From contig NC_086097.1 of the NCBI RefSeq assembly GCF_963921235.1, positions 90,708,001-90,772,000 of the forward strand: a stretch of DNA of 64,000 nt. Reading direction: 5' to 3'. The notes below the pieces were generated by a model. The model saw only the letters and a list, made by a program, of their open reading frames with translations, had not been told where the DNA came from and did not search any database. The position numbers were made by a program, and so were the translations under genes. This document shows positions 1 to 64,000 of the stretch, piece after piece (the first letter of the stretch is position 1; each line of letters opens with the position of its first letter). The DNA comes from Mobula hypostoma. Its lineage: Eukaryota.

Positions 1-125
1 ACAGTGGGTCTTCAGCCTGAGATGATAACATTGAGTCTCTTTCCATGGGTGCTTCCTGACTAGCTGAGTCTTCCCAGTACTTCCTGCATTTTGTTTCTGA
101 ATTCTAGCATCTGCAACTTTTCTTC
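1..125 (+). mobile_element. Degenerate Penelope terminal-repeat (pLTR) remnant
   Basis: Aligns by eye to the terminus at 25785-25873 and 4127-4245 (GGGTCTT..GCCTGA...GCTTCCTGACTAGCTGAGT...TTCTAGCATCTGCA). Confidence 0.6.
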
Positions 126-772
126 TTGATTTCCATACACTGAGGTAATTCTACTCCAGTTGGAGTGAGAGTAAGATGGACAAATGGTATGCTGGAGTAG
201 ATGCTTTAGAAGTTGACAGTAATTGATCAGATGATCAGGTTCCCTGGGTCCTGATTCATTCACTTTGGCCTGTAATAAATTTGAAATCTTTCGAAAATAT
301 TTCAAATTGATTCCATATTAGTAAAAATCATGATATTTTTATGCATAAGTAAGAAGTCATTCTTTATAATATTTTAACATCAGTTCACAAGGATCAATTG
401 AATGTATGTTGATCAATGGAATCTCATAATGCCTACTCACAAACCCTTGATTGTGTTTCTAGAGCTGCCTTCGTTTCACTTTGTTTGAGAATGCCATATT
501 GCCCCAGGATATCTGTCAGAGCTGAATGAAAATCATTCCAATTGTAGACATGCCATTTTCTGCCGCCAGGCACTTACCCTTCCTTGCTTTAGACATAATC
601 TCAAGTTATTTCCATTTTAACAATTAATGAAAGATGCCAGGATCGCTGAAGCCAACAGGTATTCCAAATGTAAATAAAACATGAGTTCAGCAACCTTTTT
701 CTTTAGTATAGGGAAAACATAACAAAAACAGTGAGGGAAAGATATAACATTCAGATTCAGATTAGTTTATTG

Positions 773-1555
773 TGAAATCCCTTTCTTCTTGGGCATCTCT
801 GGAAACCCAGCTCATTAGCCCCTTGCTAGCAGCCAGTGGATTCTGGGGTGATAAACCCACCTTTCTCAGTCTTCATACGTCTAGGATGTATACGACTTTG
901 GTCCCGCCAAATCCATGAGGGTGGTATGCCTTGCCCACCCAAACCCCGGTTTGTGTGAATACTGTGTGATTTACTGCACTCAGCAAGAATTAACAGGTCG
1001 TACACTGCATACAATTTGTAAAGTATACTTAATAATGTTAATTTAAGCAAACAGTTATTAAATGAAAGAAAGAAAAAAAAACAAAAATGGCCCATTACTC
1101 TTAAGCGGTCAAATGTGCACTTAAGTTGGAGCTCATCTTGAACTTGTCTGTCACTTGCTGGACACTTGGTCTGTGTGAAAGCACACACCATGTTCCAAAC
1201 ATCGCTCGAAATCCATCTTGAACAAACAGGTCTCCCACAGGAGTATTGGTTCTTCCATTTTGAAGCCATTCATCTGCACAAAGCACCCTATGCAGCAGGA
1301 AAGACATCCTCAGCCGTCTTTTCCCGCTGTCTCCTTTCAGCTCCCGCCAACAAAGATCTTCTGCCAAGCGCTCTCCAGAACCTTCTCCCAATTCCACCAT
1401 CCTGATTGGCTGACAGCACATTCCCAAATTGAATAACAAACCTCTTTTCTTAGCTCAAACCCAAACAAGCTGAAAGCAGGACAGATTGCCCTTAAAGAGC
1501 TGTTAAAATGAAATACCTACAGCATAGCAGTTAAAATCTTAAGCAGGGCGTTACA
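773..1555 (-). mobile_element. Probable solo LTR
   Basis: TG...CA ends with imperfect terminal inverted repeat (TGAAATCCCT / AGGGCGTTACA); ATTG duplicated at 769-772 and 1556-1559; interrupts an older LINE tail. Confidence 0.55.
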
Positions 1556-1979
1556 ATTGTTATAAACATCAGGGTGCAATGAAACTGATTGCTCCTTGTA
1601 CCCTCACAGAGTAAACAGTGTACATGGTAATACAGTGACAAGCATAAACCACGTTAAAGTGGAAAGATTATAGTGAAGTCTGAAGTAGTCTGAAGAGGAA
1701 TGTCTGAAGTGACAATAATAGAATGAGTGAAAGAGGTAGAATTAAGAGCTCTGTAACATAGCAGCGCCACTGGGAAGCAGGGTGAAAAGTGTGAAGGAGG
1801 TATATAACAAAGCCAACAAAACTATTCCTATGGATTTTGTCTTTGTGCTATACAGTGTAGGCCTTTTCGCCCACCAAGTCCATACTTACTGTCAACCAAC
1901 CATTTACCAGTCCTCCCTTATTCCCAGATTATTCTCCCTACATTCCCATCCATGCCAAACAGATTCTACCACTCTCTTT

Positions 1980-2185
1980 CACACTAGGAGCAAATTACAG
2001 TGGTCATTTAACTTAGCAAGTTGAACATCTTTTGTATGTGGGAGGAAACTGGAGCACCTAGAGGAAGCCCACATGGCCTTAAGGAGAATAAGCAAACTCC
2101 ACACAGAAGTGCCAGGGGTCGGTGTTGAACCTGATTTACTGGAGTAGTGAGGCAGCTGCTGTATTGGTTACACAAGGTTACTGCA
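1980..2185 (-). mobile_element. tRNA-derived V-SINE (HE1-like)
   Basis: V-domain-like TGTGGGAGGAAACTGGAGCACC...CAAACTCCACACAGA followed by a B-box-like segment on the - strand; related copies at 7750, 31838, 46620, 48400. Confidence 0.7.
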
Positions 2186-3714
2186 CCTTCATTTATCTAG
2201 CAAGTCCTAATACTGTGAAAAACTAATGAAGGGATTCACATTTACTTATATTGCAACATTTACACATTTGCATGGTTTTGCAGAGATGAACGAGTTGTAT
2301 ATTAGCAAGTTTTTTCTCCTTCATAAACTAGCCCATATTTGCATGAGCATGCTATGTTCTGCCTTTGAAATCCATTCTATTGAAGTCAGCAGAACATATG
2401 CCAGAGGCAGATCACGAAGCACTGCTGTGAATATATAGCACAGTTGGCAGTACCCACCAGCATTTCGTGCATCTTGTAGACAGTTTTAAGTCCATTTCTG
2501 CTTTTCTCCAGCAACATGAATGGCCTTTGAGCCATCAAATATTCTATGTTACTGAACATGCCAGAAGCTTAGAAATAGGATTTCTGTCATCTTTCCCAAG
2601 ACCGGCAGGCTAAGAAGAACCTGGTGCCTTGAAAGATGTCCAAGTCGCACCACGTGACACAACGGGCTGCTGAGTGTTTGGTGCTGGAAGATTCCATGGT
2701 TCGCAAGGCACAAGCCATCATGCACCGGTGGTTGGGGCTCACCCAGTCCATGCACTGAGGCTTTTATTCATGCTGCATTGTGCTGTGAACGCCATCTGTG
2801 GCCTACACCTCTGCATGGTGATGGAAAGTTTCAGAAGGGAGAGACAGGTTAGTATTGCTACTAGATGCTTATATGTATGTGCCAGGTGCCCATGGGATGT
2901 GCCATACATTTGTAAGATTGCAGACCATGATTCACATAATTAATGTTTTTAATGGTTAGTATTACATAAATATTGTGCTACTCATTTGAATTTTAAGACA
3001 CATATACTTATAAAAGTCATAACAATTCCCCTACAGTACCGAGATCAAGATTCCTATCTGAGTGAGCTTATGCATTAAAGTCTTGCTACAAGTGCAGGAT
3101 ATCTGTTGAGGCAGTGCTGCATTGTCGGATGTGCTGTTTCTTTTCCACAGTGACCGTTAAACCATCTCAGGTACCCTCGCAGGTGAAGAGAGGCAACACT
3201 TCTCAATTCTCAAGAAATGCTTGTGTTGGTTCCTCAGGCACTGAAATCTTTTAGCCACTGTGAGAAGGAGTGTCACAGATAGGTGCGTTTTTGACTTCCT
3301 GGAATCAAGACTGTTTCAAGTATTAATCTCTAGCAAGAATAACCACACTCAATTCATAGAAGGGTCCTAGTCTGATTTTCACGATGTATGGGCCTATCTT
3401 CAGATAGATTAACATAATTAATCTTCCTTTAATGTCATTGGAGGTACCCTGGTAAATTATGTCAGTTTGCTGAGGCAAAACAGCTTTAATGAGGTATATC
3501 TTCCCTCCAGGATTCTCTTCTCTTGACTTGGTGAAGTTGCATCAACATTAAGTGAAATAAGAGCTCATCCATGTGTTTGTAGTTGTGTAGGTGTGCGTAG
3601 TCAGGAAAGGGGAGGGAGGAAGTGACGGAGTGATATTGAGTGACAATACGTGGAGCTGCATTTACACCAACAGCAATGCAATAAGTATTACTGGGCTATT
3701 AGGGGGGACTGGAT

Positions 3715-4480
3715 GAGCTGTGATTGTCTTCTCTGGAGTGGAGAAGGCTAAGGGGTACAGATATATGCCAAAGTAAGAGGAGAATAGATAGTTTTGATAG
3801 TAAAAATCTTCTTCTCATGGTGTGGATATCTTTGGCAAGTGGGTATACATTCATGGTGAGGAGTAGATGATTTAGAGAGGATGTTCCTCTATTCCCCACT
3901 CTGACCTTTCATTTCCTTTCACCTGCCTATTACTTCCCCCTAGGTCCCCTCCTCCTTCCCTTTCTCCTATTGTCCACTCTCCTCTCCTATCAAATTCCTT
4001 GCTCTTCAGCCCTTGACCTTTCCCAACCACCAGGCTTCACCTATCACCTTCCTGCTATCCTCCTATCCCATCCCACCCCCACCTGTTTATTCTGGCATCT
4101 TCCCCCTTCCTTTCTAGACCCGAAGAAGGGTCTCGGCCTGAAACATCGACTGATTATTCATTTCCATAGATGCTGCCTGACCTGTTGAGTTCCTCCAACA
4201 CTCTGTGTGCGTTGCTTTGGATTTCCAGCATCTGCAGACTTTCCTGGGATGTGATGGGGATTCTTTTCATCTGGAGCACAGCTGGAGTTCAGAATGTGCT
4301 GTCAGGGAGGGTGGTGCAGGCAGATACTCTCATGATATTGAAGAAACATCTACACAAACACTTGACTTATTGACGCATGGAAGGCTATGGGATTAGTGTA
4401 GATAGGCACAATGGGTGGCATAAACATAGTGGGCTGAAGGGTCCGTTTCAGCTTGGTTTGACTCAATTACTTTGTGACTC
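3715..4480 (+). mobile_element. CR1 LINE 3' fragment split by a Penelope terminus
   Basis: CR1 ORF2 C-terminal-like sequence (TTCTCTGGAGTGGAGAAGGCTAAGGGG) at 3715-3880 resumes near 4245 with the CR1 3' UTR (GGGCTGAAGGGTCCGTTTC). Confidence 0.6.
3885..4245 (+). mobile_element. Penelope 3' UTR/terminus with mutated hammerhead core (4115-4152)
   Basis: C/T-rich UTR, then TAGAC-CCGAAGA-AGGGTCTCGGCCT-GAAAC-ATC-GACTG and the conserved AGATGCTGCCTGACCTG..GAGTTCCTCC tail. Confidence 0.8.
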
Positions 4481-5494
4481 TGTGTGTGTTGGTGCATGGC
4501 TGGGGCTGGGAAGTGGGATGCAGGGAAGGGGAGGTGGGTTCTAACTGAGTAATAGTGCGGGTGATGGGGGGGCAGTGGGATCCAGATTATCACCAGTGTA
4601 CATGCAGATGCATTTAGATGCACAGACTGCTGGTGAGGGGGGAATACTGACTGAAAGTATGAAAGTGCTAGTAGAAACATAGTGAACAATTTAGGGTGCT
4701 GGGGAGACTGGTTACTGATTGATAGAGTGAGGGAGCTAGATTAACACGACTGGAGATATAATCAATAACTCAATGTGCTGTGCGAAAGGAGGCTATGCAG
4801 TGATGGTGTGGGGGAGCTGGATTGACATCAATGAAGATACAGACAGTGCAATTGGGATGCTGCCGTTTTTTGGGAGAATAGTTTCTCCTTAATCCCATTC
4901 TCATGCAATTTCTGTCACTCTCTGAGTTAAAGCCTACCATTTTTCACCTGACTCATGACGATTTAAAAAACTAATTAAATCATTAACACATTGAACAAAC
5001 CTGACTGAAATCAATTCAATTTAAAATCAACCAGCATACTTCCAAAGTGCATTTCTTCTTGCAGTAAAAAAATGCTGAAGGATTAAATGTTTGAAATAGA
5101 TTTTAATATTCTGGAGCAGAAACAATATGTTTACATACAGATCTGTCATATCATCAGTAAGATATAAAGCTGGAATAAACCTACAAATTGGTGTCATATT
5201 TTTCTAAGCCATCTGCATCCCTGCTGAATGACGGCATGTTCCAGCTGTTAGTAACTCCGTGTAAAACTTTCCCTTTAAAACTAATTTCTCTCAATTTAAA
5301 CATATACTTTGTTTTTGATGTCCTTAGCATGAGAAAAGGGTGTTGAATATATTTGTACCCTATCAATGCCACTTATAATCTTACTTATTGTTAGATCACC
5401 TCCGGCCTCCTAAACTCCAGGGAAGACAAACTCAGCCTGTCAGAGTTTTCTTTGAAGTCTTCCAATCCAGGCATCATCCTGGTGAATCCCACTT

Positions 5495-5791
5495 TCAAAG
5501 TCCAAAATAACACTTATTACCAGAGTACATCCATGTCACCACATACAACCCTGACGTTCTTTTTCTGCTGGCATACTTAGCAAATCTATAGAACAGTAGC
5601 TGCAAACATCTGGAACTATCAACTGTAAACAAACTGCGCAAATGCAGATATAAATAAATAGCAATAAATAACAAGCATAAACTAACAATATAACAGAGTC
5701 CTTAAATGAGTGTTGCAACCCAAGAACTTGACGCTTTAGGGAGAGTAACTGTTCTTGAACTTGGTGATGTGAGTCCTGAGGCTCCTGTGCC

Positions 5792-5795
<4 letters not shown>
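5495..5795 (-). mobile_element. Rex1/L2-type LINE 3' end fragment
   Basis: Resembles other such tails in the window (47120-47635, 29950-30245); split by the SINE at 5796. Confidence 0.55.
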
Positions 5796-5834
<39 letters not shown>

Positions 5835-6004
5835 GCTCATCGTACGGCGTGTCTTAGGCATCTGAAACCTAGCGGAGCCCGTCCCTCTCCAGGTTTTTTT
5901 TACAAGGTCCAGTTGCTAGATCGACACTCAACCCAGGCACGGATTCGAACTCGGAACCTCTCGCCCCGAAGTCCAGCGCTGATGCCACTACACCACCAGC
6001 CGGC
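5796..6004 (-). mobile_element. tRNA-derived SINE with (CA)n tail
   Basis: - strand head GCCGGCTGGTGGTGTAGTGG (A box) ... GAGTTCGAATCC (B box); (TG)n at 5795-5830; TSD TGCCTTCT/TACCTTCT at 5788-5795 and 6005-6012. Confidence 0.8.
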
Positions 6005-6029
6005 TACCTTCTACGAAACTGAATAATGT

Positions 6030-6340
6030 ATGGCCTCAGAGCTGTGTGTCAGACATGGTTATAAGCAGCACTGGGGCCCCAAAGGGGACTGTTTTGGTTT
6101 CCTTCCTGTTTACCCCGTATACTTTGGACTTAGATACAACACTGAGTCATGTCATCTGCAGAGATTTTCTGGTGATTCAGCAATAGTTAGGTGTATAAAG
6201 GGTGGACAGGGGGATGAATACAGGGCTCTGGTAGAGGATTTTGTCAAATGGTGCAAGCTGAATCATCTGCAGCTCAACATTAGTAAGACAAAGGAGATGG
6301 TGATGAACTTTAGGAAGACTAAGCCTGCACTGCTCCCTGT
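6030..6340 (+). pseudogene. Non-LTR RT fragment (Rex1/L2-type)
   Basis: CHLQRFSGDSAIV (degenerate FSDD) and WCKLNHLQLNISKTKEMV motifs. Confidence 0.75.
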
Positions 6341-7700
6341 GAGTGAGAACAAGTTCCGCTAGGCGGAGGAATAGTGTAGTGGTGGAGGGGAACTGGTTGG
6401 GTCTGGTGTCCAGAAAAAAAATTGAGAGCTTTGAAGCCTTCCTGGTGGGGTTGGAGTTTTACAGGGACTGGACATCCATAGTAAAAATGAGATGATGAGG
6501 TCCAGGGAATGTGAAATCATTGAAAAGATCTAGAGTGAGTGAACTGTCAATTTTTGTAGGTAGGAAAGAACTGATCTAGAAGGGATAAAACAGAATTGAG
6601 GTATGCAGTTCAGTGGGGCAGGAACAAGCTGAAACAATGGGTCTTGCTGGACTTGTGGGTTTGTGGATTTTGGGTAGGAGGTAGAAACAGGAGGTGCGGG
6701 GTGGGGGAACTATGAGGTTGGTGGCAGTGAGTGGGAGATCCCCAGAATCAATAAGTTTGGTGATGGTGTGGGAGACGATGGCCTGGTGTTCCTTAGTGGG
6801 ATCCTGTTCGAGGGGTAAGAAAGAGGAAGTGCCTGAGAGATGGTGCTGGGCCTCAGCAAGGTAGAGGTCAGTATGCCAGACTACTAGAGCACCCCCTTAT
6901 CTGCGGGTTTGATGGTGAGGTTAGGATTAGTGCAGAGGGAGTGGAGAGCAAAGGTCTCGGAAGGGCTGAAGTTGGAATAAGAGAGAGGAAAGTTAAAGTC
7001 TAGACAGTTAATATCCCATCGGCAGCTGGCAATGAAAAGATCCAGAGCAGGCAGAAGACCAGGGCTAGGTGTCCAGGAAGAGGAGGCTGGTTGAGAGTTG
7101 AAGACAGGAGAAGGAGTCACGGGTGTGGGATGGAGAGTCCTTACCAAAGAAATAGGCTCGGAGATGGAGGCAGCAGAACTCAGCATCGTAGTGGACGTGG
7201 CACTCACTGAGGTGTAGGTGCAGGGGGACAAAAGTGAGGCCTTTACTGAGGATAGAACGTTTTGCCTCAGAGAGGGGAAGGTCGGAGGGAATAGTGAAAA
7301 CCCGGCATGGATGAGAGCTGGGATCGGAGGGGGGATGTGAGTTAGTAGTGTCTGAGGGAAGGGAGGTTTGCAGCATTCAGGGATGGTGGGGTGAGAGAAA
7401 GATGGAGTTTCTGAGGGCCCGAGGGCTGTCGGTGGGATGTGAGAGAGACGGGATTGCGGAGTGGTGGTGGGGGAAGTGGAGACGGGGGTTCCAGCGTCAG
7501 CCCATGAAGACCTGGCCTGGTGATCAAGGCCGGAGTCGGAATTGGAGGTTGCGCAATCGGCACTTTGGTGATGTCCAAGGTCGCTGGAACCCACATTGAT
7601 GGCGACGGAGTCCGGGTTATGAATCTGCTCTGGATTATTAGAGCCGTTGAGGTCGGCAGTGGGGTTCACCGTCTGGAGATGTCCTGCAGGTTCAGTGATG
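6341..7700 (-). pseudogene. Penelope ORF N-terminal/RT fragment, frameshifted
   Basis: Penelope motifs ILSKGLTFVP, NPNLTIKPADKG and FYLLPKIHK (about 6661-6687). Confidence 0.85.
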
Positions 7701-7749
7701 CAGCCAGTTAACATACTGTCTATTACACATCAATAAAAGTATATTCTAC

Positions 7750-7935
7750 TGGCAAAGAGAATGGCTCATCTCACAGATGTGAGTTCAGTCTTGATGCTGT
7801 CGTGCTGCCCGTATGGAGTTTGTACGTTTTCCCTGTGATCATACGGTTTCCTTCGGTTGTCCTTGTTTCCTCCCACATCCCAAAGACCATGCAAGTTGGT
7901 AGGTGTAAATTGCCCCTAGTCTGTAGCTGAGTGGT
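7750..7935 (+). mobile_element. V-SINE (HE1-like), degenerate
   Basis: GTATGGAGTTTGTACGTTTTCCCTGTGA...GTTTCCTCCCACATCCCAAAGAC V-domain. Confidence 0.7.
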
Positions 7936-8184
7936 AGAGTCCTCAGGAACTGAGGGAAATGTGGGAAGAGTAGAATAATATTAGTTTTGTAACTTTAGAT
8001 TTATGTATAAAACGATCTGCATGTATTGAATGGGCCAAAGGGCCTTTTCTAAGCTATGTGACTCTCTTTTGTTGAGAAGCTGCAGAGGACTAAAGAGAAG
8101 AGAGCCGAGAGTAGATATAGGACCACTGGAATATGATGCTGGAAAAGTACTAATGGGGGACAAAGAAATGGTGAAAGATGTTAA

Positions 8185-8412
8185 TGTGGTAAACCATATA
8201 TATGTTGTAACTGGGTTAACTGTCTGGACGCGCCCCTCTGCTGACTGCCCCTGTGGCTCCTCCCACAGATTCCTGTATAAAGGTGTTTCGCCTTGCCCCT
8301 CCCCCTCAGTCCGGGGGCAAACGCTCACCGTGGAGGTCGTATTGTACAGCGAATAAAAGCCTTTCGGTATTTTACCAAACCTCAGTCTTTTGGAGTTATT
8401 GAAGGTGCTTCA
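8185..8412 (+). mobile_element. Solo LTR (228 bp)
   Basis: TG...CA ends; 5-bp TSD GTTAA at 8180-8184 and 8413-8417; internal TATAAA and AATAAA. Confidence 0.85.
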
Positions 8413-8900
8413 GTTAATAAGCATTTTGCGCCTGTCTTCACTATGGAAAACACTAACAGTATGCCAGAAATTCGAGAGTGTCGGAGAGCAGAAGTGAGTG
8501 TAGTTGCTTTTACTAAAGAGAAGGTGCCCTGGGAAGCTGAAAGGTTGGAAGGTAGGTGAATCACCTGGACCAGAAGGACTTCACCCTAGGGTTCTGAAGG
8601 AGGTAAGTGAAGAGATTGTGGAGGATTAGTAATGAGCTGTCAAGAATCACTAGATTCTGGAATGGTTCCGGAAGACAGGAAAACTTAAAATGTCACTCCA
8701 CTCTTTAAGAAAGGAGGGAGGAAGAGAAAAGGAAATTATAGGCCAATTAGCCCAAATTCTGTGGTTGGTAGAATGGAGTCCACTATTAAGGACAAGGTTT
8801 TGGCAAACTTCAAGGCACATGTTCAAAAAGGCCAAAGTCAGCATAGTTTCCCGAAGGGAAAATCTGTTGGAATTCTTTGAACAATAATAGGCAAGATAGA

Positions 8901-9494
8901 TGTAGCGACTATGCCCCATTTGACTCCCGTTCGTCTCGGGTAAACTGGCGTTGACCCCGCTAACTCGCGTTGGTGTGGATACTATGTGATTGCACCCCGG
9001 TACAAGGCCATGACACAAAATATCATACGGCACACAGTAGGCAAGTAAATGATTACACTTCATAATTATTTCTTGGTGATGGATTAGTAGAAACAAATAA
9101 AATAAAGGCACCAAATCAGTAAATTTATCAGTTCTGTGCACAAGTAATTTGTTGGAGCTCAAAAAAATTTGGTATCCTTTCCTCCCATCGACCTCCTTCG
9201 AACTCCATCGACCCTTGGCTGGGATCACTCCCGATGATCTACCAGAGCCTCGACTCACGTCCGACCTCTTCTCTTCTCCTCGACCGAAAGACCGCACTTC
9301 TCCAGTTCCCGGACATACAGATAGAATAACATGACTTCCATTGGCTAGCAAATGAATACAAGTCCCGTTATCACTAATTATAACCCAAACATGCTGCTAC
9401 AGAGAACCCCTTACTCAGCAGTTAACAGTACAGAGAAGCCATTTTGTCAGCCATAACAATTAACATTACATTGAGTATTACTGAGAACCCTACA
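8901..9494 (-). repeat. 3' LTR of the Gypsy element
   Basis: Direct repeat of 14145-14749; polypurine tract GGTGGGGAGAGAA on the - strand at 9495-9507. Confidence 0.95.
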
Positions 9495-9509
9495 TTCTCT
9501 CCCCACCAA

Positions 9510-12500
9510 ATTTAGTCATGTCCTCATGACATTCAAATAATTTGCCATCCCTTCCTGCAAAACACAGAGCCCAATCCAAGTGCAGAAAGCAGTGACACCG
9601 CTCCCCAAAACAGTGGAGACCACACTCTCTGATCCTTGGTAGGAAAAGCTTGAGTATATCTGGTGTAGTGGTCCGTGATGACTAAGACATCCACCGTGTT
9701 GCTGGCATCGGGTTCTACAGCCAGGAAATCCATACACACCAGGTCCAAAGGTCCCGCACTCTGCAAGTGTGACAAAGGATCAGCCTGCCCAGGCAGCGTC
9801 TTCCGCCGTATACAACGAATGCAGGACTTGCAGTAGTCTTCGACCTCCGACCTCATTCGGGGCCAGTAAAACCGGTTCTTGAGCAATCCATAGGTCTTTT
9901 CCACCCCCAAATGTCCAGAGTCATCATAGAGGGACTTCAACACAACCTTCCGATACTTCTCAGGCAGGACCAGCTGCCAACGCCGAGGTTGGTCCAGGGG
10001 TGATGTTACATGGTATAAAATTTGGTTCTTCAACCTCAACCGAAGCCATCCTCTCAGTAACAGAGACACTGAGATGTGTTTTTCCCGTGTCACATGCCCC
10101 TCTTTAACTGCGTGCCAGACAGGGCCAATGCTTGGGTCACCTAACTGACCAGCGGCCACTTCCCCAGGGCTTAACTCCAGCAGCTGCGTGGTCTTCAGAG
10201 CAGTCAGGTCACAGTAAACTAGGGGTATGGCATCATCGGACGCCCTCAATGGGTCCACTGCGCGATCTGGCCTCTCCTTTTTCTTGGCCTGCATGGTGAT
10301 TGCAAACTGACACATGGCCTTCACCCCGGATGCAGGAAGACTCTTCCACTCCTCGTCCCTCTCCAGTTCCTCATGCCTCAGTTGGGACAGAGCATCAGCA
10401 TCGACATTCCGGCTCCTCGGCTGGTACTTCAGGATGAAATCATATACAGACAACACTGCCAGCCACCGATGGCCTGTGACATTCAGTTTTGCTGAGGTCA
10501 GGATGTAGGTAAGTGGGCTGTTGTCTGTCCCCACTTCCAACTTGGCCCCATAGAGATAGTCACTCAGCTTATCCACCACCGCCCATTTCAATGCCAGGAA
10601 CTCCAACTTGTGGGTGGGATAGTTTCTCTCAGAGAGTGACAAATGCTCCAGGCCTCAGCCCGGAGCCCTGATCCTGATACAGGACAGCCCCTAATCCCTC
10701 ACGTCTGGCATCGGTGTGCAGCACATAGGGCAATTGGGGGCCCGCAAAAGCCAGCACTGGAACATGAGTCAGCATCTCTTTCAGCGACTGAAAAGCCTCC
10801 TCACATTTGTCATCCCATCTCTGGCCAAAGGGCTCTGACAGGTTCAAATGTTCTCCAACCTCCCGTCCTCTCCTCCCTTTCCCTTTCTGTCCCAGGGGAG
10901 GGTAGCCGTGCAGAAGCTGGTTCAAGGGGTGACTCATCTTGGCATAGCCCTTCACGTATCTCCGGTAGTATCCACAGAACCCCAAGAACGAGCGCAGAGC
11001 ACTCACAGTCTGGGGCCTCGGCTAAGTGGTCACCACTTCTATCTTAGCCGGGTCAGTGACTACTCCTGTTTGTGCGATTATGTGTCCAACATAGCTAACA
11101 GACGTCTGGCAGAACTGACATTTGTCCAAGGAAAGTTTTAATCCTTCATCCTTCAGTCGGTTCAGCACCTTCATTAACCTCGCTTCGTGTTCTTCCAAGG
11201 TGGATCCAAATACTATCAGGTCATTCAAATATACCAGCACTTCAAGCAATTTCTTCTCCTCCACCATCTTCTCCATGACCCTCTGAAAGGTGGCAGGGGC
11301 TCCCGATATGCCCTGGGGCATCCTTTCGAGCTGGAAAAATCCCAGAGGGCATATGAATGCAGTCTCACTCATCGAGATCTGGTAATATCCACTCCACAAA
11401 TCCAGTACGTTGAACCACTTCACTTCCCCCCACTCAGTCAGGCCAGCGCATCTTCGGCCCTGGGACCATATACTGGTCAGGGACGGTGTGCCTGTTCAGG
11501 GTCCTGTAATCCATACACATACGAATCTTCCCATTTTTCGTCCAGGCCACTACTATTGGGGACGCATAAGGGCTTCGGGACTCCGCGATGATCTTGGCTA
11601 CCTTCAACTTGCACAAATGCTGCTGCCAGTCGCCGCAACCTCTCTCGAAACGGAGTGCCTTCAATCACCCAGATGGTGTGGCGAGTGCTCCTGGAACAAC
11701 CCCCATTCAACTCATCAAGGGAGAAAACATCTTTCAGCGTCAACATCTTCTCCACCAGCCTTTGCTTCCAACAGAGGTGAGGTCCCAAAGTTAAAAGCTT
11801 CAGCGGTCAACTTATCCCTGTTTTCTAATAGCTCTCCCCCAGCAAGCCTCACGGGGGCACTATGCATCACCATCACCGGGAACAATCGTGCCAAGGGCAC
11901 CCCGCGCTTAAAGTTGACCTCCCTTTCCGTAGTGTTCCTGACGATCACCACCATCCCACGTGCCTGTACCACCAAGGGCTTCTGCAACTCGAGTCTCACC
12001 AGCACCTCGGCCGGAAATCTTGATTCCCCCTCGAGATCTTCCGGGGTGTCCACTAAAAGGGCTTCACCCTCAGGCACCCCGGGGAATCTGGAGGTTGTTA
12101 TCACTCTCTTTACTTCCCCGGGTCGTACCACCCTGGGCTTCGACTGGGCACACCACGTCATTCCTCTTTTAAATTCCGTGTCCAGCCCAGTGCGGCCACA
12201 CACTTCCTTAAACGCGGTTTGAAACACTGGGTGCACCAACAAGGTCTCCAAAATATCTTCACCTGCCTGCTCCTTGCAGGCCCCCAGGAGCCTTCGTACA
12301 ATAGGGGTGTTGGTACCCACCAGAATGGACACACCCCCAGTCTCAACTGGGTCTGGGCAAGCCAGCACCATGGCCTCATGAACTGCAGACACTCCCACCC
12401 TCAGCCTCCAAAAACTCCAGTTTCACTGACAGATAACTGTCGTACGGGTAATCACCAGAGCTGTTACCTCAAATTTCCAGCACACTGAAGGGTGTCAAGG

Positions 12501-12731
12501 GCAAATGGTGTCAATACTGATCGTAGAACGAACGGTACAGTAATGTGTCCTGCGACCCATGTTGAGTATGGCTTTTGCATCTATTCCCTCTATCTGAATC
12601 GACACGCTGGATTGGGGTCCTACCAATCCTTCTGGGATAGGGTCTTTTCCTCTCAAGGGTCCTGTGGCACATTGCTGGGAATGTGTTTTCCCAGAGACTC
12701 CAGACCATTGCCTCACTGTGGCTCCTCTAAG
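9510..12731 (-). pseudogene. pol (protease, RT, RNase H, integrase) with frameshifts
   Basis: AKAILNMG (degenerate protease site), YASPIV..KNGKIRMCMDYRTLN, LDLWSGYYQI, LVYLNDLIV, VLHTDA..GLGAVLYQ, ERNYPTHKLEFLALKWAV, GHLGVEKT..FYWP..C..C, LVCMDF..ITDHYTRY. Confidence 0.93.
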
Positions 12732-14074
12732 TTTCCTGACCCCTCTCCCTGCTGGGACATCCGTGGACTCGTGCTCCTAGGGGCCCCCTGCCTTTCACAC
12801 TCCTGCCTGAAGTGCCCCTCTTCCCCACAGTTATAACACATGCCTCATCCTGCAGGAGCTCGGCCTCCCACGAGCCATTGTGCAGTCCGTCCCTTCAGGG
12901 AGGGACCCTCTCTGCTAGTCCCTTCACGTGGAGGAACCCCTCCTGCCACGACACCCTTTACTATCTCCCAGGTGGAGTTGACCCCAGTCACTTCACCACA
13001 GGGGGCTACAACTAATGATGCACCATACTCACGAAGCCCTCTTCCGACTCCCATGCGTCCTCCTCCTCCCTCACCTCCCTGAGCATCTGAACAAAAGACG
13101 GAGGGAGTCCGCGTTCTATGGGACTGCCGGAGACCCATGGTAATTATGTCATTCCTCTGTGCGTCCCTGGCTACCTGATCTATCCTTATCCAATCCACCT
13201 CAGTCTCCGAAATGACCCCTCAGCGCCTCAAACAATTTAGCCGTCGCTCTATCTGGAAAAGATACTCGGAAAGCTTTTCCCCTTTCTCCTGACACAGGTT
13301 CCAAAGCCCCCCTAAAGGCTCCACTGTGCTCCTTGTCAGACCAAAAGCCTCCTCTAATGCTTTTAGATACTCAGTAAGAGAAGCATAAGGCTGATTAACT
13401 TTCACGCCTGTTACTACCTCAGGTGCCACCCCCTTCAAACATTCAACCAATCGCTGTCACTTTTCTTCCTCAGAACACTGCCACTCGTCTAGAAGCTGAG
13501 ACACGTGCTCTATCCATGTCTAATAATCATCTTCCCCTTCGGGGGTGGGAGTCCTCCCTGAGAAAACTCTCAACTTCTGACGAGGACCTGTCGCCTTGTT
13601 CACCAGGGAGTTAATGGCTGAGGCCAACTCGGAGCCCTCACCCTTCCGTGGGGGATGGGGACTAATTAAATCTTCCAAATCTGACCACTCCCTTCCTTCA
13701 TCCCTCAGAAACAACAGGACTCGATCTCTAAAATCTCCGCCCACCCAACGTCAGGCAACTCCTCTGGTGTCCCATCAGGCCCTCCCTCCATGACAATGTG
13801 CACGCCCCACGGCCCTGCCTCACCGGGGTCACCGATAGATGCTGGCAGTCCCGCTGCTTGATATTAGCAGTAGTCTGAACCAACACAAAGCCGGCCTCCA
13901 CCTTTGTACCAAACTTTCTGGCTACAATTTCAACCTTACCTGTAGCTTTAACCGTACTCAACCATCGAATTAACACTTCCTCTGAGGTACGCACATCCAC
14001 CCCACTTATACGCAGGCATAATTAACTGGTACTTCCTCAATCTCACACCAGTGTTCAGTCTTATCTGGGTCCAT
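12713..14074 (-). pseudogene. gag with PNMA-like capsid and CCHC knuckle, disrupted
   Basis: RQKLRVFSG..TWIEHVSQLLDEW..EEEK*QRLVECLKG..YLKALEEAFG..QEKGEKLSEYL; CYNCGEEGHFRQEC near 12797-12838; stop at 12713-12715. Confidence 0.85.
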
Positions 14075-14123
14075 CCCCACTAATTTAAACCAGGCAAATT
14101 ACACGGTATCCGTCAAAATTCAA

Positions 14124-14141
14124 ATCCCGGATGAACCCCTA
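14124..14141 (-). promoter_or_regulatory. Primer-binding site, tRNA-Pro-like
   Basis: TAGGGGTTCATCCGGGAT versus canonical tRNA-Pro PBS TGGGGGCTCGTCCGGGAT (3 mismatches), 3 nt from the 5' LTR. Confidence 0.8.
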
Positions 14142-14144
14142 CTA

Positions 14145-14749
14145 TGTAGCGACTCCGCCGCACTTGACTCCCGTTCATCTAGGGTAAACTGGCGTTGACC
14201 CCACCAACTCTGTAATTGCATTAGTGGGGATACTGTGTCATTGCACCCCAGTACAAGGCTATGACATAAAATATCAGACAGCACACAATAGGCAAGTAAA
14301 TTATTACACTTTATAATTATTTCTTGGTGATGGGTTAGTAGAAACAAATAAAATAAAGGCACTAAATCAGTAAATTTTATCAATTCTGTACACAAATAAT
14401 TTGCTGGAGCTCACGAAATTGGGTATCCATTCCTCCCCTCAATCTCCTCCGAACTCCATTGACCCTCGACTGGGATCACTCCCAGTGATCTACCAGAGTG
14501 CTCGACTCACGTTTGACCTCTTCTCTTCTCCATGACGAAAAGCCCGCGCTTCTCCTCCAGTTCCAGCAGATACAGATAGAATAACATGACTTCCATTGGC
14601 TAGCAAATGAATACAAGTCCCGTTATCACTAATTATAACCCAAACATGCTGCTACAGAGAACCCCTTACTCAGCAGTTAACAGTACAGAGAAGCCATTTT
14701 GTCAGCTTTAACAATTAACATTACAATGAGCATTACTGAGAACCCCACA
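14145..14749 (-). repeat. 5' LTR of the Gypsy element
   Basis: Direct repeat of 8901-9494, adjacent to the PBS. Confidence 0.95.
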
Positions 14750-14825
14750 TAGACAAAGGAGGGTCAGTAGATATCGCTTTCTTGGATCTTGAGAAGGCCT
14801 TTGACAAGGTGCCACATATGAGGGG

Positions 14826-15262
14826 TAAGTCTTTTGCTCAGAGGATGGTAGATGCAAGTACATTAGAGGCTCTTAAGAAATGTTTAGACAGTCTCATGAA
14901 TATGAGGAAGATTGAGGGATGTGGACATTATAGCAGGTGTTGGTGGGAGTGATTAGTTTATGGGTTTTTTTTTCTGATTCATCACCAAATTATGGGCCAA
15001 AGGGCTTGTTCCTGTGCTGTACTGTTGGATGTTCTGTGTTTGTATCTTCTATTGAAATGTCCAGGTAGAGTGGATGTGAAGAAGGCGTTTTCTATAGTGG
15101 GAGAGTCTAGGACCAGAGGGCACAGCCTCAGAATAGATGGATGCCCATTCAGAACAGAGATGAGCAGGAATTTCTGTAGCCAAAGGGTGATATCTATGGA
15201 ATTCATTGCCACAGACAGCTGTGGAGGCCAAGTCATTGAGTATAAAAAGCAGAAGTTGATAG
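14826..15262 (+). mobile_element. CR1 3'-end fragments (the last resumes at about 16786-16925)
   Basis: GESRTRGHSLRIDGCPFRTEMSRNF motif and CR1 3' UTR hairpin sequence. Confidence 0.75.
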
Positions 15263-16785
15263 TATTACGGACCAGCAACAATAGATGTAGAATGGAGTCG
15301 GCGAATTAATGCAAAACAACTAAATTTATTAACATTTATGCAGAAATATGGAAAAGTAAACAAACAACTAACTTAAGCAGAAGTTAACGGCGTTGTGTGT
15401 CTATAGCTCCCAAACAGTCAAACTTAGAAACAGTTCTTAACAAAGTCTTACTCAAGCACAGTCTCAGAATGGCAGTTTAGGAAGTCAGGTGATTCAAGAA
15501 ATAAGTGAGAGGAGAGACTTGCATATTCCCGACGCAATGAAGAGGCGATCTTGGTGTTCACAATACAGCGGAGAAGCGATCTTGAAGAAACAGTTACCGG
15601 AGTTTGCAGCCGCGGAGTACCTTTTTCAAAGAGTCCAAGAGAGTGAGATTTCACAGAGTAACTGACAGGGAATGTCTCTTTCGCCGAAATGGTCACCACA
15701 CAACACCCGAAACCATGTAGGGGTTAACCAAAAGAGTGTGCCACAATCCACGTATGGATTCTACAAAATGTCAGTCACATTCAAAATGTGCTGCCAGCCA
15801 ACCCAATCCTTTGGGTTCAATCGAAGCCTGCAATCTTCACTCTCACCCTCTCTTCCCGTCGATTCCTTAACAGCTCCTTACCGAGCGACTCCCTGATGAG
15901 CGACTGACTCACTAAGTGACTGTGACTATTTTTGTACTGTTGGGAATATGTCATCACGTGATCTCACAGAAACAAAGTCAGGGATTCCCAGTAAACCACG
16001 TGGCGCCCCCAGGAATCGAAAATACAAGCTTCCAGCAAAACAAGACTATAGATACATCATACTTAGTAAATGAAACTAATATCATGTGACAAGGAGGAGG
16101 AGGAGAAGATGGCGGCATGACGCAGTGCGCGCGGCCTCTCCGGTAAATGATATCTGTAATCTGTCAAGTAGGGGACCATGCACAATTATGATTTGATGGA
16201 GACAGACGTGACAGTATGGAGGAACATCTGGAGAAACTTCTGAAATGCCCACTTTGCTGCCGCTGCTACTATGTGGTAACCGGAATCTACGGAGCAGAAG
16301 GCCCCGAATCCTTGGCTTTGCTTGTTTTGCTGGCCAGGGTGAGGTCGAAGGTGCTGTGTCAGAGGGGTTGGTCGGAGGCTCGAAGCTTTCGGATGGACGG
16401 ACTCGGTGTCGGCTGTGGTCAGTTGCTTCCAAGGCACTGGCAGTCGTAGGTGCCTTGGAGGTTTATGGCAGGGAGTTTCTCCCTTTTGCCACCTGCTATC
16501 GGGGACTCAGGAGTCGATCGGGACTTGAGACTTTTTTTTACCGTGCCCATGGTCTGTTCTTTATCAAATTATGGTATTGTTTTGCACTGCTGTAACTACA
16601 TGTTATAATTATGTGGTTCTGTCAGTGTCAGTCTTTGGTTTGTCCTGTTTTCTGTGATATCACTCCGGAGAAACATTGTATCATTTCTTAATACATGTAT
16701 GCATTTCTAAATGACAATAAAAGAGGACTGAGTGTTCTCATAATCAAAAAAAAAACACAGGAATCGAAACTGGAGACCCGTATCA
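15263..16785 (-). mobile_element. Probable solo LTR containing the 16092-16755 insertion
   Basis: Terminal inverted repeat TATTACGGACC / GACCCGTATCA; near-TSD ATAG/GTAG; flanks rejoin as CR1 (GTTGATAG|GTTCTTGA). Confidence 0.6.
16092..16755 (+). mobile_element. ~0.67-kb non-coding non-autonomous retroposon, copy 1
   Basis: Starts (AGG)n-AGAAGATGGCGGC; ends AATAAA, GAGGAC/GTTCTC stem and A-tail; homologous to 30700-31372 and 35962-36650. Confidence 0.85.
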
Positions 16786-17630
16786 GTAGGTTCTTGACTA
16801 GTCAGGCTGTCAAGGGTTACAGAGAGAAGGCATGTGAATGAAGTTGAGAGGAACAATAAGTCAGCCCTGATGGAGTAGCAGAATGGACTCAATGGGCCGA
16901 GTGGCCTAGTTCTGCTCCTGTGAGTTATTTATGGTTTGTTCCCCTTAGAGGAGAGTTGGTCAAGACTTAACAGAGGACTTTAGGACTTACTAGAGTAAAT
17001 AAGCAGAAACTAATGAGTTATTAATGAGACTATAAGAGGATATTCTTAAAATGAAATGAGTATAGGATTCTTTTCTCTCTGTAGCTTTCTGGCAGGGGTT
17101 GAAACCTGAACAGACAAAACCTGTAAAGGATGGTGTGATGCTCTTAACGGCTTCATGGGCTGGTTAACCAAGGCTTGTAAATTGTATCATGTTCTCAGCT
17201 TGGACACCTCTGGCCGTGTTTTTTTTTGCAAGCAGCTCCTATTACGGCACTTTGAGCAGTAACTGGGCACTCAGTGTACTCAATTACTGCTTGTCCAACA
17301 CAGTGCTTTATAATATATTGCCAGCACTTAAGGACAGTTGCAACAATGATGTGAAGTGGATGTTGAAGGTCAAATCTGGAGCTTTCAAGACCGAAGCTGC
17401 CAAGTTTCACTTCAGGAAGGGGTTTGCAGGAGTAATGTCTATGCAAAAATGGAGCTGAGCTGCAGCAGTTTAGCAGTAACTGGATGGTACTTTAGTGTCC
17501 ATAGTGTCCTCAGATTCCAGCTTCCTCCCATCAGGAGTATCCATTAATGACACGCACTTGGAATCATTAGAAGGTTGTGTTGAAATTTGAAATTAAAACT
17601 TCCACACATTTCTGGTTTATCAAGGAATAC

Positions 17631-18445
17631 TGTGACGGGGTCCTGAATTACCCCTATGAACTGTGCTTTTGAAAAGAGAGAGAGAGAGAGTTATTTAACA
17701 CCAACAGCTTGTTTTTAAAAAAGAGAGCGAGATGAAGACTGCTCACGGGTTGTTTATACTTTCCTCAAGGACATTGCCTGCTGGCATTTCTTACACAGAG
17801 AGAGGAGGGAGGAGTTATTTGAATGACAGCTGATATCCAGTACGGTGAGATAAATAGGAGGTCAGATGATATAGAACTCAGACACATGTTTTGGACACTG
17901 AATGAGCTTTGTTGTGCCCGCAGAAAAAGTGGGTTTTTGGAGGATCAATCAGGCAGATCGATCAGTCGTTCTTGCAGTGAAAAGGAAAGGTGTTGACTGG
18001 TGGGGAGTTGTCCATGTGTCCACCCTCGCCTGGGTGATAGCTCCACCACAGAAAACTGGCCCCCTTTGTTGTGGTCACAGATGGTGACTTTTAAAGGATT
18101 TCAAAGGACAACGAGAAGATCGACGGCATCAGTTCACCTGAAGACTCAAATCTCTCCCTCTCTCTCTCCATCACTACTCAACTCGATACCATGAACTGAA
18201 CTGAACTGAACTTTACTCATCATCGTAAGACTGTATCTTTTTACCCCTAGACTTGAAGAAGCTTGATTTTCATGTATATTCCACACTTACTTTTATATAA
18301 TCATTGCTAACCTGTTTGATTTATCTACATTTATATTACTGTTTTGCGTAGTTACTAATAAATATTATTAGTTAATAACAATACTGGACTTCAAAGTGCT
18401 TTCTATTTCTGCTGGTTCTTTATTCCTATCACGGGGTACGTGACA
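17631..18445 (+). mobile_element. Solo LTR (815 bp)
   Basis: TGTGACG...CGTGACA ends; 4-bp TSD ATAC (17627-17630, 18446-18449); AATAAA near the 3' end; related to 44060-44890. Confidence 0.9.
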
Positions 18446-20378
18446 ATACGTTCAGAAGAGCTGATTTTAGAAAGCTGTTCCTTTGGGCTGGAGAAAAAAA
18501 GTAGTTATTGTACAACTTCTCCTTGGCACATTGGTCACTTTACATTCATTGACCAACATTTTTAAAGCAGGTGACGTAATCATTTTGCCATTGCTACTTG
18601 TGAAACCTTGTCCCTCAGTGGGAAATTAACTGGAGCAGCTAAGTCGATGCCATGACTGCAAAGGACTAATCAAAAGCTGTGTTTCAGCACTCGGCTTCTG
18701 CCTCTAAAAACCTGTCTAATGCCTGGCACTGTCAGAAATACGGTTTACTTTCTGTTTAAGTAGATGAGTATACCCGCAACCTTGTTCAAGAAATTTAATA
18801 TCGTAATGAAGAAAGTAGTCTCTTGTTTGCAGCTCCACTCGCTATTATAATGTCCACCTCTTGCACTATGGACGGACTGTGACTGGAACATTTTTGTTGG
18901 AAGCACTTCATATCCAAGTGTCTTCAACAGTATTCGCCCCCCCCACCGCCCCAAAACTATGACCACATAGAAGGTCAAATTGCCCTCCAAGACATATCTA
19001 GCCTGCCCTAATATATCACTGTTTGGTTTGAACTTCAGAACACCCCACCCAATCCCTCTTCAGGGTAAGAGTCAGGAAGAAGACCTACTCACAAGATGGG
19101 CAATGGCAGACATATTTACCTAAATATTAAGATTTTTGTTACATCAGAAGGAAATTTCAAAATTTTCACAACTGCAATGATTAACACCATGTTGGCATGA
19201 AATACAGTAAGAATTCCAAGATAATAGAGCTTAAGTGTCTAATTTACTCTTTGGGTATTTTCAGACAGAAAGTGTCAAATATTAGAATGCCTTCTAAAAT
19301 CTGAGCACAGAGCATTCTGAATGCTGACAGCTTATTTAAACTATAAACCAGTGATTATCAAAGCCCATCGCACTGCCCAAGGCTTTTCTCTAATTGGGGT
19401 CAGAAATGGTCAAGGGAAACTTCGCACTCTAACAGCAATGCAGGCAGAATTTAATTTTAACGTTTCAATAATATTGTATTAAAATTCACCAAGTTTTGCA
19501 TCTTCGACTAATAGAGAGATAACTCTCGATCTTCTCTGGCCCCATTATTAATGAATGAATAGAAGCAATGGGACCATGATTATTAATTCTGTTTCATTTA
19601 ATGTTGCTTCTCTATTGGGTCATATCACAGTAGGAAATTCAAAAGAAACATATCAATTATAATGAAGATATTTAAAAGGGTGAAGAAGGTTGGTGCAAAG
19701 AGTAAGTGCATAGATTCACAGTGGACAGCAAAGGAACTGAAAAGTGCTTTTATGTTCATCATAGAGGTAACAGGCGATTGGTTAAAGGGAGAGACAGACC
19801 TAATGAAGAAGCATAAAGGAAATCCACTTCTGGAAGTAGATGGCTTAGATGAATTTCCAAATGTATTTTGTGCATTTTTGTTGCCATTAGTTTACTGATA
19901 GAGCAACCAGTGGGAATGTTGGAAGAGTAAAGAGAATGGATACAAAAGGACTGCAAAAAAAACCTCAGCAGGTACAATGCATCCTAGATTGTCAATGATA
20001 AGTAAAGGTGGAAATCATTAAATTCTACTTAGATATTAGAGTGGTGCCATCGGACAGGAGGACTGCAAATTCACAAAGGTGGAAAGAGGTAAATTACCAA
20101 CTATAGACCAGCCAGCCTAGTGCCAGTGGTGAGAAAAGTATCAAGGATATTAATCTGGAAAGAAATTACTGGATGGTAGGATGGATTAACATAGATTTGA
20201 TAGGGGAGAATCATGTCTTAGTCGCTTGTTCTTCGGTAAAGAAATGGAGAAGGTAAATAAAGAAAACTGATTTGTATATGGACATTTTGATAATATGTCA
20301 CATGTAGGCACCTCAGATATATCAAGTAAATCTTAAAAATTCTCCAAGAGGGTGTACTATTTTATTTCAATGTTGCAG

Positions 20379-20632
20379 AGCGGCCAGAGTATTACCAGCA
20401 GAATGCAAAATGCTGTTGCAATCTCGCCGGATTTTGGAGTCCGAGCATGAGTCGAGACCCAGGTTCTGGGTCCTTGTCCAGTCTCTGGCTCAGAGTCCAT
20501 GCCCAGCGGCCAGAGTATTACCAGCAGAATGCAACATGCTGTTGCAATCTCGCCGGATTTTGGAGTCCGAGCATGAGTCGAGACCCAGGTTCTGGGTCCT
20601 TGTCCAGTCTCTGGCTCAGAGTCCATGCCCAG
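20379..20632. repeat. 126-bp tandem duplication (2 copies, 1 mismatch)
   Basis: CGGCCAGAGT at 20381 and 20507; copies differ only at GCAAAA/GCAACA. Confidence 0.95.
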
Positions 20633-20807
20633 GCTCCTTGTTCACAGTCCCTTGTCCTGGTCCTGCTTCCCTAGCCTAGTCTGTGTTCCTATCCCTACTC
20701 CTAGTCTGCGTCCTGTCCCGTCATTTAGTTTTGTCTGTTCCTGTTCCTAGTACTTCAGTGTCTGTGTCTTGCATTTGGGTCCGTTCCCAACGCCCCCCAC
20801 TATGACA
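20437..20807 (+). mobile_element. Terminal part of an LTR, same family as 57778-60724
   Basis: GTTCCTAGTACTTCAGTGTCTGTGTC..GGGTCC..TATGACA and GACCCAGGTTCTGGGTCC match the reverse complement of 57778-57990. Confidence 0.8.
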
Positions 20808-22074
20808 GACTGACCTTTTGGAGATATATTAATGACTTGGCAGTAAGGTGCATGATTTCAAAGTTTGCACATGGCCTAAATCCTGAGGTACTAGCATATA
20901 TTAGGTTAGTATTGACATACTGGGCAAATGAAAAGATGCATGCCAGGCATAATTTAGGGTAGGCAGATGAAAGATGGTTCATTTGATAGGATGAATGTAG
21001 AAAGGCAATGAGGCAAATCTTCCAAAGCCCTTTTGTGGGGCTTTCCTTCATTGACACTTGCTGTGTTGGCTTACCCTGCTCACCCACCTGTCCTGTCAAT
21101 GCCATTGACCTTGTAGTTCCTCTCCAGACACAACAGCATACCCCTGTCTCATAAACTCCTAATATTTAAGAGTTTTGCCCCTGAAATATCAAGGTCAGAA
21201 CCAGTGTCCAGAGATCAGAGGCAGGAAATTTGGCTGTTTACTCCCCTCCTTAACAGAAGCAGCTCTGCTCTTTAAAATGCCAGTGGTCAGCTCAATTAAT
21301 AGAGGCTTCCTGGATTTCAAGGTCACTCAGGACAGGCCTCACCAGGTGACATGCATTCGGAATGGGAGTTACCATTATCAGGGCAATTTCAGTATAGGAC
21401 CTCCCTAGAAAAGACTGCACCTGGATTCCCTAGGATGTTCTAAAGATCAGATCGGGCAAAACACCAGCCATCGGAAGCTTTGTCCATTGTGAACGAAAAG
21501 GTATATGCTTAAGGATGAAGATAGATGCTGGCATAGGCAGCAGTACATAAAGGTGTAAAAGGGCATCATGGGTCTGGGAGCTGCAGCATTTTCCGAGGGC
21601 TAACTCCAGTCAGTTCTATGATCAAGGTAGCCCTCGTTAGCCTTACCTGCGGCAAGAACACATTTACTTGATGCTGCATTCCGAGGTTCAGTGGGTTATA
21701 TTGTGAAAGCAGTTTGATGGCCTTCGAATGAGAGAATTGATCAAATGTAACATTTTCTGCTATGAGTATCCTTGAGGCTCTGTGCTAAGTATCAAAAAAC
21801 ACAGGCTGTGAGCTGAAGGAAATATGGAGAGAACTGATGTGTATTGGTTGAAATTTATTCCCTGTTCTCCGGTGGGTAACCAGTCCTCAGTCTTTAAGCA
21901 TATCATCTTTAAAACTACATACTTTAATTTAGTTGTGTAATATCTTCTTTAAGTATTCCTGGAAATCCAAATACATCTCATCAACTAGTTTGTTCAATAA
22001 TTCTGATGTTTGCATCAAAAATTCTAACATATCTGTCAAATATCACCTCCCTTTCGTAACCCTATATTGACTCT

Positions 22075-23096
22075 AGTCCTGGGTATGACTCTAAACTGAA
22101 ACTGGTGATGAGGCTCTGGTTGGGGAGTTTCAGAGCTTTGGGGAAAGTGGAGTTACCCCTTAGTCATTCATTGCCCCCAGGGCCACTCTGACCCGGAACG
22201 GTAGCACCTGCAAGGGTTCCTGCTCAGGATACGAGCGAAGGCCAATTCAGATCCGGCAGGTTCAATAACTAAACTTATGACAGAGATGGCGGATGAGTTA
22301 GGACCTCAAATGTCAATGGCTATAGTACAGGTAGATGAACTTTTGGGAAGAGAAATGGTGATTTCTTTAGTTTGCCCAACAGTAGGCAATAGCAAACCAC
22401 CGTTGCTAGATACTAGGTTTCCTAGAATCTACTGGCTAAGAAAACCATGGTAAAACTCACAAAATGTATCACACAACAACAGTGTCAAGAGGATCTTCAA
22501 GACAATTTTGAAGATGCTTCGCTCAGTAGGGTTGATTCTGGTCTGCAGGGGATCCCCGAATGTCATCAAGACTAACATCATGGGAATTTGCGAAGTTCGT
22601 TGGAGAGGTGCTGGAACATGTCAGAATAGAATTAAAACACTAATTTATTCTTGTGGAACATCCCATACTAATGGAGTAGGAATTCTTATGGATGAAAACA
22701 TGGCAAAAAGTGCTTTAGGACATTGGGCAATATCAGAAAGAGTGCTCCTTGTTAGATTCAGAAGACAACCATTTGATTTAGCAATTATACAGATATATGC
22801 ACCAATAAACAGATGGAACAAATGAGGATATAGATAAATTCTGTGAAGAGCTTGAGCAAACAAAGAATGGATGCAAATTTCAAGATGTTGTTATTGTCAT
22901 GGGAGATCTAAATGCTAAAGTAGGACAAGGTGCTGATGGAAATACCATAGGAAAATTTGGGCTAGGGGAAAGAAATGAAAGAGGTGAGAAATGGGTAGAA
23001 TGGTGCAAGATGAATAATCAGGTCATTATGAATACCCACTTTAAAAACCATCCAAGATGCTTGTGGACCTGGAAAAGTCCAGGTGATAACACTAGA
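22075..23096 (+). mobile_element. RTE-clade LINE 5' part: leader plus APE endonuclease, disrupted
   Basis: IMGICEVRWRGAG, NGVGIL, ISERVL, IIQIYAP, MGDLNAKVG, GKFGLGERNERGE, NTHFK..WTWKSPG. Confidence 0.85.
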
Positions 23097-23149
23097 GGTG
23101 GTGAAGATGGTATTTGGCAGTTCTGTCTTCATTAGACAAGGCGCTGACT

Positions 23150-23335
23150 GCAAGAGCCAGGATAACAAGTAAAATGCTGGAGGAACTCACTGGGTCTATA
23201 GAGGAAAATGGACAGTTGGCATTTTGGATTGAAAACTTTGATCCTGACATTTCCCTCCACAGATGCTGCATGACCTGCTGAGTTCCTCTGGCATCTTGTC
23301 TATTGCTCCAGATTGCAGTAACCAGTATCTTATGT
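23150..23335. mobile_element. Palindromic pair of Penelope termini, central core largely deleted
   Basis: AAATGCTGGAGGAACTCA ... TGAGTTCCTCTGGCATCTT inverted arms. Confidence 0.7.
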
Positions 23336-23689
23336 CTACAAGGGTGGGGATGACATTTTACAGCTGTACGAGATGTTGGTCAGTCTGCAGCTGAATTATT
23401 TTGCACAGCTCTGGTTGCCATATTAGCAGAAGGATATAATTAAGCTAGAGGGTGCAGAAAAGATTCATAGCAATATTGCTGGGATGGGAGGGATTGAGTT
23501 ATGAGGAGAGACTGAATAGGCTGGGACTGTGCTCCCTGGAGTAAAGGAGGCTGAGGGGCGAACGTATAGATGTTTATAAAGCCATGAAATGGTTAGATAA
23601 GGCAGATGATCACAGCCTTTTTGTAATCAGCTCTTTGGGCCTGAGAGTGTTGGGCTCCGAGATTTTTAGAGCACCTGAAATGGTTAATT

Positions 23690-23926
23690 CACAAACATGA
23701 GAAAACCTGCTGGTGCTGGAAATATAAAGCATCATACACAATATACTGGAGGAACTCAGCAGTCCAGAGACCATCTATGGAAAAGAATAAACGGTTGATG
23801 TTTCAGGCCAAGACCATTCTTTAGTCCTGAAGAAGGGTCTCGTTCTGAAGCATTGACTTTTTATACTTTTCCATAGATGCTACCAGCCTTGCTGAGTTCC
23901 TCCAGCATTTTGTGTGTGTTGCTTTG
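23690..23926. mobile_element. Palindromic Penelope-terminus mini-element with TSD
   Basis: Inverted arms around 23820; 11-bp TSD AATGGTTAATT at 23679-23689 and 23927-23937; hammerhead-like core at 23822-23859. Confidence 0.9.
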
Positions 23927-23963
23927 AATGGTTAATTGTTTAATAAGAGTTGTTAACTGTGGA

Positions 23964-25873
23964 GCTCCTGCCCCACCGAACTCGTTTCTGCATACCTCAA
24001 CATGGTTTTATCCCCCCTTGTTCAATCCCTTCCTACCTATGTTCGTGACACTTCTCACGCTCTTAAACTTTTCGAAGATTTTAAGTTCCCTGGCCCCCAC
24101 CGCTTTATTTTCACCATGGATGTCCAGTCCTTATATACTTCCATCCCCCATCAGGAAGGTCTCAAAGCTCTCCGCTTCTTTTTGGATTCCAGACCTAATC
24201 AGTTCCCCTCTACCACCACTCTGCTCCGTCTAGCGGAATTAGTCCTTACTCTTAATAATTTCTGCTTTGGCTCCTCCCACTTCCTCCAAACTAAAGGTGT
24301 AGCTATGGGCACCCGTATGGGTCCTAGCTATGCCTGCCTTTTTGTTGGCTTTGTGGAACAATCTATGTTCCGTGCATATTCTGGTGTCTGTCCCCCACTT
24401 TTCCTTCGCTACATCGACGACTGCATTGGCGCTGCTTCCTGCACGCATGCTGAGCTCGTTGACTTTATTAACTTTGCCTCCAACTTTCACCCTGCCCTCA
24501 AGTTTACCTGGTCCATTTCCGACACGGCCCTCCCCTTTCTAGATCTTTCTGTCTCTGTCTCTGGAGACAGCTTATCCACTGATGTCTACTATAAGCCTAC
24601 TGACTCTCACAGCTATCTGGACTAAAGAGGAATAGTCACCCTGTCTCTTGCAAAAATGCCATCCCCTTCTCGCAATTCCTCCGTCTCCGCCGCATCTGCT
24701 CTCAGGATGAGACTTTTCATTCCAGGACGAGGGAGATATCCTCCTTTTTTAAAGAAAGGGGCTTCCCTTCCTCCACTATCAACTCTGCTCTCAAACGCAT
24801 CTCCCCCATTTCACGCACATCTGCTCTCACTCCATCCTCCCGCCACCCCACTAGGAATAGGGTTCCCATGGTCATCACCTACCACCCCACCAGCCTCCGG
24901 GTCCAACATATTATTCTCCATAACTTCCGCCACCTCCAACGGGATCCCACCACTAAGCACATCTTTCCCTCCCCCATCTCTCTGCTTTCCGCAGGGATCG
25001 CTCCCTACGCGACTCCCTTGTCCATTTGTCCCCGCCATCCCTCCCCACTGATCTCCCTCCTGGCATTTATCCTTGTAAGCGGAACAAGTGTTACACATAT
25101 CCTTACACTTCCTCCCTTACCACCATTCAGGGCCCCAGACAGTCCTCCCAGGTGTGGTGACACTTCACCCTGTGAGTCGGCTGGAGTGATATACTGCGTC
25201 CGGTCCTCCCGATGTGGCCTTCTATATATTGGCAAGACCTGACGCAGATTGGGAGACCGCTTTGCTGAACACCTACGCTCTGTCCGCCAGAGAAAGCAGG
25301 ATCTCCCAGTGGCCACACATTTTAATTCCACATCCCATTGCCATTCTGACATGTCTATCCACGGCCTCCTCTACTGTAAAGATGTAGCCACACTCAGGTT
25401 GGAGGAACAACACCTTATATTCCGTCTGGGTAGCCTCCAACCTGATGGCATGAACATCGACTTCTCTAAATTCCGCTAAGGCCCCACCTCCCCCTCGTAC
25501 CCCATCTGTTACTTATTTTTATACACACATTCTTTCTCTCACTCTCCTTTTTCTCCCTCTGTCCCTCTGACTATACCCCTTGCTGATCCTCTGGTCCCCC
25601 CCCACCTTGTCTTTCTCCCTAGGCCTCCTGTCCCATGATCCTCTCATATCCCCTTTGCCAATCACCTGTCCAGCTCTTGACTCCATCTCTCCCCCTCCTT
25701 GTCTTCTCCTATCATTTTGGATCTCCCCCTCCCCCTCCAACTTTCAAATCCCTTACTCACTCTTCCTTCAGTTAGTCCTGACGAAGGGTCTCAGCCTGAA
25801 ACGTTGACTGCACCTCTTCCTATAGATGCTGCCTGGCCTGCTGCGTTCACCAGCAACTTTGATGTGTGTTGCT
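23964..25873 (+). mobile_element. Penelope-like element, 5'-truncated: RT, GIY-YIG endonuclease, 3' UTR, terminus
   Basis: TMDVQSLYTSIP, QTKGVAMGTRMGPSYA, LRYIDDC, LPFLDL, VYYKPT; GIY-YIG VIYCVRSSRCGLLYIGKT..RFAEH..PVATHFN; a few stops and frameshifts. Confidence 0.95.
25773..25810 (+). ncRNA. Minimal type I hammerhead ribozyme in the Penelope terminus
   Basis: TAGTC-CTGACGA-AGG(GTCTCAG)CCT-GAAA-C-GTT-GACTG: CUGANGA and GAAA core, helix II AGG/CCT, helix I TAGTC/GACTG, GUU cleavage triplet, loopless palindromic helix III (AACGTT). Confidence 0.8.
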
Positions 25874-27405
25874 ATATTTCCTTGTGTTCTTCTCGAGCGA
25901 CTCGCTCTTTGTAATGTGGACTTCTGGTGCTTTCTGTTTAAGCTTGTTAAGTTTATTTTGATAAGTTCAGGGATTCCACATTACTAGTATTATTCAAGCA
26001 GATGCCCGATTAGCACTAATCGCAGGGTCCTAATTTTGAGAATGTTACTCCTCGCCGAACCACTGATGGCTTTATGGAATTGTTATGAATCAACTCTCGT
26101 CGTCAACTCTACATCAGAGTCTGTCCTTGCTCTGCACTTGGGTTCCAATATTGCCAGTGCACATCGTGACTCTTTGTCTCAAGGCAGGGGAGTCTAAAAC
26201 TAGAAGGCATAGGTTGAATGTAAGTGGGGAAAGATTTAAAAGGAATTAGAGAGGCAAGTTTTCACACAGAGGGTTGTGGGTACATGGAATGAACTGCCAG
26301 AGGAAGTGATAGAGGTGGGAGCAATTAGAGCATTTAAAAGACATTTGGACAAATGCATGAATAAGAAAGGGTCCGAGAGTTACGGACTAAATGCAGGCAA
26401 ATGGAACTAGCTCAGAAAGACACCTTGCTCAGCATGGACTAATTCTTCAGATGGGCTTGTTTCCATGCTGTAGAGCTCTGACTCTGCACAAAGGTAATGA
26501 CAGTTTATCTAAATTCTTGTGTAGACAGGGCAAGGTGGTGCAAGATTTGCAGTCATTAAGTATGGAGTGCGAACTATAGCAACAAGGTCACAAAATAACA
26601 GAGTGGAAGACGAAGAGGGACAGCTGAAAATGTACAGCAGGTTTTTATCTTAAAACAACAGACCCTCAGTAACTGCATTTAGAATGAGGTGCCTTGGACA
26701 GTCAGCGGGAGATGTTGGTGGTTTGATCACTTCCTTTATATGATTCCTTTTAAACCTAAGCCTTCCCTGTCCCTCACTGTAATTCTGTCAGAAGTACCAG
26801 TGAAATAGAGCAAACCACGACTTTCCCCAATTTAACTTTCTAAAATAACCATTAAGATCATGTATTTACTCTTGGTCCAGAACAAGTTATAATTGAAAGT
26901 ATCATCAGATTCTGTGTCAAAAGGAAGCATTTGGGAGGCAGGGCAGCTTCCTAACGGCTTGCTTTTCATGCAGAGGATTGAAATTTGATTATAATGAGAC
27001 TGGCCAAGAGTAGGCTAGGAAGAGAAATTTTCTATGTATAATATTCGTCTTTTCATTGGATTTATGATGTCCATCAGGATGATTGGCAGATTTAAGGCAG
27101 CAGATTCATTCATGATTCTGACAAACAATGAAAGGTTAAAGCTTAGCAAAGCCATTCGGAGATCTGCCTCATTTGTTAAATTGCTGAGGTCAAAGCCTTT
27201 GTTTCAGCCTGGTTTGTGGAATGCATGAGTTGTCTATAAATGAAAATTATTTTCTCATTCACACCTACTTCTTAGTGATCATTGTTTTCTAGGTAAGGGG
27301 GCAGAAAAGAGGCATCTGCAAACTTTTTTCCAGCCATTAAGAAAAGCATAGGGGAATTTCAGAGATCTCTGTCCAGTGGAACGTCCCTTCCAATACAGAT
27401 ATCTG

Positions 27406-27668
27406 ATGATGATGATGTCGACTCAGGCCTGAGAGGGGCCAGCGTCAGGCATTTTCATGCTTTACAAGGCGCGGATCGGAAGGCTGTGTGGGGCGCCAGC
27501 CCTTGCACAGACATTTCGCAGTATTTTTCTTCATTTTACGAGGTTGAGTTGCGATTTCGACACTCAACCTGGCACGGATGGAAAGCATACTCGGGAGAGG
27601 CCTGACTGGATTTGAACCCAGGAACCTCAGTTCTGGAGTCCGCCACTGATGTCACTGCGCCACCAGCT
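27406..27668 (-). mobile_element. tRNA-derived SINE with (ATC)n tail
   Basis: Head and CGACACTCAACC..GGCACGGA core shared with 5796-6004; TSD GATATCTG at 27398-27405 and 27669-27676. Confidence 0.8.
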
Positions 27669-27676
27669 GATATCTG

Positions 27677-28300
27677 GTAAGATGGCAACATGTTCGATTG
27701 CAGCTGCTTTTACAAGGTTAACCATAGTTGTTGTTGTCTTTTTTGAGTGTATTTTTTACGATTGCAAAATCCTGCTGGATGTTAAGAAATTAAAGTAGTG
27801 CAGGTCTACCTCATCAGTGAGTTGCTTGTTGGTGGAGAATTTGAAGGAGCTGGATGGTGCAGATTGAGCTGCTGCCTGTGTCAGAGAGGTATCAGAAGAG
27901 TCGGTGCACAAAGGTGGGGTGCAGTCTAACAGCGAGTGTTCATCTTGGTCACTTTTCTTGTGATTGCAAGACTCTGTTGAATATCGTTAACGTGGAATGC
28001 TGCAAATCCTGTTCGCTGATGTATTGGCAGATGACGGGGAGCAGCATGGCCTCAGTCGTAGTGAGGACTAGGCCTGAAACCGCAGTGTCGTCTGTTTACA
28101 GCCCCCCAGGAGAGAGGAGTTGGAGTTGGTACACTCCACCAGAGGTGGTGAGGCTTGGCATCCAAGCTAGAGTCAGTGCTGCCCCCCATTGTTCGCTCGG
28201 CAGATGGTGTTCAACTGCAGACTGCTAAAATATTCATGGGCTCAGGTTTCGTTTGCCCTGTATTCATACGTGGTTGAATGTTAATTATACTTGAACTTGT
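27677..28300 (+). mobile_element. Older non-coding LINE-derived element (AAGATGGC head, Rex1/L2-type tail); related piece at 40260-40700
   Basis: Starts TAAGATGGC; shares CTGTTT(T)ACAGCC.CCAGGAGAG with about 40342; ends TTTCGTTTG..CTTGAACTTG. Confidence 0.5.
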
Positions 28301-28459
28301 CTGTACATTATTCAGTAACTGTTGAATAACCCATCCCAGATTGGAAATCTGTCCAGTGCTGAATCATCACAAATGTCCCCGCTCTTCATAATACAGTGCA
28401 CAACTGGCCAAAGGCTCTATTTTACGCTGAACAGAAGAGACGATTTAAATTTTGAGTGA

Positions 28460-28632
28460 ACAGGCACAAATTGCTGGAGGGATTCAGCAAATCAGGCAGC
28501 ATTTGTGGAGAGAAATAAACAGTCAATGTTTTGGACCGAGACCCTTCATCAGGACTTGATGAAAGGTCTTAGGCTGAAGGATTGACTGTTTATTCCCCTC
28601 CAAAGGTGCTGTCTGACTTGCTGAGTTCTTCT
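28460..28632. mobile_element. Palindromic pair of Penelope termini with back-to-back hammerhead-like cores
   Basis: AATAAACAGTCAAT ... ATTGACTGTTTATT arms; centre CTTCATCAGGACTTGATGAA. Confidence 0.85.
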
Positions 28633-29184
28633 AGTTTACACCATTTGTTTCTTGGATTGCTAATCCAGCACCAAACCACAGAGATGAGTATAATTGATTT
28701 ACTCAGAAAACCTTTAATACATCGGCATTAATCATTTAGAAATTCCATCTTGCAGACAGACTCGACTTCAGATCTGGAAATTTAATCACAAGTTGTCATA
28801 CCTCTTCCTAAAAATAAGTAAACTTATCTATATTGCTGTATTTAGCCATATAGTACCATTGACTGCCTATTCAATTGATGTTTCTCACACAAACTTTCTT
28901 ACACCATGTTTCTTCCGCTTCCCATTCTGCCTTGCCACATTTGGTATCCAAGATACTATGCTGATGCCCACCAGTTCCATGTGCTCCACTAGCAAAATTT
29001 ACGTAACTATTTGTGGATTATACTTGTGGTCCATCATCCTTCCTTGTCTTCCTAAATGTCTCTCCAACCTAATTGCAGATGACCACAACCTCACATTCTT
29101 AGGAATATAGAAAATGAGGAAATAGGAACAAAAGTAGACCATTCAAACCCTCAAACCTGTTCCATCATTTAGTAAGGTCATGCC

Positions 29185-30245
29185 AGTAGCACATGTGTAT
29201 ATCTACTGTGATGAAGGGCTTTGAGAGGCTGGTCATGAAACGTGGTTACTCCTGCCTGAGGAGTGACTTGGATCTGCTCCAATTTGCTTACAGCCACAAC
29301 AGGTCAATAGCAGATGCCATTTCATTGGCTCTTCACTCAGCCCTGGAACATCTGGATAGTGAGGATGTATACATCAGGATGCTCCTCATTGACTGCGACT
29401 CTGAATTCAACATTTTCATTTCCACAAAATGGTTCAATAAACTCTAAGACCTGCTGTAGGCTCCGATATCTCCTTGAGCAACTGTGTCCTCAATTTCCTC
29501 ACTTGCAGACCCCAGTCAGTTTGGATGAGCAACAACATCTCTTCCAGAATCTCCACCAGTACAGGTGTACCACAAGGCTGTGTGCTTAGCCCCCTGTTCT
29601 ATTCACTTTCTGCTTATGATTACGAGGCTAAGCACAGCTTCAGTACCATGTTCAAGTTTGCTGACGACATCACTGTTGTTGGCTGAATCAAAGGTGGTGA
29701 TGAATTCGCATGTAGAAGAGAGTTTGAAAATCTGGTTCAATGGTGTCACAACAACTAACTCTTACTCAATGTCAGCAAAACCGAAGAGCAGGTTATTAAT
29801 TGTAGGAGGAGGAAGCCAGAGGTGCATGAAGCAGACCTCATTCAGGGATCAGAGGTGCAGAAAGTCAATAACTTTAAATTCCTTGGTGTTATCACTTCCA
29901 TGGATCATATTCGAGTCTGCTCCTGATACCAACACATACTTTGACAAGCTTCTGTAAGTGCATGGTGCAGAGTATCCAGACTAATTGCATCACAGCCTGG
30001 TATGGAAACATCAATGCCCACGAGCAAAAAAGAAGCGAACACTGCCCAATCCATCGCAGGAAACCCCCCCCCCCCCCCGCCACCACCACCACCACTGAGC
30101 CTATCCACAAGGAGCACTGCCACAAGAAAGTAGCATCCACCATCCAGGCCATGCTCTATTTTTGCTGTTGCCCGCAAGAAAATGAATCTCAGGTTAGTAT
30201 ACGGTGGCGTTTATGCATTTGACAATAAAGTTAAATTTTGAACTT
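29185..30245 (+). pseudogene. Rex1-type LINE RT and 3' end, disrupted
   Basis: MKGFERLV..LDLLQFAY, GVPQGCVLSPLFYSL, KFADDITVVG, CITAWYGN; tail ACAATAAA..TTTGAACTTTGA. Confidence 0.85.
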
Positions 30246-30699
30246 TGATCGATTCTGAAATCTATGTTCCTATTGTTTCACCAGATCTCTTAATACTTTC
30301 GGTGAACAACAATCTATCACTTCTGGATATGAAGTTAACAATCACCAATATTTATGGAAGGTCATTCCAAACTTCTATCCTTTGCACATGGACCTGTTCC
30401 TTAACTTGAATGGTTGAACTAGTCTCTGCTGCCATTCCTGCAACTTCCAGCTGGTTGAAATAATTTCTCTTGATCCTTCTCCATGTTCATTCATAATATC
30501 TTAAAGCTTTGATCAAATCATCCAAATTTCTAAATTCCAGGGAGTATGGGCTTAATTTCTTCTATATAATTTAACTCTTGTTCAGATAACATTCTGATAA
30601 ACCTATACTGCCAACACATTTTCATGAAGGTGTGGTGGATAGTATTGCCACGATATTCCATCTGTGCTATAAATTGGTTTATATCTTTTGATTTTTTTA

Positions 30700-31372
30700 A
30701 GATTATGAGGACATTCAGTCCTCGTTTAGTGTCATTTAGAAATGCATGCCTTAAAAAAATGATAGAACGTTCCTCCAGAATGATATCACAGAAACACAGG
30801 ACAAACCAAGACTAAAATTGACAAAACCACATAATTATAACATATAGTTACAACAGTGCAAAGCAATACCGTAATTTGATAAAGAGTAGACCATGGGCAC
30901 GGTAAAAAAAAAGTCTCAAGTCCCAATAGCCCCATCATCTCACGCAGACGGTAGAAGGGAGAAACTCTCCCTGCCATGAACCTCCAAGCGTCGCAAACTT
31001 GCCGATGCAGCACCATTGGAAGCACCCGACCGCAGCGGACTCTGAGTCCATCTGAAAACTTCGAGCCTCTGACCAGCCCTCCGACACCGAGCACCGAGCA
31101 CCATCCTCTGCCGAGCACTTCGACCCTGCCCCAGCCGCCGAGCAACAGGCAAAGCTCAGGACTCGGGGCCTTCCCCTCCGGAGATTCTGGATCGCACAGT
31201 TGCAGCGGCAGCGAAGCAGGTATTTCAGAAGTTTCACCAGATGTTCCTCCGTGCTTCTTGCATCCGTCTCCATCATATCAGGATTGTGCACGGCACCCTA
31301 CTTGACAGATAGGAGATATCACCACCAGAGTGGCCGCTGCGAACTGCGTCACATCGCCATCTTCTCCTCCTC
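30700..31372 (-). mobile_element. ~0.67-kb non-autonomous retroposon, copy 2
   Basis: Reverse complement of 16092-16755; CGCCATCTTCTCCTCC head; GAGGAC/GTCCTC stem at 30707-30723. Confidence 0.88.
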
Positions 31373-31384
31373 TTTCAAGTTTGT

Positions 31385-31765
31385 TCACAGGTATAGAGGC
31401 AGCCTGTACAGGATCAGAAAAATCTGCAGATTCAGCCAGCCCTTCATGGGCACAACCCTCCCCTGTATCAAGGACATCTTCAAAAGGGAGCACCACAAGA
31501 AGGTGGCATCCTCCATGACGGACTTCGCCACACGAAGGTACCCACCTCTCGTTGCAACCATTAAGGAGGAGGCACATTCAATGTTTTAGGAATAGCTTCT
31601 CCCCATTAACTCCATGATCAGATTTCTGTATATCCATGAACACTACCTCATTATTTATTTATTTATTATCTTTTCTCATTGTAATTTATAGTAATTTTTA
31701 TGTATTGCACTGGACTGCTGTAGCAGAACAACATGTCAGTGATAATAAACCTTATTCTAATCCAG
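31385..31765 (+). mobile_element. Rex1-type LINE 3' fragment
   Basis: GTTLPCIKDIF..KVASSM-like C-terminus and GATAATAAACC..TTCT tail. Confidence 0.6.
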
Positions 31766-31837
31766 ATTGTGACTTTCATGATTCCTATACATGGATGCCT
31801 GAGTCTCTTCGTGCTTTTGCTGTTTCTCATCGTTGGG

Positions 31838-32075
31838 GCCCTGCGGTAGTGTAGCGATTAGTGCAACACTATTACAGCTCTGGGCGTCGGAGCTCAGAAT
31901 TCAATCCTGGCATCTTCCTGGGTTTTCTTAGGGTGCTCTGGTTTCCTCCTGCAGTCCAAAGACTCACTAGTTAATAGGTTAATTGGTCATTGTAAGTTAT
32001 CCCATGATTCAGCTAGGATTAAATCGGGGGTTGCTAGTGTGCCGGCTTGAAAGGCTGGAGGAGCCTAAATAAATA
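31838..32075 (+). mobile_element. tRNA-derived V-SINE
   Basis: CGGTAGTGTAGCG A box, AATTCAATCC B-box-like, GGTGCTCTGGTTTCCTCC V-domain, (TAAA)n tail. Confidence 0.7.
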
Positions 32076-32699
32076 CAATAATAAATTATGTGTTAGTTTT
32101 TTTTCCAGGTTTAAAGTATTTGACCTTGCATTTGCCTATTGTAAATTACACAAAACATTGCTCAATTGTTTAATCTACTAACAGCTCTCTAATTTTATAT
32201 TTCCATTTATGCTGCCAACAGTGACAAAGATAATGAAACAAAGCAGGATTGTTGTATTCCCTGAAAATTGAAGTGCCTTGATCAAAATTCTGAAGGAAAA
32301 GTGAATTGAAAGAAACTACTTACAGATTGAGAAATGCACATTGTTGCATTGCGGATGGAAACATAAAAGTACAATAAATTACAAAAAATAATTGGCTTTC
32401 AGCAACATTGGCGAAGTTATTTGCAATTATTTTTAACAGACGAGTCTCAATTCAACAAGGTTTCGAAATTGATTCTTGTCAAAGCCAGTTGTCACATTCT
32501 GATGATTAGAGAACATGCCAAATCTGTGAAAACAAAAAAAAACAACCACAGATGTTGAAAATCTAAAATATAAACTGAAAAAGCTAGAAATACTCAGCAG
32601 GTCAAGCTGCATCTGTGGGAAGAGAAGCAGAGCTGATGGTTCAGGCTGATGACACTTTTTCTGAAAATTCCCAACAAATTTTTGCTTTTATTCGTTTAG

Positions 32700-33635
32700 T
32701 TTCAGATTCAAATTTACTGTCATTTCAAACATATACATGTACACAGCCAAATGAAACTGTTCCTCCAGACCAAGGTGCACAATGTAGTACATATAACTCA
32801 TATACAACACATAAAGTAATATTAGCACATATAAATGAACAAATAATAAGGTGCACTTAAGTCACAAGTTAAAAAGGAAACTGTATGATGCTACTGGCGC
32901 TTCATATGTGGTGAGACCTGGGTGGTGACAGGGAGATCAGTACTCTCACAGCCTTGGAGAAGAAGCTCCTTCCCATCCTAACAGCCCTTGAACCAATGCT
33001 ATGGGTCCTCCAGCCTGAAATTAGAGGAAGCTTGATCCAAATGCAGAGCAGCAGAGACGATTTAGTGGTGAGCGATTGCTTTAATAATAAACTGCAAAAC
33101 AACATGCCATGAGGGGCCACAAACCAAAGGAGAATAGATACTTGACATGTCAAGGTAACTGAAGGCTAGGAGCAACTGGTTGAGGCTTGCTGGTTTGATG
33201 GGTGAACAAGGTCTGTGGATTTAATAGGCTGCAAGTGACGAGTGGCAGGTGACTCCAGTTAGCTGGAGACTGGGAGGTGCCAGCCTGTGCAGGCCTGATA
33301 GACAGAGGTCAAGGGATTGTTGGATGTACGGGAGGGATCACTGACAACAGTATGAATGCTCCTGGTAAGTACCTTGGATCTGTGGAAAAGAAACCCCAAA
33401 GGTCCTCTCAGCTGTCCTCACAATATTTTGTAGGGTCTTGCAGTCAAATGCTATGTAATTTCCATGCCAGATTGTGATGCAGCTTGTCAGAATACTCTCA
33501 ATTGTGCCCTGCAAAAATTGGTTAGAATAGGGGGTTGTGTGCTGGGGAGACTCACTCACCTCACTCTCCTCAAGAAGTGGAGATGCTGCTGTGCTTTCTT
33601 GACTAAAGAGGTGGTGTTGAAGGATCAGATGAGAT
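32700..33635 (-). mobile_element. Rex1-type LINE fragments
   Basis: TIESILTSCITIWHGN..KTLQNIVRTAE (33338-33646 ORF) and a LINE tail near 32700. Confidence 0.6.
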
Positions 33636-33823
33636 TTACCTGCCACTCAGCATATTTCCTCACAAAGTCATTGACTTACCTTCAGATCCATGGGCTTCAA
33701 TTTTTCCATATAAGCTCTTAAAAGGGATTTTGTGAAATACTTTCTGGAAATCCATCTGAGTAACATCTAAGATATGCACACTGTCACCTATTCCAATGAT
33801 GTCATCAAAAATACCATAAGATT

Positions 33824-34858
33824 TAATAGACAATAGACAATAGGTGCGGGAGTAGGCCATTCGGCCCTTCGAACCAGCACCGCCATTCACTGTGATCATG
33901 GCTGATCATCCAGTTCCTGCCTTATCCCATAACCTTTGATTCCGCTATCTTTAAGAGCTCTATCCATCTCTTTCTCAAAAACATCCAGAGATTTGGCCTC
34001 CACTGCTTTCTGGGGCAGAGCATTTCACATATCCACCACTCTCTGGATGAAAAAGTTTTTCCTCAACTCCATTCTAAATGGCCTACCCCTTATTCTTAAA
34101 CTGTGGCCTCTGGTTCTGGACACACCCATCAGTGGGAACAGGTTTCCTGCCTCCAGCGTGTCCAATCCCTTAATAATCTTATATGTTTCAATCAGATCCC
34201 CTCTCATCCTTCTAAATTCCAGTGTATACAAGCCCAGTCGCTCCAAGCTTTCAACATATGACAGTCCCGCCATCCCGGGATTTAACCTTGTGAACCTACG
34301 CTGCACTCCCTCAATAGCAAGAATGTACTTCCTCAAATTTAGAGACCAAAACTGCACACAATACTCCAGGTGTGGTCTCACCAGGGCCCTGTACAGCTGC
34401 AGAAGGACCTCTTTGCTCCTATACTCACTTCCCCTTGTTATGAAGGCCAGCATGTCATTAGCTTTCTTCACTGCTTGCTGTACTTGCATGCTTGCTTTCA
34501 GTGACTGATGTACAAGAACACCTAGATCTCATTGTACCTCCCCTTTTCCTAACATGACTCCATTTAGATAATAATCTTCCTTCCTGTTCTTACCACCAAA
34601 GTGGATAACCTCACATTTATCCACATTAAACTGCATCTGCCATGCATCCGCCCACTCACCCAGCCTGTCCAATTCACCCTGCATTCTCATAACATCCTCC
34701 TCACATTTCACACTGCCACCCAGCTTTGTGTCATCTGCAAATTTGTTAATGTTACTTTTAATCCCTTCATCTAAATCATTAATATATATTGTAAACAGCT
34801 GTGGTCCCAGCACTGAACCCTGCGGTACCCCACTGGTCACCGCCTGCCATTCCGAAAG
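33824..34858 (-). pseudogene. CR1 LINE RT C-terminal half and 3' UTR, relatively young
   Basis: VTSGVPQGSVLGPQLFTIYINDL, KFADDTKLGG, LVRPHLEYCVQFWS, RTRGHSL; (CTATTGT)n tail. Confidence 0.93.
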
Positions 34859-35434
34859 GAATGTCCAGTTTAGGAACAGAAGTAGACCATTCGGCCCGTT
34901 GAGTCTGCTCCACCATTCTATCATGGGCTGATCCACTTCATCCAGTCATCCCCACTCCCCTGCTTTCACCCCATACCCTTTGATGCCCTAGCTAATCAAG
35001 AGCTTATCTATCACTGCCTTAAATACACCCAATGACTTGTCCTCCACAGCCGCTCATGGCAACAAATTCCACAGATGACAATAAGTTCCACAGATAAAAA
35101 TTTTCCACAAAAATGTAAAATGATTTGTCCTACCCCTTACAGAGAAGCTGAAAGACTTTAACTTGACCATTCAGTCTATTCTTAACGATAAACTGTCCAG
35201 TTTGATGATATTTCTCTCCTTAATAAGGGCTCTTCCAGTGATTGCATTTTGGCCCACACTGCACAAAGACACCAGGAGTTCCCAATGGGCTCACAGTCAG
35301 GTTTTCATCTTCTGTACCTCAGTAACATTACTCACACATGTCAGTCTATCTGTCCGTACATTCAAATAGCATCCAGCCCTTTCCTTCCTGGAGAATGCAC
35401 AGTTCTTGAGTGAGGTGCAAGTGTGCCATGCAAT

Positions 35435-35660
35435 TACATAGCCTTTCTCGACACATCTCCAAGATCATTGAAGTTAATGACGTAGTTCCAACCTGTAGCC
35501 AATTTGTGATATAGAGCATTTGCATATAAAAAGCTCACACAGACAACAAAGTGAGAATAACAAGATAAGTTCTCTTTAGTGATGTTGGCTGAGGGATGAA
35601 TACTGGTGAGGACAATTGGGAGAACTTCCCCACTCTTTTGCTCCACAGAAGCCATTTAAC
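35435..35660 (-). mobile_element. Deu-domain SINE remnant (SacSINE1/AmnSINE-like); weaker remnants near 3105, 40700, 41240, 51070
   Basis: AGTGATGTTGGCTGAGGGATGAATACTGG..GGGAGAACTTCCCCACTCTT resembles the Deu-SINE central domain as recalled; not database-checked. Confidence 0.5.
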
Positions 35661-35961
35661 AGGTAATTGAATAGGCACGGTGACATGTTACTAATGTAGA
35701 CAAATGGGATTGGTGTGGATAGGCAGAAAGGACAATGTGGACGTGTTGGGACATAGGACCTATTTCTGTGTTGTACAACTCCGTAGCTCTAAGGTGGATA
35801 TTACATTGGTTTAGTAGCTGATCTGCATGAATATCCTGTCACTAAAACATCTCAGGAAGCTTCTGAGTTTTTTTAACTAAAGAGTGGGATATGAACCCAC
35901 AATCTCATGATTGAAAGGAGAAAGTAGGTACAGCCTTCAATTGGTACTGCCAATGATTCAC

Positions 35962-36650
35962 AGATTAGATTAAATTAGTTTAGATTATGAGGACACTCAG
36001 TCCTCGTTTATTGTCATTTAGAAATGTATGCATTAAAAATGATACAATGTTCCTCCAGAATGATATCACAAAAAACACAGGACAAACCAGGACTAAAACT
36101 GACAAAACCACATAATTATAATATATAGTTACAACAGTGCAAAGCAATAGCGTAATTTGATAAAGAGCAGACCATAGACACGGTAAAAAAATGTCTCAAA
36201 TTCCTGATAGCCTCGTCATCTCACGCAGACGGTAGAAGGGAGAAACTCTCCCTGCCATGAACCTCCAAGCACCACAAACTTGCCGCTGCAGCACCATTGG
36301 AAGCACCCGACCGTAGCGGACTCTGAGTCCGTCCGAAAACTTCGAGCCTCTGACCAGCCCTTCGACACCGAGCACCGAGCACCATCCTCTGCCGAGCGCT
36401 TCGACCCCGCCCCGGCCGCCGAGCAACAAGCAAAGCCGAGGACTCGGGGCCTTTCCCTACAGAGATTTCGGACCACACAGTAGCAGCAGCAGCAAAGCAG
36501 GCATTTCAGAAGTTTCACCAGATGTTCCTCTGTGCTCTCACGTCTGTCTCCATCAAATCAGGATTGTGCACAGTACCCTACTTGACAAATAACAGACATC
36601 ATCACCGGAGTGGCCGCTGCGAGCTGCGTCGCGCCGCCATCTTCTCCTCT
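35962..36650 (-). mobile_element. ~0.67-kb non-autonomous retroposon, copy 3
   Basis: Highly similar to 30700-31372; GCCGCCATCTTCTCCTC head; stem at 35989-36005; (AATCT)n-like tail. Confidence 0.88.
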
Positions 36651-36749
36651 TCACCTCCAGGTTCAATCCAGACCTCTGGCACTGGCTGTGCAGCATTTTC
36701 CTCTGTCAAAGCGCTCCGGTTTCCTAGCAAATACCAAAGATATCCTGAC

Positions 36750-36876
36750 CAAAGAGAATACAGATGCTGGAATCTGGAGCAGCACACAAAGCACTGGAGG
36801 AACTCAATATGTCAGCAGCATCTACAAAGGGTAATGGACAGTCAACATTTCAGACTGAGATATCTCATCAGGACAA
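36750..36876 (-). mobile_element. Penelope terminus with hammerhead core (36839-36874)
   Basis: - strand GTC-CTGATGA-GATATCTCAGTCT-GAAA-T-GTT-GACTG. Confidence 0.75.
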
Positions 36877-37519
36877 AGATTTTCATCAAATAAATTGTCC
36901 TCTGTAAATTGCCCTCAGCAATGCCATTTGAATCGACGAACAAATAAACTGACATGTGCGAGCAATGTTATTGAGGTACAGAACAAAAACCTGGAGGTGA
37001 ATCCATGGGGAACTCCTAATGTCTTCTAGGATCTCAGGTACGTTAGAGGAGAATAAAATGTGATTTTATGATCAGTGTCGACTCAGTGGATCAAAGGATA
37101 GTCTCCAAGTTATATAACTCAATGACAATGTTTTCAGTTTTGTGATTAATTAAATTATGTGGCAAATTATTCTGATAACTGCTTCAAAAAAATCGCCTCC
37201 TTAAAATAACTGTGTGAACTTACAGCCATCCTCAAACACCACTGTCCCTAATGGGATGACTTTAATTAAATTAATTTGAATGAGGCTGATGGCAAGTGCC
37301 CTACACAACAAGCAATACAAATTGCCACAGATGACATCTAGTTACTAATAGGATATAATTACACAGTTAGAAACCGTGACTGAATGTTTGAGGTCACTGA
37401 GTATACTTCTAAATTAACCATGTGTCAGCAATACGAACAAATAACAGAGCATTAGCATTAGCCCTTGTACACTGCTATTATCTGCAGATAGAGCAAGCAT
37501 AACTCTGGGTTAGACTTAA

Positions 37520-37620
37520 GCAATGCACACAAGAAGCTGGAGGGACTCAGCAGGTAGACAGCATCCACTGAGATGTACAAACCGTCAATCTTTCAGGCTG
37601 AGACTCTTCTTCAGGGCCAT
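37520..37620 (-). mobile_element. Penelope terminus with hammerhead core (37583-37617)
   Basis: - strand GCC-CTGAAGA-AGAGTCTCAGCCT-GAAA-G-ATT-GACG. Confidence 0.7.
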
Positions 37621-37632
37621 TCTGTAGACCTA

Positions 37633-38147
37633 AGGCTGATTTATACTTGTGTGTCAAATTGATGCCATAGGTATGGCGTAGCCGCGAACCCTGCGCAGTG
37701 CCTACGTGGATCCCTACGCCGTAGCCTGACACACATTTCTCCCAAAATGTAACTACGCGTCATGGCAACACAGACCGCAACAACTGTGATTGGTCCGCTT
37801 GGTAGTATCATATTTCCTCCTACGCTGCAGTAGCTTCCCATTGGGTGACTGAAGGGCAGGGAAGGAACGCTGGCTGCAATGCTTTCCATAAAGCTTTACA
37901 GACCTCTGAAATTATGGAGGACACATTTTGCTTTTACAAAAAAAGATGCTCGCTTTAAACTTGTTTACCCTGAGAAAGACTACCATGACCATGAAGCCTT
38001 GCAAGGGCAGGTGTGTGCACATGCGTGACATGCGCGAATTGCAGAGCGACGTAGACACACGAACACACAAGTATAAATGCTCACAATGGCGTAGCCCACT
38101 TGCGTAGGCTACGGCGTAAGCTGGTACGCACAAGTATAAATCAGCTT
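37633..38147. mobile_element. Non-autonomous DNA transposon (PIF/Harbinger-like MITE)
   Basis: TIR AGGCTGATTTATACTTGTGTGT / ACGCACAAGTATAAATCAGCTT; 3-bp CTA/TTA flanks; subterminal GCGTAG repeats; extra internal TIR copy near 38066. Confidence 0.8.
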
Positions 38148-38449
38148 TTAATCCATTCCTGGTTAAAGCATATAAGAAATTGCTTTAGAATGTCTGTCAA
38201 TATCATTAATGGCACTCAGGAGGCGGAATTCCAGACAGTGCTTTGCTACGCAAAGGCTGGTCAACTAAGTCAGAGGTGCATCAAAATTCTTTTTTGTTGA
38301 GGGTGGTTTATCTCTGGAGTGCTCTACTGCAGAGGAATGCAGAACCTGGATCATCAATGTTAGGGATAGATAAATTCCTGAAAGATCGAGAAATTGAGGG
38401 GAAACTGGCATTAAAAAGGAATTGAAGCCAGTGTACATCAGTCATAACG

Positions 38450-38645
38450 AAAACAGAATATTTTGGAAATACTCAGCAGGGGAGGCTGCAACAGTGGGAA
38501 GAAAAATGGAGTTAATGTATCAGTTCCAGACCTAGGGTCAGAACCCATGAAGACCATTCTGATGAAGGGACTTCGACCTGAAATGTTAACACTATTTCTC
38601 TTCCCACAGATACAGCCTGACCTGCTGATTATTTCCAACATCTGC
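38450..38645. mobile_element. Palindromic pair of Penelope termini; + strand hammerhead core at 38556-38590
   Basis: TTGGAAATACTCAGCAGG ... CCTGCTGATTATTTCCAA arms; CTGATGA-AGG..CCT-GAAA-T-GTT. Confidence 0.75.
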
Positions 38646-39039
38646 AGGGTGAATAAAAATGGAATGAATGTAGGTTTGAGTAAATGGTTGATTGATGGTC
38701 AGTGCAGATCCTATGAGCCAAAGTGACTGTCCCTGTTCTATATCTCCTTGTGACTAATATTGGCCATGCAGCGATTTAGTTGGATAAGCTATCGAAGAAT
38801 GGAGAATGACGGGTGGTGCTTAGGCATGGTCCAGCTGTTGTCATGTTGTACCACAGAGCAGTCTACATTTCTATCCAAGTTGCACTCAAGGCATTAAGGA
38901 ACAATTGAGTAGGTGGGATTTGGTGCCTGCCCAATTTTAGAGGTGGACGCAGGGATGACTTGTTCTTTTCCCTCGTGACTATCAGTAAACCGGTTGAGCT
39001 GTCTGACCTCCATCAGTTCTGGTCAGCCCATTACAGGGA

Positions 39040-39510
39040 GGCCGTGAAGGGTGCAGAAGAGGTTTACCGAGGTGCTGCTTGGATTTGAGGGCAAGTACTC
39101 TTAAGAGTGGCTGATCAAACTTGAGTCATTTTCCTTGGAGCAGTGGAAGCTGCTGGGAGACCTGACAGAAGGTTATAAAATTATGAGAGGCGTAGATAGA
39201 TGGTATATTCTTCCCAGAGTTGAAATGTGCGATACTGAAAGGCATGCATTTAAAGGGAGAGTGGGTAAGCTCAAAGGAGATGTACGGGGCAAGTTTTTTC
39301 ACACTGAGAGTGGTTTGTGCATGGAATGTGCTGTCAGGGGTGGGGGTGGAGGAAGATACAATTGAGGCATTTAAGAGATTCTGTGTGGAGGAATATGGAA
39401 CATTTATGGGCAGATGGTACTAGTTTAATCAGGTGTCATTATCTTATATGTTTGGGCCAGCATAGTGGACCAAAGGGCTAGTTTCTGTGCTGTACTTTCC
39501 TATGTTTTAT
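39040..39510 (+). mobile_element. CR1 3' fragment
   Basis: GDLTEGYKIMRGVDR..GDVRGKFF and CR1 3' UTR. Confidence 0.75.
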
Positions 39511-41405
39511 TAACCGGCTGACACTTTTTACTAACTGCTAGATTTATTGAATTCACTGGAATTAGGTGCCTTGCTCATTCTGTTAACCACTAGGTGATTG
39601 CTGAGTCTCATCTTCCTGTATTTACAATCCCCTTTCAGGATGATGACTTCTGCGGGTAGACGGCGGGAAAGGTAATGAGTAAAATGTACAATTGGAATCT
39701 TAAGCTAGCGTGGCGTAGTGTGATAGGATTATAGAGAAGGAAAATGATGGATAGTAAGCCATGCATCCTTAATACAGGATTAACAGTTGACATGGTAGTG
39801 AGCGGATGAAGGTTAAGTATTCTAATTATTTTAAGAAATAGAGAAAGATATTTGGATCAGGATTACATTCATTTTGCTTTAAGTAACTGAAGGGAGGTTT
39901 TGTATCATTATTATTGCAAGCAGTTCTCTGCAAATCTTTGAGGCATTTATTTCTCATCAATTTTGTTCAAGACCTTCCTTCAGAGTTATTCAGCTATTGA
40001 TAAGTACGCTCTGTTTTCTCAAAATAACCAAAATATTTAGCAAAGTGTCCGCATGGCTCAGTGCGTAATTGTGTCTGAATCAGTAAAGTTTGTTAAAGAC
40101 TGGATCCAGAGGTTAGGCATCCCATGGTATGGCAGGAATGCTCAGTAGGAGTCAGTCACGCCTCATTGGGTGGCTGACTTGTCTAGGTTTCAGGAAAACC
40201 TAGATTCATGTTCCATGCTGGAATACTGGGTAAACAAAAATGAAGTCTTAGTACTCAGTGCAGTGCTGAGTGTGCTGTATTGCGGCTGACTGCAGATTTC
40301 TGCGGCATTCATGAACTCAGGACGTCAAGCTGCGGTATCGCCTGTTTTACAGCCGCCAGGAGAGAGGCGTTGGAGCCTGTGCCCTCCACTGCGAGCAGTA
40401 TGGCGCGGTATGCAGGCTGGAGTCGGTACTGCCTCCCAGTGTTCACTCAGCAGAAGACAAGCTGAATTGTGGTCATCTGCAGATTTCTGCAACATTCAGA
40501 CTCAGGGCCCGGACTATATTTTTGCGTGGCTGTATCTTACTGATATCTTACATGTGCTTGCTGTCTTGTATGTGATTTGTGTAGTGCGTAACTGTCGGTA
40601 CCGTGTCTTGCACCTTAGCCCTGGAGTAACGCAGTTTCGTTTGGCTGTTTCCGTAAGTATTCATTTATGCTTGAATGGCAATTGAAGGTGAATTGGACTG
40701 AAGTCTTGGCTTCTTTCAGATAACGTTGTACTGGAAAATATTTATTCCTTAATCATGAGAACATATCATCCAGTCATTAATTTGCTCCTTGTTGGAGGCT
40801 GCGGCATCCAAATTAGTTGGTGCCTTTCCTATGTTAACACTATGAGTGTGCCCCAGTACCTCATTGGCTGTAAACCCTTCTCTTTCTTAATTGGTCCATC
40901 AGGATTGGGGGTGACCCACTTCCACTGCTGAGAACCTAGCTATTGTCCATCCTGTCAAATACCACCAGCACTCCTGACATATTGGCACATTCCTTCCACC
41001 ACATTTGCTTCTACATGGTCCCACAGAGGCACTAGGAGATCACAGTATCGTCCTGAGAGCTGCCCCTTGAGTGTCATGGACTAGGTTTGCCCAGAGACAG
41101 GAGGGGTGTCAAATTTTATAAAAAGGAGGAAGAGAAAAGCATTGAACATATATTAGAATTATCTCGCTGGTTGTAAATCCTCTGAGGTGCATTGAAATGG
41201 AAGTAAAAGCAAGTTCACACATTTCCTTCCGGCAGTTTAAATGTGATGTCTTTTACATGAGATATTAAATTTGCAAGTGGATAAAGCTAAATCTTTTCAC
41301 ATGACATGAAGAAGAACAGGAGAGTCCTCCTCTGCATCCTGGCTAACATTAACCCCTCTATTAATAACTTAACAATATATAATCATATTGCTTACTATGT
41401 AAATA

Positions 41406-41788
41406 CAGTACTGTGCAAAAGTCTTAAGCAAATATGAAAAATCTGTAAAGCAAAGATGCTTTCAAAAAATAATGACATTGTTTCTAAATATCAAAATAAT
41501 TACTATAAAGAGAAGTAAACAGTAAAGAACTAACTCAGATCAATATTTGGTGTGACCACTCTAAAAACTGTATCAATTCTCTTAGGTAACCTGACATGCA
41601 GTTTTTAAGAAAATCGGTTGGTTGGTTGTTTCAAGCATCTCTGAGAACTTGCCACAGTTCTACTGCAGACGTTGGCTGTCTCGCTTGCCCTGATCTCAAC
41701 ATCTTCAAGGCAGCCTTGATGAAGTTGAGTTCAGGGCGCTGTGAAGGCCATACCATCTGAGGGTGCCTAAGACTTTTGCATAGTACTG
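41406..41788 (-). mobile_element. Tc1/mariner internal-deletion derivative
   Basis: TIR CAGTACTGTGCAAAAGTCTTA.GCA / TGCCTAAGACTTTTGCATAGTACTG; TA at left flank; transposase remnant ELWQVLRDA*NN on the - strand near 41625-41660. Confidence 0.85.
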
Positions 41789-42184
41789 TGTAACTTAGCA
41801 ATGTAGGTATTAGTTACTTATTATAAAACAAAATGAGTTGTTGGCAGAACAATTCCTTTCCTCCTCTGCTTATTTCCATGTATCTCTGTGGATTCCTCCC
41901 CCCTCCCCTCTCCACATGCTTGTCAAATGCCCTTTTGCTTCTTTTGCCATTTATCTGAGCTCATAAACAATTCATAGTGGCTAGTTGTTATTGGCATGAC
42001 TTTGGAATGAAGGAGAAAACACAAGAGCTCTGGAAAATTCACATCGAGAATCTCTCTACCGGCAGTACCTGATGTCAGGATTGAACCCAGGTCTCTGGGG
42101 CTGTGAGGTGGAGGCACTAATTACTGTGTCACCATTTGCAATACAGTCTATAGTTCAGAAATACTTAAGGCAATAAAATTTCAA

Positions 42185-42375
42185 ATGCCGGACATCTGAA
42201 ATACAAGCAGAAATGTAGAGATACTTGGGCGGTCAGGTGAAGAGAGTGAAAAAGTGATGCTTCAGGTTGAAGACCTTACATCAGGACTCACTAGAATCTC
42301 ATTAACCTGAAAAGTTAACTCTTTTTCTCTCTCCACAGATGCTGCCTGACTGGCTGAGTACTTCCAGCATTCTTG
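42185..42375. mobile_element. Palindromic pair of Penelope termini, degenerate
   Basis: Inverted arms around CATCAGGACT; AGATGCTGCCTGACTGGCTGAGT tail. Confidence 0.65.
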
Positions 42376-43149
42376 AACCAAAATTTTTCACTGGTTGTGA
42401 AACGTTTTAGAATGCGTTAAGTTTGAAGAAGGCGAATACATCAGAGTTCTTAAAGAGCATGGATAGACACTTGAAAAAAATACTTAGCAGGGTTGCAGGA
42501 AATGGGGAAAGGAATGGAATTGTATGTAATGAGTCAGCATGGACTCAATTGGCTGAATGGCCTATTTCTGCACCTAATGATTAAGCAATTCTATCAAGAT
42601 CAGTAGGTGGTGAATTGTTTCAAATGTGCGACTAATATGTGGATATTAATCTCCCAAAAATTTCATAATGACCAGGTTTACAATGAGGCTAAATATAGCC
42701 CAATGACTAAATTGCAACTTTGTTCATCTTTTGCCTTCAGCAAAAGATCTCATCATGGATTTAAATCCCTCAGATCATTACCTTATGAGCTACTGAATCC
42801 GATTAGTAAATATGACTCAATCACCTTAAAAGCATTTTATTTAAGGAAGTAAAGAGCACAGTTCCATACTGAGTGTCATCAAATCCAGAGTAATTAGGCA
42901 GTGATAATGCACTTTCTTCTGAGAATGTCAATGTTTTCACTTAGACTGGTCTCCTGCTAAGCAAATCGTGGAGGATTTCAGTGGTTGCAATGTTTTGTTG
43001 TGGAAGTTTTACAAAATTAGCTTGAATAATTTTGTATTTCCTTATAAATAGAAGAAGACCATCTGGCCCAATGATACTATGTTGACCGTCAGAGAATCCC
43101 CATCCATCCCACACTCCAGCTTACCTGTAACCCATTCTCTCTCTCACAC

Positions 43150-45128
43150 GTAGAACAGTACAGCACAGTACACAGTCTTTAGCCCAGTATGGTTTGCCAA
43201 ACTTTTAACCTACTCCAAGATCAATCTAACCCTTCCCTTCCATTTTTATTTCACCCATGTGACCATGTAAGAGTCTCTTAAATATCCCTAATATATCTGC
43301 CCATACCACCATCCCTGGCAGTGCATTCCAAACACCCACCACTCTCTGTGTAAAAAAAAACACCTCTGACATCCCCCATATACCTTCCTCCAATCATTGT
43401 AAAATTATGCCCTCTCATGTTAGCCATTTCTGCCCTGATAATAAAGCACTGACTGCCCGCTCTATCATCTTACTTTCTAAATGGGCCCAGCATTCATCTT
43501 ATACACCTCTGTCAAGTCACCTCTCATCTTTCTTCACTACAAAGAATAAAGCCCTAGCTTGCTCACCTTTCCTCATAAGGCATGATCTCAACTCCAGACA
43601 AAATCCTGGTAAATCTCCTCTGCACCGTCGCCAAAGATTCTACATCCTTTCTATAATGGGATGACCAGAAATGAACACAATATTCCAAGTGTGGTCTAAC
43701 CAGAGTTTTACAGAGCTGCAAACGACTTTGCATCTCTTGAACTTAATCCCCCAATTAATGAAGGTCAACACATCTTACATCTTCTCAACCACTCTATCAA
43801 ATTGCATGGCAATTGCATGAGGGATCTATGGATGTGCATCACAAGATCCCTTTATTTCTCTACACTGCCAAGAATTCTCCCATTAGCCTTGTAATCTGCT
43901 TTTAAATTTGATCTTCCAAAATGCATTACTTCGCACTTTTCCAGATTGTGCTCCATCTGCAACTTCTCAGCCCAGCTCTGCATTGTATTGATGTCTCATT
44001 GCAACCCTCAACAACCTTCTACACTGTCGACAACTCCACCAATCTTCCAACCTTTATATTGTTACGTACCCCGTAACTGGGTTGCCAAACCAGCAGAAAT
44101 GGACCAGTTAGCTGGAGTCTGGATTACTGGAATTAAGAAAGTTTTATTAAAGCAATAAGTAACACAGTACTCTAATCGTAAGGATATAAATGCAACAGGT
44201 TAGCAATGATAAAACACACATGTACACAGAACCAGGGTAATAGGAATCAAACAAGCTCTATCGCAGTCTAGGGGTAAAATGATCAGTCTCAAGTGACGCA
44301 GAGTTCAGTTCAGTTTAGTACAGTTCGCAGTAATTGCTTTCGTGCCATTGGAGAGAGAGAGAGATAATATGCAAATCTGATTCAGACAGACCTTTGCTCT
44401 TCGCAGTTAGCTTTCGGGCGAACCCTTTTAATGTCTTCTGTGGTCACCGACTGTGACCCCTCCATTCCGGATACGACCGTTCTCCCGCGGTGAACACGGC
44501 ACCCAGGCAAGGGCGGACACACACACCAGGTTCCCACCAGTCGTACCCTTTTCACTCTGTGCGTCTATGGTCGGTTCCCATGACCAGACCTCCAAACTCA
44601 CACCAACTTGTGGGGGCACACCACTTTTCCAGGGTCTCATTATCTCGTGATCTTGTGGTGTCTGCCTTGCCTTAACGAACCTGTTCCTTTTATCCCCCTG
44701 CTGGGGTATTGCCTGTCCATCAAATTTCAAACAGCTCAGGTTCAAAGCAACCGGTCTGTCAATACTCAGACTGGTGTCTCTTTTCGTTATCTCTCTCTCC
44801 TCTCTCATTAACATTTTGAACGTTTCTCCATTTGTCTCCCTTATCGCTCTCATCAGCATCAATCTTCTGATAACTTGGTTTGTCGTCGCAATATCATCTG
44901 CAAACTTACCTTCCCTTTCTTCAACCAGATCATTTATAAAATTCAGAAGGAGCAGGGATCCCAGAACAGATCCCTACAGAACACCACTGGTCACTAACCT
45001 CCAGGCAGAATAGGCTCCATCTACAACCAACCTCTGACTTCTGTGGGCAAGCCAATTCTGAACCCATATAGCTAAATTTCCCTGGATCCCATGCCTCCTG
45101 GATTCCTGAATGAGTCCTACATGGGGAT
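43150..45128 (-). mobile_element. CR1 RT/3' fragment interrupted by a solo LTR
   Basis: HGIQGNLAIWVQNWL..QRLVVDG..VTSGV; flanks rejoin as CCAACCTTTATAT|CATCTGCAAAC (FADD region). Confidence 0.8.
44060..44890 (-). mobile_element. Solo LTR (831 bp)
   Basis: TG...CA ends; TSD ATAT (44056-44059, 44891-44894); end TGTTACGTACCCCGT matches the reverse complement of the 18431-18445 end. Confidence 0.9.
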
Positions 45129-45139
45129 TAGAAAAAAAA

Positions 45140-45706
45140 ATATAGAAAACATACAGCACAATACAGGCCCTTCGGCCCACAAAGCTGTGCCAAACATGTC
45201 CTTACCTTAGAACTACTTAGGCTTTACCCATAGCCCTCTATTCTTCTAAGCTCCATATAGCCATCCAGGAGTCTCTTAAAAGACCCTATCGTTTCCGCCT
45301 CCACTACCACCGCTGGCAGCCCATTCCATGCACTTGCCACTCTCTATGTAAAAAAACTTAACCCTGACGTCTCCTCTGTACCTACTTCCAAGCACTTTAA
45401 AACGAAGTCCTCTTGTGCTAACCATTTCAGCCCTGGGGAAAAGCCTCTGACTATCCACATGATCAATGCCTCTCATTATCTTGTACACCTCTATCAAGTC
45501 ACCTCTCATCCTCCATTGCTCCAAGGAGAAAAGGCCGAGTTCACTCAACCTATTCTCATAAGGCATGCTCCCTAATCCAGGCAACATCCTTGTAAATCTT
45601 CTCTGCACCCTTTCTATGGTTTCCATGTCCTTCCTATAGTGAGGCAACCAGAATTGAGCACAGTATTCCAAGTGGGGTCTGACCAGGGTCCTATATAGTT
45701 GCAACA
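45140..45706 (-). pseudogene. CR1 ORF2 C-terminus and 3' UTR
   Basis: LYRTLVRPHLEYCAQFW..ERVQRRFTRMLPG..RGDLIEVYKIM. Confidence 0.9.
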
Positions 45707-45779
45707 TTGTTGTTGAGCACCTTACTAAAATTTATGTCCTGTCTAATCCCAGGGATTTATCCAATATTTTAAATAAAGG

Positions 45780-46580
45780 TTCCAGCTCATCCTCGTTCTC
45801 AAGATCAACATATTCCAGTATTTCAGCCTGTTTTACACAGTCCTGACAAATGTCAGTGGTTATCATTGAAGCAAAGTTACCCAGAACCCCACGCGAGTGC
45901 TTCCTGAACAATCTCCACATTCCCCTGTGTACATCCGTTTGCAATTTATGCCCCAAGTTCCTACTTAATAGCATCATAATTATCCCCCCCACAAGCTAAA
46001 TACAGTATTTTTGCATATTGTCTACTCCTATCTCTGTCCAAAACCAAGGCAAAGGACAGGAAATTTGCCCACGTTCACTGCCCAGTACTAGATCCAGTAT
46101 GGCCTCTCCCCTGGATGTTTGGTCTTCGGATTGAGTCAGGATTCCTTCCTGGACACACTTAACAAATTCTGCCCCATCTAAGCTTCTTGCACTAAAGAGG
46201 TGCCAATCAATATTCGGGAGGTGGAAGTCATCTGTGTCAACAACCAAAGTCTGCTTCCTGATCTACTCCTCAGAGATTCTGTTGCTATTGGAAGGAGGCT
46301 ACAAATACTACCATTAAAATGATTGTTCCTTTCTTCTTTCTGACTTCTACCCACGCTGACTCAGTAGACAATCCCTCGAGGATGTCATCCCTATCCGCAG
46401 CTGTGATACTATCCCTGATTAGCAATGCTGCTCCCCCACCTCTTTCACCTCTCTCTCTTTCCTTTTTGAAACACCAAAACGCCAGAACAACCAGCAACCT
46501 TTCCTGCCCTTGTGACGGCCAAATCTTTGCAATGGCCACAACGTTGAAGCTCCATGTACTGACGCATGCTCTAAGTTCAT
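45780..46580 (-). pseudogene. CR1 endonuclease-region fragment
   Basis: RGGGAALLIR, ESAWVEV, DFHLPNIDW, SRGEAILDLVL motifs. Confidence 0.8.
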
Positions 46581-47119
46581 CATGTCCACGAGCTCTCCTC
46601 CCACCCCTATTCTCCTTCGTCAGGGCTAACTTACAGTTGGCAGTTCACCTGTCAGTGCAGTGTTTGGTATGTGTGAGTAAACACACACACATCCACAGGG
46701 AGAATTTGTAAACTCCACAAAATCAACTCCCAAGACCAGGATTTAATTTGGGCAGCTGGAATTGTAAACCAGCTGACCTCGCTGTGCTGTATTGTATCAC
46801 CCACTAACTGCTTCAGCTTTCAAGTGGAATTAACATTGCTGATGGTCGTACGTTCTTCCTGTCTGTTCTGATGAATTTGCCTTTGTTTCAAGTGTCAGCA
46901 CTGATCATGTGTGGTGAAGTACAAATCATTCTCTTCCAATGAACTGACTTAATCCCTTTCTCAGATCATTCACAATGCAGCGCACTCAAACTATTGCAGG
47001 CAACCTTAAGGTAACGTGAAGTCAAAAATTTAAGGAATGCCGACTAACTCACTTTAACTGGGTAGATTCTGTGTTAAAGTAGTCAGGATGGCAGGATAAC
47101 ACGAGGCTTAAGCTGTATC

Positions 47120-47635
47120 ACAGTTCAAAGTTCAAAATAAATTTATTATCAAATTACGTACATGTCACCAAATGCTATCCTGTGATTAATTTTCTTGCAG
47201 GCATTCATGTACAATAGAATCAATGAAACACTTCGCACAAATACTAATTGTGCAAATGCAAAAAGAACGAGGTAATAATAGTAAGTAAATAAATAAAACT
47301 GAGAGCATGAGTGGTAGAGTCTTTGAGAGTGAGTTCAAAGGTTGTGTTTAACGTTCAGTTTAGTGTTGAGGTGAGTCAATTATCCATGCTGGTTCAGGAG
47401 CCTGGTGGTTGAAGGGTGATAACTGATTCTGAACCTGGTAGTGCGGGACTTAAGGCTGCCGTATTTCCTTGTCAAAGGTAGCAGTGGGAAGAGAGCTTGG
47501 TCTGGATGGTGGGCGTCCTTGATGATCAATTGTGGCGGCAGTCTTTGCAGATGTGCGCAATGGTGGGGAGGGGTTTTCCTGCAATGAACTGGACTGTATC
47601 CACGACTTTTAGTAGACTTTTCCATTCTTGGGCAC
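47120..47635 (-). mobile_element. Rex1-type LINE 3' end
   Basis: IIKDAHHP..LFPLLP..YGSLKSRTTRFRISY.P..RLLN; (TTTGAAC)n tail. Confidence 0.75.
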
Positions 47636-47689
47636 CGTGACTCCAGTCACTTACTCACACCAGACATCCTTGTGGTCTTGCAGATTCCT

Positions 47690-48870
47690 AGATTCATACG
47701 GCTTGGATACTGGCCCTTTTCTCCAACTCATCCATACCTATCAAGGTGCCTTCCTAAACTAATCCCATTTATCTGTGCTTGTCCCTCGAAACCTTTCCTA
47801 TTAATGTATCTGTCCAAATGTATTTTAAATCTTGAAATTGCACCCACCATTATCACCTCATCAGGCAGCTTGTTCCAAGTACTCTCCACCCACTGTGTCA
47901 AAAAAACTAACCACCCAGATCTCCTCTGCATCTTCCCCCTCTCTCCTTAAACCAATACCCTCTATTTTTGATTCACTACTTTGGGGAAAAAAGGCTGAGA
48001 CTCTCCACCAGGTCTATGCCACGCATAATTTTATAAACCTCTTTAAGATAACCACGTAGTTGACTTCACCCAAGGTAAAACAGTCCCAGCTTACCCATTA
48101 TTTCCTTACAACTCCAACTTTTTTGGATGCAATTGCTAATTTATACCAATGTTGATAGTGCTGAGTAGGTAAGAAGGGTATAGCAATAGCAGATGGAATT
48201 TAATCCCGTATGAGGTAATGCACTTTGGAAGCACTAATAAGGATAGGGTAAACACAGTAAGTGGTAGAGCCTTAGGATGTATTGAGGGACAAAGTGACTT
48301 TGGTTTGCAAGTACAAGGACCCCTAAAGGTGGGAGTACAGGTAGATAAGGTAGTGGATAAAGCATATGGGGTGCTATCATCATTGCTAGTCAGCATCTAG
48401 GGTTTAAATCCTGCCACTGCCTGTTAGGAGTCTGTATGTTCTTCCCCTGACTGCATGGGCTCCTGCAGATGCTCCAGCTTCCTTCCTCATTCTAAAGATG
48501 TACAGTACGTACAGGTGAGGGTAAGTGAGTTGTGAGCATGTTATGCTGGTGCTGGAATTGTGTCAACTCTTGCTGGTTGCCCAGCACAACCCTCGCTGAT
48601 TTGATTTGATGCAAAATGACACATTGCTCTGATGTAATGTGATAAATAAAGCTAATCTTTTATCTTTAATCATTAGCCTTCCTTAGTAAGGGCATAGAAT
48701 ATAAGACCAGGGAAGTTATAGTACAGCCTGATAAAATATTGACTCGCTCACTGCTGGGGTACTGTGTACAGTTCTGGTTGCCACACTGTAAGGAAGAAGT
48801 GATAGTACTGCAGATTGCATTGGAGGATAATCAGGTTGTTGCCTGAAATGTGAAGAGAGACTGGATAGAC
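47690..48870. mobile_element. Cluster of CR1 fragments (- at 47690-48115; + at 48185-48870) with a V-SINE at about 48400-48670
   Basis: TQWVESTWNKLP..FKIHLD (-); MHFGSTN..QVDKVV.KAYG (+); V-domain GGAGTCTGTATGTTCTTCCC. Confidence 0.65.
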
Positions 48871-49799
48871 TGGAGAAAGCTTGATTGCCGGACATGATAT
48901 CTGTCAAAGGGCTGGTGCTGATGGATGCTGAGTTACAAAGAGCGATAGAGAAGTCATGGCACAATAAATGGCCATTTGGCACAACCTGTCTGGTGTTGGT
49001 GTCGTAACATAAGAGCAGAAAATCTTAAGAGTGGAGAGTCTTAACCTGTCCAGCCTTTTATGCTTACTTCTCACCCTCGCACTTTCACTATGCCATAGAC
49101 ATTTTATATGACTTTAAGACCATAATACATAAGAGCAAAATTAGGCCATTCAGCCCTTCGAATCTGTTCTGCCATTTCATTATGGTTGATCCCGAACCCC
49201 ATATACCTGCCCTCTCACCATATCCCTTGATGCACCAACCAATCAGGAATCAGGACCAACCATTATCATGATGGTTGGCATAAACATGATGGGCTGAAGG
49301 GCCTCTTGCCATGCTATACATCTCTCTGACATAATAACTATACACAGTATTCAAATGTTTAAACAAGGCTTAATAGGAAACATTTCTGCTTTTCAATTCT
49401 CTTCTTCCAAGAGCAAACAGTATTTGTGTTTTCAGACTTTATTCCCTGGTTAACTACAGCTGGCATTTTAACAATTTGTGAAGCTATGGAGTTCTTTGGT
49501 TTCTTGCTTCATTTCTCTTCTTATTTTCTGAGGATTACATGGTTCCCTCTTCTCCCCACCCCCACCCCTCAAACCGCAGGACAGCTATGAACAACAGATA
49601 AAAGATTTTCATCCTGGGCGAGGATCCAAGCCACGTCCTACTGATAATAGTGGATCTTGCTAGTCCACTGCAGTGCTTTGTGCTCGATCTCTATCCAACA
49701 GTTATAAGATCAAAAAGATGAAAAGAATTTAATTGATTTGGTTTTCAACTTGGAAGGGGCTAGAAATAAAGTCCAAAAAAGAATTATACTCTCTGTACA

Positions 49800-50632
49800 G
49801 ATAGAGTCATAGAAAAGTACAGTACAGGACCAGGCCTTTCGGCCCATCTAGTTAGTGCTGAACCATTTAAACTGCCTATTTCCATCAACCTGCACTGGGA
49901 CCACAACCCTTTATAGCTCTAACATCCATGTACCTATCCAAACTTCTCTTAAATGTTGAAATCGAGCTCTCATGCACCACTTGCACTGGCAGCTCGTTCC
50001 ACACTCACACAACCCTCTGAGTGAAGAAGTTTTTCCTCATGTTCCCTTAAACTTTTTACCTATTACCCTTAACCCATGACCTCTGGTTGTAGTCCCACCC
50101 AACCTCAGTGCGAAAAATCTCCTTTCAATCATCTACATTCCAAGGAATAAAGTCCTAACCTATTCAATCATTCCTTATAACTCAGGTCCTCCAGACCCAG
50201 CAACATCCTTGTAAGTTTTCTCTGTACTTTTTCAACCTTATTGACATCTTTCCTGTAGGTAGGTGACCAAAACTGCATGCAATATTCCAAATTAGGTCTT
50301 ACCAACTTCATCTGATACAACTTCAGCATAATATCCCATCTCCTGTACTCAATACATTGATTTATGAACGCCAATGTGCCAAAAGCTTTCTTTTCAACTG
50401 TATCTACCTGTGATGCTATTTTAAATTAATTATGGCCCTGTATTCCCAGACCCCTTTGTTCTACAGCACTCCTCAGTGTCTGTTGTTCACTGTGTAAAAC
50501 CTACCCTGGTTGGTCTGACCGAAGTGGAACACCTCCCACTTGTCTGCATTAAGTTCCATCTGCCATTTTTCAGCCCATTTTCCCAGCCAGTCCAGATAGT
50601 CTTTGATAGTCTTCCTCACTGTCCACTACAAA
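49800..50632 (-). mobile_element. CR1 ORF2 C-terminus and 3' UTR
   Basis: LVRPNLEYCMQFWSP..KVQRKLTRML.GLE.LSY; tail CTATGACTCTAT. Confidence 0.85.
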
Positions 50633-52689
50633 ATATCTTGGTCAGGGAAACAAAATCAGAACAGGTAACAATTTAAGGGGAAAAAATAAATAGGTGTGAA
50701 ATGTGTTGAATGGTGGAGCAGGCTTGACAGGCTTACTCCTCCTCTTTCTAATGTTCTTTTGTACCATGCCTTACCCTGGCCTTATGTGGATATGCCTGTT
50801 TCCCAGTGCTAAATTAAGAGGGGAAATTATGGCTTTAATCACTGAATTTTAAATTTAGAGACAACTTGCTCACTCCCTGTTGAATGGCAGAAAAGATTGA
50901 GAGCCTGAGTACTTTTCTCATTCACCATTCCAAAGTCCTTAATTGTTACCCATTGAAGGGTTTGTTTTACCAGATGGGGAAATATTATCTTCTCAGTTAG
51001 ATTGTCAAGAATTCAAATTCCTCTCCAGAAATACTATGCAAGCATAAAATTTGGGCTATCGCTTCATTTCAGTATTCAGGCACTCCTATATTGTTGGAGG
51101 TAGCAACCAGTGAACGAAACATTGCAATATTTCTGTGTGCCCTCTCAGGTGGTTGTAAGACATTCCATGTCTCAAGATCATGGAAAACCAAGCAATTCTC
51201 CCTGATACCTTGGTTGACATTTATCTGTCAATCAATTTTACTAAGAGCAGGTGATCTGATACCTCTCTAATTACAATTTCCTCTCCACATTTGACTGCTT
51301 TTTTTCATTGAACACTTAGTTGTAAAGAGTTTTAGGATGTCTGAGCTCATGAAAGATATTATCAGAGGTACACGTTGTTTCTTTTAGCTGCTGGTGCATT
51401 CTTTTCCTGTTCAATATAAAGGCGGGACCCAAATGATGGATGTTTTAGCCCACAGGACTGATGACTTCAACGGTTTGTAGTACCATAAATTCTTTGAAAA
51501 ATGATCAAGCCCTTGGATACAGATGAACTGATCAAAGAGGCAGCAGAGATTTGTGAAGGATAGCATGATTTCTATGTTCGTACTGTTCCTGCAGAGATTA
51601 TGAACATGATGGAGAGGAGATCACCTTTTTAATTTCATCTATTTGGGGCTCCAGAGGCATTTGATAGGATTCTGTAAAAGGGATTATTAAATTGAAAGCA
51701 TATGAAATTGGAGTTAACCCTGTGTGTTGTGTTGGTGGATGGTTGGAAGGTGGGGATGGAGGTAGATAGTTATAAGACAATGAAAGTACTCTGGAGTGAA
51801 GTGAAAAACATCTGATGCCCAGGAGTATACACTGGACCTTCAGGTTTTTAACCATTCTATATCAAGATACAGGGAATTTATATAAAAAAAATCCATCACC
51901 CAAAAAGCAGTGAGAATGTGGAAATCACTCTTATAGAGAGAGGTTGTAGTGATTAGCATAGGTATCTGAGGCAGAAGGGAGCAGAGTGGTGTGTCCCTGT
52001 GGAGAATATTCTCTGTAAACTGAATTTAGCTAAGTGGATTAGTGAGCAGTCATGTGACCAGTTGAGATCTGGCCAACACCAAGAGCAAATGATGGAGCAA
52101 ATCCATAGGAGGAAGAGCTTCAATTATTCCCGTCAGTGCCAGCATTTACAGGTCTTTTCTATGGGAAGAGATGGGAGGCGTAACTACATGTAGGCCTATC
52201 ATCTGGAAGCACTCGAACAACCCAACAGGGCCTCTGCTACTTGCTCATTTCTTGATACAGCATTCATAGAAAATCCCACAGAGCACAACAAATATCTTAT
52301 AGAGTGCTCTACACTGCCCTTACAGAGCTTTCACAGAGCCCCCACTGAGGCCCTACAGATATCCTCCCAGAGCCCCCACAAAAACCTCAGATCTGCTAGA
52401 GACCATCACAAATTCCCCAACAAACCCCATAAAACCATCTCCTTCAGAGACTCTAAAAATTCCCCTCAACCTTTGAGTTCCAGTGGACCTCCCTCCCCTT
52501 GAAATCCTGAAGAAATCTGTGCTCACAGTGAAAGGTTCTTCATTCTAACAGCAGCAGGTGTGGGAGGAATGGCTTGAACTTACGTACAGTATGGTGAATA
52601 CTTTTCATACTGTATTCTCCTGGTTGCCATTTACTTGACAGCAGCATGAGTCAGACAGCAGAGATCAGAGGGTCCAGGCAGCACAGCAG

Positions 52690-52985
52690 AAAGAATGAAG
52701 GATTTGGGAGCAATGCACAAGCTGAGTACAACGCAGGGCAACACCTAGGTACCATGCAGAATATGGGAATAATGTAGGACTTGGATGCAATTAAGGACTC
52801 AGGAACAATGCAGGACTTGGGAATAACACCCATCCTGGACACAATGCAGGATTCTGGAGCAATGCATGACTCGAGTACATTACAGGACTTAAAAACAATG
52901 CAGGGCCAAAGAACAATGTACGACTCAGGACAATACAGGAGTTGGGTATGATTTAGGTCTTATGAATACTACAGGACTCTGGAAC
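52690..52985. repeat. Degenerate 18-bp minisatellite (consensus about AATGCAGGACTCAGGAAC)
   Basis: AATGCAGGA/CAGGAC recurs with 18-bp periodicity, roughly 15 units. Confidence 0.75.
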
Positions 52986-53413
52986 AGAGCTCTCCCAAAC
53001 TGAGAGGTTCGGATGAATTCCAAGGTACACGGGAGAGGTGGGGGAGGACAGCAGTGACCAGACAGGACTCCACGCAGAAGGGCCATGAACTTCACTTATC
53101 AAGCTGTGGTGAAAAGATCCAGCCTGGAAGCTAACCAATGAAATTAACTGTGGAAATATGTATACAGGAATGACCTGAAAATCAGTGCCCAATGCCACCA
53201 AATCTGGGGGCTGGAACTCAGTGATTCTCCAAGTAATTTAAGAATAAATCCAGTCATCTACCAAATCCCGAATCAATCAGCTAGAGGAACCAGTCTTCCC
53301 TTGTTAGATTATGCTCAAAAGAACATTAGAAGAAATAACGGGCACCCAGTGGTGTGAGTCTCACAAACTCACCTGCCCCAACTTGTGAAGGAGCAAAGGA
53401 CAGTGATGTCCAG

Positions 53414-53684
53414 TAGACAATAGACAATAGACAATGGACAATAGGTGCAGGAGTAGGCCATTCGGCCCTTCGAGCCAGCACCACCATTCATTGTGATCAT
53501 GGGTGATCATCCACAATCAGTATCCAGTTCCTGCCTTATCCCCATAACCTATGACTCTGCTATCTTTAAGAGCTCTATCCATCTCTTTTTTGAAAGCATC
53601 CAGAGACTTGGTCTCCACAGCCTTCTGGGGCAGAGCACTCCGTATATCCACCACTCTCTGGGTGAAAAAGTTTTTCCTCAACTC
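53414..53684 (-). mobile_element. CR1 3' end, same subfamily as 33824-34858
   Basis: Near-identical to 33824-34070, including the (AGACAAT)n tail. Confidence 0.9.
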
Positions 53685-54509
53685 AGTAGCACAACTCAAC
53701 AGAAGTTAATCCACAAAATGCAGCCAAACTAACTAATGGAAAGTTTCCCTTATCTCACGGTCCTTGAAACATGTAAGTGAGGAAGTGATGCTCCAATTAC
53801 ACAGAGCATTGATCAGAATACCCCAGCGAGAGTTAAGGAGCTTAGTTCCCTGGCACTGGACCTTGTCATATTTTTCAGCATTAGACTGGGTCCATTTACA
53901 AATGCATCAGAATGAACATAGATCTGAAATGGTTAAATTGCCAAGAGAAGCTGCATTCACTCTGCTTGTATTACTATGCAGAAAATTAAGAAGCAATTTA
54001 AGTAAAATCTTACTTAATGGTAATACTTAAAGGCTTATTTAAGTGTTGATTGGAGAGGACTTTTTCCCACTAGTAGGACACCTAGTAGAGGGAACATAAT
54101 ATAATTAGAACTCAGTCATCTGCTGTGATATCACATGAAGTCCAGTGCAAATCTACCACTCCCCCTTTAAAACCATGCAGATTCTAAATCAATTTTAATC
54201 TCTAAGCCTGTAGCTGAAGGTTGTTTGATTTCAAATGAATGTATATGCAAGGCATTTGCTAAAAAGGGGTTGGGGAGCAGATTCAAAAGTAACTTTCAAA
54301 AAGCAAAATGGAAAAGCTCTTTAATCTAAAAATAATTTTGTTTGACCTCCCTATGACTGAATCGATACCAAGAACTTCTATGGCGAACTTGTACCTTGCA
54401 TACTTCCTAAAATACAATTTCTGGACATTGAATTTAACTTATCCTGTTTCAAGGCTCGACAAAATCCAGGAGGAAGCAGCCTGTCTGATTTATATCGCAA
54501 TCAGTGCCT

Positions 54510-55160
54510 TGAGTGTTTTGCGCCAAAACCCTTCGGCAGGACTGGAGAAAAGAGCTAGAGAGTAAATTTAAAAGGTGGGTGGAGGGGAGTGAGAAACACA
54601 AGGTGACAGGCGAAACCTGGAGGGGGAAGGATGAAATAAAGAGCTGAGAAGTTGATTGGTGAAAGATACAGAAGGCTATGGCCTCATCACGACAGTGGAG
54701 AAGGCCATGGATGGACATATCGGAATGGGAATGGGAAGTGGAATTAAAATGGGTGGATACTGAGAGATCCTGCTTTTTCTGGTGGATGGAGCATAGGTGC
54801 TCGGTGAAACAGTAGCCAAATCTATGTCAGGTCTCACTGATATACAGGAGGCCACACTGGGAGCACCAAACATAGTATCTGACCCCCACAGACTTACAGG
54901 TGAATTGTTGCCTCACCTGGAAGGACTGTTTAGCACCCTGAATGGTAGTGAGGGAGGAGGTCAAGGAGCAGGTATAGCACTTGTTCCGCTTGCAAGGATA
55001 AATGCCAGGAGGGAAATCGGTGGGGAGGGACAACTGGACAAGGGAGTCACATAGGGAGTGATCCCTGCAGAAAGCAGAAAGTGGGAGAGGAGGGAAAGAT
55101 GTGTTTAGTGATGGGATCCCGTTGCAGGTGGTGGAAGTTTCACAGAATTATATGCTGCAC
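54510..55160 (-). mobile_element. Penelope 3' part (GIY-YIG region, UTR, degenerate terminus)
   Basis: GIYPCKRNKCYTC..FQVRQQFTC..YYVWCSQCGLLYISET. Confidence 0.85.
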
Positions 55161-58029
55161 GTTGAGTGGCCACCCATTTTAATTCCACTTCCCATTCCCA
55201 TTCCGGTATGTCCATCTATGGCCTTCTCCACTGTCGTGATGAGGTCACATTTAGGTTGGGGGAAGAACTCCTTGTATTCCATTTAGTATGGACATTGATT
55301 TCTCAAACTTCCGCTTATTGCCCCCTCCCCACCCCTGCCCCCCTTCACCATTTCCCATCCTTTTCCTCTCTCTCACCTTATCTCCTTACCTATCCTTCGC
55401 CTCCCACTGGTGTTCCTTGTAAAGTATTGTGTGAGTATTCGTAGCGTCAGAGTGCGTATGATGTCAGGACGTAGAGAGGTAAAAAATGGAAGTCTGCTGA
55501 ATAAACGTGGTTGTTCAATCTACAGCGGTGTCCGAGTCACATCAATATTACATGGTGTCAGAAGAAATCGCAAAAAAAAGGAAGAGAAGACACGTAAAAG
55601 ATGTCACAGTTACAGCCACCGTCGAGTTTAAGCCTACAAGGTAATCTTGTTGAGAACTGGAAAATGTGGATCCAGAAGTTTGAGCTGTTTTGCACCGCTA
55701 CTGGCGTAGCTGAAAAGACGGAGAAGGTGCAATGTGCTACGTTTCTGCATATGGCGGAGGAAGAGGCAATAAAGGTTTGCATCACGTTTGTCTTCCAAGA
55801 TGATGAGCAAGATAAAAATGAAGAGTTGAAGAAAAAGTTTCAAGATTACTGCAAACCGAGAAAAAACCTACCGTACATCCGACACAAGTTTTTCACGAGG
55901 GCTCAAGGACCAATAGAGACCATAGACGCCTATGTAACAGATCTGAAGAACAAGGCATTAAAGACCGTGAGTTTGGACAACTGCATGACTCTTTAATACG
56001 TGACAGGATTGTATGCGGCATACGAGATGATCAAGTGAGAGGCAGGCTATTGAGAGAGGTGGATCTTACATTAGAAAAGGCGATTGATGTTTGCCGTGCC
56101 AGCGAGATCACGTCAAGTCAGGTTAAAGTGCTCAATGAAGGGATTGAAGTGCACAAAATAAAAACTGTGAAAATTGGCAAGAGTAGGACAAAGCCAGCTC
56201 CACAGGATGATCAAAAGGAAGTTAACTGCAACAGTTGTGGTTATAAACATGGATACAGAAAATGTCCAGCCTTTGGTCTGACATGCAAGTTATGCCAGAA
56301 AATAAATCACTTTACAAAGATGTGCAGATTGAAGGAGCACGCAAGGAAAATGCATGCTGTGGAACAGAGTGAGGGCAACAGTGACATGTTCATTGGCAAA
56401 GTTGAAGTGGAACAGGAGGGTTGCCTCAAGAATACTGACAATGCAGAGATGGAGGATGAAGATGATTGGACTCAAGATCTGATAATAAACAGGAGGAATG
56501 TGACATTTAAGCTTGACACTGGGGCAAAGGGCAATGTAATGTCAGCAGAAACATTCAACTCACTGGATATCAGAGGAAGACTAAAAAAATCCACTTGCAA
56601 ACCTGTCGCATATTTCGGCTACAAGACGGCGCCATTAGGCAAACAAGCACTCACCTGTGTGTGCAAAGGACAAAAACATAAGATAGAGTTTGAAATAGTA
56701 CAGCAACATGTTTCAGCAATACTGGGCAAAGCAACATGCACAAAGCTAGGCCTGGTGAAGCCAATCTATGGTGTTGAACAAGAAAATGACATTCTCAAAG
56801 ACTTTGATGACCTGTTTTCTGGATTAGGATGTTTACTAGGGAAACACCATATCCAGATTGATCCAACTATTGCACCAGTCGTGCATGCCCCGAGAAAGAT
56901 TCCAGTAGCTCTCAGGGATCAAGTAGCGGAGGAGCTATTCAAAATGGAACAGATGGGAGTCATAACAAGACAAATAGAACTGACCGACTGGGTGAATAGT
57001 ATGGTGACAGTGGTCACAGATAAAAAGACGAGGATTTGCATGGATCCACAAGATCTCAACCAAGCCATTAAAAGAGAGCACTATCCACTGCTCGTGGTTG
57101 AAGAGTTTGTCTCCCACATGCCTAATGCGAAATACTTTTCAGTATTAGACACAAATCAAGGTTTCTGGTAGATCAAGCTGGATGAAGAAAGTTCCAAATT
57201 ATGCACTTGCAACATGCCCTTAGGGAGATATCATTTCCTACGTCTACCTTTGGGATTTCTTCTGCATCAGAGGTATTCCAGAGATCCGTGGCACAAATGA
57301 TTGAAGGCCTGGACGGGGTGGTCAACATCATTGATGATGTGCTGATATGGTGTGACACAATTGAGGAACATGATCAGAGACTGAGGAAGCTCCTGGAGAG
57401 AGCACGTGAGTCCAACCTAAAACTGAACAAAAGTAAATGTAAGATCAGAACTACAGAGATCAAATATATAGGTCATGTACTGAGCGCTGATGGGCTAAAA
57501 CCAGATGATGAAAAGGTCAGAGCTGTGGTACAGCTACCACCACCCGAAGACAAGCAAGAACTATTGAGGTTCATGGGCATGATACAGTATCTTGCCAAAT
57601 TCACTCCCAACTTATCAGAGGTCGGTGCTCCACTCCGAAAGCTACTAGAGAGCAACACTGAATGGCATTGGGAAGACAAACAAAAGAAAAGTTTTGACAC
57701 ATTGAAGCAGTTGGTTACCAATGCACCAGCACTTAAGTTCTATAATGTCAATAAACTGGTGACGATATCTGTGGATGAGTCATAAAGCGGGGCGCTGAGA
57801 GTGGACCCAAGATGCAGGACACAGACACTGAAGTACTAGGAACGGGACAAGGATGCAGAACCTGGTCAAGAACATGAACAAGAAGCAGTGAAACTGGACA
57901 AGGAACCATGAACTAGGAGCCTGGGCTTGGACCCCGAGGCAGAGACTGGTCCAGGACCCAGAACCTGGGTCTTGCCTCGGGCTCGGGCCCCAGAACCAGG
58001 CAAGGACATGACATGACTGCAGGACTGGA

Positions 58030-58290
58030 GGCTGGGGTCTTGAGGCTTGAGCTTGGAGACAGGCTTGGGGTCTTGAGGCTTGAGCTTGGAGACTGGTTTG
58101 GGGTCTTGAGGCTTGAGCTTGGAGACAGGCTTGGGGTCTTGAGGCTTGAGGCTGGAGACAGGCTTGGGGTCTTGAGGCTTGAGGCTGGAGACAGGCTTGT
58201 GGTCTTGAGGCTGGCGTCTTGAGGCTTGAGGCTGGGGTCTTGGGTCTTGAGGCTTGAGCGTGGAGACAGGCTGGGGTCTTGAGGTTTGGG
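58030..58290. repeat. 33-bp tandem repeat inside the LTR
   Basis: GGGGTCTTGAGGCTTGAGCTTGGAGACAGGCTT, about 5 full plus partial units. Confidence 0.9.
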
Positions 58291-58711
58291 GCCGCTAACT
58301 CGGAGGCTGGAGCTCGGAGACAGACCGGGAACTGTACATCAACAGAGAGCCGGGACTTATCCTTCGAAAAGCCAGGACTCATCTTTAACACGACACTAGC
58401 ATGAGACTGGACAGTACATAGACATAGAGCCAGGTCTTATCCTTAGACAAGCTGGGACTCAACTTTATCTCTACACCAAGGTGGGACAGGTCCATCTGTC
58501 GAGTAATGGCAGAACGGCCGGACTTACTCAACAGAGGCAAAGACAAGACAAGACAGGTCCCCCTGCAGGGCAACAGCAGAACAGCCTGACTTACCCCCCA
58601 GAGGCGAGGACAAGACAAGGCAGATCCCCTCACAGGGCAACGGCAGAACGACCTGACTTACCCCATGGAGGTGAGGACAAGAAGAGACAAACACTGAAGA
58701 ATGACAGACAG

Positions 58712-60446
58712 GGGGGCGTCACATGATGACATGGGATTGAGACATGTAAATCCAGCTCTCCCGTAAAAAATCAGCAAAGTACTGTTTAAACAAAGTAAAG
58801 TTAATAAATACTTTCCGAAAACTACTTATAAACTTTGTAAGACTACTCTACGATATGCCTCGTAAACCACAACAGAAGAAGTCTGTTGTTATGAAGTCGC
58901 TGCAAGATGGGAAGAAAAAAGGGCCTACTGCAGCGATGGAGCCTCGGATTCAGGTTGGATCTCCTTCAGAGGAGACGCATTTTACCTCTGGCGTAGAAGA
59001 ACAGGGAGCAATGGCGGCGGTAGCGGTCTCTCGGAAGAAGATGCCGGAAATGTGCATGCCCAAAGAAGTACGCATGCGCAAATTGACACAAAGTAAACTA
59101 CAAGAACCGACGGCCACGGCAACTGAACGTGACTCAGAGTCAGAATCGGATTCAGCAGACAACACAGATGAAGAAGAGGAGGAAGAACTGGAAGAGACTG
59201 GAAATAAAGGAGACGACTCATAAGAGAGGCTTTATTGCAATTAACGGTTGAACTAAGAAAATTAAGAACAGAGCTTAGAGACGTGAAGATGTGCTATGAT
59301 AAAGCTATGAAAAGAGGACAAAATGGATAAGAAACTTCAGAAGATGGAAAGAACAATGGAGCATATTAACGATAGAGTGGAAAAAACAGAAATTGATGTG
59401 CTTGTCTGGAACACGGAAAGAAATCGACTCTTGGAGAAAGTGGACGTGTTGGAGAATTTTAGTAGACGAAATAATATTAAAATTGTTGATCTTAAAGAAG
59501 GTATAGAGGGAGATAATTCAATAGAATTTTTTCAAAGATGGATCCCGAAAACCTTGCAAATGAAAGAGGAGGGCCGATTAATTGAAATTGAGCGGGTACG
59601 TAGAGCTCTAAGACCAAAACCACAAGATGACCAATATCCACGATCAATTTTAATAAAATTCTTAAGATTTCAAGACAAAGAAAGGATTCTACAGGCGGCT
59701 GCCCAAGCTGCCAAGAAGAGAAAAGGGCCACTGGTGATAGAAGGGAAGAAAATTCTTTTCTACCCTGACATAAGTTATGAACTTTTGAAGAGAAGGAAAA
59801 AATTTAATCCAGTGAAAAAAGCCCTATGGGATCACAGTTATCAATTTATATTGCGTTATCCTGCAACCTTGAAGATTTTTTTGGCTGGTGGAAAAAAAAG
59901 ATTTTTTGACGATTACCGGAAAGTGGAGGAGTTTGTGCGAGATTCTTTGAATATTCACCAGATACAAGAACAAATCCAGGGGACCGAGATGGATTGAAGA
60001 TGAAGACTGGATCAAGGATTAGGTCTGTTGGATTTTTAGGGGGATGAATATATAAATATATTATTAATTATATGAGGGAGGAGAAGAAAGGTTAAAATTT
60101 GAGGAATACTAGCTGGGAATAATGACATTAATTTTTTTTATATATATATACAATTTTTTAGATTTTAAGAGATAAATATGAAACATTTTTGAATATTTGG
60201 AGCCCTTATTTACAGCTCCAATGATAAAGATCTTGGTTCCTTGGGGAAAGTAACAAATATATATTAAATTTATTTTTAATCCCATGGAGCATGTGCAAAC
60301 CTTCCAATATTCAGGCGGCTCTTTTTTTCTCTTCTTTTTTTCTTTTCTCTTCAGGTAGGAGTATATATCGGAGGGGGGAGGGGGAGGGTAGATATTATTT
60401 TCTCATGTATTCACTTTGAAAACTCAATAAAAATTATATTAAAAAA
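58712..60446 (+). mobile_element. L1-clade element with ORF1 only (HAL1-like)
   Basis: TSD AAGAATGACAGACAG at 58697-58711 and 60447-60461; G-run 5' start; AATAAA plus A-tail; ORF1 present, ORF2 nearly absent. Confidence 0.88.
58855..59997 (+). pseudogene. L1 ORF1p (acidic N-terminus, coiled coil, RRM, CTD), frame broken near 59220
   Basis: LENFSRRNNIKI, IEIERV.R, PRSILIKFLRFQDKERIL, GKKILFYPDIS, LRYPATLKI. Confidence 0.88.
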
Positions 60447-63324
60447 AAGAATGACAGACAGTTCCATCTCTGCATTGGCGATTGAACTAGACTGTGGTGC
60501 AGGTGTGGTATCCAGGCAGACAGTCAAGCAAGGGGGGGAAGACAGGGAGGGGAACAGAACAGTCCAGCAGGGAATCCCTGGTTTGCAGAGGTATTTATGT
60601 CTCAGCCCCAAAACGAGAATCATGTGCCTACAACAGAAACTGGGGAAAACCAGAAACCCTGGAATAAGGAATGATGGACCAGACAGTGAACCAGAATATG
60701 GACTCCACGGACTGGACCATGACAGGATGCCAGTTTGGAGGAAATAGGAGCTGTTATACTGCAGGGTGGGAGGCCTGTGACGTATGGATCACAATCATTT
60801 ACGGACTGTCAATGCCGATATGCACAAATCGAGAAGGAATTACTCGCCATAGTTTATGGGTATGAGAAGTTCCACCAATATGTATATGGCAAAGAAATCC
60901 AGGTTGAGAGTGATCACAAACAACTTGAGAGCATCTTCAAAAAGCCACTCCACCAAGCTCCTATGAGGCTGCAAAGGATGCTTCTCAGGCTACAGAGGTA
61001 CACTCTCACAGTCACCTATAAGCCAGGAAAAGAACTGTACATCGCTGATGCTTTGAGCCATGCTTACCTCAAAGAGCAAAAGGAAGAGTTGCTAGGAAGA
61101 GAGCTGGAGGTCAACTGGGTTACACCTCAACTACCCATCTCTGAGGAGAAGTTGAACATGTTCAGGAAAGCGACTGCAGATGATCCTGAAATGCAAATGC
61201 TAAGAGACATTACAATGAATGGATGGCCAACAGAAAGAAAAGATGTTCCAAAGGAAATGCAGAAATACTGGACATTTAAAGAGGAAATCAGCTATGCATC
61301 AGGACTACTGTTTAAAACGGCAAAACTCATCGTACCAAACCAAATGAGACAGGAAATACTCAACAGAATTCATGAATCACACCTGGGGATAGTGAAATGT
61401 AAAGAAAGAGCAAGGGACATTCTCTATTGGCCAGGCATGTCAACTCAGATAGAAGACATTGTGTCTCAGTGTGCTGTCTGTAATGAAAACAAAAACAGCA
61501 ATCCAAGAGAGCCTCTGCTTCCCCACCCACTACCAGGAAGACCATGGGAGAAGATTAGCACAATCTCTTTCACTACAATGGTGCAGAATATCTGCTTTGT
61601 GTGGACTACTATTCAAAATATCCAGAGATCACCAAGTTAAGTGACACATCCAGTCGAGGTGTCATTACCACAATGAAGCCGACATTCGCAAGACGTGGTA
61701 TTCCAGATATTGTTGTTAGTGACGATGGTCCACAATATGCCAGTGGTGAGTTCAGAGGGTTCTCAGAAAGCTGGGAATTTCAACATGTTACTTCCAGTCC
61801 AGGGCACGCTCAGTCTAATGGACAAGCAGAGGGAACTGTACAAACTGTCAAGAACATGCTCAAGAAGGCACAAAGCAGCAACGGTGACCCTTACATTGCT
61901 CTGCTTGAATACCGCAACACACTGACTGAGGGTGTGGGGTTCTCTCCTGCGCAGCTGTTGATGGGACATTGTCTGAAGTCCAAACTGCCAGCATCCACAA
62001 CTCTACTGACTCCTGAAGGTAATGCTCAAGTACGTGACAAGCAAAAGTACAAGCAGATAAAGCAAAAGAGCTACTATGACAGACATACAAGACAGTTGCC
62101 AGATCTGCATACAGGTGAAAATGTCAGAGTACAGAGAGGAGACACTTGGCAACCAGCTGTGGTTGTGAACAGACATCAGCAACCAAGATCCTTCATAGTT
62201 CGGATGGAAGAGTCTACAGGAGGAACAGGAAGCATATGCTGAAGACAGGCGAGAGGGAGTTTCCACGCACAGATGCACAGGACATTTCCGTATATACAAA
62301 CATGGAAACAAACGACACCAAGAGTGATGCAGACGGTAAAGACACAGAGGTCACTCGAGAGACTGACACGGATGAAGGACAAGCACAGTCACAGTTGTAT
62401 CACACACGGTCTGGGAGACAAGTCAAACCTCCAGCTCGATACAGAGACTAGACATACATACAGTCTCACACAGTTTGAGGCAAAGTCTCACGTGTTATAA
62501 GTTCCAAGGTGTGAAATAAAAGGTTTATTAGTCTATGTTAGTAAAAGAAAATACACTGCTGTTAGTATTGTAAGATACAATGCAGAATACAGTACAAGAA
62601 GTTAAGATTTTTTTAGTTTATGTCATGGTTGTTGCACTGTAAAAAGGGCATATCTAGAGGTCTTGTTTTGGTAATTCACAGTGTTTTAAAAAAAATCTTG
62701 AGAAGGGGAATGTAATGTATTGTGTGAGTATTTGTAGCGTCAGAGTGCGTATGACGTCAGGACGTGGAGAAGTAAAAAATGGAAGTCTGTTGAATAAACA
62801 TGGTTGTTCAATCTACATCGGTGTCCAAGTCACATCAATATTACACTCTGAACCCCTTTTTTTTCTTTTATGGCCTTCTGTCTCTTTCACCAATCAACTT
62901 CCCAGCTCTTTACTTCAATCTTCCCCCTCCAGGTTTCACCCATCACCTGGTGTTTCTCTCTCCCCTCCCCCCACATTTAAATCTGCTCTCTAGCTCTTTT
63001 CTTCAGGCCTGCTGAAGGGGTTTGGCCCAAAACATCGAATGAACTCTTTTCCTAGATGCTGCCTGGCCTGCTGAGTTCCTCCAGCATTTTGTGCCTGTTT
63101 CTTGGACTTCTAGCATCTGCAGATTTTCTTTGGTTTGTGACACATTTTACAGAGTTGTTCTCCCAGTCTGTTGCTGAGAGCTCCGTCCAACTCCACAACT
63201 CCAAACCCCAAAATGACAAAAATTGCAGGCAAGTGGGAACACCCCCACCTGCAGGTTGCCCTCCAAGTCACGTTGCACCCAGACAAGGAAATACAGCTTA
63301 TCAGTATTTGTAATTCAAACATCA

Positions 63325-63460
63325 CAGATGCTGGAAATCAGAAGTATATACAGACAATACTGGAAGTATTCAACAGATCAAGCAGCATCTAACGAAAGCT
63401 CTCTGACTGGAAACTCTGTTTCTCTGAACTGCTGAGTGTTTCCAGCAATTTCTGTTTTAC
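63325..63460. mobile_element. Palindromic pair of Penelope termini, core deleted
   Basis: CAGATGCTGGAAAT..CTGGAAGTATTCAACAG versus CTGCTGAGTGTTTCCAGCA arms. Confidence 0.6.
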
Positions 63461-64000
63461 TGTAGAATATCTGAAATCTCTGCCACCACTTTCAAGTCAC
63501 TTTAAAAGCACTAATCTTTTGAAATGTGGCTCCTCAGAGTGCTAGACATCGGAGAGCAAGTCTGTCTTTACTCTTGGGGGAATCCAGACTATTCTCTCCC
63601 TATTTTTGGTTTCATGGACAGTTTTGTCCCATCCCCAGCCTATTTTGCAGCCACGGTCTGTGCAGCCTACCCAGCACACAAACACTCATAATGGTGGGGC
63701 AGGCTTGAGGGGGCCTGGTGGCTTACCCCTCCTCTGATTTATGATGGCCTCTGTATTGTGTTGCCTCTTACAGTCTAGGAATTTGGACCCTAGATACAGA
63801 GAGACTGGACAGGCTGACGGTTGATTCCCATCTTCTCATCATCCTTGGAAAAAGCAATTTACTGCTATTTTACTTATTTGGGAGTTAAAATTACTAAGAG
63901 ACGTAAGGATTTATTCAAGTCCAATCTTTTACCGTTAATTAGTCAGGTTAAACAACTGATTACTAAATGGTCCCTATTGTCTCTATCACTGATTGGCTGA

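Follow-up and report, generated by a model that had tools for sequence, protein, structure and literature searches.

Within the window (the whole stretch of DNA that was analysed, 64 kb in length), an insert of 237 bp (23690-23926) is enclosed by an exact 11-bp direct repeat, AATGGTTAATT, with copies at 23679-23689 and 23927-23937. The 11-bp repeat was reached by 2 out of 3000 random window placements (null with ±10 nt of slack), and the right boundary could be set without use of the repeat, given that contigs of the same family run on past 23923-23927 into tail sequence, whereas the focal copy changes at this place to the second 11-bp repeat. The initial annotation had described a 237-bp unit flanked by a perfect 11-bp duplication, and this description holds in full. 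The following features were assigned to the insert and its surroundings:

23636-23686, no strand: repeated left flank, a host repeat (contig depth 675-3175 in sequencing run X1)
23679-23689, plus strand: left copy of the target-site duplication (TSD), 11 bp, AT-rich, with an ATT end on both strands
23690-23725, minus strand: 36-nt tail of a Penelope-like element (PLE), on this arm alone (solo-copy ends and family contigs)
23726-23824, minus strand: left arm, 3' part of a pLTR, from the hammerhead core to the no-tail point (alignment and profile)
23793-23824, minus strand: left fossil minimal hammerhead, which carries G5>A (23822) and lacks stem I's 5' strand
23822-23829, no strand: centre, a CAG-NN-CTG microhomology that borders hammerhead stem I on its 5' side (28460 has the same centre)
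23823-23858, plus strand: right fossil minimal type I hammerhead, with stem I and CUGANGA kept, A15.1>G and a weak stem II
23823-23926, plus strand: right arm, PLE terminus without tail (alignment, profile and family contigs)
23927-23937, plus strand: right copy of the TSD (exact repeat, by sequence comparison)
23966-25873, plus strand: separate 5'-truncated coding PLE with RT, GIY-YIG region, 3' UTR and no-tail terminus (sequence comparison)

The arms are inverted and 78% complementary over 99 nt (23726-23824 against 23827-23925), so the term palindrome is justified for their arrangement, but the palindrome is imperfect and one arm is 36 nt longer than the other. Consistent with the claim that the insert is non-coding, no ORF of at least 120 aa in the ORF list of the window overlaps it. 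Folding of the strand as RNA gave a predicted energy of -114.3 kcal/mol (z -11.1), equalled by none of 200 shuffles, and the long hairpin proposed for any transcript is therefore right as a prediction. At the centre, the first C has decayed to T in the focal copy, and a T>C difference at 23822 accounts for 1081 of a contig depth of 1339.

Contigs from four sequencing runs were aligned to positions 23500-24000 at 80% likeness. The centre is bridged without differences by a 129-nt contig of run X1, which may be the source sample, and the left boundary is bridged by contigs from two other organisms (B and C), with 2 differences in 155 and 20 in 242, respectively; the insert is therefore real and old, and it is common to three related organisms. 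An assembly fold-back artefact was rejected on account of the diverged arms and the bridging contigs. No empty-site joint was present among the 15 joints listed in the contig alignment (329 more were recorded), and an empty-site query detected no second copy of the host flank within the 64-kb window.

The insert had also been placed inside another repeat, which is correct for the left flank (23636-23686), with a depth of 675-3175 against a yardstick of about 6-10 for a single contig in X1, but not evident for the right flank (23942-23958), where the X1 depth is 14.6. The repeat on the left (23636-23689) has hundreds-fold depth in all three DNA runs. By eye, fragments of endonuclease-type LINEs at 22454-23100 and 23340-23625 flank the palindromes at 23150 and 23690; a CR1-like piece among them has copies at 45481-45685, 48030-48114 and 50139-50206.

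The right arm is 75% identical to the terminus of the coding PLE (25772-25873), and the terminus alignments and the profile agree with the view that two inverted Penelope termini are joined head to head. Solo copies at 4115-4243 and 62999-63139 end in the same 36-nt extension as the left arm; the ends of the copies at 25873 and 37518 lie close to the no-tail point, as does that of the right arm (within about 4 nt), and family contigs continue from 23924 to 23721 on the opposite strand (a joint plus loose ends). Judged by these sequence comparisons, the arms are the hammerhead-bearing terminus (pLTR) of a PLE placed head to head, and the 36-nt extension of the left arm is the PLE tail. The insert thus combines homologous termini, head-to-head 5' truncation, a tail at one end, a TSD and a minimal hammerhead, as a PLE insertion should, and we conclude that it is a real, TSD-flanked, minimal inverted PLE insertion that is now an old, decayed and dead fossil without function of its own. 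Arm-to-arm identity (0.78) equals arm-to-solo identity (0.78 and 0.82), and thus there is no sign of selection on the hairpin.

A Mobula hypostoma protein matches the RT fragment of the coding PLE with 91% identity, which makes a ray the probable host, and relatives of the RT carry RVT_1 and GIY-YIG domains. Pfam searches with the coding fragments gave RVT_1 alone (E 7e-6, below the cut-off); the GIY-YIG region of 23966-25873 had no Pfam match, with an Atlas lead to HTH_animal/GIY-YIG, and a PDB search with the RT gave 0 matches. This element begins 28 bp past the right TSD copy and has no TSD of its own by eye; contig depth at 23976-23992 is about 200,000, 128,000 and 29,000 across the organisms, which suggests a younger family. 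The possibility that 23690-25873 is one insertion with an internal deletion was discarded, since the 11-bp repeat closes the palindrome and is followed by 28 unrelated bases, and since the terminus of the coding copy belongs to a different subfamily.

The insert had been called ribozyme-bearing, and a minimal hammerhead motif is indeed found in both arms, but both motifs are fossils with core mutations. Positions 23850 and 23822 are taken by us to be A15.1 and G5 under the hammerhead numbering convention. In the right motif, 23850 is G in the focal copy and A in 9515 of a depth of 11780, and 23843-44 weaken stem II; when the family majority letters from contig depth are used, the intact core pattern is restored at both hammerheads. 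Lying on opposite strands, the two motifs leave one per transcript, buried in the hairpin. Monomer folds of five hammerhead motifs were no stabler than shuffles, as is expected for minimal motifs. At gathering score, Rfam had 0 matches in the window, hammerhead included, and with E up to 10 the region 23000-29000 gave sub-threshold miRNA-hairpin matches and one lncRNA match (7 rows); the miRNA-hairpin matches at the locus are generic.

These data bear on the proposal of a retrozyme or SINE-like family. The insert is short and non-coding, carries a hammerhead-like motif and a TSD, and fits in size the 150-450 bp range of retrozyme monomers (Cervera 2020, PMC7229834); it shares with metazoan non-LTR retrozymes a type I hammerhead and low GC (PMC7229834). 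Retrozymes, however, are described as monomers arrayed in tandem on one strand, whose hammerheads are canonical and active and from which circular RNA is produced (Cervera 2020, PMC7229834); the pair seen here is inverted, decayed and minimal. At the focal locus there is no same-strand tandem hammerhead array, and the PLE-type minimal hammerheads are mutated in their cores and lie on opposite strands, so that the insert is not a retrozyme. ARAGORN detected 0 tRNA genes in the window, Rfam (E up to 10) found no tRNA, 7SL or 5S match in 23000-29000, and both insert ends lack a 3' poly(A) or simple-repeat tail; with no such Pol III head, it is not a SINE either. The proposal was accordingly dropped, and we consider a true retrozyme or SINE very improbable.

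The terminus profile gave 19 matches in the window; with a left arm at 42284 added to these, there are six head-to-head pairs. The same architecture had been reported at 23150, 28460, 38450, 42185 and 63325, and all five sites are indeed head-to-head arm pairs:

23170-23335, no strand: sister palindrome with centre in stem II/III and tail on the right arm (alignment and profile)
28459-28675, no strand: sister palindrome that shares centre and polarity with the focal insert and has its tail on the right arm (alignment and profile)
38452-38643, no strand: sister palindrome of an older subfamily, with a spacer of about 12 nt and a partial tail (alignment and profile)
42185-42379, no strand: sister palindrome of an older subfamily, with tail on the left arm and a 7-bp candidate TSD (alignment)
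63325-63456, no strand: decayed sister palindrome of an older subfamily, with tail on the left arm (alignment and profile)

The junctions had been described as different, and this is true of four of the other sites but not of 28460, whose centre is the focal centre with one extra A, in identical polarity; five different centres thus occur among the six pairs. When TSDs are tabulated, the palindromes of the window provide a single clear case in six (the focal insert) and two weaker candidates, one of them a 7-bp repeat (42185) and the other a match that has decayed (28460). The tail is one-sided in these pairs, with only a partial tail at 38450, and in 6/6 pairs both arms belong to the same subfamily, as read from the alignment.

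By eye, 8 out of 12 arms and 3 out of 7 solo copies in the window have their start no more than about 6-9 nt from the hammerhead core. In all four copies with upstream sequence (4100-4120, 25760-25778, 54540-54560 and 62990-63009), a pyrimidine tract plus YAG stands directly before stem I. As a lead, the edge of stem I may hold a splice acceptor or mark an RNA 5' end that is fixed. In the Penelope element of Drosophila virilis an intron ends at the same place of the hammerhead edge (Cervera 2014, PMC4209133). Two solo stumps of the window start at the hammerhead 5' edge, one with a tail and a 7-bp candidate TSD (36735-36882) and the other with no tail and a 10-bp candidate TSD containing one mismatch (37511-37634). 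There is also an inverted PLE with long arms (54510-55410), in which a minus-strand copy meets a plus-strand piece in the endonuclease-coding region; its junction lies at 55160/55165, and the overlap is 96% identical over 78 bp.

Metagenome contigs were scanned for the palindromic core, which gave 42 loci; the pattern limits centres to at most 30 nt, and these loci are therefore uninformative on how far truncation can go. Eleven of them, including L039 and L026, failed the hammerhead filter, leaving 31; after removal of nine cut by contig ends there were 22 testable loci, and four duplicates reduced these to 18 distinct ones. Because none of the 42 loci had a BLAST match (E 0.001) to the ray terminus beyond the core, they are treated as analogues and not as family members. 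The ray-type terminus motif was found in 0 viral contigs, and in bacterial and archaeal genomes the palindromic core gave 29 stretches, none with two hammerhead-like arms.

TSDs scoring at least 11 (11-18 bp) were detected in 8 of the 18 distinct loci and in none of 165 mismatched flank pairs used as null; a ninth locus scored 10 (null 1/165). They always sit at the end of one arm and 36-59 nt beyond the end of the other, and are AT-rich but without an ATT end. A looser, uncontrolled search gave candidate TSDs at L015, L027, L038 and L039. Several unrelated animal PLE families, represented by host DNA in the metagenome contigs (a subset of L002-L042), share the TSD-flanked hammerhead palindrome with a tail on one arm.

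The variable TSD length of these analogous loci is one of the points against a MITE, a fold-back DNA transposon whose termini would be long inverted repeats and whose TSD would measure 9-11 bp; the long inverted arms and 11-bp TSD of the focal insert could suggest such an element. Its termini, moreover, are not inverted repeats of each other, one end carrying the 36-nt tail, and its arm is the end of the RT-coding element at 23966-25873, so that we regard a MITE as extremely improbable. For genome annotation, such hairpins should be labelled as PLE fragments and not as MITEs, miRNA precursors or retrozymes.

The metagenome PLE families were divided by eye. In one of them the centres of 5/5 loci differ, and in another there are four kinds among five loci. 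Informative sites supporting grouping by locus, by arm or across numbered 49/2/5 and 45/3/0 in two families, the locus pairs not being independent; family F1 was left out of this test owing to a deletion and a short arm. Metagenome arms thus group by locus and not by tail status, although gene conversion between arms could produce such likeness too, as could differing host subfamilies. The same test on the ray loci 23690 and 28460 gave three locus, four arm and one cross site and thus favours neither grouping.

The published layout of PLE insertions comprises inverted pLTRs, an optional 31-bp tail on one of them, an 8-10 bp TSD and palindromes at the junction (Arkhipova 2013, PMC3846280), and the same scheme with a 30-40 bp tail at one end has been reported elsewhere (Craig 2021, PMC8557442). 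The layout of inverted pLTRs, one-sided tail and TSD is thus already known, and the focal insert is this layout without internal sequence. Of the alternatives offered by the initial annotation, an invert-and-truncate product of Penelope integration fits that layout and is the best supported. The varied metagenome centres and the grouping of arms by locus favour formation at integration, and we think it probable that an old insertion, the work of an elasmobranch PLE and its RT/GIY-YIG protein, was cut to its two ends, the palindrome being built during integration with the CAG..CTG centre as a hot spot.

Alternatively, the insert could belong to a non-autonomous family of palindromic mini-PLEs, in which a CAG..CTG palindrome is transcribed and PLE RT/GIY-YIG, acting in trans, inserts it anew. 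A single source hairpin, or a small number of them, would then have given rise to 23690, 28460 and many other copies; in a second form of this reading, the centre would be inherited from a master PLE, at its inverted 5' end. Both forms of this reading seem to us fairly unlikely, but there is evidence in their favour. Besides the centre and polarity shared by 23690 and 28460, paralogues cross the centre in reads at about 8-12% of the adjacent X1 depth (1339 against 16206 and 10899), 71-85 contigs per DNA run have the family letter at the centre, and at least two paralogous contigs of run X5 bridge it with 31 or more letters on each side. In one non-ray family, L015 and L024 align over 144 nt and have in common a centre of 27-28 nt and an arm-specific variant but differ in their outer ends; a near-exact 20-bp repeat of its own flanks L015. 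The centre of this pair is shared by descent, and a palindromic centre has therefore been re-copied at least once. It has also been reported that pLTR sequences are enough for mobilisation in trans (Arkhipova 2013, PMC3846280) and that non-autonomous Chlamys PLEs exist (Craig 2021, PMC8557442).

On the other hand, re-copying from the RNA of one strand predicts a random cut of the 5' arm, as seen in L015, whereas the focal ends fall at family end points; the other four pairs of the window differ in centre, grouping of arms is by locus in both metagenome families that could be tested, and a self-complementary centre can recur without common descent. Clustering of junctions had been put forward as a test, shared junctions being read as the mark of a replicating family. 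Two of the six window pairs do share a centre and contigs bridge it, but recurrence by microhomology is possible: CAG..CTG is inherent in the centre and could serve repeatedly, which confounds the test. In run X17, a putative RNA run, pieces of the family are present with no cover at 23602-23635, which has no bearing on expression.

Returning to formation at integration, we postulate a mechanism of two-strand nicking and priming, to which we give, taken on its own, about an even chance. The PLE protein would make two nicks in an AT-rich target, one per strand and 11 nt apart, and each 3' end would prime cDNA synthesis on the element RNA, the top strand using the tail-end start site and the bottom strand one that lies 36 nt upstream. 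Both cDNAs would stop just beyond the hammerhead and anneal through CAG..CTG, which is self-complementary and borders stem I on its 5' side; fill-in would follow. The focal repeat ends in ATT on both strands (a single case), and both outer ends of the insert fall at family end points, one with the tail and the other without. In L1 twin priming, a 5' inversion likewise arises within one insertion, with the TSD kept and microhomology at the junction; however, the two L1 segments do not overlap, whereas both focal arms would copy the same stretch of RNA.

Regarding the biochemistry, a PLE protein is reported to cut and extend both target strands with a preference for ATT, its RT starting at two internal sites a tail apart (Frangieh 2024, PMC11167929). 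The behaviour in vitro of the element in question, Poseidon of Anolis (PAc), is matched by the focal insert with its two end points a tail apart, its AT-rich target and its TSD with ATT ends on both strands; the main text of that paper does not discuss inverted insertions and TSDs (Frangieh 2024, PMC11167929). PLE integration past the first priming step is treated as unresolved by Craig 2021 (PMC8557442) and Frangieh 2024 (PMC11167929).

With the same PLE origin, the inverted arm might instead be a product of snap-back, the self-priming of cDNA on a transcript that is antisense or bidirectional. Snap-back has been proposed for rotifer PLEs, with self-priming on an antisense template preferred (Arkhipova 2013, PMC3846280), and many metagenome centres are themselves small hairpins. 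The tail, however, cannot be obtained from the no-tail arm, which is the arm holding the extra bases of the centre, and extension of both target strands occurs in vitro with sense RNA (Frangieh 2024, PMC11167929), so that we hold this route to be unlikely. Minimal TSD-flanked palindromes expose in one small insert how far the nicks are staggered, where RT starts (at either site) and where joining takes place, and a genome-wide table of palindromes could test two-strand priming against self-priming, as well as the propagation of stumps.

Among described elements, Pen2a_Av and Pen2_Av of Adineta vaga have, like the focal insert, head-to-head inverted pLTRs with a short palindromic or microhomology junction; their one-arm tail is 31 bp against 36 bp and their TSD 8-10 bp against 11 bp. 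Unlike them, the focal insert lacks both an ORF and a second direct pLTR between its arms, measures 237 bp as a whole and has a recurrent junction at the hammerhead 5' edge. Minimal hammerheads on opposite strands, 100-700 bp apart, have been taken as truncated PLEs (Cervera 2014, PMC4209133), and those pairs share with the focal one the minimal type I fold, a bulged base before stem II and the lack of a true helix III; the focal cores, however, are only 2 nt apart and both mutated, compared with about 100-700 bp in Schistosoma (Cervera 2014, PMC4209133). The word "shark" is absent from the main text of that paper (Cervera 2014, PMC4209133). We found no description of minimal palindromic PLE inserts in elasmobranchs, or of two-strand priming as their cause, in the literature covered, a weak negative given that Repbase/Dfam, supplements and most subscription journals lay outside it.

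If mini-PLEs of this kind do re-copy themselves, hairpin stumps may constitute a self-renewing minimal class of non-autonomous PLEs in elasmobranchs and other animals, generated by double priming and joining at a fixed microhomology and then re-copied, an idea that we put forward tentatively and consider fairly improbable. To a similarly doubtful degree, the joining microhomology of such a class could mark the template RNA's 5' end or a splice acceptor at the ribozyme edge. Were the class real, about one palindrome per 10 kb (6 in 64 kb) would amount to a very large record of PLE events, covering the nick stagger, the RT start sites and the RNA 5' end of these elements.

Apart from the PLE copies, broken pol regions of LTR retrotransposons with frames resembling protease, RT, RNase H and integrase were recognised by eye at 9533-12422 (minus strand) and 55598-62242 (plus strand), the latter being interrupted, among others, by a 33-bp tandem array (58029-58288) and a LINE ORF1-like frame (59311-59997).

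Follow-up and report, generated by a model that had tools for sequence, protein, structure and literature searches.

A minimal type I hammerhead ribozyme motif lies at positions 25773-25810 (plus strand) of the 64,000-nt stretch of the Mobula hypostoma genome analysed here (hereafter, the window). It occupies the 3'-terminal pLTR of a dead Penelope-like element (PLE) in this ray, a Neptune-type copy truncated at its 5' end, and very probably does nothing there. Judged by its letters, the motif is a real minimal type I hammerhead of a known class, and the element context and PMC4209133 both uphold the original prediction of a Penelope pLTR hammerhead whose helix III is impossible alone. The parts of the hammerhead, all on the plus strand, are as follows.

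25773..25810, plus strand: minimal type I hammerhead (sequence, RNAfold, descriptor scan, published consensus)
25773-25777 and 25806-25810, plus strand: helix I, UAGUC/GACUG (read from sequence)
25778-25784, plus strand: core CUGACGA, followed by an extra A at 25785 (read from sequence)
25786-25797, plus strand: helix II, GGGU-CUCA-GCCU, with strands 25786-25789 and 25794-25797 (RNAfold)
25798-25801, plus strand: GAAA, followed by C-G-U-U at 25802-25805; AACGUU spans 25800-25805 (read from sequence)
25801-25804, plus strand: palindromic ACGU, helix III without a loop (read from sequence)
25805, plus strand: scissile bond after this position, with a GUU triplet (read from sequence)

Direct reading confirmed the letters claimed earlier for the CUGACGA/GAAA core, the 5-bp helix I UAGUC/GACUG, the GUU triplet and the loop-less AC/GU. 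Helix I closes the type I hammerhead with five pairs, one of them G-U. Helix II had been drawn as AGG/CCU; RNAfold instead leaves the A unpaired and pairs GGGU with GCCU, in agreement with the published CUGANGAH-G...C-GAAA arrangement. The window was found to hold 19 related termini, 14 of which were aligned (five that lack or truncate the ribozyme part were left out). The extra A that precedes GGGU/GCCU is an A in 10 of these 14 copies, and the GGGU/GCCU register is paired in 69.6% of cells versus 61.9% for AGG/CCU, a small difference. The 10.1-11.1 pair is G-U in this copy, where the consensus has G-C. The palindrome AACGUU is present as described, but helix III is formed by ACGU only.

Inspection of the surrounding sequence reveals the broken element that carries the ribozyme.

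23957..25873, plus strand: 5'-truncated, broken Penelope-like element of Neptune type (tblastn, depth profile; the 5' edge is approximate)
23966..24619, plus strand: RT core remnant with a YIDD motif, then a stop and a frame change (P0001; Pfam RVT_1)
25074..25100, plus strand: zinc-finger-like linker CKRNKCYTY, in a frame that differs from those of the flanking parts
25190..25479, plus strand: GIY-YIG endonuclease remnant that runs to the ORF stop at 25477-25479 and is interrupted in frame by a stop at 25240-25242 (translation, alignment to P0017 and P0026)
25480..25873, plus strand: pyrimidine-rich 3' untranslated region and pLTR end (sequence, depth profile)

Full-length relatives cover 23966-25476 of the element in tblastn. 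The RT core remnant matches Pfam RVT_1 at E 7e-6 with 26.3 bits, under the 29.6 cut-off; its best match is 91% to a Mobula hypostoma protein, followed by sharks at 66-76% and by invertebrate and unnamed proteins at ~55-62%. In the linker the last Cys is a Tyr, and the complete CKRNKCYTC is found in a sister copy at 54710-55096 (minus strand). The CX2-5CxxC linker pattern, described as a mark of Neptune and Nematis elements (PMC8557442), was matched in 14 of 26 relatives of at least 780 aa. A Pfam search of 25243-25479, within the GIY-YIG remnant, gave no match. RT, linker and C-terminal GIY-YIG follow one another in that order, and we call the element Neptune-type, a placement by linker and not by tree. 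The hammerhead lies in the pLTR ~300 nt downstream of the endonuclease stop codon. At the 3' edge of the element, family depth falls from ~1e7 to 1e4 across 25870-25891, and loose ends accumulate behind 25873. We also considered whether two direct pLTRs enclose the ORF (23822 and 25772). This was rejected, since the upstream sequence is 75% alike, its core is broken, and it forms part of a separate fold-back insertion that has a flanking repeat of its own.

Several other features of the element and the window were observed. An ATG 21 nt past the cut site opens a frame (MLPGLL...) that runs to the element end (25827-25873), and this may be where an ORF begins of the kind that other PLEs have in their pLTR and tail. 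A second PLE remnant on the minus strand (54528-55280) comprises the endonuclease, the complete linker and a terminus truncated within the ribozyme; a short piece in inverted orientation lies at 55165-55280. A third, more decayed remnant (6183-7355, minus strand) retains the N-terminal region and part of the RT. Broken LTR-retrotransposon pol remnants with RT, RNase H and integrase by Pfam lie at 9533-11495 (minus strand) and 55822-62242 (plus strand), and another RT remnant lies at 34529-34945 (minus strand).

This ribozyme belongs to a published class, of which it is an ordinary member; the dimer model is published too, as is the occurrence of the class in Neptune elements of fishes and coral. 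In fishes, minimal hammerheads reside in the pLTRs of three kinds of element, Xena, Poseidon and Neptune (Cervera and De la Pena 2014; PMC4209133), with the consensus CUGANGAH G...C GAAAN palindrome NUH. The present copy shares with those of metazoan PLE pLTRs the type I topology, CUGANGA plus an extra nucleotide, G at 10.1, GAAA, a loop-less palindromic helix III, a short helix I, a pyrimidine-rich 5' flank and the location at the 3' end of a 5'-truncated element; it differs in having U at 11.1 where the consensus has C (PMC4209133). The hammerhead listed for the Neptune element of Acropora digitifera (PMC4209133) likewise shows CUGACGA-A, a 4-bp helix II, a 4-nt loop and GAAA-CG-U, but has other helix I and II letters, a 3-bp helix I and GUC. 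The Poseidon hammerhead of Anolis (PAc; PMC11167929) is also a pLTR hammerhead of a vertebrate Penelope-like element; there, in contrast, the clade is Poseidon, cleavage was protein-assisted in vitro and the ORF starts inside stem II. Non-LTR retrozymes and newt satellite 2 (10.64898/2026.07.22.740005; PMC6155905) have the same type I form with a weak helix III, active there as a dimer, yet they form tandem arrays of short non-coding units, as opposed to the single copy on an RT-endonuclease remnant seen here. A non-LTR retrozyme was thus rejected as an identity for this copy, given one full motif in the window, its attachment to an ORF remnant and no tandem array.

With respect to cartilaginous fish, the carrier lists in Table S1 and Fig. 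S3 of PMC4209133 name none. Hammerhead retrozymes derived from pLTRs have been reported in one chondrichthyan (10.64898/2026.07.22.740005). Our literature search found no paper that joins Penelope and hammerhead with shark, elasmobranch or Callorhinchus, and the supplements of 10.64898/2026.07.22.740005 may cover the family. Dimers of PLE hammerheads are the subject of work by Lunse et al., according to the review PMC6765202.

To describe the state of this copy relative to its family, contigs of three sequencing runs were aligned at 80% likeness (121,287 records in run X1). The contigs of all three runs cover the terminus very deeply and fall off at ~25873; such coverage shows a very large family and gives no copy number. 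Among the positions listed, C makes up 76%, 89% and 87% of depth at 25805 in the three runs, and G makes up 66%, 87% and 81% at 25793. The C majority at 25805 means that the family triplet is GUC, versus GUU in this copy. In the 14 aligned window copies the 11.1/G12 dinucleotide is TG in 11, CA in three and CG in none; the centre of helix III is CA in seven, TG in three, CG in one and other in three; and the 17/1.1 dinucleotide is TG in six, CA in three, TA in three and CG in two. At two control columns, by comparison, 13 and 12 of the 14 copies agree. This TG/CA pattern is that of CpG decay, and C11.1 is therefore probably ancestral. In this copy the loss of C17 to CpG decay is demonstrated, and C11.1 was probably lost by the same route. 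The description of the ribozyme as intact accordingly holds for the conserved core, but not for 25805 and 25793, where the family majority is C and G, nor for the probably decayed CpG at 11.1. GUU triplets and U at 11.1 are both present in several published minimal hammerheads (PMC4209133), so neither change need silence this copy; GUC and GUA are the fastest triplets, and GUU is usable (PMC3138052).

On the basis of the published systems, a transcript of an active element would carry two pLTRs whose ACGU palindromes pair into a shared helix III; the helix I strands would swap, and each core would cut the other copy after its NUH triplet. Cleavage would be slow and would probably need the element's own protein for folding. 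The ancestor of the present copy may have used such a tandem-pLTR dimer, probably protein-assisted. The genomic copy has a single pLTR, its ORF is dead, and two positions of the ribozyme that are paired or at the cut site have probably changed by decay; its core was probably preserved by escaping mutation. Lacking a second pLTR, and with no plus-strand neighbour among the five evaluated that fits it, the copy is therefore most likely idle.

The alternative that survives best, although still improbable, is that this copy is a working cleavage site at which a read-through transcript is cut in trans with family transcripts or with the protein of an active element. Nothing is missing from the core, the palindrome or the 5-bp helix I, cleavage is compatible with GUU (PMC3138052), and sequences of the family occur in very large numbers, including in one run that we took to be RNA. 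That label is, however, a guess, no RNA data set is on record as containing the stretch, and among the contig pieces listed none ties RNA to this copy's own flank. The one raw-read run, of four runs, has no reads on the stretch, and contigs of the other runs cannot show RNA ends. As a monomer the copy favours a rod in RNAfold, in which GACG of the core pairs with CGUU. Published dimer rates are low, in that the Schistosoma minimal hammerhead is inactive as a monomer and weakly active as a dimer or trimer (PMC4209133). In Anolis, the Poseidon hammerhead requires the protein of its element for cutting and is dispensable for insertion in vitro, and no RNA-seq reads ended at its cut site (PMC11167929). 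In co-folding, the active double hammerhead of the present copy lies 11 kcal/mol above the best dimer fold; a published-type coral control lies 17 above its own, so these energies are indecisive for this copy.

Two further features upstream of the ribozyme were considered. The predicted fold of this copy contains a hairpin that might be a conserved "off-switch"; this reading was rejected, as base composition explains the hairpin: 65, 490, 545 and 1039 of 2000 shuffles were as good in four window copies, and more than 1000 in five metagenome loci. Just 5' of helix I, 25752-25775 holds a branch-point-like CTCAC and a pyrimidine tract with AG (25761-25775), resembling D. virilis, whose hammerhead has an intron end reported at helix I. 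The tract is absent from the metagenome loci and no joint among those listed supports splicing there, leaving a 3' splice site at helix I of this copy as a weak lead.

Next in standing, and very improbable, is the reading in which a long plus-strand transcript joins this copy with a neighbouring terminus of the window into an active dimer. About a dozen related termini had been predicted on both strands; both strands do carry them, and the number was an undercount, as the profile search returned 10 on the plus strand and nine on the minus strand (best E for the reversed window, 0.47). Ten plus-strand termini might seem to offer partners for such a transcript. Twelve of the 19, however, sit in six head-to-head inverted pairs whose regions fold into long hairpins, which would be expected to bury the ribozyme in its own antisense, and the ACGT palindrome is retained in one of the 14 aligned copies, namely the one at 25773-25810. 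Five of the nine other plus-strand termini were evaluated as partners, with the ACGU strands pairing and the helix I strands swapping, and none of the five gave a complete double hammerhead with this copy. The best of them is the following.

38559..38593, plus strand: terminus that retains both core boxes and forms one of the two arms of a fold-back element (helix III AUGU, helix I lost)

No other terminus of the five keeps both core boxes. With the 25773-25810 copy it forms four of four helix III pairs (one a wobble), but 0 and 2 pairs in the swapped helices I. In the remaining four the core is broken, and two or three of the four helix III pairs can form. The five are separated from this copy by 2-37 kb, and each of three of them is an arm of a long hairpin. 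Scanning 38 of the 52 long ORFs in the window revealed no host-gene domain, a result that applies to long ORFs and not to short exons. The suggested pairing with neighbours in a long transcript is thus not supported, given the hairpin pairs, the lone palindrome and the lack of fit in all five partners evaluated. A minus-strand copy near 36870 keeps its core and has a wobble palindrome but a broken helix II; being on the minus strand, it is unable to share an RNA with the 25773-25810 copy. Separately, a half hammerhead at 46614-46631 (minus strand) has the helix I strand and CUGACGA without the GAAA half, and is perhaps a truncated terminus of another family.

The identification as a hammerhead was assessed by pattern scans and by relatives gathered independently of the ribozyme. 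A full descriptor (core, helix II of at least 3 bp, loop-less helix III, NUH and helix I of at least 3 bp) has one match in the 64 kb on both strands, at 25773-25810, and 1000 dinucleotide shuffles average 0.001 matches per window. Taken by themselves, the two core boxes give 12 matches where 7.4 +/- 3.4 are expected, which is not above chance. Rfam hammerhead families have no match at gathering score in the window and none up to E 10 in 25400-26100, presumably because helix III is missing. Covariation in the 14 aligned, decayed window copies is not above shuffles (446 of 500 shuffles reach the paired share and 387 of 500 the score); this is expected of decayed copies, yet lends no support.

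For the independent relatives, 80 metagenome loci were fetched by RT similarity without use of the ribozyme, and 30 of these have at least 400 nt after the endonuclease. A hammerhead occurs on the sense strand 100-330 nt past the endonuclease in 7 of the 30, where 0.01 is expected; L018 and L019 are one locus within the seven, and L018 was measured from the end of its main endonuclease match. The remaining 23 have no hammerhead within 600 nt of the endonuclease. The motif in these loci agrees with the present copy in its core, its extra A, the 4 bp of helix II and the palindrome without a loop; the helix letters differ, with the pairing kept. It is the one listed for the Acropora digitifera Neptune element (PMC4209133). 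When the metagenome, viral and prokaryote collections were scanned for patterns of the sequence that follows the ribozyme, 0 loci matched. A coincidental fit to a short consensus, without descent from a ribozyme, is the least probable reading of all: the silence of Rfam, the folding energy of the copy, no better than shuffles (z -0.92), and the lack of covariation among window copies would allow it, but it is opposed by the 0.001 expected per window, the fit to the published consensus and the occurrence of the same motif at the same place in RT-related loci.

Inspection of the inverted pairs reveals a recurrent junction.

23690-23926, 28459-28651, 42208-42373, 38450-38652, 63345-63460 and 23162-23305: head-to-head fold-back elements
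23690..23926, strandless: older fold-back element in which two decayed termini meet head to head, with the junction at the 5' edge of the ribozyme core (profile search, folding)

The element at 23690..23926 is flanked by an 11-bp AT-rich direct repeat (23679-23689 and 23927-23937) and contains the nearest plus-strand neighbour of the ribozyme, whose core is broken (GAAG). Among the six pairs, the spacer between the cores is 2 nt in three and 17 nt in one, and two are deleted or asymmetric. In the metagenome locus L018 (24-222), a fold-back of 200 bp has a spacer at this same point, here of 12 nt. Palindromes at inverted junctions have already been interpreted as self-priming (PMC3846280), and the available text of that paper does not link such junctions to a hammerhead. 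We tentatively propose, as a rather doubtful possibility, that the hammerhead fold may fix where the cDNA folds back and self-primes, yielding ~200-bp head-to-head elements; if true, the ribozyme would shape integration with or without cutting. The single locus matters little, and the family is very abundant in this genome. Candidate roles of PLE hammerheads are processing, protein-assisted cutting or none, as passengers, and a large ray family with many fold-back derivatives suits this question, for which a young full-length element would serve better than a dead copy. A 51-bp inverted repeat at 41687-41737 (86% self-match) was also observed and is unrelated to the termini.
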